A stretch of 63,001 bases of DNA, counting the filler, from Collodictyon triciliatum (Eukaryota), in NCBI GenBank assembly GCA_043381765.1. It is 5 parts of 5 records of this genome, joined end to end, with 100 filler letters (N's around TTAATTAATTAA, not from the genome) between each part and the next. Parts side by side here need not be neighbours in the genome. Positions count along the whole stretch, not along the records: positions 1 to 15,174 come from JBHJMP010001707.1; 4 more parts are not named here. One strand, 5' to 3'. The translations under genes were made by a program, and so were the position numbers. The notes beneath the pieces are model-generated. The model saw nothing but the letters and a program-made list of their open reading frames with translations, ran no database searches and was not told the origin of the DNA. Positions 1-63,001 of this stretch are shown here, one piece after another. The number at the start of each line of letters is the position of its first letter. The stretch's first letter is position 1.

Positions 1-755
1 TCCAGTCTATATACCTCGCCTGCCATTCACAGCCACCGGCTGAATCGATGTTAGCCAGGATAGCACTGTGGTCGGACAGCGCAGAATAGACTGTTTTAAG
101 TTTCTTGAACCATGCATGCAAGTCCCTTGAGCAGAAGAAGCGATCGATTCTGCTCCACGTGAAGCCGCTTTTTGTATGTCTTCTACACGTTGCTCCTAGA
201 GAGTGAGGATTTAGCGTCTTCCAAGGGTCTTGCAGCTTGTATTTCATGTCCAGTCGACAAAAGGTTTGTAATTGCGTGTCGAAGACCCAGACCACTCGGT
301 GCTGGCATCAATAAGAGCGTTGAAGTCTCCACAGATGATGATACATTTCGCAGAATCCATCTCCTTAGAGATAAGCTCATACTCGTGTATTCTATTATTT
401 GAACCTGCTGTTTGGAGCAACGTGTATGTCGTCATTATACGAGTGTCAGCTCCATCGATGTGGGTATCGAGACTTATGCAGCGGCCAAGAATAATCTCTC
501 TGAAGCGAAGATTGAGTTTGGCTATCCATTTCTTGCATAAAAACGCTACACCTGCATGTCTCTGCTGGTTATCGTCACAGGATCACATTTGTGGACCTTT
601 CCGTATTTCATTGTTGGTTAGATTATCAGGGCTGAGCCATGTTTCTTGGAGGCAGATGATATCTGTAATAGAGAAAAGAGCAGTGTTTAGGGACTCTTAT
701 CTTTTTTGGGGGTCTTTAATCCCCTAACTTTCCACGACAGAACGTTAAAACGCAT
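1..755 (-). pseudogene. LINE ORF2 apurinic endonuclease domain, disrupted
   Basis: APE motifs SWxVRGL, CLQET, GDFN, SRID and SDH, with in-frame stops and frameshifts. Confidence 0.85.
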
Positions 756-2776
756 GAAAAGTCTATTGGCTTCTGGAGGCTGTAGCCTCCGGTAGTTGGC
801 CCTCTCCGCTGGAGCTGGGTTGCTCAGAGTGGGATGGTTTACTCGATTTGTCCTTCATTTGGCCGGTGTTATAATTGCTCGCGGCTCGGCCAGGATTTGT
901 CGGATGGTCTTGGGCTTTGGGCTGCACCCCCTTTGTAGCTGTTGTGTTGGGAGACGCACTCTGTTGGTCATCAGTAACCCTCGGTTCCAATTTTTCCCCC
1001 TCATCCACGCGGTGGGCAGGGCTAACCATGTTTCCACTTTCATTTTGATTTGCTTTCTGGCTCGCTATATTCGGTGTTTTACTTGACTGATTCATTCTCT
1101 TTTCATCGGGCGAGGCTTTATCTTCGACGGTTTCGATATTTTTTGGTGCGCCAGTGATTGCAGGATGAATAACCGGTGTTTTATATTCATCTACGTTTCT
1201 TTTTCTTGCATTGGAAGCCGTTTCTCGCTGGGAGTCACAAGAGTTTCGACAGCAGGTCTGTTCCCACAAACAGTACTTAAGTAGTAATTCGTTGTTCCCG
1301 AAGCTTCAAGGAGCTCACTTTCTTCTTCAGCAGAACCTTCTATGATGACGACAGGTTGGATGGACTGTTGTTCTTCCAATCCCGAGTCTGGGACGTCGCT
1401 TCTTATGGATTGCACAGTACTTGCTGAAGGAGGAGTCTCTTGGGTGGTCCCAGGAGCCATGACCTCTAAGGTGGCTGGTGGGTGTGGTTTGCTGGGTGCC
1501 ACTATGCTATTTCCTGATTGTGTTACCGATTTGGCTTAGGCTTCCCTTTCCTCGGCGTCCTCTCCATGATTTAAAGGAGAGCTTGGTGAGATATCATCGG
1601 CTTGAGGAGGTTGGAAATCTTGGAGGTTATCGATGTTTCCTCCACTTTGAAGCCATTCCACGATTGATACTGCTTCCTCTGTGTTCATTGGTGAACTTGA
1701 TGCACTTTCGAGCAAATCGCTTGGTGATTCGTCCATCATTTCGATATCCGTTTCTTGATTTTGAAGCGGTTCCTGGATATTTGTCTTGATTGAGACTTCG
1801 AGCACTTTATCCGCGGATGTCTTGTCGCGATTTCTCCCTCTGGCATTAGAGGACGACGCGTGTTGCCTTTGGCCTTGTTTGTGGGCTCTGGGCTTGTTTT
1901 GCACAGACTATTCCTGCACGGTTAGCCTGTCTTTAGCGCTGAAGTCGGCTACTTTTGTGTGGAAGCCTGAGAAGCGAGTGGCGGTGTTTTGTTTGTTGGT
2001 GGCCACTTGATTTTTGGTGCTTGGCTTGGCAGTAGCTGTTTTTTTTTGTGGTTTGTGGTTTGACCTTGTGTGTCATACCCTTCTTTGTTGGGGAGGGTTG
2101 ATGGGATGTCAGACTCTTTGAGTGCACATATCTTAACGCGACAGTGTCTATCATGAATAACAATAAAGGTAGGTATTTTCCCCATTTTTTCCTGTTCTTT
2201 GTCATAAGTAACGAGTGCATCATTCATGCATATTCCTCCAGGCTTTGTCCAGTTGACTTTGATTGGGGTGAAGTACTCATTACAGGCTTTGAAAATATCA
2301 GTCTAGTCAACTTCAGCGGTATGTTAGACAGGTGCGCAACCTTGGTGACAGTTTTTGCTGGCATGGGGGTAAATTGGTGATTGAGGAGCTGTAAAGACTC
2401 CTCTTTAATGAAGGCAGCCGCGTTTTCTTTTCATGGGACGGCGATTCTGGGTCCCGAGGGCAGGGCTGTCCACCATAAGTGCCACGTCCTTCTCGTAGCA
2501 CTTTCGGGCTTCCATAACCTCCCGCAGTTGCTTACACATATTACTGCGGTTTGCGAAAGAGAGAACCGGCCATTGCTTGCCCCGAAGGCGGACAAAGCAG
2601 TGTTCGTCTTTGAACAGTTCGTTCTCAATCGGACTTGTTATTTAGGGGCACGTCAGCCACAAAAGATCGACCGAGAGGTTCCGTTTCCCGATGCAAGTTC
2701 GACCCTGCACGAAGCTGGCTGTCATCATCAAAATCATGGTCTCGTATTTATTTTGCACTTTTTGACGGAACCATAG
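1..2776 (-). mobile_element. Decayed non-LTR retrotransposon (LINE, L1/Tx1-like): broken ORF1 followed by ORF2 AP-endonuclease running off the window start
   Basis: ORF2 starts at ATG 755 (MRFNVLSWKVRGL) and carries APE motifs DIICLQET, IIICGDFNA, WSRIDRFF and LSDH. ORF1 fragments (763-2776) have an RRM-like part and a long S/Q/T-rich linker. Multiple stops and frameshifts. The 5' end is approximate. Confidence 0.85.
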
Positions 2777-3092
2777 GAATTTTTTTTTGCTGTCAATAAA
2801 TGCAGTCATTCAAAAATGAAAATATTAATAATGTAATTCATACTTCACAGGATAACTTAATTGGCACGATTTCTTAAAATGATTCAATATACATATATAA
2901 CTGTCACATCGATGCTTTCATGTCAACAGTATAATAATTCAATTGTATTTGCATAGACTTTACATATTCTTTCAAAAGTGGCCATCAAAGAGTCTTAATG
3001 GTATTTTATTTCAGGAGTAAATGAATATAAAATTGTTGAAAAATGAGAGAGAATCGGCGAGCAAATGAGATAGCTTGAAAAGAAAAAAAATA

Positions 3093-6000
3093 TCAAAACT
3101 CTTCGACTGCTTTTGGATGAGTAATATCATGCATTTCCACATCCTTGCGAAGTCTCATGCCCATAATTACTCTGATAATAAAATTTGAAACCCAATTATA
3201 AACAATCAAGTCCCAAATAAAGTTGAGCATGGACAGAAATTGTGTGAGTAACAGTCTCACAACAACAGGGCCAGCTTTTGAAAGGAAAACGATACATATT
3301 CCTCCATTCAAAATAACAACCAAAAGCACCAACACAACTTCAGTTTTTTGGTTAATACTGCTGTATTTGAAAAGCAGACTCAGCATCAAGGTGAAATAGA
3401 GAATCATGAGGGATTGCAATTGTGACTTTTTCAGCACATTGGATATGAATGGCCTGAAATAAATGGTCGAAGCAATCATCAGAAACAGCAGCCACAAACC
3501 AAAGTATATTTGCAGCGAAGCAGGAAAGAACGTGCTTATCATTACAATGACCAACTTTTGCATCATCAAGACGACCTCCCAGTATTGGCACTTTTCAGTA
3601 TATCCATCAATCAAAAATCTGAAAAGTGCGTATGTTTTCGAAGTAGGATTGCTCAACGCTGTTCTTTTTCGAATGATTCTGACCAAAAAAAAGAGCGGCC
3701 CGCCGATACAATAGGCAAAAAGGAAAACAAAAGAAATATTCCTCCACAATTTGTATGTTTCGTCACCACATAAAATAGACATATCAGCTATCAAATATCT
3801 TATATCTCCGAGTTTTTCACATGGAAATATCTGTGAAATGCTCGATGTGATTGAAGGATGGACAAAAAACAGCATCACCAGCATCGAGTACATGATTTCT
3901 TCCCGAAAACGATTAAGTGTAAAGCTGCTTCTTGAAATCTCATTTTTGTAAAGTCTCTTAAACTCTTTCATCAAAACGAATATTAACATTATTACTGTCA
4001 AAATTACTGGACTCAACATTGTAAACAATAATTTCTCATACAATGACATTTCTATTTGGCATTCCATCGGGTAGCTGTCTATTGAAAGCGAAAATGAGAA
4101 TAGGGCTGGGATTTTCATTGCTGAAATTATGATTGAGCTCCATTTTACATCAAAGTTCGCCAAATATGACAAGACTTGGAAATGTGTGGAGAGGGATTTC
4201 AGGATTTGAATATTTCCTGTTCTCGTCTGTCTTGATTGTTCTATCATAAAGAAAACAAAGGCAAATGGAATAAAAAAGCTCAGGAAAATCAAGAATATGT
4301 TCACTCCTTTCGGTGGGCATTTAGTGCAGTAATACCCAGTTTTTCCGTATCCATTTTCACAAATACTGCATAATGGCCCAGTGTATCCATCAGCACAAGT
4401 TTTATTTCCTCCGTTACATGCATTTTCATTCAAACATTTGTAAGCGACATACTGTCCATTTGAGATTTGAGTCTGCCAATATCCTGGTGCAACAGTTGGT
4501 TGACTGGTTCCTTCACATTCAAATCCCTTGGGGCATGTTTTGCATTGTTTTAATCCATAATCATCGCTGTATGTATCTGAAGGACATTCGTAGCAGTTTC
4601 CTTGCTTTTCATACCATCCTGGTTTGCATTCACAAGTGGAGTTTGTCAACTCGAATCCTGTCTTGCATTCACAATCGGTTGAATAAAGAGAGCCTTTGTT
4701 TTTTGTTGTAAATTTATCACCACAAGATAGGCAGAAATTCGTGCCGTTTGTTGGTTTGTATGAACCGAGTCTGCACGGAACACACTCACTTCCATCCTCA
4801 AAGTTTCCTGGAGGACATGTGCAAATGCCATCATATGACACATAAGTATCTAAGCACTTGCAATCATCTATTGATTTGGAGCCTTCTTTAATTGTGGTTG
4901 AGCGTGTGGGGCATAAACTGCATGATGAGCTTCTTTCTGAGCTGTAGCTTCCATTTGGACATTCAATGCATGATGATTGATCGAATGAGCCAGGTTTGTT
5001 GTTAAATGTACCAGCTGGACATGATGTGCATGATGCTTGACCATCTCTATCATTCCAAGTACCTTGTGGACATTCAATGCATGGTTTGTTTCCATATGAG
5101 CCGGAGTTTGAGTTGAATGTGCCTTTTGGACAAGCATAGCATGATTGAGAATCTTTTGTGATGTCTTCTTTTTGATAATATCCTGATGAGCATAAACTAC
5201 ATGATGAGCCTCCTGCTGAGCTGTAGCTTCCATTTGGACATGAAATACATGATGATACATTGAATGAGCCAGTTTTGTTGTTGAATGTACCAGCTGGGCA
5301 CGATGTACATGACGCTTGACCATTTTTATTATTCCAAGTGCCTTGTGGACATTCAATACATGATTTGTTTCCATATAAGCCGGAGTTTGAGTTGAATGTG
5401 CCTTTTGGGCAAGCGTAGCATGATTCTGAGTCTTTTATAGTTCCTTCTTTTTGGTAGTATCCTGATAAACATAAGCTGCATGATGCGCTTCCACTTAAGC
5501 TGTAGCTTCCATTTGGACATGAAATACATGATGATACATTGAATGAACCAGTTTTATTGTTGAATGTACCAGCTGGGCACGATGTGCATGATGCTTGACC
5601 ATCTCTATCATTCCAAGTACCTTGTGGACATTCAATACATGATTTGTCGCCATATGAGCCGGAGTTTGAGTTGAATGTGCCTTTTGGACAAGCGTAGCAT
5701 GATTTTGAGTCTTTTATGATATCTTCTTTTTGATAGAATCCTGACAAGCATAAGCTGCATGATGCGCTTCTTTCTGAGCTATAGCTTCCCTTTGGACATT
5801 TAATGCATGAAAATTGATTGAATGAGCCAGTTTTATTGTTGAATGTGCCAGCTGGACATGATGTGCATGATGCTTGACCATCCCTGTCATTCCATGTACC
5901 TTGTGGGCATTCAATACATGATTTGTCGCCATATGAGCCGGAGTTTGAGTTGAATGTGCCTTTCGGACAAGTATAGCATGATTTGGAGTCTTTTGTGATG

Positions 6001-9000
6001 TCTTCTTTTTGATAGAATCCTGATGAGCATAAGCTGCATGATGCGCTTCTTTCAGAGCTGTAGCTTCCGTTTGGACATGAAATGCATGATGATTGATTGA
6101 ATGAACTAGTTTTATTGTTGAATGTACCAGCTGGGCATGATGTGCATGATGCTTGACTATCTTTATCATTCCAAGTGCCTTGTGGACATTCAATACATGA
6201 TTTGCTTCCAAATGAGCCGGAGTTTGAGTTGAATGTGCCTTTTGGACAAGCATAGCATGATTGAGAATCTTTTGTGATGTCTTCTTTTTGATAGAATCCT
6301 GATAAACATAAGCTGCATGATGCGCTTCCAACTGAGCTGTAGCTTCCATTTGGACATGAAATACATGATGATACATTGAATGAGCCAGTTTTGTTGTTGA
6401 ATGTACCAGCTGGACATGATGTGCATGATGCTTGCCCATCCTTATCATTCCAAGTACCTTGTGGACATCGAATACATGATTTGTCGCCATATGAGCCGGA
6501 GTTTGAGTTGAATGTGCCTTTTGGACAAGCGTAGCATGATTGAGAATCTTTTGTGATGTCTTCTTTTTGATAGAATCCTGATGAGCATAAGCTGCATGAT
6601 GCGCTTCCAACTGAGCTGTAGCTCCCATTTGGACATGAAATACATGATGATTGATTATATGAACCAGTTTTATTGTTATATGAACCCGCTGTACACGATG
6701 TACATGATGCTTGACCATCTCTCTCGTTCCAAGTGCCTTGTGGACATTCAATACACGATTTGTTTCCATATGAGCCAGAGTTTGAGTTGAATGTGCCTTT
6801 TGGACAAGCACAGCATGATTGAGTCTTTTGTGATTCCTTCTTTTTGATAGAATCCTGATGAGCAAGAGCTGCATGATGCGCCTCTTTCTGAGCTGTAGCT
6901 TCCGTTTGAACATGACATGCATGATGATTCATTGAATGAGCCAGTTTTATCGTTGAATGTACCAGCTGGACACGATGTACACGATGCTTGACCGTTTTTA
7001 TCATTCCAAGTACCTTGTGGACATTCAATACATGATTTGTTGCCATATGAGCCGGAGTTTGAGTTGAATGTGCCTTTTGGACAATCATAGCATGATTTGG
7101 AGTCTTTTATGATATCTTCTTTTTGATAGAATCCTGATGAGCATAAGCTGCACGATGAGCTTCTTTCTGAGCTGTAGCTTCCATCTGGACATGTAATGCA
7201 TGATAATTGATTGAATGAGCCAGTTTTGTTGTTGAATGTACCAGCTGTACATGATGTGCATGATGCTTGACCATCCTTGTCATTCCAAGTACCTTGTGGA
7301 CATTCAATGCATGATGAGTTTCCATATGAGCCGGAATTAGAGTTGAATGTGCCTTTTAGACAGGCATAACATGATTGCGAGTCTTTTATAATTCCTTCAT
7401 TTTGATAGAATCCTGATAAGCATAAGCTGCATGATGCGCTTCTTTCTGAGCTGTAGCTTCCATTTGGACATGAAATACATGAAGATTGATTGAATGAGCC
7501 AGTTCTATCGTTGAACGTACCAGCTGGACACGATGTACATGATGCTTGACCATCTCTATCATTCCAAGTACCTTGTGGACATTCAATACATGATTTGCTT
7601 CCAAATGAGCCGGAGTTTGAGTTGAATGTGCCTTTTGGACAAGCATAACATGAGTTTGAGTCTTTTATAATTCCTTCATTTTGATAGAATCCTGATAAGC
7701 ATAAGCTGCATGATGCGCTTCTTTCTGAGCTGTACCTTCCATCTGGACATGATAGACATGACGATTGCTTGAATGAGCCAGTTTTATTGTTGAATGTACC
7801 AGCTGGGCATGATGTGCATGATGCTTGACCATCCTTATCATTCCAAGTACCTTGTGGACATTCAATACATGATTTGTTTCCATACAAACCGGAGTTTGAG
7901 TTGAATGTGCCTTTTGGACAAGCGTAGCATGATTGTGAGTCTTTTATAATTCCCTCTTTTTGATAGTATCCTGATAAGCATAAGCTGCATGATGAGCTTC
8001 TTTCTGAGCTGTAGCTTCCGTTTGGACATGAAATACATGAAGATTGATTGAATGAGCCAGTTTTATTGTTGAATGTACCAGCTGGACATGATGTGCAATC
8101 GTCTTTATAGCTATTTCCAAAAGTGCCTTGTGGACAATTAATACATGAGAAGTTGCTTGTTGAACCAAACTTTGGATTGTAAGTACCATCTTTACAATTG
8201 ATGCACAAGTGTTGACCGATATATGGATTGTATGAGCCAGGCTGACAAAGTTCACATGTTGATTCGCCTGTTTTTGATGAAAATCTTCCTTTTGGACATG
8301 ACTGACAGCTGCTTAAGCTGGCCGATGCGACATTGGGGTTGTAGGAACCAGCTGGACATTTTTCACAGGTGATTGATTTTGTTTTGTCTGAGTAAGTTCC
8401 AGTGGGGCATGGATTACAAAATTGCTTTCCTTTCTCATTAATGAAAAATCCAGCAGGACAGTCAAAACAGCTCGACTTTCCATCAACGCTATTGTATGTT
8501 CCTGGTTCGCATAAAAGACATGATAAATTTCCAGCACCTCGAATATTTGGATTGAATGTTCCTGCAGGGCATGGAGTGCACGACTTATCTCCTGAATTAC
8601 TGTAAAAACCAGTGGTGCAATTATTACATGAAATTTGCCCCTTTATATTATTAAATGTTCCAGCCTCGCATTTCTTGCAAATTGATTGGCCCAAAAAGTT
8701 ATTATATGTTCCTTCTTCGCATGGAAGACAATCTTTAAGGCTTGTGGAACCAGTTAATGGATTATACGTTCCAGTTGGACATAATAAACAAGATGTGAGC
8801 TCATTTCCATTATTGTAAGAGCCAGTTGGACATTTTTCGCATGAATTTGATTGTTGGTTGAAAAAGTATCCCCCTTGGCATGGACTCCATAGTTTGATAA
8901 ATCTATCAGTGCTTGCTGAAATTATTTTAGAGTCAGGAGTGGCAAAAACACTATTTACTGAATCTGTGTGACTCAGAAGTGTTCTGATTTCTCTTCCATC

Positions 9001-11669
9001 AGATATTGTCCATATTTTGACTGATTTATCACTGCTTCCAGAATACAATTTTGTTCCATCAGTTGATATTGAAATGCCATTTACTGAGCTTGTGTGTCCG
9101 TTTATTGTTCTGATTAAAATTCCATCTGACATATTCCAAATTTTGATTGTGTTATCGCTGCTTCCGGAGATAATTTTTGTCTCATCTGGAGAGGTAATAA
9201 CACATCTAACAGTATTTCCGTGACCGGTTATGGTTCCGAGTAGTGCTCCATCTAAGAGATTCCATAATTTTATTGAAAAATCAGCACTGCCAGATATTAT
9301 TTTGCTGTTAACAGGAGTGATGAAAACAGAATTTACTCCTTTTGTATGTCCTGACAGTGTTTGAGTTAAAATTCCATCTGAAACTCTCCAAATATTTATA
9401 TTCATATCGTCACTTCCTGATGCTATAAGATAACTATCTGACGTTATTGCTACGCTCCGAACAGCTGCAATATGGCCACTGAATGTTTTTAATAGTAAAC
9501 CATCTGAGAAATTCCACATTTTAACGGAATTATCGCTGCTTCCTGAGACTATTTTTGTTCCATCAGCCGAAACAACAACACTATTCACAGCACTTGCATG
9601 TGCATTTATTGAAAGCGCTTGAGAACCGTCAGCATAATTCCAGATTCTTACTGTATTGTCACTAGCTCCTGACACGATTTTTGTTTTATCTGGGCTCAAA
9701 GCAACACTATTGACTGAACTTGTGTGGCCTGAAACTGTCAAAATCAAGCTGAAATCAGGAAAGTTCCACATTTTGATTGTTGTATCATCGCTTCCTGACA
9801 AAAATTTCGTGCTACCAGAAACAATTGATACCCCATTTATTGCTGCAACATGCTCATTCATTATATTTATTGTGACTCCGTTTAAAAAATTCCATATTCT
9901 TATTGTATTATCACTGCTTCCAGAGAAAATCTTTGAGCCATCAGGAGATATCGAAACAGAGTTAACTATTCCAGTGTGCCCATTGAGTGTGCGAATCAAG
10001 CTTCCATCTAAAATGCTGGTCACAATAATTGTTTTGTCGCTGCCTCCAGAAACAATTTTCATTCCATCTGGCGTTATAGCAACAGAATTTACAGAATTAG
10101 TGTGAATTTTTATTTCTTGGACTAATGTTCCATCAAAAATATTCCAAACTTTGATTGTTTTGTCTGAACTTCCGGACACAATTTTTGAATTATCAGGAGT
10201 TAAAACAACACTTGTTACTATTTCAGTGTGCCCAGTTAACGTACGAGTTACAGATCCATCAGAAATGCTTGTAATTTTGATTGTTTTATCGCTGCTACCG
10301 GATACAATACTAGTTCCGTCTGCGGTTATAGCAACCGAGTTAACTGCTTCAGTGTGGATTTCAAATGATTGAGTAAAAGCGTCATCATTCACGTTCCAGA
10401 CTCTAATTGTTTTATCAGCACTTCCTGAAATAATTTTTAAACTGTCTGGTGATAATATTAATGTGTTCACTATGTCTGAATGACCAATCAAGGAGCGAAT
10501 TAATGCGCCATCGGATAATTTCCAAATTCTGATAACACTGTCTGAATGCCCTGATATGGATATTGATTTCGACTGAGACGAAGAAATACTTGTAATTCTA
10601 GAGCCTCTAGTGTATTTAAGAGCTCCGTCAGGGAAATTCCAAAGTTTAATTGTTCGGTCTCCACTTCCTGATAAAATTTTTGAACTATCAGGAGAAACAG
10701 AAACACTTATTACACCAGCAAGGTGACCGGTCAATGTGCGAATCAAAGCTCCATTAGAAAAATTCCATATTTTTATAGTACTATCGTCACTTCCAGAGAT
10801 AATTATTGAGCTGTTAAGAGAAATAGCTACTGTGCACACAGCATTACTATGCCCAATCAATGTGCGAATCAAAGTACCATCAGAAATATTCCAAATTTTG
10901 ATTGTTTTGTCATGACTCCCAGACGCAATTTTTGAGCCATCAGGAGTGACAGCAACACTCCGAACCCAACTAGTATGACCGTTCAATGTGCGAATCAAAG
11001 CTCCATCAGAAAGGTTCCAGATTTTGATTTCGTTATCGAAACTTCCAGAAACAATTTTTGAGCCATTAGGAGTAACAGCAACACTCCAAACACCATTAGT
11101 ATGACCAGTCAATGTGCGAATCAAAGCTCCATCAGAAAGGTTCCAGATTTTGATTGTATTATCATAACTTCCAGAAACAATTTTTGAGCCATTAGGAGTA
11201 ACAGCAACACTCCAAACCCTATCAGTATGACCAGTCAATGTGCGAATCAAAGCTCCATCAGAAAGATCCCAAATTTTGATTGTATTATCATAACTTCCAG
11301 AAACAATTTTTGAGCCATTAGGAGTAACAGCAACACTTAAAACATAACTAGTATGACCAGTCAATGTGCGAATCAAAGCTCCATTAGAAAGATTCCAGAT
11401 TTTGATTGTTCTATCATAGCTTCCAGCTCCAGAAATAATTTTTGAGCCATCAGGAGTGACAGCAACACTCCAAACATCGTCAGTATGACCAGTCAATGTA
11501 CGAATCAAATTATCTTGCCCTTCAACAAGACACAATCGGCAGTGGAGCATCAATCCTAAAAATATATCAATTAAAATTCTATGTATTCTGAAACCAATAA
11601 AATTAAACAATTTCTTAATTACTCACCCATCAGCAACAGAGCTGTAAAAGTCTTTGATTTCAATCTCAT
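3093..11669 (-). CDS. Giant predicted cell-surface protein: signal peptide + 21 WD40 repeats + Cys-rich GCC2/GCC3 (ephrin-receptor-like) repeats + ~9-TM C-terminal domain; one 2-bp frameshift near 6820
   Basis: Exon 1 (11669-11627) and a GT-AG intron (11626-11556) give MRLKSKTFTALLLMGLMLHCRLCLVEG-QD. ORF 6748-11610 has the GH...WN repeats followed by CxxCPxGTY/F repeats. ORF 3093-7088 continues the same repeats and then hydrophobic helices with YWEVV and RPF motifs. Confidence 0.9.
4915..8100 (-). repeat. Coding tandem array of ~11.5 x 279-bp (93-aa) Cys-rich units
   Basis: The anchor gagttgaatgtgcctt recurs every 279 bp (e.g. 6505, 6784, 7340), except for a 277-bp spacing between 6784 and 7061. 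Confidence 0.95.
10873..11508 (-). repeat. Five near-identical ~126-bp WD40-coding repeats
   Basis: The unit ttgattcgcacattgactggtcatact...gatggagct is repeated; differences cluster in a few codons. Confidence 0.95.
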
Positions 11670-14600
11670 TCTAAACTAATACGATGAGTGTTTAAACATT
11701 TATACAAAATTTTATGAAGTGGTGTAATACCCAATCAAGACATTTGTTTAAACATCTAATATTGAACCATTCTACTCAATTATTATTGATTGATTCAAAA
11801 ATACATCGCATTAGACCATCTAGACAACTTCAATAATACTCATGTAATACAAATAAATCTCAAAATAAAAACACTCTTATTCACACCTTGATAGACATGA
11901 CTATTTTATTTGATGGTATAGTGACTTATTCAATCAATTCATTTATATTAAAAATGCAAAATATTCATCATCTCAAATTAAATTGATTTCAACTCAAAAA
12001 TTAATTGATAAAATTCATTAGACTTCGGTTATATTTTTAGCAAGGTCATTTTTGTATCAATAATAGGTATATTTTGATTTGATACTTATAGTAAAATCAC
12101 TAATCAATTATTAGATAAATCATTCCTCCAAAACAAATCAATCAATTTACGACATACGGAAAACAATATTAAATAGGGTACTCATGCAAAGTAGCCTCAT
12201 TATGAATAGGAAATGAGAATAAATCAAAAAAATCAAGTTTAAGTTTAAATGATAGGATAATACATGTTTCAGTTTGAGAAGAATAGGTTTGGTTTGTCTG
12301 AGTGATAAATCAATAAATTGTGGTGACCAAAATAGCTGACGATTTCACAGAAGACTTTTCAATCAATTTTATGGACTTTAAAATCAAAATATATCACACC
12401 TATAATTAAAAATATAGAATTAATTATTATTATTCAAGCAATTTGCACGATTTTAAAAGAATTCAATATGATAAAACAGTTATATGTTATGTGTATCAGG
12501 AATTAAAGTGAATATCACACTTATGTATAAAACATGTCATCAAGGAAAACACGTGTCAATCATTTGGTTAAATTTTTCACATATTTCGTATGTAATATTG
12601 ATAAAGTAAGGAAAAAATTATTTAAATTATTGTTAATCATGTATTCTTTAAAACAGCGTCTAAATTCACAAAACATCCAATATTTTAATTAATTCATCAA
12701 AAATATATAAAACATTAAGTCCTTGTTTTTTCAGAATTACAAAATTGGATGAGCAGATTATATGATGTAATGCTTAAAAGTAAGAAGTGGTTAATGACAT
12801 ATAATTTTAATAATGTTTAATTGTTATATTGATTATTTATGAAAGATGTATGGAAATAACATTAAAATTGAAATGATATACGATAATTGATTTAAGTGCA
12901 TGTATTAATAGATTATTCATCAAAATATTGTAAAATATAATCTCATAAAATATTGTTTACCAGAACCAGTGGTATCCTTTGAAAAATTGCTTTATTGGTT
13001 GAACATTTATTTTAATATTCCTCTAAATAAAAAATTATAAATACCAATATATTCCAATAAAATTTAATCAAGCTATTATCAATTATTCATTATCATAATG
13101 TGCATATTTATCTAGATATACTAATTCAATTTTTTTTGCTTCCGTATAATATTTATACATATAATTAATCAGAAAATCATAACTTTATAATAGTCATATT
13201 ATTCGATAACTTATATTGTTCAATGATAAAATAAATACTGTCTGCTTGACTATATCGAGTGAACATCATATAGGAGCAAACAAAAAATATTTCCTTTAGA
13301 ACAAGGGTTTCGATAGTATCTGATAGAAATTAAAATAATGATTAAATATAACTTAGCAAATTGTCTTTCAGTTAACTATATTATTGATTATATATAAAAT
13401 ATTTTAACCCTTGAAGAATAACCATCTATGTACAAAATAGGGCTCAAGCGACGAACTACATCCTAATATTCGGTAAAATTTCATTACTAACTGATTGCAG
13501 TTTTAAAAGATGTTGTGTGAGTATTGGATATCATCTCAAATACATTTCATGATTCACAACCGGTATTATTATGCATTTATTTATCTGATTCATGTCAATT
13601 GTTATCTCATTTTCTATCATAAGTCCCAAATATAGTGATTTTTGATTGACCTCTCTTTTAATGACATATTTGTCACAGTCACCATATTAATATGATTCAT
13701 AGAGCTAAAACCAGCTATACTAATCAAAACCAAATCACTCTGATAAAAAATTGTTTTATTATTATGACTATTAATAGTGATATGTTATATGTAAATACTA
13801 TATTTCATTGAGAATTTGTAGATTATGTGCTATAAAGTTTCTTTGGAGCTCTGAATAGAATAAGTCTATTACACTAAGGTTAGTACTAAAATTTTGATAC
13901 AAAATATATATTAATGTATAAGAAAGGCAACAAAGGTCTGAATATTAATAAATTTACAAGCACAATCGTTTCAAAGGTAATTTATAATTGATAATTTAGT
14001 CATTGAGGTATTTTACGTGTGCATCAATACAGAGATAATGTTCCTAGTTGAAAATTGATGAATAATACATAAAGAAATTAAATTGTAATCGTATTTAATA
14101 CTTGTACTCTGCCATATTTTGACCAAACATAATAAACTGAACACTATAAGACTTAATAATATGAAACAATCATAGAAGTCATACTATATGTGGTGGATTA
14201 AATAGATAAATCATCATATAAACCAACATAAATATACGAAAATATTATGTATGCATAAAAAGAATTTTTGAATATACGTGAATGATGATAATCGAAAAAA
14301 ATAAAAGGGCGTGAACCGTCTACCATATCCTTGGTTAGTCGGGACAATGAAAAAGCGAATATCGATATGCGTCTTATTACCTCTGATTGATTTGGAATTG
14401 GGAGGGGAGGGGTGGGTTTGTTGGATTTGATAAATCGACATCTAAATAACCAAGAGAGAAAATTGAACTAATTTAGATGATTTAACAACGATTAATTATC
14501 AAATAGGTTTATTTATTGAGCGGTAAACCTACAAATCATTTCACTTGGAGAAACGAACAAGGTCTAGTAAGGTGAGGGGTATGGGCGTGAAGCTGTGGAC

Positions 14601-15174
14601 AAATGATTGCAGTTCGGTCAAGGGGGAGGGGTGGTGTATCATTCAGCGGCAAACTGGTTTTTAGCGGGGATGTGGTATGTGTTTTTCGATTTGGATATTA
14701 GAATGGTTCATATGTTGATTAGTTGGTTTTTAAATTCACATAAGATGGAAAAGTGTATTATTAATTTAATTAAGACGTCATATTAAAATACGATACCAAG
14801 AATCTGCAGATAACTAAGCTTCTCTAGTAGATACGTAATTTAAAGATTTTTTTGTAGATTTAGTATTCACAAGACGATACATAAAACGATTATTGAAAAA
14901 TAAACGACGTAGCATGACGATTCTGTAGGCAGACCATTCATCTTGATTAAACTTTATTAGATAATTAATATATAGCTGATATTATTGTATTTATTGTAAG
15001 TATTACAATATTGATTCCATGTATTTTATGTTAGGATTAAATCTATCAACTGAATAATGAAATAACTAGCAAAGCCAGACTCCGATGATAATTCTTAATT
15101 TTATAGATTTTTGTTCTATCATTAGTAATAGTTTTACAAGTGAAATATTTTTTAATTATAAAATATTCGAATTT

Positions 15175-15274
15175 NNNNNNNNNNNNNNNNNNNNNNNNNN
15201 NNNNNNNNNNNNNNNNNNTTAATTAATTAANNNNNNNNNNNNNNNNNNNNNNNNNNNNNNNNNNNNNNNNNNNN
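15175..15274. other. Artificial contig linker (N-TTAATTAATTAA-N)
   Basis: 100-nt N run with a central six-frame stop spacer. Confidence 0.98.
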
Positions 15275-15276
15275 CA

Positions 15277-15404
15277 AGCTTTCAATTTGGGCAAATGTAG
15301 GGTTTAAAAGTAAGCATGAAGTTGTCCATGCTTGAAACTGGCGAGAATAGGAAAGGTAGTTTGAGTTATTTTATGTCGGATTTATTAAGGTAAACTATCC
15401 GTCC

Positions 15405-15474
<70 letters not shown>

Positions 15475-15515
15475 AAAAAAAACAAAAAAAACAAAAAAAC
15501 AAAAAAACAAAAAAA
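15277..15515 (+). repeat. ~131-bp direct repeat copy 1 followed by an A-rich tail
   Basis: Near-identical to 16683-16813. Both copies are followed by poly(A) and then gagg. Confidence 0.9.
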
Positions 15516-15600
15516 GAGGCAGAGCTTGATCGCAAAGAAAAGGCAAGCGAAAGACGCAGACACCTTCTTTCCCCCACACAGCCAGCCAACAGCCCCGGCC

Positions 15601-16192
15601 ATGAGCACGATCGAAGAGCGCCTGGCCAAGTTGAAGTCGTCTGTGTCGGGATACGAGCCTTCTGCGGGGCCCATCGAACACTGCACGTCTCTGCGACTCC
15701 AAGAGTCATGGGACACGTCGCTCCCAGAAGGGCTCTTTGACCTGACGGGCCTGAAGAAGATCCACTCCTTCGAGTCATACTACTCCTCGCTGACCAGCAA
15801 CATCTCGAAGCTGACTTCACTCGAGTCGATCAGCTTTGCGCGCAATCAATTGCAAACCCTGCCGCAGGAGATCTCTCTCCTCACCGGCCTCACCTACCTG
15901 GGCCTGGCCGACAACCCTGTGAGTCTTCCCACCCGCCCTCTCCGACAAGCGTAGCCTCCCTGCTCGGCGTCTTGCTTTCTCACCAGTCCCTCTCTAGATC
16001 GAGCAGCTCCCGCTCGAGATTACCGCGCTCACAAACCTCAAGTCTCTGGGGCTCTACAACAACATGGGGAGAATGAACGTCAAGAGAGTTCCGCGCGGCA
16101 TCACTGCGCTTCCTTGCTGGAACGAATCATCAGACAGGTCCGGGACCTTGTCAGACGCTGTTTCTGCTGGGAAGCTGACTTTCTTCGATTAA
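15601..16192 (+). CDS. Small GC-rich leucine-rich repeat protein (~170 aa, 2 exons)
   Basis: Exon 15601-15918, intron gtgagt...ctag 15919-15997, exon 15998-16192. LRRs include LPEGLFDLTGLKKI, LPQEISLLTGLTYLGLADN and LPLEITALTNLKSLGLYNN. Confidence 0.85.
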
Positions 16193-16682
16193 TACCGCAT
16201 TGCGCCAAGGTTGACAACTGCGCGCTGCAAACCATTTTCTTTTCTTTTCTTTTTATTCTTCTTGTCCACCTTCTCTCTGCCTGGTTGCCTCTGTTAAGAC
16301 TGAGCGACACATTGCATCGACCACGGCTCTGAAGACTGGAGGAATAAAGTCGGAGTCGCAATATATGCATCGCTTTTGATAGGAAACGTGGCGTCTCTCG
16401 GACGTTTTCTCTGCCCATGCTTTTTTTTTTTTAACGAAAAAAGAGAATCATTTGACGAACAAAAGAAGGCAAAGAGACCATCACACAGCCGCTGTCCTTA
16501 TTCATTTATGTCACAGCCACTTTTCTAATTATTACCATACTAGCCCCAGGGTAAACTTATGATTGTTCAGGCAGGTGCGCGATAGCATAGTGACAGCAAC
16601 ATAATATGGAATGGAACAATAGAAGAGAAAGCATCCACACGTATGCTATTTTCACTACTGTTAAAAAAAAGTTTTTTATTCT

Positions 16683-16825
16683 AGCTTTCAATTTGGGCAA
16701 ATGTAGGGTTTAAAAGTAAGCATGAAGTTGTCCATGCTTGAAACTGACGAGAGTAGGAGAGGTAGTTTGAGTTCTATTATGTCGAATTTATTAAGGTAAA
16801 CTATCCGTCCATTAAAAAAAAAAAA
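16683..16825 (+). repeat. ~131-bp direct repeat copy 2 with poly(A)
   Basis: Matches 15277-15407 with only a few substitutions. Confidence 0.9.
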
Positions 16826-17015
16826 GAGGTGTTGTGTAAAGTCTTTGAGAATAGAACATCCAAAAGGAAATTGTATTCATCTCAATTACAGCGAACCATT
16901 TGAATTCAAACCTGGCTTATCAATCATCTTTCGGGTCATTTTCAGTCTCCTGGTAAGAAGCCCTCCGTGCGATGAAAGATGTTGTAATAGCTGATAAATG
17001 TAAAGATTTTCGGGT

Positions 17016-19660
17016 TTATTCATCGGGGGAAACGTCCAGTTGATAAGGAAAACCGAATGAATAACTATAGATTTCTTGGAGTAAGTTGGAAAACATGACG
17101 CAAATTGATCGAAAACCACTGTAAGGCCCGATTCCGAAAGGCTGAGAGGATAACAATATCGGGCTCTGCGGTTCTATGCAAGATGCTTTCCTCCACTCTG
17201 CAGCTTTTTGAATCAACTTCGATACCCATCCGTTTTCGTAGCACTCAGGTAGTTTGAAAATGCTTGAGTATTTGTGCGTCTCCCCAGTTTTGTCTCCATT
17301 CTCATCCAATATGTCTTGAATAATTTTGGTTTTTTGTTCCAAAATATCCAGCACATCTCTGGAGCCTCCTTGAACCAACTGTTTCAGCTTTTCGAAATCG
17401 TCGGCTTTACCAAACCAAATATAAGCTAGCTGTGCGTTTTTCGCAACTACGACCGCTTTATCATAAAGTCGGCCATATTCTCCGCTGGGAAACGCGTAAA
17501 CTTTCCTTTATCACAATAAGTAGCAAAGTTTTCATCAAATGAAACAGCTCCGATGGAAAGTAAGAGTCTTTTATCGAACCTAGTCAGCCCACTGATGTTT
17601 TTCAGCAGAATTCTACCACACTCTAATTTCCTTGATCTAGTTGCACATACTTTTTTTCACCCAAGGCACTATGATCTGCAGCCTTCGCCATGCTATTGTC
17701 CTCCTCAGAAAATACATTTAATCTATCGACAGTATTTTCAACTAAAGAACATCCAAACCTTGCGTATATTTTTTTTTTAAGTTATCATGAGGAATTTTCG
17801 TAAGAAGCATATTGATCAAGTTCCATATGCGTATACTTTTATCTGCACTCCCAGATTCCAGCTAATCATCTCCTTTCGGTCCTTTGATACTGGATAAAAT
17901 CATCACACGGCCTGTGTGTCCTTCCAATTTCTTTATTTGACGTCCTGTGTCTAGGTTCCACATACGAATGGTCTTGTCGTAGCTACCTGCAACTAACTAG
18001 ATTCCTCCATTCAGTCCAATCAAGTAACACAAAGTCTTGAAACCTAGTGTGCGCCCTTTAAGCACTTTGACATGATTACCAGAGGCCAAATCCCATATTC
18101 TTATAGAGCTATCATTGGCCTCAGACACTGGGAAGTCGCCGCCTGAATCTGCTATGATTTGAAAGCAGTTTACCATGTCTGAGTGCCCTTTTAGCTTTCG
18201 GATCTGATTTCCTGTGATTATATCCCATATTCGAATGGTAGAATCGCCATTCCCAGAAGCAAGCCAGCTTTCTTTATTTGGTCACTTTATACAGCATACA
18301 CTTTGAACTTCTTGATTATGCCCCTTTAGCTCTCTAATTTAAAATCCAGAAAATGTATCCCAGTTATGTATACATGCAATATAACCCCCAGAGGCCAACC
18401 ATTTTCTCCGTGCGGTCCTGGAACACTACAAACAGTTAATATTTTGGTCGTGTGCCCTTAAAGTTTTTTGGTTGGTTTCCAGAAACTACTCTCGAACACT
18501 TAATAATCTGTCATCGCTGGCAGACACCAACTAACTCTTATCTTTCGGTCCTTGTATGACACAAAAGGTGTACACATCATTTGGGTGTCCATGTAATTGC
18601 TTAATTTGTTTTCCAGTTTCTATATCCCAAATGCAAATAACTTAATCACGACCTCCTGACACCAGCCATTCATCCCCATATGTTACAGGAATGTTAGAGG
18701 GTATTAGAATCTTTAGTTTGTCCTTCAAAAATATGATTAGAATCCCCGTATGCCAGACTTTTCGTGAGGGTATTGTTCAGGATACAATCGCCCAGGTTTG
18801 GAACGGATAAAGCGACACCATCCAAAACGGCTCCTTCCAAATTTGACCTGTTCATAACAGGATTACGAAGGTTTGCATATGAAATTTTACTAATGATGAA
18901 TTCATCTTTTCCCTTTTTTTTTTCTTTTCTTTTACCCCTGTTTTTTCTTTTTTCTATCTCCCACACATCCCCACCTACTTTGGAACTACTTTCCTGACGT
19001 TTGAATGAAAGATTGTTGAGACGGGCTCAACAGCTAAGATTTTTAGAATAAAAAAACGATAAATCCATCTTGCTGAATGAAATATTCGTGAAATTGAGCG
19101 ACGATATTACATCAGATGCACTCTTTGATTTTCTTTCATCATCTCTCGACATGTGAAGAATTTGGAACAGTGACAAAATAATCTCTTTGCGATTCCATTC
19201 TTCCTCTAGTTTTGCTTCCTCCACATTTTCAAAAATGAAAATCTTAACCTTCGTAAATTCAGCAGGTTCTTTTTTAATTCCTATCTCGCTGGAATGATTG
19301 GATAAGCATTCACATGAAATAAATGCCATTGGGTGATTCCAACCATGTTTCTTGGCAAATGTATCTCATTTCGGACCAAAATTCTATTGCCACACCATTT
19401 TTCCAGTGACCGCATATATTTTCTTAACATTCCTGCATGCTACTCAGCTATTCCAATCTTCAAAACAAGAATGTTCTCCATGTATGAAAACGGCCATTTT
19501 GTAAAGCTGAGCAGCATTATCAAACTCTTTCTTACTTTTTATAAACCCTAGCTATTCTTGTGCACTGCTGGCCATCTTTTATTGAGATCATAATTTTTGT
19601 TTCTTTTCTAATATTCGAGGCTTTTTGAAAATAATCGACTTCCTGTTCTAATATGTTATG
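17016..19660 (-). pseudogene. Decayed TPR-like / pentapeptide-repeat / WD40 gene with an unknown C-terminal domain
   Basis: TPR-like YFQKASNIRK and EFDNAAQLYKMAV; ASDVISSLNFTNISFSKMDLS then ANLRN..SNLEGAVLDG pentapeptides; ~7 WD40 repeats (e.g. GHSDMVNC..SIRIWD, GSYDKTIRMWN). Many stops and frameshifts; ends approximate. Confidence 0.8.
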
Positions 19661-22600
19661 AAGGAGTCATGAGATATTTGCGCAAATATGTTGCTTTAGG
19701 AAGGAAAAAAATTGGATCAAAGATGATGCCTTTGCAACTAAAAGTTTACTCTTCTGATGTTCCCGATAGAAGTTGCATAAATGATATTATTATCTACAAG
19801 TGCCCTTTTTCGAATATATAGAACCTAAATGTAAACAACTAAGGCCTCCTTGTAATTAATAGATTTTAAAAAACTGACTGAATTACCAACAGTTTCGATT
19901 CTAGACTAAAAAATCACACCGTAAACTAATGTATAGCGATGATTCTACCTTTGCATATCATGACAAATATTTCTCATGTAATCATTACAAATTATAACTT
20001 TCGGATGATATTGCCCAATACTCGATACAAAAATTTCCAATTATTGTCTCACATAGGACAATGAATTTATTTTGCTGAATAAATAAGAAAAAATTAAGCT
20101 TTATACCAAATAATTTAATTCATGCATTTCAAAAACCCAAAAATACTTTTAAAAATCTAAATGTGCATGAGAAATCGATTGAGTGTTGTTCCCACATAAT
20201 CATATTTTGTCTCCAAGGAATTCCTCAGTATTTTTGGCTAATTCGTAGTACTTTAAACAATCTTCATATATAAACTCATCGACGAAAAATAGACATAATA
20301 TTTAAGTGAAGTAATCATATAAGAACATACAGAGTCTCTTAATTTTATCCTTCAATTATTTCATACAGTAGAAAAGCACAAAAAGATACAAAATTTCTCT
20401 CCGCTAAACTACATAACCAAAGTTTTGATACGATGTCCCAACAAGAGGGAATAAATGTGATTGGCATGAAAGAAAGACAGTAGAAAAATAAGATTTAAGA
20501 GAATCGATTAGAGGCATAGTTGAGATTAAGTGTTATTATACGTAGACTATTCTATTGGAAATAGAAGAGCTTTAGGGCAGTTTCTGGTGGTGTTTGAGAC
20601 TGAATGAAAAGCGCATAATATTGTGTGACTGATGAAAGTTCGCGCATGGCTATTTCTTCAAAAATTGGTCCTGTCGAGTTTATGTCGCTGTATCTGAGAT
20701 AATTTTTACATAATATTGAAATTTACGGCGTATTTTTATAAGGGGCACTGGGTCTCTTCTCTTGCATTTCTTTCTGAGTGTCTGAGCCAAAAAATAAGCT
20801 ATTCAGCTTAATTTAGTATTGACGGGAGTGAAGCTTGACCGTTTATTTGGTATTGAAATCATGCACAACCAGCGATGAAGTTTGCTCAACTCATGTATGG
20901 TTGTGTATCTATGGTTTAAGAAACATATGCTCCTGCTTGAACGGGTTGTCATTGGTATGTGAAGCTTCAAGTTTGGATTTGACCTGTGCTGTTTGTTGTA
21001 GCTTCTTGGTGTTTGGTGCGACGGTTGGGTAAATGTTAAAGAGACTACATGTAGTGGGTGTTGATTCCTACATTATTTATTGCTGGGGTTTTTTATTTGA
21101 TGTGTCAAAACTGCTGGCTTGATGCCTTCTATGTTAATTACGTACATATCAGTCTGAATGATTCATTAAATAAAGGATTTGTTTTCAGGTTCGGAAGTAA
21201 ACTGTCCTAGGGTCTTGAGATGTGCGCGTACATAAGGAGTTATAGTAAATCAGTTTTCCTTTAATAGAATAAAGGAATAGGACATCAGTTTTACAAAAGA
21301 AATCCGCATATCTGTGGGCAGAAGCGGTATACTATACCCAAAGATACAATTTACGAGAGACCATCGTGGTTCATTGTTGAGTGATGAAGTAATTTTTATT
21401 TTGTGAGAGGCAAAATGATATCGAATAATATTTTATACTTTGACGTATACTCCAAATTTATAAAATTATATCCTACACCGGTAATAATTTTTTAAAAGCA
21501 TTTTAACGCATCTAACTACACTTACTTTTTAACATATTTACAAGAAAAAAAATGTATTTTGGTTTTTTTTTGATACACAAGATTTAATTTTTTTATTACA
21601 CGAACATATGAGGCGAACAAATATTTAATTCATTGATAAAAATTTAACAAAATGTGATATCTCTCAAAGTCTTTGTTGATGCATAGGCATAAACGTATTT
21701 GACAGGGGCATTTCAGCTTTCACTAAATTTATTTATGAGATTGCTGAAAATTTCCTTGTAGCAACGTAAAAATGTGAGCTTATTAAACAGTTCTTTGACC
21801 ATTAATATATTATGTCGTATTTTAAACACATCTACTTAACAGCTTGTCAAAGTAAACTAAAAACAAAAAAGCAATAGTATATTTGACCATGCAGTGTTTA
21901 AATTTTATTTAAATGCATTAATTAAAGCTCAAAAGAATATTAAATACTAAGACAGATACGAAGGCGGTTTTATTGTACATTTTTTTCAGAATTGTATGTG
22001 ACTCGGGGGTTTGGCACTGCATATTGAAATTAAGACGACAGGCTGTAAGCTTTAAAGTTTATATTATAATGTGATTTACGCTGATTTTTTGACTCATGTT
22101 GTATGATTAATAGCTGTATGATACATCAGAGAGCTTGATTTTTATGAATTTTTAAGATATTTAAGTGATAAATTATTTAGGCCTGGTTTTAGTTGAATAA
22201 CTGTATTTGTATCACTGTATTTTTTATAACGAAACGTTACACAGAAATTCTTTTAGAAACCAAAATCTGTGCACCCAATAGGTGATATCCCTGACGTTCA
22301 AACATACCTCTTCTAGGGAGTACCTTAAAAAATAACCATACGTTCAAACTTTAAATGCTATGTAATCAAAAGACAATTCACAGTTTGTTTGATTAAGGGC
22401 AACATAAGCCATTTTACCACCACATGTCCAGAATCATATTACTTTGGTAAGTAGCGGTATTGATGATCGGTCATATCAACTCGTGGATTATCCTCCTTGC
22501 ATTCAGGTTCATCGTCTATATTGGCAGGCACGACCGGAACAAAAAAGTCTTCAGGTAGTTCGTTAAGTAAGTGCGACGCTGCTTCGCTAGCGCTGATATT

Positions 22601-22814
22601 TTTATGTTCCGACGTCTTGCTTTGCGACATTCCCATCCACTAATTGTTGTCACCTGTGATTGTTTGTTATGCTTATGATGATGACAATTGTATTGAAAAT
22701 CACTACTTAATTTACAATTTTCAATTCTGATTCCCGTGCGTACTTATACCCAAAATCTGTGGTGCGATATGGTCTACTATCTGTGGATGCAGTTTAGGAA
22801 ACATTATGGTTTCC

Positions 22815-22827
22815 TTCTAGAAGCTTC
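22815..22827. promoter_or_regulatory. Possible heat-shock element (TTCtaGAAgcTTC)
   Basis: Perfect three-unit nGAAn inverted array ~180 bp upstream of the minus-strand ORF starting at 22636. Confidence 0.3.
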
Positions 22828-23205
22828 GAAGCGCATGTGGTCTACTATTCGTGAGTCTTGTCCAAGTAACTACATAATTCCCAGAACACTCAAGCTATGC
22901 ATCTAGACCACAGTTTGTGCGATAACAGGGCAAGGACCGTGTTGGTAGGGTGTGCCTTTTTTTTCAGGCAAGGTCGGTACGACGCAAAGATTGTCTTTTA
23001 TTTTTATTTTATATAATATATATAACATATAGTATACATTTTTGTTTAAAAAAAGCTATCCCTTCGGTACACCTACCTTGCTCTGGGTATGGTACTCAAT
23101 TATTTTTTTAAAAGAAAACAATAAAACCTGGCGACCTCCCCGGAAAAGGTGAACTTGGAGGTATTAGTTGTCATCTCAAAATCATATATGTTTTATGTGG
23201 TCTGC

Positions 23206-23218
23206 GAAGCTTCGAGAA
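23206..23218. promoter_or_regulatory. Possible heat-shock element (GAAgcTTCgaGAA)
   Basis: Perfect three-unit array; part of an imperfect inverted repeat with 22809-22828. Confidence 0.3.
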
Positions 23219-26200
23219 GGGAACAAGTCAGGAACTCTGACCAAATTCGCAGAAAATAGAACACATTACACCCCATTTTATGAGTATATGAACACGTTTG
23301 AGTTGTAAATGCAGGAAATGATAGTTTTTGTTGTAAACACATTATTATCAAAAACAACAACAGCTTTGTACTACCAGCGCGACCTCAGCAGAAACAATTT
23401 AAGGATTAGCACCGATATGAGCTGCAAGCCAAGTGTAATACATCTAGTGTATTGTGACTGCCTGCGTGAAGTCGGGATTCTTACATCTAATTTCGACCCA
23501 CAGGTATATCATCATATATTTGCTAATATGCAAAGTCACGGCAGATGCAAATGTGATTGTTCAACATGCATGCGACTAAAACAAACAGATGATGGAAAAA
23601 TAAATTATTGAAAATTTACGAACATTAGACAAATATATACCATTGGCAGGAATTATTATGTTTCTCACACATAACCTATGATACATTTAGGCTAGGTAAG
23701 GTTATTCCGAAGTTGATATAATTTTATGTTTCTCACTATGTATCTTGACTTATCAAAATGATTTAAGCTATTATATACTTATGATTTTCGATTTATTGGT
23801 CTTATATTTAAAAAATTATATTCACAATTTTACAAAGTCAATCTTTAGATTTACCCATTAACATTGTCTTAGGCGTTTATATGTGATAAATACCTGTTGG
23901 TTTTTTTATAAAAAAATACAACTTTGATAAATAAAATAGGAGACGATAACTGTTTTCCGTGATGTTTATAGATAAAGTGTTTATAAATGTTTTCCTATAT
24001 TTATGAAGACTTTTTGTACAATTTTATTTTCATTACAATTATCACCATATTATGTGGACTTTTTAACGTATATTTTCATTGGCATGTAGCTCAGTTCCTA
24101 TTGTTTTATTGTTTAAGGTGTATAGTCAAGGACACAGTCACAGCGTATCATGCCAAATTGAATTTTATTGCCTATATAGTATTTATTTAAAACAATTTGC
24201 TATATTTCGAGATTTTTAGTTGGAGCTGTGAGTTACAGGTACGCAAGGTTGCATCGTTTTGACAGCTTGTTTATCGTGGTAAATCTAGAGCGTATGTATT
24301 GGCTTTGTACAGAATATTTATAAGTAATGTATAAGCATTCCATATAGCATTTATGTAAAGACCACTAATTTTCATGATTATAAAATGTTACTACAAAAAA
24401 CCATATGATAATTACATTCACATAAATGTATGAATAAGATGTATTTCTCTCGACAAAAAAAAACGAAATTCCTTCTAATAGAATTGGCCAGTTTGTTTGC
24501 ATCTATATTTGTCTATTTTCTCAGAGATTACACTGCGTACCGCTGCGTAGCAACCGCATTAGTGACATATAGATTGTGTTTATGTACTATTTCTTAATTA
24601 ATAAACATCCTATTCACATTTTATGTGTATGATACAGTACAAAGTGGCATAGCAGCCCGCAATCATAGGAAATCGTAGAAATATGTAAAGTTCATTTTTT
24701 GATGATGTGACGCGTTTACAAGTCAGAAACTTCTCAATAGTCAGACAGAGATATCATTCAGAACAAAAAAAAAAAAAAAAAAATAAAAAAAAAAAAAAAA
24801 AAAAAAAAATAAACAGAGCCATGAAAACGAAATAAGGGACAAAATTCATCATGAATCTGGCATATATTCCGCATTAAATTTACAATAGCAAATATAACCA
24901 ACACAGAACTAAGCAGATATTGCAGATAAGAAATAAAAAAAAATCAATGAACACGAGCATACAGAACCTGTATAGCTATGTTGCAATTTGTAAAATTACG
25001 CTGTCTTGGACTGAAAATTATCAATTCATTCCTTGGTTTTTTATTATTATTTTTTAGCTTTTCTTTGTGCAGTCTTTATTCACTGCATTATCATTATTAA
25101 GGAAGCGCAAAGTAAAATTTTATTAAGGAAAGGAATTGAAGTATTATGTAACAAGATGTGATTAATGGGTAGAAAAATTAAAAAAAATGACTTGTGGATG
25201 GGGCTCAGAGTTGGTAGTATTAGAAAATAGAATAGTCGTGATGACTTTGTCAAACCAGAATATGTTATTTTTCGTAATGATTCTTCTGTGTTTTTATATC
25301 TTTGACGTATGTTGGTATCAGAAAACAGCAGATGGTTATATGTAAATCATTTAAGAATCCTGCAAATGAAATGCAACAATTGTTTCTCTAGATTATTTTG
25401 CCACCTTTACGTTCTTTATAACTCAGAACCTGTGAGAAGACAGACATATGCAAAGAGGTCGATAAATTGATTAAACCTTGTGTTACATATCTCGTGGAGG
25501 CACAAGAGCCATGTTACAGACCAACACGTAGGGTGCAGTTGCTAAAAACCGACTTTATTTTTCTGCCATTCGGCCCACAAGTAGCACTCATGTGAATGAA
25601 GGCTAGCGACTCAAGACCAAAATTTCCACCATTTTGCACAACTAAAAAAGAAAAAGACAAATATTATGGTGAATATAATCAGATTGTAACAGCCGTATTG
25701 AATGATTCTGTTGCTCAATTCGATCCAGGATGAAATAGCAAGTATCATTGAAGCCAACAACTCCACCATCATGCACAAAATTGCAATATAAAACGAGTAT
25801 TATTGAACGGTGCATAAAAGTCCTGAATATAAAAAAATTATGAGTTTTTCCCCAGATTTGCTGATGTGAAGGTGTTTAGTACCAAATTGCCGGGACTGGG
25901 GAGCAGAAACACAATGGAGCAAGCAAGCAAGTTGCTTACCTTTACTTAAATCCATTTTTAGATTATATGAATACTAATATGAATGCAGTATATCTGCATA
26001 TCGGATAAAATGCACTAACAGTATTTGAGATTACTGAAGAAATTTGATATTCCCATAGAATTGTTGGTTCTCTTCACCGATAAATTAATTCGAGAAAAAA
26101 TATTATGTGATTTGACTAATTACATATCATTTGATTCGGTTACAAACTCTTAACATTTTGTGAAATTTCTCGGTTGATTTTTTGCGTGCTTTGGAACCTT

Positions 26201-26677
26201 CCGGTTTTCCATCGTATTCTATACAATATAAAAAAAAAAGGTTATTCTTATCCTTAATACACACGCTACTCGTAATCGAATAAAGGGAAAAAATCCTAGA
26301 TACACATGTTGGAGCCTGTGATATTGCAACGGAATCTCAACGAGTTATATAATATGTGAGGGCAAATATTGACAAAGCAGAAATACTAACAGATATGTGA
26401 AAAGTGAAACTATTTATTCCGAATGACACTTTTGATATCTCCAGACATTCCATTTCCATTTTAAAGGTCACACCCCTGGGTAAGACTCGATTTTTTTAAT
26501 GTAAATATATATGGTAAGATCAATTATTAAAGGCCATTGGATTCTATCTTGAAGAATAATGCTTTTTATGCTCATTTATAAGCTCGGTGCTTGTGAATTA
26601 GAAACCCCAGTAACATTGGCATGCCTACATGGAACAGGATGAATTGATTTTTTATCAAATGGTCTTTGATATATTAA

Positions 26678-26779
<102 letters not shown>

Positions 26780-26799
26780 CACGCTCGTTCATTCCATAC

Positions 26800-29030
26800 A
26801 GTGCAAATGCCGCTGATACTTTCTTGACCTAATCTCACCCGATTTATCATTTTCAATTACATGTTAAGCAGCCTATCTCATGAATTATTGCAGAGGAGTC
26901 AATCCGCACAGTGATTTAATGGTTAGATTTATGCCAGAAGCACTTCTCTGTCTGAGTAAAATTATGGTCCCGCACGAAAGGGAGGCAGTTCATATATCTG
27001 TTGGTAAATAATTCAGGAAAGAAGGATGCTACCTAATATCCGTTTCCAGACGGTATTTTTCAATATTTTGAGTTAATATTCACCTTGTTGAATGCAAAAT
27101 CTAGTGATTCAAGCTTCAAGAGACTATTAATGGCTTCAGGAATATATTTTAACTATATTGTAAAGATAAGATTAAAAAATATGTGCGATTAAAAAAAGAG
27201 TGAAGAATTTAGTAAATATTTAATAAACGGCATCATAGAAAAAACTAATACCGCATTATGCGAAAGGTCTAAATGAACTATTGAGGTCATGGCAGTAAGG
27301 CAGTCAGGAAAGACATTGAACTGATGAGCGGTAAGATGTTTTTAACTTAACTATCACATAACAGAGGGATTGTGTGATTTTTACCTTGTTGTTCTTCAGG
27401 CATAAATATGTTATATTCGTTAAATGCACAAAGTTTATCTGCAACGCGGCTAGATTCATGCCATAAAAGCTGAGTGCTTGATATCGGATTTGTTTAATAC
27501 AGGGGCTCCAACTTTGGTTGGTCATTCCTGCGTTCTATAATATGTAATATGTTTTTATAAATTGGATTTGCATCGTAGTTGAAGCAGAAACATTTGACGG
27601 AATTATAGGGAACATACTGAATCTAGGTATTGCAGTCGCGAGATGCTATCGGGTGCTTTAAAATCCAGAGAGTGGATTGTCTCCCAACATGGCAGATTGG
27701 AAAATCCTCGATGTACCCTCCTAACCGAGGTACTGCCATCTCCGCTTCTCATATGAAGTTTGGTGAGGCGATGCAATGCCACCAGTTGTTCGGGAAGCTC
27801 TTCAATCTAGAAATTTTTATAGCCACCTTAAATCATAACCATGGTGTTAAAACAAACAAACAAACAAACAAACATACATACAAACAAACAAACAAACAAA
27901 CAAACAAACAAACAAACAAACAAACAAACAAACAAACAAACAAACAAACAAACAAACAAACAAACAAACAAACAAATAAATAAATAAATAAATAAATAAA
28001 TAAACAAATTAATAAATAAATAAAGGAATGAAGAAAAATGAAATAGATACATAAATAGAAAGCATGTTTATGATTCAGAAGATTAATTTTACCAGAGTGT
28101 TAAAAATCGAAAGCTCTCTCAAGCTAGTCAATCCTGATATCTCCGAAGGTAAAAATGAGATTTTGGTGTTTGAAATATCGAGATTTTTCAGGCCAATTAG
28201 TCTTGATACAGACGATGGCACACAAAGAAGTGGATTTAGGTTTATATGCAAGCTGGTGAGACTCGTTAGGCTCCATATCCCTTGAGGTAAACAAGAAATC
28301 TGATTAAGGCCAATATTGAAATCATTTAGCCCTGACAAAGTCGAAATCTCATCTGGGAACGACGATAAGCGGTTGTGATTTACCCGTAATATGGATAAGC
28401 GTGTCAAAAAAGACAGATTGTGTGCTATGAATGAAACATGGTTGCTAGATACATCCAGCTCAATCAACTTGTGAAGGCACCAAACACCAGGAGGCAGAAA
28501 AGAGAGCTGGTTGCATGACAGATTCAGCATCGAGAGATTGACTAGATTGGACACATCTTCTGAAAGTTGCATTATCATGTTGTTTCTCAAGTCTAAGCTG
28601 ACCAACTGACCCAGGTCATATATACCAGGTGGTATTTTCGACAAACACCTGTTAAATGACAGGCTCAAGGATGTGCAGTTTTCAATCCTATGAAACCATC
28701 CTCTGGGCTGGTAGTCTATGCCAAAGTCCTCCAGCCTATTTATGGAGGTGTTCCACCACGGCATTGGAGAGCTCGTGGATGGCAGGAGGTATGTCGATCC
28801 AGACCCCACCGACCTTTTTGGGAGTACAGCTTAAAAAAATAAATGAAAAACATGAAAGAAGGCCTCTGGCAACAAGCGATAATTGTCGGGTAAATGGAGC
28901 AGTTGTTCTAGAGCGAGCTCCAGCAGACGAACCCGTTCTGGGCCTTCTGTCTCTTGTGTTTTATATGATTCGGTAAGGAGAATGGCCTCGTTCATATCTC
29001 CACGGAGTTCATTTGCACACAGAAGCAATC
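26800..29030 (-). pseudogene. Multi-exon LRR gene, probably partly decayed
   Basis: ORF 28075-28809 has ~8 LRRs (LxxLxLxxNxLxxLPxxI). A spliced exon at ~27807-27620 reads IEELPEQLVALHRL...VRRVHRGFSNLPCW. Further degenerate LRRs lie at 27000-27530. An LRR-like segment (IPPAIHELSN) is out of frame near 28790. The core exons could still be functional. Confidence 0.75.
27849..28024. repeat. (AAAC)n/(AAAT)n intronic microsatellite
   Basis: Tetranucleotide runs. Confidence 0.9.
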
Positions 29031-29480
29031 AATATGAACGATGGTCGAAGGAAAACAAGACAGAAGCACGTACTTGGCCAAAGAAAAACAACGAAAAAAC
29101 GAGCGAATAAAAAAAAAATATAGGAAGGCAGACAAGAAAAAAGCCAGCTTCTTTTGATCGCTTGATCTTTTTTGAAGTTCTTCCGATGCTTGGGGCTCAT
29201 CGACCAGCTGGAGGAACGATCGCCAGTCTCGTCACTGTGGAAACGGTAAAGTAAAATACTTGGCCTCCAAAGAGGCACACATCCAGATAAGAAAAGAACA
29301 GAAACAAGAAAACGAGAAGAAAAAAATAGGCACAAACTAAGAATAACTGCATAATCAAAAGTTTTCTTTGAGGCAACCATTTTCATATCACATACAAGGC
29401 AGCCCTTTTTCTTTCTTTTTTTTTTTTAATAATACTTCTCATTAAAAACAAACAAAAAAAACTTCTCGCGTGCTTGATAG

Positions 29481-30101
29481 GCGCTTCTGGAGTGGGTGAA
29501 CTATCATCTGCAAAAAGTGGAACTATGTGCACGAAACACGAAGGAGGATTTAGAGGATGGATTTTTTGTCATCATACTGATAGAAATTATTACGGGCGAT
29601 ATACTGAAGGATTATAATGCCCGGCAATATTCGTGGGTTTTTTGTTTCCTCATTAATTCTCCATTGAAAAATATTTTTCTTTATTGTAATTTAAGTCAAT
29701 TGCTAGCTGAATGTTCTAGAGAAACAAACGTAATTGTTGCTCTGTTTTCCCCATGAAAATGAGATATAGTTTTTTGACAGAACATAACAAAAACAAAATC
29801 ATAGGAGAAATTGATATTTTCCCCTTCATTAACTCACCTTTTAGAGAGTATCCCATCACCCAAGCGGCATTAGTCGAAGAAAACTTCGATGTAATATGCT
29901 ACTGGGCCGACTCTCGAGGCATTGACACTGAACAATACCTATTGCCCAAAAAAAATGTTGACTTTCATGGTAAGATACTGTGTTCCTTGGAAAAAAATTA
30001 ACGTCGACGATTAATGTAAAAAGTTTTTTTTCGTAGCCTTCGTCCAGACGCTTTTGTGGTTTCTCATAGCTTACTCTGTCAATTACCTAGGGAAGATTGG
30101 G
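29481..30101 (+). CDS. Calponin-homology (CH) domain protein, partial (exons ~29481-29632, 29845-29969, 30038-30101)
   Basis: Spliced translation ALLEWVNYHLQK..EDLEDGFFVIILIEIITG..EENFDVICYWADSRGI..FVQTLLWFLIAY matches the CH-domain pattern. Start and 3' end are uncertain. Confidence 0.65.
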
Positions 30102-30435
30102 GTACTTCATTATATACCAGCTCGTTTTAATCAAACATCTACTAAATTCATTTACTAACTCATCAGTGAATTATGTCCATCAAAACTGAATCAGATTTAC
30201 TCTAATCCTTAGAAAACCTCTTTTGTAAGATATCTCAACGCCAAGGATATATTCGAGCAGACTAAATTAAATTTCCCTTTTGATGGTTTGCTCTTTTTTG
30301 TTTCTTTTTTGTTTCTCTTTCATGTTACTTTTTCTTTTTTGTTTCTTTTTTTGTTTCTTTTTTGTTTCTTTTTTGTTTCTTTTTTGTTTCTTTTTTGTTT
30401 CTTTTTTGTTTCTTTTTTGTTTCTTTTTTGTTTCT

Positions 30436-30535
30436 NNNNNNNNNNNNNNNNNNNNNNNNNNNNNNNNNNNNNNNNNNNNTTAATTAATTAANNNNNNNNN
30501 NNNNNNNNNNNNNNNNNNNNNNNNNNNNNNNNNNN
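30436..30535. other. Artificial contig linker
   Basis: N run with TTAATTAATTAA. Confidence 0.98.
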
Positions 30536-31091
30536 AGATAAAAAAGATAAAAAAGATAAAAAAGATAAAAAAGATAAAAAAGATAAAAAAGATAAAAAAG
30601 ATAAAAAAGATAAAAAAGATAAAAAAGATAAAAAAAAAGCGGGTGGTTATGATAGAATTCAATAGGAGAATATTGTGATATTTCAGTGGAGAATAAAGAA
30701 ACTACTTCAGTGTTTGTATGAATGCTTTCACTACTGGCTGGAGCTGTTCTTTGTGGCTTGTAAGTAGGACGAGTGCAACAGCATAGGTAATCAATATCAG
30801 TATGTCTTTCTGTTGTTCAAAAAGAGGCCAATTGAAACGTGGGGGATTCTTTTATTTGGGATTTTTTCTCTTGACTTTTGAGGCAACGAGGTGGTGGAGC
30901 CCAAAAGTATGTTCATAGAAAATCCATCAAAGAGAGAAGGGGGAGACAAGCGAGTGAAATATTCATGTCGAATTATCTGAAAGAGTTATTTACAGATAAT
31001 ATCGATGCTTATTTTTATTTTTTTTATAATTTTTCTCAAGAAATAAAAGGTTGACCAGAACGTTGAAGCCCTTCTTCAGAGCTTGGTACGT

Positions 31092-32905
31092 TTAACGCGG
31101 TCGATTTTGTCCATAAAGCGGACTTGGAACACCCCTAGAAAGAGACGAATCTGATGTGGCCTTCTCTTGGCCATCGCCAAGGAGAGTACCTGATGAGTGT
31201 GACCTTTGTTGAGCACGATCAAGTCTTGATACCGGCGTATGAAGATCGTTGCGTTCACGTATAAATGTGTCCTGTAGGGGTGTCATATTTTTAATTATTA
31301 TTTTTTTTTTAAAAAAAAAGAATAAATAAGAGAATCTCCCAAATTATTTTGTAAATATACTTCGCAAGAGATAAAAAAAAAGATCTTATTTCTTTCTCTC
31401 CTTCATGCATTTTTTTTTTATAAAAAGCATAGTGACGTTTGATATACATATTTTGTATTTACATATTCATGAAGCGGGGGGTTATATCCCAATGATGTGT
31501 GAGAAAAGGAACGACTCTGAGAGGCTCTTTGAGGATGGGCTGCTTTTTGATGGGGCGTGCGCATGGAAGGTATTCTTTCAAGTCCCGAAAAGCTTTTCTC
31601 TCCATCTGTGGGTGTGGTGCTGCCTGCTCTGAAATACCTGCCCTGCGTTTCGTATGTATTTGGGTCTCCGTGTTCATATCTCGGTGACTTTGGGGGGTCT
31701 TGCTTCCCTTGTGGGAGGTACTGGTAAAGGCCAGCTTTTGAATCTTGGCGGTAATGCGGGGCAGACAGGGTTGTATCTGACATGCCAGGATACGAAGGCT
31801 GTGGACTCACCACCTGCCGGCCAGAATAAGAATATTCTAGCTGTTGCTGTCTATGAGGTTGCTGTTGTGGGGGAGTGACTGCAGGTTGTTCTGTCTCGCT
31901 CGGGGCTTGGTGATGTGCTTGGTACGGCGGCTTTGGAATATTTGCCGGCTCCACCGTGATGGAATTTCGCTTGCTCGAGTCGCTTCGAGTCGAGGTAAAG
32001 ACTGACGTAGGGTGGGCACGCAGGTGGGACTCAGTCATACGCTGCTCGCGTCGGCTAAACTTTGGTGGGTTATGTGCAACCATCTTTGTCGGAGATTTAA
32101 TCAACAGGATGGACTCTTCTACATGCAGCGCAGTGGGCTCTTCGACATTTCCTTTGGTGTCACTTGCTTGATGCGTTTGCTTTGGGCCATACAGCGGAGG
32201 GTGGTCGATATAGTGCGGTTGCTTGACCATATGACTTTTCGCATCTGGGTCGGGAAATTTCACGTCGCTATGTGAATTGATAGTGGAGATAGAGCGCCGT
32301 TGTTCAGACGCAGTTGATGTGTACTGAGGGTTGTGTCGCTCGAGTTCGGGAGTGTTGCCGCTGGGCAAGGCCAGGTTTGACATTTTTTCTGTTATTTGGA
32401 CCTGAATCTGATCGGTTTCAGTGGATAAAGACGGGAGTTGGAGTTTACGCGGGGTAGTTGGATGTGGGTCGTACACACTGTCCGAGCTGGATTCTGCAGA
32501 TGGACCAAGATTTTCACTACCCATCAAATGCAGTGTTGGATTGTGTGGTATTTCGAGCTCGTCTGATAAAGATGCCAGACAAGACGTTGTGTTGGGCATC
32601 GACTTGGAGTAAACACTCGAATTTGGTAGGGATGCCGACTGGTGGAGTGAAGGGGATGATATCAGCATTGCATCGAGAGGCATGGATGATTCGGATGTAT
32701 GAGGGGTCAATTCTATTCCTCTCACTGATGAGTTGTCTGTCTGATGGCGAATTTGGGGAGATAACGTTGGCACTGAATTTTGATCTTTACCATGTTCTAT
32801 GTAGGTTTGACCAAGATGTGGCGCTAGCTGATCATTAGCTGATGACTGAGTGTTTGGAAAAATGACACTCACAGGCAGAGGTATGTGAGGAGGAGGCTTT
32901 CCGCG

Positions 32906-32997
<92 letters not shown>

Positions 32998-34967
32998 GAT
33001 GCTGTTGATACTGTTGATGCTGTTGATACTGTTGATGCTGTTGATGCTGTTGATGCTGTTGATGCTGTTGATGATGATATTGTTGTATAGGTTGATTGGT
33101 CTGGCTGAAATTTTGATAGCTCATAGGTTTAACTGAATTATTTGGCTGATATTGATGATGAACAGCTACGCTATGCTGAGAATGTAAAATACTGCTTTGC
33201 AGATTATGAGAGACGTTCGAGGACGCAGGTGCCCTAGTATTGAACTTCTCAGATGGCCGAAAATCAAATGTCGAGTTTGGGGTTATAATTTTAGGGCCGT
33301 GAATAATATCGTATTGGTCTATTTCTTCTTGCTTTGACACCAACATTTCTTGAAAATGAGTGACCTTATGCGATATGAGTCGTAATGCTCTCCTTGATTC
33401 GTCTTTATCGATACCAAACACGAACCAGCGATGTTTTGCCACTTCATACAGCTTAATTCTTTTCTCAACATCCACTTGAAAAAAGCCATCAATTAAAGAC
33501 ATAGTTGTTGGTGACGTGTTGGACATGGAACTATACTTCCCTGACAGAATAGATTCAGTCAAAAGCTCTGGAGTTTCATCAGGGAAAGGGAAGGAACCGT
33601 CAATTATAGTGTACAATATCACACCTAAAGCCCAAACATCAGCAGGTCTTCCATAGTATGGCTCCCCCATTAATATTTCGGGTGCTGCATAGTTCAAGGA
33701 GCCACAATAATTTGATAGTTTGGCTTCTGTCACATACGAGTGACTTAGACCGAAATCAGCGAGTTTCACCTGCATATCCGATGTGACAAGAACATTATCC
33801 AACTTTAGATCCCGATGAATGACGTGATTGGTATGACAATATTGGACTGCATATACAATCTGTCTGAATATCTTTTGTGCTATTTCCATTCGGCAGCCAT
33901 TCTGAGGGGGTTTATAAAAAAAATGAGTGTAATACTATGCAATTTATAATGACATACTTAAAAGTCCACAATTTTTAAAATGATAAATGCACTACTAATC
34001 CCTAGATCAATAAAAGGGGGTTCCTGTAGACAAAGAGATATCGTGTGGAAGACGGGAATGATAGTACCCTAGAAGAAACTGTTGAAAATTACCGGTGCTT
34101 TCTTTTGGAGGTATTCCAAGAGATCTCCTGCGTTGGCATACTCCAGGACAAAAAATATATACTTTTTATGCTCTAATTTCTCAATAAACTGGACGATATT
34201 GGGGTGTTGCATATTCCTTAGAACTCGTGATTCCTAATACAACCAACCAATAAATGATCCAGTCGAACGATTAAACATGCAGCAGAGATAGAAAAGAAAA
34301 AGAAAAAGAAAAAGAAAAAGAAAAAGAAAAAGAAAAAGAAAAAGAAAAAGAAAAAGAAAAAGAAAAAGAAAAAGAAATTGAAGTAGAAATTAAAAAAGAA
34401 AAAGAAAGAAAAAGAAAGAAAAAGAAAGAAAAAGAAAGAAAAAGAAAGAAAAAGAAAGAAAAAGAAAGAAAAAGAAAGAAAAAGAAAGAAAAAGAAAGAA
34501 ATTAAAATTGAAGTAGAAATTGAAATACTTGTTCCATCTGAATCTCTACTTCGGCATCGATGTCTGCTCGCTTGTAAATTTTAACTGCACTCAAATTCTT
34601 CTTTCGTGTATTTTTTGCAAGTTTCACTTTAGTAAACGAACCGTAGCCAAGAAGAGGACCTTAATATAATTGGATGGTAGATGAGTTTGAGATATTCATA
34701 CGTAATTTTAAAACTCAAGAAATTACTTTATATATGATTAATACGTGTTTTTAAGTGTATCTGACGGAGAGAAAAATTTCCGGTGCGAGTGAGAAAAAAA
34801 GTTCACAAAATAAGGCCATTGGCAGATAAGAAAGAAAAATAGAGACAATAATGAAAAAGGACATAGTGGAGACAAGTTTGACCTATTTCGTAGTCCCCTA
34901 TCTTTTTATGGCTTCGGAATAGAAAACCATGAGGAAACTTTTCGTAGGTGTACCTTGGTGAGAGCAT
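31092..34967 (-). CDS. CAMK-like (AMPK-related/MARK-like) Ser/Thr protein kinase with a long disordered polyQ tail
   Basis: Spliced exons give GYGSFTKVKLA, AVKIY, HPNIVQF, LEYANAGDL, HRDLKLDN, DFG, CGSLNYAAPE and DVWALG. The large exon runs ~33902-31460. First and last exons are uncertain. Confidence 0.9.
32905..33075 (-). repeat. Coding (CAA)n / QQH repeat (polyglutamine)
   Basis: (GTT)n on the plus strand inside the kinase ORF. Confidence 0.95.
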
Positions 34968-36489
34968 CTCCAGTATCTTAGATAAATGAATGTTTATTAG
35001 TTCACGCTCTTCCTTTCCATGCTGGAATCAGCAATTTGTTTTTATAAACAGATGCACCTCCCCTTATAAGATAGAAAAAGAAAAAAAAGAAAGAAGAAAA
35101 GAAGAAAGAAGAAAAGAAAAAGAAAAGGAAAAGGAAAAGAAAAGAAAAAAGAAAAGGAATGGAGAAGGAATGGAAAAGGAAAGGAAAAAAGAAAAAGGAA
35201 AAAGGAAAAAGAAAAGAAGAAGAAAAAGAAGAAAAAGAAGAAAAGAAGAAAAAGAAGAAAAGAAGAAAAAGAAGAAAAAGAAGAAAAAGAAGAAAAAGAA
35301 GAAAAAGAAGAAGAAAGAAAAAGAAAAAGAAAAAAGAAAAAAGAAAAAGAAAAAGAAGAAAGGAGAAAGATAATGGAGAGAAGAAGAAAAAAAAGGAGAA
35401 ATGATAACAGTGATCTTGCTTTTCCAACGAGTAGATAATTACTAAAAGAAGTACAGCTACACCCTGTTGTCCGATCACACCAATACTCATCCCGTATGTT
35501 TTACAAGTCTAATATTGTCTCCGTTTTAACCCGTCGTCCACAGGCGCTGGAACAGGCTCTCGGGAGTAGCACTTGGTTCTATGCTCGATTATTTCTGGGT
35601 GCTTTTTCTTTCTTGGTGTGTCTTGTTTTGGAATTTAAAATACTAAACTGCAATGTGGGGATTTGGAGGAAATGAATTTGGATTCACAAAATGTAGCACG
35701 CAGACACCTCACTAACACAAGGAGGAGACGTTTAATCACGAAGGTTGAGAAGTGAAGAAGTAANNNNNNNNNNNNNNNNNNNAATCAAATCAAATCAAAT
35801 CAAANNNNNNNNNNNNNNNNNNNNNNNNNNNNNNNNNNNNNNNNNCAAATCAAATCAAATCAAATCAAAGANAAACACAGAACTCGGTACCACCCTCATC
35901 CAATTTTGGATTGTTATTTCAAAATTTTGAAAGTTCGAATTTCAAGATTTCAAACGGGCAGCCGGAATGCAAGAAGCTGGACAGCAAACAGCAGGCCGCC
36001 GCACACATCAGCACACCCCCAACCCTGAAGCACACAGCAGAGCCCCACCGGCCTCTGAACGCTCGGTAAAGCCTCAGTCAGCGACGCGCACTCTTAGCTC
36101 ATACACCTCCTTAGAATGCCAGCGATTTATTTATTTTTTTATTTTTATTGATCGATTTATTTATTTATTTATTGATTGATTTATTTATTGATTTATTTAT
36201 TGAGTGATTGGTCGGTTGGTTGGTCGGTTGGTTGGTCGGTTGGTTGGTCGGTTGGTTGGTTGGTTGGTTGGTTGGTTGGTTGGTTGATTACTGCGAGGAG
36301 ACGAAAAGTAAACATTACTCTCAAAAAAATAGTTAAGGGAAAAAAGAAGAAAAGAAAGCAGAATAAAGGAATAATGGAAAAAGAAAAAGACAAAAAAGAC
36401 AAAAAAGACAAAAAAGACAAAAAAGACAAAAAGACAAAAAAGAGAAAACAACCTAACTTTCGATAAATGATTTTTCGGTTGTCAGAGGG

Positions 36490-43150
<6,661 letters not shown>

Positions 43151-43739
43151 TTGCCTTTTCCTTGATACTGGTTCTGCAGCCGTGTTGGCAACAAAGCCCA
43201 TCAACCTGCCATCACCACGCTCACCCCAGAAAAATACACTCACACAACCTACCCCCCTCCTCTCAAAAAAAAAAAAAAAATCAAAAGAAAAAGTTGATTC
43301 GCTTCTATTGCTTTTCTCTGCATAACTACACCATCGATTCCCCGCTATTGTTTGTAAATTGGATTTGGAACCATAAATTTGAGCTCCCTCTCGCATCACA
43401 CAACGGCCGCATGGCAGCACATAATCACAGCGGCAAGCAGCAACCCGAGAAAGAAATAGAAGATAAGCTTCCTTGTTGCGTGGCAGTTATATTTTCCACA
43501 AATAGGATTCCTATTCAGGTTCAAACATTCAACTACACCCGGCTTAACGGTTCTGAAGCGAACAGATTGTCCCGGCTGAACAACATAGAAAAACAGGTGT
43601 TGCTTGCGAGGCTGCAATAACATTGGTTGAGAAACACACGCCCGTGCCCGACACCAGGTACCGGAATAGACAAGAAGAGTATCAACGGCTGAATTGTCGC
43701 TCCAATATCTTCACTAGACCTGCTAACGACTCCGCACAA

Positions 43740-45251
43740 ATGGCCTCAAACCAACCCCACACCGCCCAGGCCAGTCCCACGAACAGGAAGCAAAAGTCCA
43801 TCGCCAGCGCGTGCGTCGGGTCGGAGTCTGTGGGTGCCACAAAGCGGTGAGTCAAGTCTCCTTTGTTGCCATGCTGCTTGGCTGTGTGATATGCATTGGG
43901 TGAAGGGGGCTGCCTATCGTATTCGATGCTGCTTTCTTATTCCTATGTCTATGTACTTCCACGGTGAGCGTATTAGTGTTTACGGTGCTGGAGATATAAT
44001 CCGAGTGTGAATTGACGGCAAGCTACTATGTTCTTGATTCAATATTTTGTCCTCCTTTTTTTATAGTAATAATGATAATAATGATATAGCCTTCGGAGTG
44101 AACATATGGCTTTGATGGTGAGTATAAACTTTGATGATGAATACAACCGTCTTTTTATATTGGTTATTGGAAGAGAAACAAATAGAGATAAAGAGAGAGA
44201 TAGTAAGAATGCTCACACATTAGATATCATTTTAGTTCGACTTGATAAACATAGAAGACTGTCGTAACAGTCACAACAGGAAATTATGAATATAATGAGG
44301 GAAACCACGTGTAATTTAGTGACGCGATACTCTCCTTTGCTATGATATTGCGTTCACACGTTGTTTCTTCTGAAAGGCTCTTGCTAATTGTGATCATCGG
44401 ATTCTAACAGATATCTAACACATCTGGTATATCAGCCTTTCCAAGTGAAAGTAATATTCATGAATGGGCAGCAACCATCGCTGGCAGAGAGGGAACGGTA
44501 AACAATATCATTTAAATATTTTTTAAACGATTGTGCATGTGTGCATTTTCACAGTGTACCGATGACGCTTGCCAATCTGACCTCATTACAAAATCATCTC
44601 CACTATTGTAACTCAACACGCCATAATTGAGTCTAGCTAGTTGATTATGGATGCTTTCACTATAAGCAGCTATCTATACTCGCCACTAATATGCATATTT
44701 CCTTTGATATTCCAGGACAAAAGAAAGCCTTTTCTCAGTCATGCACCTTATTTTGATGATGACACCCTAATATACGATTTTCTCTGTCCTCACAAAAGGC
44801 TTACGAGGGTTTCGAATACAAGTTGAAAATCTCGTTTCCTCAGACCTATCCTCATCATGCGCCTGTCGTCAAGTTTGCCACACCTGTCTGCCTCCCACAT
44901 GTCGACACCTCTGGGGACGTTTGCCTCGACATCTTAAAGGTCGGTGCACCATACCCGCTCCTCTTTGTTCTATACCTACCACAACCCTGGATGCAAGTCG
45001 ATTCGAGCCGCTCATCGCTGCGGCAAGTAGAGATGATTAAGTGCTCTGGGAGAGCAAGACGCGGAGTCTTGTGCCTGAAAGGTAATCTGAACGCCACGTA
45101 TTGTACTTTGCAGGAAAAGTGGTCGGCCATGTACGACCTTCGCTCAGTACTCGTGTCTTTACAAAGCGCGCTGGCCTTGTCCAGTCTAGACCCCCTCTTA
45201 AATCCACAAGCTGGCATGCCATCAGATGGTAGCGAGGCGCAGACTGCATAA
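43740..45251 (+). CDS. UBE2C: Ubiquitin-conjugating enzyme E2-C-like (UbcH10), 5+ exons
   Basis: N-terminal extension MASNQ.., then [72 protein letters not shown]. The last exon is uncertain. Confidence 0.85.
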
Positions 45252-45634
45252 CTGCAAAGAGCGCGAGCTAGCGACCGGCTGACCATACCAGAAGCTGCCA
45301 AGCTGCCGTGCCTTCCAAAGAGATATTGCACGATTCAATCTCCAGGAATCTGCCATAATGACCATCCCTGGTCTCTTCTTCCCGTGTACAGAAAACATCA
45401 CCCGCCTCGGCTAATAAACATTTCTGTTGAGCATGAAAGAATCGAACGTATATCTACGGATGAAACAGTCGGGATTTTTTACCGCGATCTTCTCGCAGGA
45501 CGATGCGAATTTGGCTTGGGATCAAACAGAGTCTTGCGCTTATGATTAAATAAAGAGATCAGGAATCCACACGATTTGATCAATGTTGTAAACACTTTTC
45601 TTACTGTGCTTTATTGTTGTTATTGTTGTTGTTG

Positions 45635-45696
<62 letters not shown>

Positions 45697-45796
45697 NNNN
45701 NNNNNNNNNNNNNNNNNNNNNNNNNNNNNNNNNNNNNNNNTTAATTAATTAANNNNNNNNNNNNNNNNNNNNNNNNNNNNNNNNNNNNNNNNNNNN
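45697..45796. other. Artificial contig linker
   Basis: N run with TTAATTAATTAA. Confidence 0.98.
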
Positions 45797-45843
<47 letters not shown>

Positions 45844-46353
45844 CAAAACAAAGGTAGAAAATCAAACCGATTCTTGGCCAGCAGTTCCCCATCAGAAGGA
45901 CGTCGCTTGGCCTTGTCTGAAGCAGGGAGCAACATGCATGAAGCAAGGTTGAGGAGGAAGTAAACATGGCGAGTGGGCGGCACTCTGATCGTTTGTCCCA
46001 GGAACGTTTATTTGCGTTGGTTCCAATGTGTGTCGTGCCAAAGGATATATACGAACCAGAAATCACGGCCACTAATACAAAAGCGCTACTCCTGTCATTG
46101 CGAGAATCCGAGTGCAAAGTGCATCGCTCAAAGCCCATCGCGATGGCTATCACAACTAAGGCAATATGTACATACGCAGAGTGTATTCAATCACTTTTTT
46201 TTTTTTGACATCAACATCAGAATTCTGTAATGACGAGAGAAAGAGACTCAATAGGACAGGCGCAATCAAAATACTCGCCGGCTCGAAAGAACAGGTGGGG
46301 CTAGGATTCTTGGATGCAGATGTACGATTTTATGGTGGGCTTCTATCGCTTGT

Positions 46354-48415
46354 TTAATAGTTGATTCGGAGTGGGATTTTGATGAATGCAGTGCCGTTGG
46401 TCTCAGGGTCGGGCAGTTTGCCCCCGCGGAGATTCACTTGGATGGAAGGGTAAAGCAAACGCGGCACAGATAAGGTGCTGTCGCGCTTGGTTCGAACCTC
46501 CACAAACTTTTCCTTGGAGGCATTTGTGTTGAGGAAGATGTTATGTGCCTTCTCGTCATGAACGGATGTTTGCCACCTGGACAAGATGAAGGGTGAGTTG
46601 GCATAAACGCACGTTAATTCTAGTTTCAATCCTGTATCGTGTGTTCATTCGAATGTCTGTGCGAGAATAGCTTTCATATGTTACTTCGTAGATTAAAGGA
46701 GAGAACATGTACAAAGTACAACAAATTGATATCGTAAATGCTGTATTTATATGGATTACTTGAATTCACGTCCTCCAGGGGCGTAGTCGTGACCGACATA
46801 CACGTGAACTGAGCCAGGAAGTTTAAAGAGTTTCTGAATGGATTCGTACAATTGCTCGGAGCTTCCTTCGGGGAAATCACACCGAGCAGTTCCTTTCGTT
46901 GAGAAAAATGCGTATAGACTCCAATTAGTTTTTGCTTAGATCGAGCGTGTGGTATTGACAACTTGGCATACAAAACGTGAAACATTCAGGTAATGGGCAC
47001 AAGAAAAATTAGCGAGTCCATCAGCTTCATTGTGCGTTTGATGGGGAGAACATTTATTTCGGCCTTTTTTTTTTCTTTTTTTGTTACATTTACCTTGGTC
47101 AGGCATAAAGATTGTGTCTCCGACAAAGACAGAGTCATCTTCGATGTAGTAACATACACAGGCTGGTGTGTGGCCAGGGGTATGAAGAACTTTCACTGTG
47201 AGATTTCCAATGTCAAACTGGTCTTCATCCTTGAAAAGAACATCAAAATCCTGATATTTACGATAACCATTAACATTACAAGGTATTTTGGAGAAAAATA
47301 GATACACTACGTGCGCATTCGTCTTATGACAAGTAATTTTCGGAGCAGTATCAAAAGGGCAAGTCTGCGGTATAGGTATTCATAACTAATATATATCCTA
47401 GTAACAAGAACGAATGGTACTCACATTTTCAGAGCAGTAACCCTCTGGAAAGTTAAACTTTGCTGAAAATATCTCCTGTATCTTTTTTACATGCTCACCG
47501 ATGCAGACTTTGGCATGTGAGTCGAGTTTCTTCTTGAGGTATTGTGCTGCAGTCAAATGGTCTAGTGTGCATTTTTTTTAAATATATATATATGTATTTT
47601 TCTTAAGTTCAGTGATATTTTAAAAAGAGGCATCTGACTGTTAAGATATAAACAATAAACAAGGGAATACGTAATCTTATCAAGACTGATTAATAACCAA
47701 TAAATAGCAAGAGGAGGAGCAAAAAGGATAAAACGTGTACCAGCGTGAACGTGAGTCTCGAGGATGTAGTCAACGTGCAATTGATGTTGCTTCACAAAGG
47801 CAAGCACAAGATCAGCGTTTGTGGACCTATTTGTAAGTCGTGTATGCGATCAGAATATAGATTTGAGTCCCGCGATTTAAAAGAAAGAAATCCAAGAGGA
47901 AAATATTGACCTTGGAAAACAATAAATATTTTGAACGAAGAGACGAGTGAAAAGGACAATATTAGTAGAAATAGGGGTTTTTTTTTTGTATATTTCATGC
48001 ATATTCATTCAGATGTTTATTACTTACGAAATAACCCCACTGCTGAAGTCAAAGTCCAAAACAGAGTCGATGATGGCCGCACGCCGGGTAACAGGGCACC
48101 AAACAACAAAGGTCGCAGTATTGGTATCTTTGCTATCGAAAAAAGTACGCACCTAATTGAAAGCAGAAAATATATAAAAATGTGTTTTGTAGTTGTAATA
48201 CACAAAAGCTGTAAGGTATTTACATGATTCCGGTTCACTATTTATCACAAGAGTTTCAAACCCCAATAACAGGAAGTGCTCAATGAACATAAAAGCTACT
48301 CGTTTGATTTTGAGGAGAAAAAAAGAATAAGAGAAAAGAGAATGGCCCCATGTCTTACATTCGCTTTTGTTGGGTGGTGGACTTCGACGTGGCTTCCGTG
48401 ATGACTGTGGCTCAT
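46354..48415 (-). CDS. Persulfide dioxygenase (ETHE1/Blh-like MBL-fold hydrolase), ~7 exons
   Basis: Spliced translation AAIIDSVLDFD, ILETHVHADH, HTPGHTPAC, FVGDTIFMPDQGTARCDFP, GHDY, LLYPSIQVNLRGGKLPDPETNG..KIPL. Confidence 0.9.
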
Positions 48416-49866
48416 TCTCGTTGGTTCTCGATCTCTTTTCCTTTATTTTAATTTCCCTCTCTTGTTAAGAGATTGGTTGGGTTTAAGCTCTATCAGTTCG
48501 TTTGCTTGGTCAAGTTGTTTATTTTTTACAAAAAAAAAAAAAAAAAAAAAAAAAAAGGAAAAAGGAGACATAGAAAGCGTGGACTTCTTTTTGTTTTGTT
48601 CTAGTTAGTTTGCTACAGGCAGATTATTAGTATGCCACATGAGGCAGCAACGAATTAGGAGCGAGTAGTGACGCGATAATGACAAAGCATGAATGGCGTC
48701 TTTCTAGCGTGTTTGGTCGTGTCTTTGCCAAAGCATTTATTGCCTCTTTTTTTTATCGAGAAGTGAGAAAAAAATAAAAGTTAAAAAAAAAAACACACAC
48801 ACACACTTCTCACGCTGAAGCCAAATGACAGAGGTTGAAAAACAACATAAGAAGCTGATGGGAGTGCCATAAAGTGGTGTGATTCTGCCATCTGTTAAAA
48901 AAAAGTGACACTCGACTTGTCGCTTTTCCCGCGTCGGTGCGCCAATGGAGCCGGAGGATTTCCTTCTGCGTGGCTTTGTGTTTTCCCACGCTGTGACAAT
49001 GCGTGTGGCTCTTAAAAGCGCATCCCAATGACGCAAGACGCTTTGCTTTTATTTGTGACGCTTCGATATTTTGATATCCAAATATGTATAAATTGACAAT
49101 ATATTCTATTTGATTATCTTAGTCTAGTAATACTTCTGTACTCTGGGCAAATTAGCCGAAGTCGGGCACAAGATGTCATCCCTCGCCGATATTGATACAA
49201 TTAGCCGAATTTAAATATTACTACATGATATATGTATTTTTAAATATATTTTCAGATACATCAAATGTTTTGTACTCAAATTTAGCATAAAATAAGTCTT
49301 ATATTATAAATTCCGTATCAAGTATGAATACGCGGAATGAAGTACAGAAGCGGACTTTGGCTGTTTCGTTCGCGGGCTGCACAAGTTTGCTCTTTATCGT
49401 TTGGCTTTATCTTAATTTATCTGTGACAAGAAATCATCTAGACAGAAAAAAAGCAGTTGTTTCAGGAAATGAGATGCGGCCGCCAATCACCCCTTCTGAC
49501 GCCAACCACCCCAACGCAGTGATGTGTTTCTTAATTGTCTGTGTACAATAAAGCGCGGTGGGAAATGGTGTGACTATTTGAAACGAAATTCTGAAAACAA
49601 ATGTTTGGTGAGAAAATGAGAGCGCGTTGCCACTATCCCCAATCATATCTCAAACTTGTTACCTCGTCATGTGTTGCCACCAGCATGTATATCTTATCGA
49701 CTGAACTGTGCGAGCAGAATACCCACTCTAGCAGCATACTGAAGATACCTTTCTAGGATTACATTATCGCAATTTTAAGGGAAATTCAAACAAAAACCTT
49801 TCAATCTTAGAATATGTAAATAGAACTATGAGAATTGATTTTGTTATCGGATATGAATTGGATGAA

Positions 49867-50928
49867 TTAGAGTGAAACTTTTCCATCTGCCTGCGCATAT
49901 TCCTGAAGTATTCTTGTATTGACCAATAGTAATTCACTATCGCTTAGCTTTGCAATCAAAGATGTAACAATAGGTCTTGATGCCCATGTGCATACAATAA
50001 AGTCAAAGTGCTCATCCCTTTCCAATAAACGAAGAATTCGGGCTGGATTCAAGTAAGTATTTTCTTGTGAGAGTTCTTCAGCCACAAATCCTCCAAATAA
50101 AGTACTAGGCCATGTGTGTATATATTGTATGGAATCCTGCTCAAAGCCATGCGCTAAGTTCTGAAACGTAACATTTGTTCTACTTTTATAACCTCGATAG
50201 TTGAAGAAGTCGAGTGTGATTCCTATTCCCGACTTTGCTGATGTGCCAGTTGACAATGCCATCTTGTTCATGTGTTTAGGGTCTGGTTCATTAGCCTTCG
50301 CGACTTCCTTATCTTGCATAATATTGCAACCATCGATGACACTCATTCCAGAAACCATTTGTTTCCTCTTCTTCTTAAACGCACGCTCATTAGGGTAGTA
50401 AAGTTTGGCCTCGGCAGCGCTTGTTTTCAATGAATCAAGATACTGCAGTGATTTTAAATCAGCCCTCCAAAGCCATCTGTAATCGAACGACTTGGATGCA
50501 GGATTGGTCAAAATAACTGGTTGATATCCATCAGCGCACAACTTTGATTGTAACCATGAACCAGACGCCGAATTAACAAAATCACAAGCCAAGCTTACAT
50601 GTCCTTGCTCCAACAGCGATATCCCCGATAATGATAGGTCACGACAATATTCTTTTACATGCATGGCGAGAGCTTCCCAATTGCTAATTTGGATTGCATA
50701 AGGTTCGTGTTGTAGTTTTTCAAAAATATAGACCTGGTCGATGTCCCCAGGTCGACCTTTTTCGATCAGCCATTTTTTGCATGCAGACAAAATTGTAGGT
50801 ATCGGGACTAGAGAGAACAAAGGAAGTGGCGGTTTCGACTGTATCACAAGTGAAATTATATCCCTTTTTCCTGAAACACCTGCGATCTTTTCCACCGCCT
50901 CAGTATCTGCACTTTTTTTCTCATGTCC
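49867..50928 (-). CDS. Hypothetical protein, large terminal exon (~350 aa); upstream exons probably extend towards ~52000
   Basis: 342-aa stop-free ORF in AT-rich DNA, with an in-frame acceptor ttatag near 50930. No family recognised. Confidence 0.7.
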   Translation of the reverse strand, partial: GHEKKSADTEAVEKIAGVSGKRDIISLVIQSKPPLPLFSLVPIPTILSACKKWLIEKGRPGDIDQVYIFEKLQHEPYAIQISNWEALAMHVKEYCRDLSLSGISLLEQGHVSLACDFVNSASGSWLQSKLCADGYQPVILTNPASKSFDYRWLWRADLKSLQYLDSLKTSAAEAKLYYPNERAFKKKRKQMVSGMSVIDGCNIMQDKEVAKANEPDPKHMNKMALSTGTSAKSGIGITLDFFNYRGYKSRTNVTFQNLAHGFEQDSIQYIHTWPSTLFGGFVAEELSQENTYLNPARILRLLERDEHFDFIVCTWASRPIVTSLIAKLSDSELLLVNTRILQEYAQADGKVSL

Positions 50929-52748
50929 TATAAACTTATTAAGATTAGATATCTACATATTGGAGGGGTGGATGACACAAAGTTTAACAAAGCTTGGGTG
51001 GAGGCCAACAGAATTTCATATTTTGAAACAATGACGATAATGATAGTAATAATGACATAATTGATTAATCAATTAATAAAGCATATTTTGTTAGATCAAG
51101 ATTTTGAATCAGAGAGCCCAGGGCAGTGGATGTGTAAGAGACCCGAATCAAAACAACGTTATGATCGAATCAAAGGAAATTACTTTTTATCACAGAAATA
51201 GTACTAGCTGCTGGTGAATCAGACCCACTTTGCATCTTTTCCCTATAAATAATTGCCCTTAGGCATTAGAACATTACATATGTCAATCTTCTGGGTGACG
51301 AGAATGAGGTACATAATCTCTCTCTTTTTTTTAATCTCTAAACTTTTTCTTCGGGAATTTCCATTGAAATGATTGACTCGTGGGGTTCAATTTTTCTTTT
51401 ATATAAAAACAAAACAAAACAAAACTAAACTAAAACAAAAAAAAATGATGCATTTTGTTGGTATATGTAGCAATTGGAGTATTGGTGCTAATGCATGTGA
51501 AAACTGTGTCTCTTAACTATTTACTATACATGCTACTACACGGCTCATCCCATGGTGGGGACTCGGTAAAGAGTTTGTGGTGATAGTACCGAATGAGATG
51601 TTCTTGTCTGTCCCAATTAACTCTTTTCTCTCGACTTTAAAAAAATACACATATATAGGTCAAATCCAATTGATATACCAATCATTCTGAATTCTGATAC
51701 ACAAGGCGGCTATCAAGGATTGTATGACGTTGTTCAAATCCCTAAGAAACATTGTTTCTTTTTGCTTGTCAATGTTTCCCTTGTGGCATGTAATGATCAT
51801 TCTAGAGTAGCTGCTGTTTTTTTCCCTTTACACCCCTTGGTACTCCGTTTTTTTGTGCACGTTCGTTAATACGATGTCTGGTAGTCATATTGAAAGCAGA
51901 CTGTTTTACCATAGTCTCTTTTTGGTTTATGCGTATTACAAACGAAACCGAACATGAAGTCCCGATTCATACGAATCATTTTCCGATAGGGAGGAGTTTG
52001 TTCGTTTCCTTTGCGTGAGTATGCACATAATTCACTATTTATTCATTTTTTTTGAAATGAAACCAAACATTAACAAAAATAAAATAACAGCAGAGTTTTG
52101 TTTCGAGTAAATGTTTGACTATATAAAACTAGCGCAATCAGCCCTCTTCAATTGTTTTTTCTTTTGTTAAGAAATATACCACTGGTCTGATATATAGCCG
52201 TTGTCTACCTGATTGATTGCACGTAGCAACACGACGTCTTCCAAAAATAAACCTCGAAGGAAAGTTAAAGTTGTGAATTCTTGTGTAAAAGCACCGTCTG
52301 TTCTCCGTTAGTCTTCGTGTGCGTCAAAGTCTGGCAATATAGCAACACGCCAACAACTCCAGCCAAGGTTAAATTATCATGCTCTTTTGATTCGTGAAAA
52401 AAACCGAAAAAAAGAAGTCATTCGTCCTTGCCTGTTCTGTGCCAACCACAGGCAAGAGCAACTCGCAAAGCAAAACAAACAAGGATGTGAGACTGAAGGG
52501 CGTCTGTATCACTCCTGAAAAAAAAATCACTTTCTTTTTTTCTCTCCCTCTCTTCGCAAAACTTCCCAGATACGAGGCGTGTAAGCCGCGCTATGAAAGC
52601 TTGCTGGCTGCGATTGTTCGACTTGAATTAACTTTGTCGTTTGTCTGAAATCAAGACCAAGACAAGTCCAATAAAGTGTCTGTCAAATCTAGACCAAACC
52701 AAGCGACGCAGCACCACTTGTTTCCACCCCAATTCCCCAAATATACCT

Positions 52749-53312
52749 ATGGTGGAAGCAAAAACTGACACCATCTTGGCACAACCCGAGCACTTGCGGT
52801 ATGTGTCGCGTCCCCGTATCTCCGAACATAAGGAAACAAAGACAGACGACCGATTTGGACGGAAGAACGTAGGACTTTAGACTTTGACTTATTTGGAATC
52901 GTGGTGATTTATTTCTTCCGTTTTTTTTTTCTCTGTATTTTTTTAAGGGCATCAGATCGCTCCACCGAATCAGCACCCCGGGCCAAACCGCAGAAGGAGC
53001 CTCGACTATTTGCAAGGAAAGCACAAGCAGCCTCAACTTGGAAGCCCATGGAAAAGGACTCACCTTCAACCTCCTCGGCCAAGGTTGGTTTATGAATCGA
53101 TAATGGTCACTTTGAGTCCTTTCATAATGCAACTGGTCAGTTTGCACCGCTTTCCATTTGCTTTCCATTTACTTTTCTCTTTAGCTTCTTTTTTTCTTTT
53201 CTTTTCTTTTCTTTTCTTCAGCTTCTCTTTTCTTTTCATTTCATTTCTTTTTCTTTTCTTTACATTTCTTTTTATTTTCTTTTCTTTTTCTTTTCTTTTT
53301 ATTTTCTTTTCA

Positions 53313-53343
<31 letters not shown>

Positions 53344-55395
53344 CTTTTCTTTTCTTTTCTTTTCTTTTCTTTTCTTCAGCTTCCTCTCTTTTCTTTTTTC
53401 TTTTCTTCTCTTTTCTTTTTCTTTTCTTCTTTTATTTCTTCTTTTATTTCTTCTTTTATTTCTTTTCTTTGCGGATTTCTTCGTTCAGTTACAAAGCAGC
53501 TGAATGCATACTGCTTCTAGCTCCCAGCCACGACCTCTCCAGGCTCCAGACACAGCTCTCTTGCACAAGCATTATCTGTCATTGCTGGTCCGCCTTTGGA
53601 TTACTCTTTCAAGGATTTAAAAACGTTTGAAGGTTTGTGTCACTTTGTCACGAGAATGGCATTGAAGGGAACATCCCTCTTTTATTTTTGAAAACATTGA
53701 TGAGGTATACCGTTTTTCACACTTTCGAGGTACTATTCAAACTCCGTAATCCAACTTTGCTCTTGATGCTTGAGTTTAGATTATTCATTTATTGTTATTG
53801 TCGCTATTCAACACTCCAGCTATTATCGATGAAGAGCCCAATAGTGGAACCAGAAAACCTCGCTCGCTTGCGTCAGATGCTACCGGTGAATCAAAGGCGG
53901 CTTCAAAATCTACAGGGTCGGGTGATCCCAAAGCTGGGTCAAACTCGGCAACCAACTCATCACAACACAACCAAGCGCAATTGCACTCACAAAAGCAATC
54001 ACCTACCGAAGGTGAAATTCGACTTGTAAAACTACTTTCATTCTTAGTCTTCATTCATGCATCACATTGCGATGAGCTGCAAGTTATTTTTCTTTATTGT
54101 TTATGATCTTAAAATAGCTAATTTAGCGTAAAATATATGATCAATATCTAAGTGACTTCAAAAGAATTTTATAAGGGGTGCAAATAAAAAACACATCTAT
54201 TTCAAACACGCATATCAAATTATCTATTGAGACCAATATCATACAGGTACAAAGGCTCACACTAAGGATATCTCGCCATCAAAAAAGGTACACCATAATT
54301 TTCATTATGCGCGTATAATTTTTTTCTTCATTGTCATCGTTGTGGCAGGTACTCATGCAAATCGAATGTAGCACTCTGCTTCACCAAAGGTGGTGGTTAA
54401 TTCTGTCAGGCTGAACAATAATCAGTTGCAACCGTGGACAGGATTGATTGTAATCTAAGTTTTATATACTTGACGTGAATGCTATTTTGATGAAATCATC
54501 ATTGTTGAACTTATCCCACACATACCTCGGCATATTTTCTATGACTGATAGATTTATGAAATTCTTATAAGCATCGCTATTAGAACATTTATCACACACA
54601 TATTTTCATGAAACAGAAAGCTATGTCTGAAATTGTGGATAACCCACTTGTCAATTTGACTTGGCTTGACCTATCATTCAATAACTTTGTGGATATAGAC
54701 CCTGTACATATTCAAAATATCATTATTTGTCCTCCAAAATGTTACATACAAACTATGTGCTGATATTTTAATTCAATTTATTGATCTGATTTATTGTTGA
54801 AATTCATGAAAGTAACTGCCTTTCAGTCTTTACTAGAGTTAACCAATCTGAGAAACATTCACCTTCATTGCAACAAATTAGGCTCTTTTGCACAAGGTCT
54901 GTCATAAAACACATCGCGATTGCGTTTTATATACAACCATCGCTTATTCAAGATACTGTGTAAAAATGGCGTTTTATTTCCATTCCCTTTACACATTTTG
55001 ATCCACAAAAATGTAGTTGAAAAACTGGGTTCTCTTAATCAGCTCCATTCAATCACACTTCATGGGAATCCGCTTGAGCAAAACAAGCAATACAAAACAC
55101 TTGTCATCGCATACATCCCAACCCTCAAGCAACTGGATTTTACCCCAATTACAAGGTTTTCCCCTATTTAATTTATCATGTCGTTTGCTAATATTTTTCA
55201 TTTATCCAATTATAAGGGAAAAGGGGTATCGTTGGAATAATATTTAGAAATCACTTTTCCAAATAATAGTAGTGAAAGTTAACTAACTTCCCTCGATCTA
55301 TTCCAAGGTTGGACCGGGATGCATCAGCAACTTGGATGGCCATGCACAAAAAGAAGAAAAGTTCAGATTCTTCCATGCAATACGAGGATTCATAA
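52749..55395 (+). CDS. LRRC51: Leucine-rich repeat-containing protein 51-like
   Basis: Spliced PPLDYSFKDLKTFE-AIIDEEP, SVRLNNN, LTWLDLSFN, IHLHCN, ITLHGNPLEQNKQYK..LKQLDFTPITRLDR; TAA at 55393-55395. Confidence 0.85.
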
Positions 55396-56645
55396 CACGA
55401 ACTGTAATGAAAAGGATTGTGGAGCCTCTTCTGAACCTGCTCGATAGATTGACGATTGTTTGGGATGAACAGTTTCATAAACAGAAAACAGCCGAAACGG
55501 AGCGAAGCAAGTTGGTTCCAAAATTATGGTACTAGAGAGTATGTATCGTACTTTAAGCATGACACTATTGTTGTTTGGGATAGAGGTCTCATCGGCATAT
55601 GTGGAATAATCTAATATGGAAGACAAGTTTTGAGCTTAAAACGGGAGAAAATTCAGAATCAGTCTCAAGCTTCCTGAAGAGGAAAACTGGCGCTTGATAC
55701 TTCCTCATCAAGAACAACGAACTAATTTACTTTTTGGGCTCTTTTGTTCGGAAGGGAATATTATATTTGGAAAAGGATTGTTGATTGTTTCGCTATAGAA
55801 TTCCGAACTGACCAAAATTGATCTAAATGGGGAAAGTCTAATGACGGAAGACAACTTCCAAATTAGAATATATTCCAGATATAATTAATCGACAGCATAT
55901 TTCTCTACGGGGTAATGAGGTTGAAGCAAATCAGAAATATGGCGAAAATCGTTTGATTGTGTGTGATGGGTGCAGACAAGTGATGAATTCCAAGAAGCAC
56001 AGGTCATTTACTATAGCTCACATCTGTGATGAATCGATGATGCCTGTATGAGGGACTGCGATGGCAAAGCACTTCACAGAAAACCGGGGGAATTCGGATA
56101 TGACACATGTATCCATATATAGAGCTAAGTTTCTGTCTTTTTTCGTGTCTTGGAAATAAGAGAGAAAGTCGCTTCTGTTGGTTTTCTGAGTGCGAGAAAA
56201 AATCCCTTCGTTTGCAAGAAAACGGGAAAAGAATATGTTTAATGAATAACTGTGTGGTGAAAATGCCCTTCGTTGTCCATTAACAAAGTCTGTGGTGGTT
56301 GAAAACATGAGAGAAAATGAAAATGTGGAGACCGCAACAACGAATCCGCAATCAGATGGAAATCTTTCGGTCGTAATCCACCAGACAAAGACAATATCTG
56401 AATAGTGAAGAAAAAAAAGTAAGCAGAGGGAAATGACTGATATGGGTTTATATAAGTTGGCCAAGCCCAGAGAACAAAGTTGAGTGTGAGTAGAATCAAT
56501 CTACCAGGATACCGGACAGACATAACTACCAATGCGAGACCAAGGCCCAGTAAAAACTGCCGTTCATGGCCTTTCTTGCCTGGCGGCGAGTGAGTCTTGC
56601 CTTGATTGGTCTAGTGCCGCTTTCTCAACCAATCACCAAAGACCA

Positions 56646-56755
56646 AACATCAAACATCAAACATCAAACACCAAACATCAAACATCAAACACCAAACATC
56701 AAACATCAAACACCAAACATCAAACATCAAACATCAAACATCAAACACCAAACAT
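56646..56755. repeat. 7-mer minisatellite (CAAACAT/CAAACAC)n
   Basis: Tandem 7-bp units. Confidence 0.9.
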
Positions 56756-58228
56756 CGAATATCAGACACGGAAGGAATCATCATTTCGAACGATTCGACA
56801 ATCCTTTTGTTTATCATCATATGACCAAGGAATTCCCTTCGTTACTTTATTTTGTTTTTTATTTATTTTTATTGATACTCGACATGGAATTATTACCCTC
56901 TTGTGCGGTTTTTGTGATCTCTATATTATGCACAGCAAGTCTCATCAGATTGATCACATCCACGAATCTTTCATCCCATAATCATCTAAGTCAATCTATT
57001 CTTAAAATAATAATAATAATAATAATAACGCGGCTGCGCAACACTCACCGCCCATGTTTCTATTCTGTCATCACGTATCGCAAACAACATCGATTGAAAT
57101 ACGCGAACTGAGGAAAAACAAAAATCGTCTTCAAGGGATCTTTTTTTTTTCTCTCCACCTCGTGCGATGTTACTCTCCAGTTGCTAATACCAATAAGACC
57201 TTCTACATTTATTCATTCACAACTTCTCTATACAAGTCGAAGTGATTGCACAAAAAAGCATTACTGAACATACCAAGTAAAAATTAAAAAAAAAAAAAAG
57301 ACTAAAGCAATTATTCGTATCTATATCTTTCCGTTCAACACCCGTGAATCAAAGAGCTTTGCTCTGAAATGATTGTCGAAAGCCTGTCTTCTTTGTCCCA
57401 TCCCATCATTCCAATTCAAAGTAGACTTTGCTACAGAGAAGCTTTCGTCGCTGATGGACTCTCGGTCGAGCGATTATGTGCCGATGAAACGAATTGGATT
57501 AAGAGAGAAGCAAATAAAGAAAGAATGGAGTAATACGTAGAAACCATGACTTAATCGAAGGACCACCTCAAACAAACGCTTCTTTCCTACTCGAATACAA
57601 CTCGCCTTTCACTATTTTAATCCCAGCACACTCAAGTAGCAGGCACAACACCTCTTCGGCAGCAGACTTTCCCTCTCGGCCTCGATTTCGCTCTCTTCCT
57701 TTCTTTTCTTTCTTTTCTTTCTTTCTTTCTTTTCTTTCTTTTCTTTCTTTTCTTTCTTTTCTTTCTTTTCTTTCTTTTCTTTCTTTTCTTTCTTTCTTTC
57801 TTTCTTCAAGAACGCGACTCGACCAGCTAACTCCCCTCTTTCCTAAAACCGAAGGCAAGGAACACTCACAAACTTTATTTGGTTGAGGAGAATATTCAGT
57901 AAAATCCCCACTCCCAATCTTTTTCTTTTTCTTTTTCTTTTTTCTAATCCTTTCTTTTCTTTTCTCTTTTCCACTGTTCTTATATCATTCAAGACAAGCA
58001 TATAGCAGCAAATTGAAATCAAAGACCATCCCTTACCATCCTGAACGAAATCGCAACGCCCAAAGAGAAGGCATCCAAGACACGCCAACGGCAACTGGCT
58101 ACTTTTCCTGCTGCGCCTCCTCGCTCATCCGTCTCTTCCTGTTCCTCTTTCTCACACACACATATATATATATCATTCTCCCTCATGGAATTTTCCCCCA
58201 CAGCGACTTGTCTGCCTTCTCTGTCTGC

Positions 58229-58551
58229 ATGGCCCAGAACCCGCCACAGGCCTCTGCTCCAAAGGAGAGTCTCCCATCGATTTCCCAGCTACTGCACCAC
58301 TTGCACGTGGAGAAATCGCCGGAAATGTCGCCCTCCGCACAAATCGCCGCAGCACCGCAGCAGCCATCCTCTGCCTCGTCAACGCCATCATCCAAGTCTC
58401 CATCCGACTGCAGAAAACTCTCTCTCGCCTTCCTTCTCACAACTGATGAGCCCGTCATTCAGCAGAGCGCGGCCAAAGGTGATACTCGTCCTCTATGATA
58501 AGCTGTGATTGACTGATTGTACTTGTTCATCATTATTTATTTATATACTTC

Positions 58552-58643
<92 letters not shown>

Positions 58644-59966
58644 TGTCACAATAAACTCATCCCCTCCTGGTAGCCTATTCTCCGATCAACCGCTCAATCA
58701 ATTAAGCAATTAAATCGATAAGACAAAGTCTGGGAAATGCCTTTATAAATAGTAACCATGAAATAAATAATCGCAGATATAGAGTCGTCCTCATGCTCCA
58801 CGGCCGCCCCAAAAGCGCCAAGACTGGACACAGACTTTATCATGCGTAATATTCGGCCAAACGAGCCATCTCTGTCTACCAAGGAGCCCAATAAAGGCAG
58901 AAAGGTAACAGCAAAAGCCGTTTCAAAACGTCCTTCGCGAAGAAAGGACACAACTCTCGAAGACGCTGATATTGTACAGAGTATCCTTCAGACCATCGAT
59001 AAAAGTGCTCCCATATCACCAAACCAGATAACTAGTACTAATTCATATCATACCCTCCCTTCTTTTTTTTAGTCCCTCTTCTAGTATTGTTTCCGGCCAA
59101 CTCTTTGCATTATTTTGTTCTATGACATACCTATTAATACGAATATGTGCCTTCGCTTATTGTGTGTTTGTGTTTTACCTCAAGTGTGTACAAAACCAAA
59201 AAGAAAATAAGAGAAAGAGAAGAAAAGAATAGAAAAAAATAAGCCCAATAAATATTAACAGCTAAATTAAATATCCAGTTACAAAGAGCATTCCCGGGCC
59301 AAGCACCCACGTAGAAAGCTCCCTCGTGCCTACTTTGTCTCTAAGCCGATCTCCTCTACCAGTTCCTCCTCAAATCAGACTTCAATCCATCGATTCGCTG
59401 GTAGTTCAAAGCGCGGACAGTGATTTCCCTCAATTACACGCACAATTGCAACCCCGTTATGAGTTCGCGGGAGTCACAGCCACGAAACACTTTGAGCCTG
59501 TATACTCAATAGGAGGCAAGTGCAACTTATCCACCACTTTTCCCAACACCGTCGCTCTATCTTTGGCAGATAAAACCTGTAAACAAACGGGGTTTATTTG
59601 CCTCATTTTCTGCATTTTTTATCTCTATTTATAGGGCCACCATAATCAGGCACCCTTGGTATCTCCCTCTGAATTTCTTTTCTCTCTTTTCTATATTTAC
59701 GCGAACTTGTCTTAGCTGCCACCAACATGAAGCCAAGGATTCAACCGGGGGCGAACAGCTCGCATCCAAAAGCTTCAGAAAGGGACAATTACTTTCGCTT
59801 TCCTGCGCAGAGCTCTTTCACTCACTACGACTTCAAACCCAAGGCGGAGACATCTAGAAAAGGAGCGCCACAATCCACTCGCAACGAACATGATTCCCAG
59901 CCCTCACCTCCTGGCGGAGATGCTTCTTTTTCGGCTACAGGTCGACAGTATCATTCGGCCAAATGA
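58229..59966 (+). CDS. Hypothetical low-complexity (S/P-rich) protein, multi-exon
   Basis: GC-richer exons at ~58229-58479, 58777-58975, 59280-59520 and 59717-59966 with GT/AG boundaries. No globular domain recognised. Confidence 0.55.
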
Positions 59967-60559
59967 CCGGCTGTGTCACATAAGCTTTTTCTTTCTGTTT
60001 GAATGATTCTCTCTTCTTTGCTCTTGCGTTGTATCTTTGGTATTTATAGACGTTCTACTTCATACATTTTGGAGATAATGTCTACGAGGAACATAATTTT
60101 GCATTCTGTCGTTCTATTTTCTATTAGGATTCTTTTCTCCTATCTACCTTTTCTATCCATATCATTTCTTCAGGCCTTGGGCATCAATACTCTCTCTAAT
60201 ATTTGAATCAATCCCTTGCATGCCTATTTTTATTTTTGAAAAAGAAGTTGTGTACCACTTCAGATTCCATTCATAATAATAATCGATACCTTCATTCGAC
60301 ACATCACTGTGATTAGATTCGCTCGAATAAATGTCCGTACCATCATTTATACTTGGTCTGGGAAAAAAAAGAACAGAGAAAAAACAGCTCGTTTGATAGT
60401 TAACCGGACGCACACTTGCATGAACTATGCGAAAATGAAACACACTTAAAGCCCATGTTATTGTTTGAACCTATTGCGTCTGACATCAGCACACGTTCGC
60501 CGATTTAATTTTTTGCTCGATAATCACCACCGGTCATCACACCCAGCAAAGTGCCCAAT

Positions 60560-60930
60560 CACCTTTATTCTTTTGGAGAAGCACACAAAACACACACAAG
60601 AAGCGGCTTCATACAGAGCAGAGTCAGCAATCAAATCTCCTCTGTACAATGGAAAGGCGCCAGGACCAGATAGGCTGCCCAACGGAATATACTCTGCTTT
60701 CTTTAATGAGGTCAAGTAATTCTTGGTGGCTTTTCTGAATGGAATCATGTCTGGTGGCGACCTACCGCAAGGATTTACAGAAGCAATTGTGCGTCTGATA
60801 CTAAAGAAAGGAAACTCGAGTAATCTTGCAGACTGGCGGCCAATATCACTGTTGAATAACGACTATAAGATATTTACGACGCTACTCAGAAATCGCATAT
60901 CACCCATCGCTGACAAACTCACATCCAAAG
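60560..60930 (+). mobile_element. LINE (L1/Tx1-like) reverse transcriptase fragment, truncated by the contig end
   Basis: KAPGPDRLP..Y, IVRLILKKG, WRPISLLNNDYKIFTTLL; in-frame TAA at 60717. Confidence 0.9.
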
Positions 60931-61030
60931 NNNNNNNNNNNNNNNNNNNNNNNNNNNNNNNNNNNNNNNNNNNNTTAATTAATTAANNNNNNNNNNNNNN
61001 NNNNNNNNNNNNNNNNNNNNNNNNNNNNNN
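60931..61030. other. Artificial contig linker
   Basis: N run with TTAATTAATTAA. Confidence 0.98.
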
Positions 61031-61102
61031 AAAAAAAAACTTTTTTTTTTCAAGAAAAATAATAATAAACCAAAAAAAAAAAAAAAAAAAAGGAAACAAA
61101 GG

Positions 61103-61885
61103 ATGGATCCACACGAGAGTTGTGTTGGGTTGGTAGATTGGTCGAAGGAACAGGGCGCTTTTGTCGGACCTGTTCGAGTAGCAACAGGTTCTCGAGGACG
61201 CGGCCTGTTTGCTACACGCCATATTGCGGTCCGTACCAATTACAGTTTCCTTATTTTTTTATTTTTATTTTCGATTTTATCACTTTCGTCTTTTTTTCTT
61301 TTCTTTACAATCCTTTAAGCGGTCAAATACATCTCACTGCTGCTTCTTGTCATGGGTCCAAACTGTAATGATATTGCTCCGTACAAAAGGCTGGAGAGAC
61401 GATTCTTTCGATACCCGAGAAGATGATTATCACACCCAGGAACGTCGCCTTGGATAGAAACCATTCTGTTGCGTTATCTGGTTATGCGCGTGTCATGGTT
61501 TTCTTGATAGAGCAGAAGTATGCGTTATCAAGCCCATGGAAGACATATATAGGTACTCACACCTACATTTATACACGAAATATAAATACTTGTCACTAAG
61601 TAGTAAAATTTTTTGTTTCCTTTTCACCTTACGAACAAACTTTAGATTCTCTTCCGACCAAAATTGACTCGTCTGTTTTCTTTGAGCATGAAGGAATTAG
61701 AAAGATAAAAAGTGTGCGGCATAAACGTAAGCAGATAAATATGTAACTTGCACGGTTCATAAACATCACCTTTAACATATTTGAATATAATTATTTTCAA
61801 TTAATTGAAGGATGGATTGAGAAGCAGCACCATAAAATATTGTTTTTGGTAGATTGCGTCAGGAGAGTCGTAAATGTATATTGCT

Positions 61886-61922
<37 letters not shown>

Positions 61923-62931
61923 TTGTTTGTTTGTTTGTTTGTTTGTTTGTTTGTTTGTTTGTTTGTTTGTTTGTTTGTTTGTTTGTTTGTTTGTTTGTTT
62001 GTTTGTTTGTTTGTTTGATTGGTTGGTTGGTTGATTGTCTAAGAAATAAAAAAGTTATTTGTGTCGATATCCTGATTATTAAAGTAATATGAATTCATAT
62101 TCAGCTGTCCGAAAGTCATAAATGCTCTGAAACATTTATCGATGACTGTAAATGGGCTTATTCTGCATTAATGTCCAGAACGATGTATATGAAGGTTTGA
62201 TACTGTGTTAACCCCATTTTATGGTTGAATGTAATCATTATTCTGACAGTTAAGTCAGAGATTAAGTTATTTGTTCAATGAGAAAATCATCATCAGATAA
62301 GCGTTGAAAACGATGACAACTTTGGTTTGGTTCCCCTGGCTGATATGCTAAACCATGATAATGAAGCGCATGTATTAACTAAATCAAAGCTCTAAATCCT
62401 CATAAATTAATTGTAGTGACTTTTTTTTTTACCAAGCCCAAAAGAAAAAGTTGGTTTTCATAAGGTTTCTTAACTAGTTGAAGGCAGAATTCAACCATGA
62501 AAACAAGTGCTATCAATTCATATTGGTGCATGATTGCCTTGAAGGAACAGAGGTATCTTATTTAGGTTATGAAGGATCAAGATAGTATCTTGAAATTCTA
62601 TGATTTTTTTTTTGTATTCCTATCTCACGACCCATCTTCTCCAAAAAATTCTTTTTTCTTCCTTTGGTTCAAAAACCAAAGATTCTTGTAAACTACGGGA
62701 TACACTCTAACAAAAAGCTGTTCAAAAATTACGGTAAATACACAAGTTAATTATGTAGTGCAGAGCTTTCACTTTATTCTGACTATAATACCTCATGCAA
62801 ATATAATAGGATTCATATTGGAGGACAACACATATGACCAAATAAGGGTCGAGTGGAGTTTTCCTGAACAGAATGTCCAGTCTCAAAAAATATTTTTCGA
62901 AAATGGATTCGGAAATGGGTAAAATCTTTAA

Positions 62932-62971
<40 letters not shown>

Positions 62972-63001
62972 TTTTTTCTTTTTTTTTTTTTTTTTTTTTT
63001 T
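61103..63001 (+). CDS. SET-domain protein lysine methyltransferase (Rubisco-LSMT/SETD3/4/6 class), partial
   Basis: Exons encode LVDWSKEQGA..GRGLFATRHIA, GETILSIPEKMII, SPWKTYI, WAYSALMSR and LVPLADMLNH. The gene probably continues beyond the window. Confidence 0.85.

Follow-up and report, generated by a model that had tools for sequence, protein, structure and literature searches.

A Collodictyon triciliatum gene predicted to place a canonical WD40 head on a cysteine-rich stalk and a nine-helix membrane tail

The window analyzed here (63,001 nucleotides of Collodictyon triciliatum, assembly GCA_043381765.1, made up of parts of five records joined by filler) carries on its minus strand, between positions 3093 and 11669, what we consider, with a probability of roughly 60%, to be a single gene of a freshwater protist for an N-out membrane protein of ~2,835 aa. 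From the N terminus onward, the product would consist of a cleavable signal peptide, a WD40 head, a cysteine-rich stalk, a small Cys module, and a nine-helix tail (Table 1). The WD40 array and the first ~690 aa of the stalk lie in one uninterrupted frame, and the frames upstream and downstream of a 2-nt shift within the stalk are open for 1,592 and 1,242 codons, respectively, in DNA of ~38% GC. Given these open frames and the extreme E values of the domains, the features of the gene are not due to chance. The frame that spans the WD40-stalk junction and the length still open past the shift agree with a preliminary description of this DNA, which had assigned head, stalk, and tail to one gene. 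Third-position GC is low throughout (0.26, 0.30, and 0.42 in three parts of the gene). The 3.5 kb upstream (23-32% GC) contain no ORF of at least 90 aa, and a fragment of a retrotransposon-like endonuclease is found directly downstream.

Table 1. Features of the predicted gene, listed from its start to its stop codon (positions along the window)
Feature	Position	Strand	Basis
First exon of 43 nt, with the start codon, a basic n-region, and half of a hydrophobic signal-like segment (its first half)	11627..11669	-	Sequence reading, in silico splicing
Predicted phase-1 intron (71 nt), GTGAGT donor, pyrimidine-rich TTTTTAG acceptor (GT..AG)	11556..11626	-	Inferred from sequence alone
Start of exon 2: remaining hydrophobic core and V-x-G candidate cleavage site	11518..11555	-	Spliced translation
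21 canonical WD40 blades (aa 30-905)	8884..11511	-	Pfam PF00400, blade-seeded phmmer
Tandem array of 126-nt units, each encoding one blade (6.2 copies, 84% matches)	10724..11509	-	TRF
Cys-rich stalk: 34 Ephrin_rec_like stretches, NCD3G and TNFR-like matches	4440..8883	-	Pfam
279-nt (93-aa) tandem array within the stalk (11.4 copies, 88% matches)	4911..8097	-	TRF
Frameshift: 2 nt missing in one stalk unit (277 instead of 279 nt)	6819..6823	-	Unit spacing, contig comparison
Juxtamembrane Cys-rich module, weak DUF7630 match	4317..4439	-	Pfam
Polytopic tail: nine predicted membrane helices, an outer loop that forms a beta-hairpin and has two invariant Cys, cytosolic C terminus	3096..4304	-	AlphaFold2, loop charges, alignment
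Stop codon	3093..3095	-	Sequence

The ATG at 11669 has an in-frame TAG three codons 5' of it, and after the predicted splicing, exon 2 (from 11555) enters the frame of a 1,624-codon open frame. The signal peptide was judged from hydropathy and the n/h/c layout, with the -3/-1 rule of signal-peptidase cleavage, to which the V-x-G in exon 2 conforms, applied by eye. The best 10-residue hydropathy of the N terminus is 2.35 in the spliced version versus 0.9 from the internal Met start, and only the former has a signal-like N terminus; the sequence fits the earlier proposal of a short first exon followed by a 71-nt intron. This hydropathy mark is reached by 44% of 140 members of the stalk-and-tail protein family described below (at least 900 aa, starting with M) and by 22% of 107 WD-only proteins. 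A hydropathy scan of the translation found no hydrophobic segment between the signal-like N terminus and the tail.

Canonical WD40 propellers are textbook scaffolds of the cytosol and the nucleus. The head of this protein is composed of GH...WD-type repeats of 40 to 42 aa, in which Pfam recognizes 20 stretches of WD40 (PF00400; E value of 7.5e-200) and a blade-seeded phmmer search finds all of the 21 blades previously counted, of which blade 8 is degenerate. AlphaFold2 models blades 1 to 7 as a confident seven-blade propeller (residues 1-296, pLDDT of >90, 28 strands), while the blades past it are poorly modeled (pTM of 0.44, with pLDDT of <50 at residues 297-344, 677-764, and 850-883). The 21 blades probably make three propellers; the suggested partition into three sets of seven thus stands for the first propeller but is not confirmed beyond it. 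The best relatives of the blades are STAND NTPase-WD40 proteins, which account for 111 of 120 among the matches listed, mostly at 35-56% identity.

Blades 2 to 5 retain 83-94% identity at the DNA level, and their differences are found mainly at the top-face codons 15, 17, 33, and 35 (0.49 versus 0.079 differences per site), where nonsynonymous and synonymous changes stand at 19:2, compared to 26:15 elsewhere. The same four top-face positions vary in the WD40 repeats of fungal NLRs, for which positive selection has been reported at the pairs on either side of the conserved V and D on the top of the propeller (Paoletti et al., PMC1805685). However, the consensus of the cyanobacterial homologs is also variable at these four positions, and therefore the pattern may reflect a relaxed constraint on the surface instead of selection.

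The stalk (~aa 906-2425, ~1,520 aa) contains 169 Cys and 51 CxxCPxG motifs, in good agreement with the ~1,500 aa of such repeats reported initially, and its Ephrin_rec_like stretches (16 and 18 in the two protein halves submitted to Pfam) have E values of 3.7e-104 and 1.1e-118. The DUF7630 match of the juxtamembrane module (21.4 bits, E value of 2.7e-4) falls below the cutoff of 27; this module also precedes the tail in the relatives P0003, P0005, and P0025. The tail itself is ~400 aa long, with its hydropathy clusters at aa 2435-2800, and the AlphaFold2 model (pLDDT of 88, pTM of 0.82) was read as nine membrane helices, the approximate number first noticed. The invariant Cys of the tail alignment (A1) are C194 and C211. 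Lys and Arg are concentrated in the loops assigned to the cytosol (18 in 75 residues versus 8 in 84 residues of the outer loops, with nine cores), and these charges fit an N-out, C-in topology that would therefore place the WD40 head on the same side of the membrane as the disulfide-rich stalk. Together with the hydropathy scan, this model is consistent with the external position originally proposed for the head. Structure comparison found no solved fold resembling the tail model, and a profile search of PDB sequences with the tail alignment gave no meaningful match.

At the sequence level, the tail seems to be distantly related to the fungal Pkd2/TRP-like membrane domains (PF06011). There is no direct match between the tail and PF06011 even at E values of ≤10, but the link can be made transitively, as the tail matches the relative P0345 with 54.5 bits and the tail of P0345 matches TRP PF06011 with 45.3 bits (cutoff of 28.5). 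The PF06011 proteins (Schizosaccharomyces pombe Pkd2, Trp1322, and Trp663 and Aspergillus nidulans TrpR) share the layout predicted here, i.e., a signal peptide, an extracellular N-terminal domain, a nine-helix domain of ~400 aa, and a cytosolic C terminus; this organization has been reported for Pkd2, and nine helices for Pkd2, Trp663, and Trp1322 (bioRxiv 10.1101/2022.08.11.503631). Pkd2 is also reported to be permeable to Ca upon membrane stretch (PMC9727806). In contrast, the ectodomain is ~2,400 aa here and ~150 aa in the fungal proteins, and Pfam matched no TRP_N/ML-like extracellular domain in either protein half.

A phmmer search of 1.84 billion representatives recovered 6,322 relatives of the tail at E values of ≤1e-3, 1,646 at ≤1e-10, and 55 at ≤1e-30; among the matches listed, the tail is always C terminal, in proteins of 400 to 6,500 aa, and the closest named relatives come from the transcriptomes of Rigifila ramosa and Mantamonas plastica. 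The homology (29-34% identity over ~370 aa, E values from 1e-55 to 5e-43) extends to the order of the parts, with a variable head that is often a beta-propeller, an Ephrin_rec_like/TIG stalk, DUF7630, and the polytopic tail. This is a very large family of protist proteins that lacks a curated name. A Pfam scan of 34 relatives identified heads of TIG (16), RCC1-like (7), PQQ (2), FG-GAP (2), Kelch (1), LRR (2), beta-helix (2), and EGF (1) types, so that propellers (RCC1, PQQ, FG-GAP, and Kelch) are mounted on the stalk and tail in 12 of them. The head described here differs from these in being canonical WD40, probably triple, and built of recently amplified blades. None of 182 tail-bearing relatives has a canonical WD40 head, and neither the 239 matches listed in the junction search nor the protein and metagenome-contig searches as a whole provided a second protein with the WD40-stalk-tail architecture. 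Scanning metagenome contigs with the tail gave no relative, and the 23 loci obtained with the junction peptide were each WD40-only when examined by tblastn; in the ESM Atlas, the junction part retrieved WD40-only clusters alone (scores of ≤0.85). Among proteins of 763 to 2,175 aa, searching a word index with the tail returned nothing at E values of ≤1e-20, an effect of the index, since phmmer found tail relatives in that size range. In the literature (main texts and abstracts), our searches turned up no account of an Ephrin_rec_like stalk bearing a canonical WD40 ectodomain. The new part appears to be the WD40 head, the scaffold of stalk and tail being common among protist surface proteins.

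The frameshift already alluded to in the preliminary description does exist in the assembly. The spacing of eleven stalk units is exactly 279 nt, save for one of 277 nt (6828 to 6551); with 2 nt missing at 6821, the gene as assembled is frameshifted, its upstream frame would end at a stop at 6748, and the product would be truncated and lack the tail. A real loss would leave either a secreted fragment of WD40 and half a stalk without an anchor or a young pseudogene of a surface family with fast turnover. We regard such a recently dead or truncated copy as unlikely, even though tandem arrays are prone to slippage and unequal exchange, the endonuclease fragment adjoins the gene, and no ortholog of the same architecture was found, because the frame stays open past the shift at this base composition, none of the remaining 10 units breaks the frame, and each of the four metagenome contigs bridging the site (runs X2, X3, and X4, from three other samples) has the two letters. 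These contigs (71 nt or slightly longer, 90-99% alike) could, however, derive from other repeat units or from paralogs. We interpret the shift as either a mistake of the assembly or damage that the present copy suffered very recently. An artifact of another kind, in which assembly would have fused two genes, one for a cytosolic WD40 protein and one for a stalk-and-tail protein, could be favored by the long internal repeats of the genomic piece, of which only small shares were found in public runs. This we consider highly improbable: the junction lies in unique sequence within one open frame, and ~8886 is spanned without gaps by a contig of 240 nt obtained from a different sample (run X1, record 5; 20 mismatches), which extends 76 and 146 nt to either side. 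In addition, the two sides of the join resemble each other in base composition and third-position GC, and the WD40 end has its own signal-like exon and intron.

If the protein is intact, it might still reside on an internal membrane (phagosome, lysosome, Golgi, endoplasmic reticulum [ER], or contractile vacuole) with its head in the lumen, for example, gripping ingested material. Topology alone cannot tell lumen from outside, and the PF06011 relatives are not all found at the plasma membrane, since A. nidulans TrpR is reported in the Golgi (PMC8618638) and S. pombe Pkd2 at the ER and the plasma membrane (PMC11333956). Nevertheless, a stalk of such length fits a narrow lumen poorly and resembles the tall ectodomains of other stalk-and-tail family members, which makes an internal location quite unlikely.

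The surface protein that we favor can be compared with two further known systems. The STAND/NLR WD40 sensors (cyanobacterial nSTAND1-WD40 and fungal HET-E/NWD proteins) provide the best blade matches and share the high identity among repeats, but they carry a central NACHT, NB-ARC, or nSTAND NTPase, whereas this gene has neither an NTPase family among its Pfam matches nor an effector domain, and its head is predicted to be extracytosolic, behind a putative signal peptide. The description as an NLR-style WD40 sensor hence suits the blades, with their STAND relatives and four variable top-face positions, but the gene is not an NLR, nor do the 3.5 kb upstream contain an ORF of at least 90 aa that could supply the NTPase. 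The plant CRINKLY4 (ACR4/CR4) kinases are a precedent for the combination of an extracellular propeller and a TNFR-like region, as they are reported to be anchored in the membrane and to carry outside it a seven-blade propeller followed by a TNFR-like Cys-rich domain (bioRxiv 10.1101/2020.08.10.245050). They have, however, one disulfide per blade and a cytoplasmic kinase, while Pfam found no kinase in the present protein and its head, with only 2 Cys in 876 aa, lacks the disulfide adaptation seen in CRINKLY4. As to the initial remark that no described family of this architecture was known, the searches gave no second protein with such a WD40 head, but the scaffold is not unusual, and propellers on it or on a TNFR-like Cys-rich domain are known.

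Our reading is that the protein may act as a surface recognition receptor. The ligand of the propeller top faces would be a protein or particle outside the cell (from prey, a microbe, or kin), with a specificity diversified, as in the fungal NLR WD40 repeats, by duplication and exchange of blades and by substitutions at the four top-face positions of each. The stalk would be a rigid, disulfide-rich spacer whose length is set by the recently amplified 93-aa unit, and binding or a pull on it might be relayed to the tail, which could be a Ca2+-permeable or otherwise signaling membrane module. It is a tentative possibility, and on balance a doubtful one, that a free-living protist moved a hypervariable STAND/NLR WD40 sensor, maybe of cyanobacterial origin, to the cell surface on a Pkd2-like channel tail, resulting in a germline-diversifying receptor for prey, pathogens, or kin that relies on blade shuffling, in the manner of fungal allorecognition NLRs, and signals by ion flux rather than by oligomerization. 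If the secreted, stalk-mounted triple WD40 head is real, the fold would work extracellularly without disulfide reinforcement, and the repeat shuffling of binding specificities known from NLR-like proteins of fungi and bacteria could be used by protists for recognition at the surface. Attention is also drawn to the large stalk-and-tail family and its interchangeable heads, in which a head with a recognizable binding logic is a possible handle on the signaling of the tail.

An enrichment in N-glycosylation sequons was considered as a sign of adaptation of the head to the secretory pathway and rejected, as the 11 sequons observed do not exceed what its composition predicts (13.8 ± 3.0 in shuffles) and 8 of 114 WD regions of homologs are as dense. 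The sole other WD40 match within the window (17781-18695, minus strand, 25-32% identity) belongs to an unrelated gene on another part.

The best-supported reading of the gene, from its sequence and from predicted models, is a modular surface protein in which a putative ligand-binding propeller head would be coupled by a long rigid stalk to a Pkd2-like polytopic tail, which may relay binding or tension as ion flux. The first piece of the window (~15.2 kb) carries the gene on its minus strand, where we found two overlapping long open frames and, upstream of the head-encoding one, an ATG with an in-frame TAG three codons before it. The preliminary description had proposed that a short first exon and a 71-nt intron restore a signal-like N-terminus, and the sequence elements agree. 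Once spliced, the N-terminus combines three basic residues with a hydrophobic segment about 19 residues long and a V-x-G site, and its best 10-residue hydropathy is 2.35 versus 0.9 for the first internal Met start; we infer that it is a signal peptide. Upstream of the gene, a 3.5-kb region is very AT-rich (23 to 32% GC) and contains no ORF of at least 90 aa on either strand, so it offers no source for extra 5' exons or for an NTPase domain. The window is not contiguous, its pieces of ~15.16 kb being joined by spacers (44 N, TTAATTAATTAA, 44 N); the real neighborhood of the gene is 1-15174 only, and the remaining pieces may belong to other parts of the genome.

Coordinates of the gene model and of other features in the window
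Feature	Position	Strand	Remarks
Exon 1	from ATG 11669	minus	43 nt
Intron		minus	71 nt; GTGAGT donor, TTTTTAG acceptor; in-phase join to long frame at 11555
Long open frame (head-encoding)	6748-11622	minus
Long open frame (overlapping)	3093-7106	minus
Upstream AT-rich region	11670-15174
279-nt stalk array	4911-8097		11.4 copies, 88% matches (TRF)
Third-frame open frame	5714-6928	minus	404 codons
47% GC stretch downstream of gene	2-582	minus	Exo_endo_phos fragment
47% GC stretch, continued	~766-2300
WD40-repeat gene	17781-18695	minus	second piece
Pkinase gene	31421-33934	minus	third piece
UQ_con gene	44763-45248	plus	third piece
Spacers	15175-15274, 30436-30535, 45697-45796, 60931-61030

Canonical WD40 repeats (PF00400) fill the first ~900 aa (Pfam E 7.5e-200, 20 stretches), and a blade-seeded phmmer search delimited 21 blades at aa 30-905, blade 8 being degenerate; the whole head has only two Cys. 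In the AlphaFold2 model of the head (32 homologues), blades 1-7 form a seven-blade propeller with high confidence (pLDDT above 90). The 21 repeats described earlier were thus recovered, but their division as 3 x 7 follows solely from the blade count, since the model (pTM 0.44) does not settle how the blades after 7 are partitioned.

Two further parts announced beforehand, ~1,500 aa of CxxCPxG repeats and ~9 hydrophobic helices, were also found. The ~1,520 aa after the head hold 51 CxxCPxG motifs, 169 Cys (11.1%) and 34 Ephrin_rec_like stretches (16+18), together with NCD3G and TNFR-like matches, and immediately before the hydrophobic tail there is a DUF7630 match under the Pfam threshold. The 279-nt repeat is poor in stop codons, which accounts for the open frame in the third frame of the stalk array; that frame is not a gene. 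The last 435 aa (AlphaFold2 with 26 short relatives, pLDDT 88, pTM 0.82) can be read from the model as nine membrane helices plus an outer beta-hairpin loop, which holds two Cys invariant in the tail alignment; K/R number 18 in 75 cytosolic-loop residues versus 8 in 84 outer-loop residues. Since the translated protein has, apart from the N-terminal one, no hydrophobic segment ahead of the tail, the WD40 head must be on whichever side of the membrane holds the disulfide-rich stalk, either extracellular or lumenal, an argument independent of the signal peptide.

The stalk array also bears on whether the gene is intact. The distance between its 11 unit anchors is exactly 279 nt with one exception (6828 to 6551, 277 nt), in which the KDS codons are followed by a loss of two letters. 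This deficit in the assembled sequence would be expected of a pseudogene, but we consider that unlikely because the frame downstream remains open for 1,242 codons and, in a comparison of the gene with contigs from four metagenome runs of freshwater or subsurface origin (X1 to X4), all those bridging 6818/6819 (two from X2 and one each from X3 and X4) had two extra letters, though these contigs are short and 90 to 99% alike and hence may derive from other stalk units or paralogues. Freshwater and subsurface metagenome runs contain only small shares of the sequence. In our reading, the shift is either an error of the assembly or a lesion of very recent date.

The tail has many relatives: a phmmer search of 1.84 billion representatives yielded 6,322 matches, 55 at E<=1e-30. 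Among the matches listed, the tail is at the C-terminus of proteins of 400 to 6,500 aa, and the closest named relatives are encoded in the transcriptomes of Rigifila ramosa and Mantamonas plastica (29 to 34% identity). Pfam scans of 34 of the 150 tail matches listed (rank in the first 64, length 815 to 2,178 aa) found heads of the TIG (16), RCC1-like (7), PQQ-type (2), FG-GAP (2), LRR (2), beta-helix (2), Kelch (1) and EGF (1) types, with no match at 1e-5 in five and WD40 in none; in precomputed Pfam lists, longer relatives also have discoidin, C-type lectin and LamG heads. The stalk-and-tail scaffold is, judging by these matches, common. We found no direct Pfam TRP match to the tail and no solved structure resembling its model. 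However, one relative (P0345) that matches the tail at 54.5 bits itself passes PF06011 at 45.3 bits, and the ESM Atlas neighbors of the tail are DUF7630, TRP and Ephrin_rec_like clusters (0.93 to 0.94). In S. pombe Pkd2 and other PF06011 proteins, according to the available text of bioRxiv 10.1101/2022.08.11.503631, a signal peptide and an extracellular domain precede a membrane domain of nine helices and a cytosolic tail.

Local phmmer with the WD40 region of the gene found a WD40 head in none of the 150 listed tail matches and in none of 32 further long proteins that carry the tail. Junction-directed searches listed 111 WD40-only and 9 stalk-only proteins at 867 to 2,760 aa and, among 119 new proteins at 2,761 to 5,000 aa, 3 WD40-only and 116 stalk proteins, with none having both; all 23 loci retrieved from metagenomes with the junction peptide were WD40-only. 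The fusion was seen independently in one place only, a 240-nt contig of run X1, ungapped across the head-to-stalk junction (~8886) at ~91% identity. By these comparisons, the head is the unusual part of the protein, and interest lies mainly in its being canonical and hypervariable. Each idea in the proposed mechanism has known analogues: protist stalk-and-tail proteins already carry propeller heads of their own on this scaffold, and plant CRINKLY4, in the available text of bioRxiv 10.1101/2020.08.10.245050, combines an extracellular propeller with a TNFR-like domain but differs in that each blade contains a disulfide and the protein includes a kinase.

The blades are most closely matched by the WD40 arrays found in nSTAND1 proteins of cyanobacteria and NACHT proteins of fungi. 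TRF finds a 126-nt array over the first propeller (6.2 copies, 84%), and blades 2-5 are 83 to 94% identical in DNA. Within these blades, codons 15, 17, 33 and 35 have 0.49 differences per site versus 0.079 elsewhere, with nonsynonymous to synonymous codon differences of 19:2 versus 26:15. Codons 15/17 flank a conserved V and codons 33/35 a conserved D, resembling the HET-E propeller, on whose top face two such pairs, each flanking a conserved residue, are under positive selection according to the available text of Paoletti et al. (PMC1805685). Diversifying selection at these codons is suggested and not more, since the same positions are variable in the homologues' consensus too. Both the sequence of the blades and the way they vary resemble those of NLRs, which bears out part of the earlier proposal of an NLR-style WD40 sensor; with no NTPase domain within or upstream of the gene, the head would be a borrowed sensor module and the protein is not an NLR. 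The head region 8884-11511 reaches 56% identity to cyanobacterial nSTAND1-WD40 proteins (Microcystis, Pseudanabaena, Tumidithrix), and its named eukaryotic matches are Stentor (37%) and fungi (38 to 42%); this hints at a bacterial origin, although consensus-like repeats can mislead.

Elsewhere in the window, the 47% GC stretch just downstream of the gene contains a frameshifted endonuclease/exonuclease/phosphatase fragment (E 2e-4, below cut-off) with low-complexity ORFs upstream of it, and looks like a decayed non-LTR retrotransposon. An ordinary WD40-repeat gene in the second piece was rejected as a paralogue, its identity to the head blades being 25 to 32%. The third piece codes for a protein kinase (Pkinase, E 1.9e-41) with a very long glutamine/histidine-rich tract after the kinase domain, including a run of ~40 Q, and for a ubiquitin-conjugating enzyme (E 4e-20), whose open frame is broken by an apparent intron that is read through in frame.

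Follow-up and report, generated by a model that had tools for sequence, protein, structure and literature searches.

Amino-acid changes cluster at top-face codons of near-identical WD40 units in a predicted giant membrane receptor of Collodictyon triciliatum

WD40 repeats that are homogenised in DNA and hypervariable at ligand-face codons have been documented in cytosolic fungal NLRs, and the cited sections of the work on the HNWD proteins of Podospora anserina invoke concerted evolution of the repeats (PMC1805685, PMC4986451). The selected codons of HET-E/HET-D are described there as one pair around a conserved V and another around a conserved D, which are 18 codons apart (PMC1805685). Codons 16, 18 and 34 of the unit are the positions R1-2, R1 and D-1 (16th, 18th and 34th residues), which the cited section of PMC3419727 gives as generic WD40 top-face hotspots derived from 29 complexes. 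Another related group is the highly repetitive WD40 class that was found, according to the cited part of Hu et al. 2017, in prokaryotes, fungi and protists (PMC5587647). In the parts of the two studies used here, the thresholds for high internal conservation are >85% identity over at least 100 aa (Dyrka 2014) and internal identity >0.7 (Hu 2017).

Domain order of the gene

The window, i.e., the whole stretch of DNA that was analysed, is 63,001 nucleotides long, filler included (Collodictyon triciliatum, assembly GCA_043381765.1). The gene is read from the minus strand in two frames, which are open for 1620 and 1331 codons (ORF 6748..11610 and ORF 3093..7088) and are interrupted solely by a frameshift. 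The domain order, from the N- to the C-terminus, is a putative signal peptide, 21 WD40 repeats (three propellers), ~30 Ephrin_rec_like repeats and a multi-pass membrane module:

11627..11669, minus strand: putative exon 1 with the signal peptide start, ATG + 14 codons + 1 nt (MRLKSKTFTALLLM+G), read from the sequence
11556..11626, minus strand: putative 71-nt phase-1 intron, GTGAGT...TTTTTAG, placed by eye from its canonical splice-site ends and a junction that restores the frame
10888..11523, minus strand: young WD40 units 1-5 (blades 1-5 of propeller 1), from repeat and identity analysis
10636..10887, minus strand: WD40 units 6-7 of intermediate age (71-77% DNA identity to units 2-5), which complete propeller 1
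8884..10635, minus strand: WD40 units 8-21, old and diverged (propellers 2 and 3), with a bland top face (R1 mostly Asn, D-1 mostly Ser)
4512..8883, minus strand: cysteine-rich stalk of Ephrin_rec_like (PF07699) repeats, 16 + 18 Pfam matched stretches in the two ORFs (341-nt overlap of the ORFs)
4911-8097, minus strand: 279-bp x 11.4 tandem array within the stalk, 88% matches, from tandem repeat detection
6819..6821, minus strand: frameshift from ORF 6748..11610 to ORF 3093..7088, from ORF and stalk-unit comparison
3096..4511, minus strand: C-terminal module, a weak DUF7630 match followed by ~8-9 hydrophobic helices (multi-pass), from Pfam, AF2 and hydropathy
3093-3095, minus strand: stop codon, from ORF reading

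The spliced translation would begin MRLKSKTFTALLLMGLMLHCRLCLVEGQDN..., a basic n-region followed by a hydrophobic core, and the N-terminal 27 residues probably form a signal-peptide-like segment; the 1.5 kb upstream of the gene contain no additional long ORF. Because the propellers are N-terminal, follow a putative signal peptide and have no membrane segment between them and the cysteine-rich stalk, the membrane-distal, extracellular head proposed in the first-pass annotation is a fair inference, and the gene probably encodes a giant membrane receptor of the secreted pathway. The WD region has 11 N-glycosylation sequons versus 13.7 expected from shuffles, i.e., no enrichment.

All 21 WD40 units are in register within ORF 6748..11610, and PF00400 is matched by 20 stretches above the Pfam gathering threshold (E=1.5e-199). 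Residues H13, S31 and D35 of the DHSW tetrad are invariant across the aligned units, and W41 is present in 17 of 19. The AF2 model of positions 10591-11526 has 28 strands, i.e., seven four-stranded blades (pLDDT 94.9, pTM 0.91), and the best solved matches to propeller 1 in Foldseek are 7-bladed WD40 structures (TM 0.88-0.91; E 5e-32 at TM 0.90), among them 2ymu, a Nostoc propeller, and 5yzv, PkwA (both within TM 0.88-0.91). The old units share 46-73% DNA identity with one another (mean 57.5%).

The stalk also scores on TNFR-type models, and no paralogue of the stalk or of the membrane module was found elsewhere in the window. The DUF7630 (PF24633) match is weak (24.0 bits versus a cut-off of 27 bits, E=4.3e-5), and the cut-off was passed by one of seven scanned relatives (P0247, 30 bits). 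Using the C-terminal 472 residues, phmmer detected 7510 relatives at E<=0.001 and 76 at E<=1e-30; the match is mostly C-terminal in proteins of 1000-6500 residues, and the best full-length relative is only 34% identical. A "longer" protein search with the membrane part returned four matches of <=28% identity. The heads in the seven scanned relatives include RCC1-type propellers (three), LRR (two) and FG-GAP (one), and DOMON also occurs; an HMM built from this gene's own units detected WD40 units in 0 of 153 relatives. The AF2 model of the membrane module is confident (pLDDT 88.2), yet no solved structural counterpart was found, either by Foldseek versus PDB (none at E<=0.001, best E 0.15) or by a VIA wide search (best Z 7.4, within helical-bundle noise). 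In Atlas feature clusters, PF06011 (TRP-like channel) occurs in 11-15% of members; the module itself has no Pfam match to PF06011 at E<=0.001. The gene brings into view an unnamed and very large family of giant receptors whose heads are interchangeable.

Young units of the outermost propeller

In Tandem Repeats Finder, positions 10724-11509 have a 126-bp period (6.2 copies, 84% matches). In the register of the ORF, the young units are:

~11523-11392, minus strand: WD40 unit 1
11391-11266, minus strand: WD40 unit 2
11265-11140, minus strand: WD40 unit 3
11139-11014, minus strand: WD40 unit 4
11013-10888, minus strand: WD40 unit 5

The DNA identity among units 2-5 is 84-94%; unit 1 is 75-81% identical to these and has a two-codon insertion. 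Thus, the earlier description of repeats 1-5 as near-identical ~126-bp units applies to units 2-5, and unit 1 has to be excepted. In amino acids, units 2-4 versus units 3-5 are 85.7% identical over 126 aa, and units 1-4 versus units 2-5 are 82.1% identical over 168 aa, so that the threshold of high internal conservation is reached, barely, by the sub-array of units 2-5 only. The differences are concentrated in two patches, codons 15-18 (patch a) and codons 34-37 (patch b), read by translation in unit 1 and by unit alignment and translation in units 2-5:

11470..11481, minus strand: unit 1 patch a, DDVW
11407..11418, minus strand: unit 1 patch b, YDRT
11338..11349, minus strand: unit 2 patch a, SYVL
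11281..11292, minus strand: unit 2 patch b, YDNT
11212..11223, minus strand: unit 3 patch a, DRVW
11155..11166, minus strand: unit 3 patch b, YDNT
11086..11097, minus strand: unit 4 patch a, NGVW
11029..11040, minus strand: unit 4 patch b, FDNE
10960..10971, minus strand: unit 5 patch a, SWVR
10903..10914, minus strand: unit 5 patch b, HDKT

The residues quoted in the first-pass annotation (DDVW/SYVL/DRVW/NGVW/SWVR and YDR/YDN/YDN/FDN/HDK) are correct. Between units 3 and 4, the two patches (codons 15-16 and 34-37) account for all 8 nt differences, as had been noted; between units 2 and 3, there are 11 nt differences instead of the 10 previously counted, and seven of the 11 do fall in codons 15, 16 and 18 after GHT. 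The varying codons are homologous to those of HET-E/HET-D, as had been claimed, and have the matching layout of flanking pairs (HET-E codons 7/9 and 25/27 in the cited section of PMC1805685). In the AF2 model, the elements that carry hot residues are the d-a loop, the start of strand a and the b-c turn; by secondary-structure position and published WD40 topology, this would place these residues on one propeller face, as had been predicted.

The array could, in principle, be a mis-assembly of near-identical repeats, or the gene could be dead, with a pattern that reflects past history only. One break of the frame in the stalk, near 6819-6821, means that the gene may have become a pseudogene recently; the sequence at this A-rich spot is 2 nt shorter than in nine of nine sister stalk units, and the frameshift is either a real lesion or a sequencing error. 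Apart from the shift, the two long frames contain no stop, and the DHSW residues are kept across units. The read type of the source assembly is unspecified and units 2-5 are spanned by no public metagenome contig, but each pair of young units differs by at least 8 nt, so that reads can distinguish them, and independent metagenome contigs are nearly the same as the assembly in neighbouring parts (2 differences over the 257 nt of 11391-11647, and 0-1 per contig over 9754-10215). We consider an artefact or a dead gene very improbable.

No paralogue, allele or orthologue showing turnover of hot residues or repeat number was found in protein and metagenome-contig searches. Exact-pattern scans of metagenome contigs gave 0 matches, both for the unit framework with N at the hot codons and for a 27-nt degenerate core. 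A protein search with residues 1-340 (targets of 891-2835 aa) gave 7944 generic WD40 matches, the best 59% identical, and one with units 1-5 (targets of 115-368 aa) gave 3018 matches, the best also 59% identical, with no near-identical fragment. Three freshwater-metagenome runs from two studies match the sequence with shares of 0.05-0.11, no RNA run is among the matching runs listed, and the raw-read run X4 had 0 reads on the window. Some metagenome contigs are near-identical to the window and others are ~90% alike; nine joints observed in contigs have sides of 20-40 nt and cannot be read as repeat-order variants. Copy number cannot be taken from the depth peaks that occur over conserved WD segments.

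Rates of change at the hot codons

Using parsimony on the tree (((3,4),2),5) of units 2-5, we obtained 29 inferred base changes. Thirteen of these fall in codons 16, 18, 34 and 36 (12 of 126 nt; p=8e-7), which were fixed beforehand from the HET-E work, and 17 fall within six codons (15, 16, 18, 34, 36 and 37; p=4e-8); the most changeable codons are 16, 18 and 34. In the pairs 2-3, 2-4 and 3-4, the non-synonymous proportion at hot codons is 0.35-0.46, and the framework proportions are 0-0.074 (synonymous) and 0-0.025 (non-synonymous). The minimum number of amino-acid changes at hot codons on the tree, compared to seven silent framework changes, gives an omega of ~2.8-3.0 (p=0.024-0.03), and nucleotide-level counts give 3.6-4.2 (p=0.003-0.004). 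Amino-acid change at the hot codons is thus ~3-4 times the framework silent rate (p 0.003-0.03), in agreement with the expected elevation of dN/dS, here among the four to five young units of a single locus, which supply only ~20 events for the omega tests.

Nine stalk units of the same gene served as the internal control (pS 0.273, pN 0.073, ratio 0.27), and they show that the 279-bp repeat array is under ordinary purifying selection. The fraction of differing codons with at least two changed bases is 41% in WD units 2-5 versus 18% in the nine stalk units. It should be noted that gene conversion could depress the framework silent divergence and inflate the ratio without more amino-acid change.

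Top-face loop residues are variable in WD40 proteins in general. If the least constrained surface positions simply drift fastest after a recent duplication, with no adaptive meaning, variation in the same loops is expected, and in the old units the entropy is indeed highest at position 15 and also high at positions 36 and 16; the small sample adds to this possibility. Such neutral decay is nevertheless improbable, given that amino-acid change at the hot codons exceeds the silent rate and that the equally loose positions 1, 5, 8, 14 and 21 (high entropy in the old units) show no change among units 2-5. When sites were weighted by entropy across 14 old units, codons 16, 18 and 34 took 7 of 16 amino-acid changes versus an expected share of 9.1% (p=2.7e-4). 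The residues are not random either: at the hot sites, the young blades have the bulky aromatic or charged W/Y/R/F/H and also L, and the old blades have Asn at R1 in 9 of 14 and Ser at D-1 in 8 of 14.

A different explanation is concerted evolution of the scaffold around a conserved binding site. In this case, conversion or unequal exchange would homogenise the frameworks, purifying selection would keep the blade-specific contacts of an asymmetric site, and the omega >1 would be an artefact of erased silent divergence. Framework silent divergence is very low in the three pairs above (0-0.074) and the hot codons differ by 2-3 bases each, as expected under short-tract homogenisation around protected codons; concerted evolution is also what the cited HNWD sections invoke (PMC1805685, PMC4986451). 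However, this requires that the same 3-12 bases of every unit were left out by the conversion tracts. The young hot patches are absent from every old unit, so there is no trace of retained old blade identities, and inspection of the unit table found no donor for them among the old units. Furthermore, identity drops stepwise from units 3/4 to 2, 5, 1 and 6/7, which looks like serial duplication. We consider a conserved site of this kind unlikely.

The most likely reading, to which we assign about an even chance, is a head, presumably ligand-binding, whose recently duplicated blades are under diversifying selection. In the outermost propeller, blades 1-5 would have arisen by recent tandem duplication of the 126-bp unit, or their likeness would have been kept by unequal exchange or gene conversion. 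Selection would then have driven apart, or maintained as different, the residues of codons 15, 16 and 18 (d-a loop and start of strand a) and of codons 34, 36 and 37 (b-c turn), which jointly would form the top, ligand-binding face, with purifying selection on the scaffold of the blades throughout. The outcome would be a fast-evolving binding surface on a constant frame, for an external partner such as prey, a parasite, a mate or kin. The sharing of W18 by units 3 and 4 and of Y34 by units 1-3 counts against diversification. That the relatives carry other binding heads (RCC1-type, FG-GAP, LRR) at the same position is a point for a binding head; we infer binding as the function, the direction of selection and signalling by the membrane module. 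The variable binding module of the first-pass annotation is consistent with the top-face location of the hot codons, their homology to the HET-E/HET-D codons and the excess of amino-acid over silent change, on a basis of four to five units at one locus.

Comparison with known receptors and repeat systems

The combination of homogenised repeats and hypervariable ligand-face codons is the mark of receptors that need to generate new specificities continually. The same signature on the predicted extracellular head of a free-living freshwater microbial eukaryote suggests independent evolution for cell-surface recognition. With one propeller and six codons in each blade, it also gives a starting point for studying how protists tell prey, parasites or kin apart. 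A literature search by title or abstract did not find a protist extracellular WD40 receptor of such kind. More speculatively, and in our view rather unlikely, the locus could be one member of a protist surface-receptor system that makes new specificities via birth, loss and exchange of near-identical blades with a hypervariable top face, in line with the repeat shuffling and variable-receptor system proposed in the first-pass annotation. Such a system would correspond to the cytosolic HNWD/NLR repertoire of fungi but be extracellular and anchored in the membrane, it would serve the recognition of prey, parasites, mates or kin, and its membrane module would be a previously undescribed signalling fold.

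The DUF7630 giants (e.g., P0247, P0250 and P0258) have the same order of head, stalk (TIG or Ephrin_rec_like), DUF7630 and membrane helices; their heads are RCC1/RLD, FG-GAP, DOMON or LRR, whereas the head here is WD40. The plant receptor kinase CRINKLY4 likewise has, as described in the cited part of its literature, an extracellular N-terminal WD40-type propeller followed by a TNFR-like cysteine-rich domain in a membrane receptor. That protein has one propeller, a single-pass anchor and a cytoplasmic kinase, and that part of the literature reports no hypervariable homogenised blades, in contrast to the three propellers, ~30 cysteine-rich repeats and multi-pass module without a kinase found here; no protein kinase family is among the Pfam matches of the C-terminal ORF. 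The highly repetitive WD40 proteins share recent repeat-level duplication, complete DHSW tetrads and the canonical 7-blade fold. The cited part of Hu et al. 2017 (PMC5587647) catalogues internal identity and stability, and hotspot hypervariability or extracellular receptors are not among the topics described there; in addition, high repetitiveness is confined here to part of one of three propellers.

The Podospora HNWD/NWD proteins (het-e, het-d, het-r) differ in several respects. They have HET and NACHT domains and are cytosolic, whereas the propellers here are predicted to be extracellular on a multi-pass membrane protein; NACHT is absent among the best 25 of 51 Pfam families matched, and there is no room for a NACHT or HET domain, as only 28 residues of the ORF precede the WD40 units, which run directly into the stalk. 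Judged by its domains, the gene is not an NLR. Only 4-5 young units stand here beside 16 old ones, known from a single locus, and RIP does not apply. With these distinctions, three likenesses to the system described in the cited sections can be named: (i) 42-codon WD40 units are near-identical in DNA in both (PMC1805685, PMC4986451); (ii) variation falls in two top-face codon pairs of the propeller, around a conserved Val and, 18 codons away, a conserved Asp; and (iii) amino-acid change exceeds silent change, here in few units (p 0.003-0.03; clustering p<1e-6).

The repeat array and the gene that carries it

Tandem Repeats Finder detects a 126-bp period at 10724-11509 (6.2 copies, 84% matches), and translation of the minus-strand ORF that carries the repeats yields 21 WD40 units that keep a register of 42 residues, unit 1 being N-terminal. 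The first-pass annotation had described repeats 1-5 as near-identical and repeats 6-21 as old and diverged. The former description applies to units 2-5 (84-94% DNA identity) and not to unit 1, which carries a two-codon insertion and is 75-81% identical to units 2-5; the latter applies to the older units (46-73% among themselves, mean 57.5%), units 6 and 7 being only intermediate (71-77%). The high-internal-conservation threshold (PMC4986451) is reached by the sub-array alone (85.7% over 126 aa). In codon alignment, 11 nucleotides separate units 2 and 3, rather than the 10 originally counted, but 7 of these do fall in codons 15, 16 and 18, which immediately follow GHT; all 8 differences between units 3 and 4 lie, as described, in two patches (codons 15-16 and 34-37), and the residues quoted for the hot codons (15, 16, 18, 34, 36 and 37) match the translation of units 1-5. 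With these small corrections, the clustered variation is real.

The gene consists of the following elements:

6748..11610 (-), ORF with the WD40 units (Pfam WD40, E=1.5e-199, 20 stretches)
3093..7088 (-), overlapping ORF that continues the gene past one frameshift
about 6819-6821 (-), the frameshift: 2 nt missing at an A-rich spot, compared to all 9 sister stalk units
4911-8097 (-), young tandem array of the stalk (279 bp x 11.4 copies, 88% matches)
3096-4511 (-), C-terminal 472 residues: weak match to DUF7630, then about 8-9 hydrophobic helices

Following the WD40 units, Pfam reports 16 and 18 stretches of Ephrin_rec_like, the cysteine-rich stalk repeat, in the two overlapping ORFs, along with weaker TNFR-type and NCD3G matches. 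The frameshift may reflect either an error in sequencing or a recent lesion or inactivation; apart from it, neither ORF contains a stop, and we give only a very slim chance to the explanation that the array is an artefact or part of a pseudogene. An ATG at 11669, upstream of the ORF, yields MRLKSKTFTALLLM, and a putative 71-nt intron, GTGAGT...TTTTTAG at 11626-11556, joins in frame to GLMLHCRLCLVEGQDN...; read by eye, the spliced N-terminus reads as a putative classical signal peptide. In the translation, the WD40 units pass into the cysteine-rich stalk without an intervening hydrophobic segment, and therefore the propellers are predicted to be on the stalk's side of the membrane. Like the stalk, they should face the cell exterior or a lumen.

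With only one inferred intron in 8.5 kb, the gene is unlike its intron-rich host genome. The other parts of the window contain ordinary intron-split eukaryotic genes.

Family matches of exon-sized ORFs elsewhere in the window
28078-28830, LRR
31421-33934, protein kinase
37512-37877, kinesin motor
44763-45248, ubiquitin-conjugating enzyme (E2)
46939-47379, metallo-beta-lactamase

An unrelated second WD40 gene fragment at 17780-18760 (-) is 30-37% identical to the receptor propeller. At 15408-15515, an AT-rich spacer of another record contains a 108-base poly-A tract (90% A). Pairs of 44-N runs about every 15,261 bases (15175-15274, 30436-30535, 45697-45796 and 60931-61030) are filler joints between parts; a further N-run group is at 35764-35872, near 35.8 kb.

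Chance, relaxation and selection in the young units

On the tree (((3,4),2),5) for units 2-5, parsimony gives 29 base changes, of which 13 are in codons 16, 18, 34 and 36, picked in advance from the HET-E work (p=8e-7), and 17 in the six hot codons (p=4e-8). By the Nei-Gojobori method, pairs 2-3, 2-4 and 3-4 have a non-synonymous proportion of 0.35-0.46 in hot codons, and synonymous and non-synonymous proportions of 0-0.074 and 0-0.025, respectively, in the framework (the remaining codons); for pairs with unit 5, hot-codon non-synonymous proportions are 0.35-0.56 versus 0.19-0.26 for framework synonymous ones. Counting events on the tree, the minimum hot-codon amino-acid changes compared to 7 silent framework changes give an omega of ~2.8-3.0 (p=0.024-0.03), and nucleotide-level counts give 3.6-4.2 (p=0.003-0.004); these values and the clustering tests come from four to five units only, and gene conversion can lower the framework silent divergence underlying omega. 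A rather unlikely alternative is that conversion homogenises the scaffold around conserved, blade-specific contacts.

Neutral drift at loosely constrained sites is a decidedly improbable explanation. Positions 1, 5, 8, 11, 14 and 21 are among the most variable in the 14 old units, whereas units 2-5 are invariant at all of these except position 11. With sites weighted by old-unit entropy, codons 16, 18 and 34 account for 7 of 16 amino-acid changes, where a share of 9.1% would be expected (p=2.7e-4). The stalk array of the same gene (9 units), with similar silent divergence (pS 0.273), has a pN/pS of 0.27 and is under ordinary purifying selection; its variation is scattered across 37 of 93 columns, and 18% of its differing codons have at least two changed bases versus 41% in WD units 2-5. 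Because of the old-unit and stalk-array controls, simple relaxation is disfavoured. The reading we prefer, at about an even chance, is that blades 1-5 of the outermost propeller, on the head of a predicted extracellular giant receptor, duplicated recently, and that selection would push their ligand-contact residues apart while the scaffold stays constant.

Location of the variable residues on the propeller

Wu et al. 2012 (PMC3419727) define R1-2, R1 and D-1 as blade residues 16, 18 and 34; judged from 29 complexes, they are generally required for top-face binding. Paoletti et al. 2007 (PMC1805685) report positive selection at codons 7/9 and 25/27 of HET-E/HET-D, which lie on either side of conserved positions in the d-a loop and b-c turn, on the propeller top. 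The earlier equation of the variable sites with the HET-E/HET-D positions is borne out by identical spacing and identical flanking of V17 and D35. Residues 29-340 were modelled with AlphaFold2 (25-row alignment; pLDDT 94.9, pTM 0.91, 28 strands), and the model places the hot residues in the d-a loop, at the second position of strand a and in the b-c turn. Their assignment to one face comes from loop identity combined with published topology. The top Foldseek matches are 7-bladed WD40 propellers (7big, 2ymu, 5yzv and WDR5; TM 0.88-0.91). Young blades present W, Y, R, F, H and L at hot sites, and in old blades R1 is Asn in 9/14 and D-1 is Ser in 8/14; thus, the outermost propeller is where the chemically "sticky" surface is concentrated.

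The WD region (8884-11526, -) contains 11 N-x-S/T sequons, all of them at unit position 25 or 42, in the a-b and c-d loops of the bottom face, and 9 are in units 1-6; the unit 1 sequon at position 44 is site 42 displaced by the two-codon insertion. A D/N change at position 25 turns the sequon on or off. Sequons are not enriched in this region (11 observed versus 13.7 expected).

Relatives of the receptor and known systems

Relatives of the membrane module (the C-terminal 472 residues) number 7510 at E<=0.001; thresholds of E<=1e-10 and E<=1e-30 leave 2200 and 76, respectively. They mostly occupy the C-terminus of proteins 1000-6500 residues long, and identity to the best full-length relative is 34%.

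Pfam families in the seven relatives scanned
TIG, 6/7
Ephrin_rec_like, 4/7
DUF7630, 4/7
RCC1-type propeller, 3/7
LRR, 2/7
FG-GAP, 1/7
DOMON, 1/7

The sampled relatives bear interchangeable heads (RCC1, FG-GAP, DOMON, LRR), and the architecture therefore belongs to a kind of modular giant receptor that is known but uncharacterised. An HMM built from the receptor gene's units found no WD units in 153 module relatives; the WD40 head is therefore an unusual choice for such receptors. The module model is confident (pLDDT 88.2), with no convincing solved structural counterpart (Foldseek best E 0.15, VIA best Z 7.4). A TRP identity, an Atlas lead, was without Pfam confirmation.

Protein searches returned no units above 59% identity, and two scans of metagenome contigs with patterns of the unit gave 0 matches each. 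Small parts of the region are present in three freshwater-metagenome runs, none of which has a contig spanning units 2-5. Some contigs are near-identical (e.g., 11391-11647, with 2 differences); others, ~90-92% identical at 8740-8962 and 9524-9805 (old units) and 11534-11766 (gene 5' end), could represent alleles or paralogues, or derive from a sister species. Paralogues, allelic and repeat-number variation and repeat exchange would form the core of the variable-receptor system proposed in the first-pass annotation.

Highly repetitive WD40 proteins have already been catalogued in protists (PMC5587647). The variability signature of the receptor works like that of HNWD repeats; however, the protein is not an NLR: NACHT and effector domains are absent, and it is predicted to be extracellular. 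Plant CRINKLY4 likewise combines an extracellular propeller with a cysteine-rich domain.
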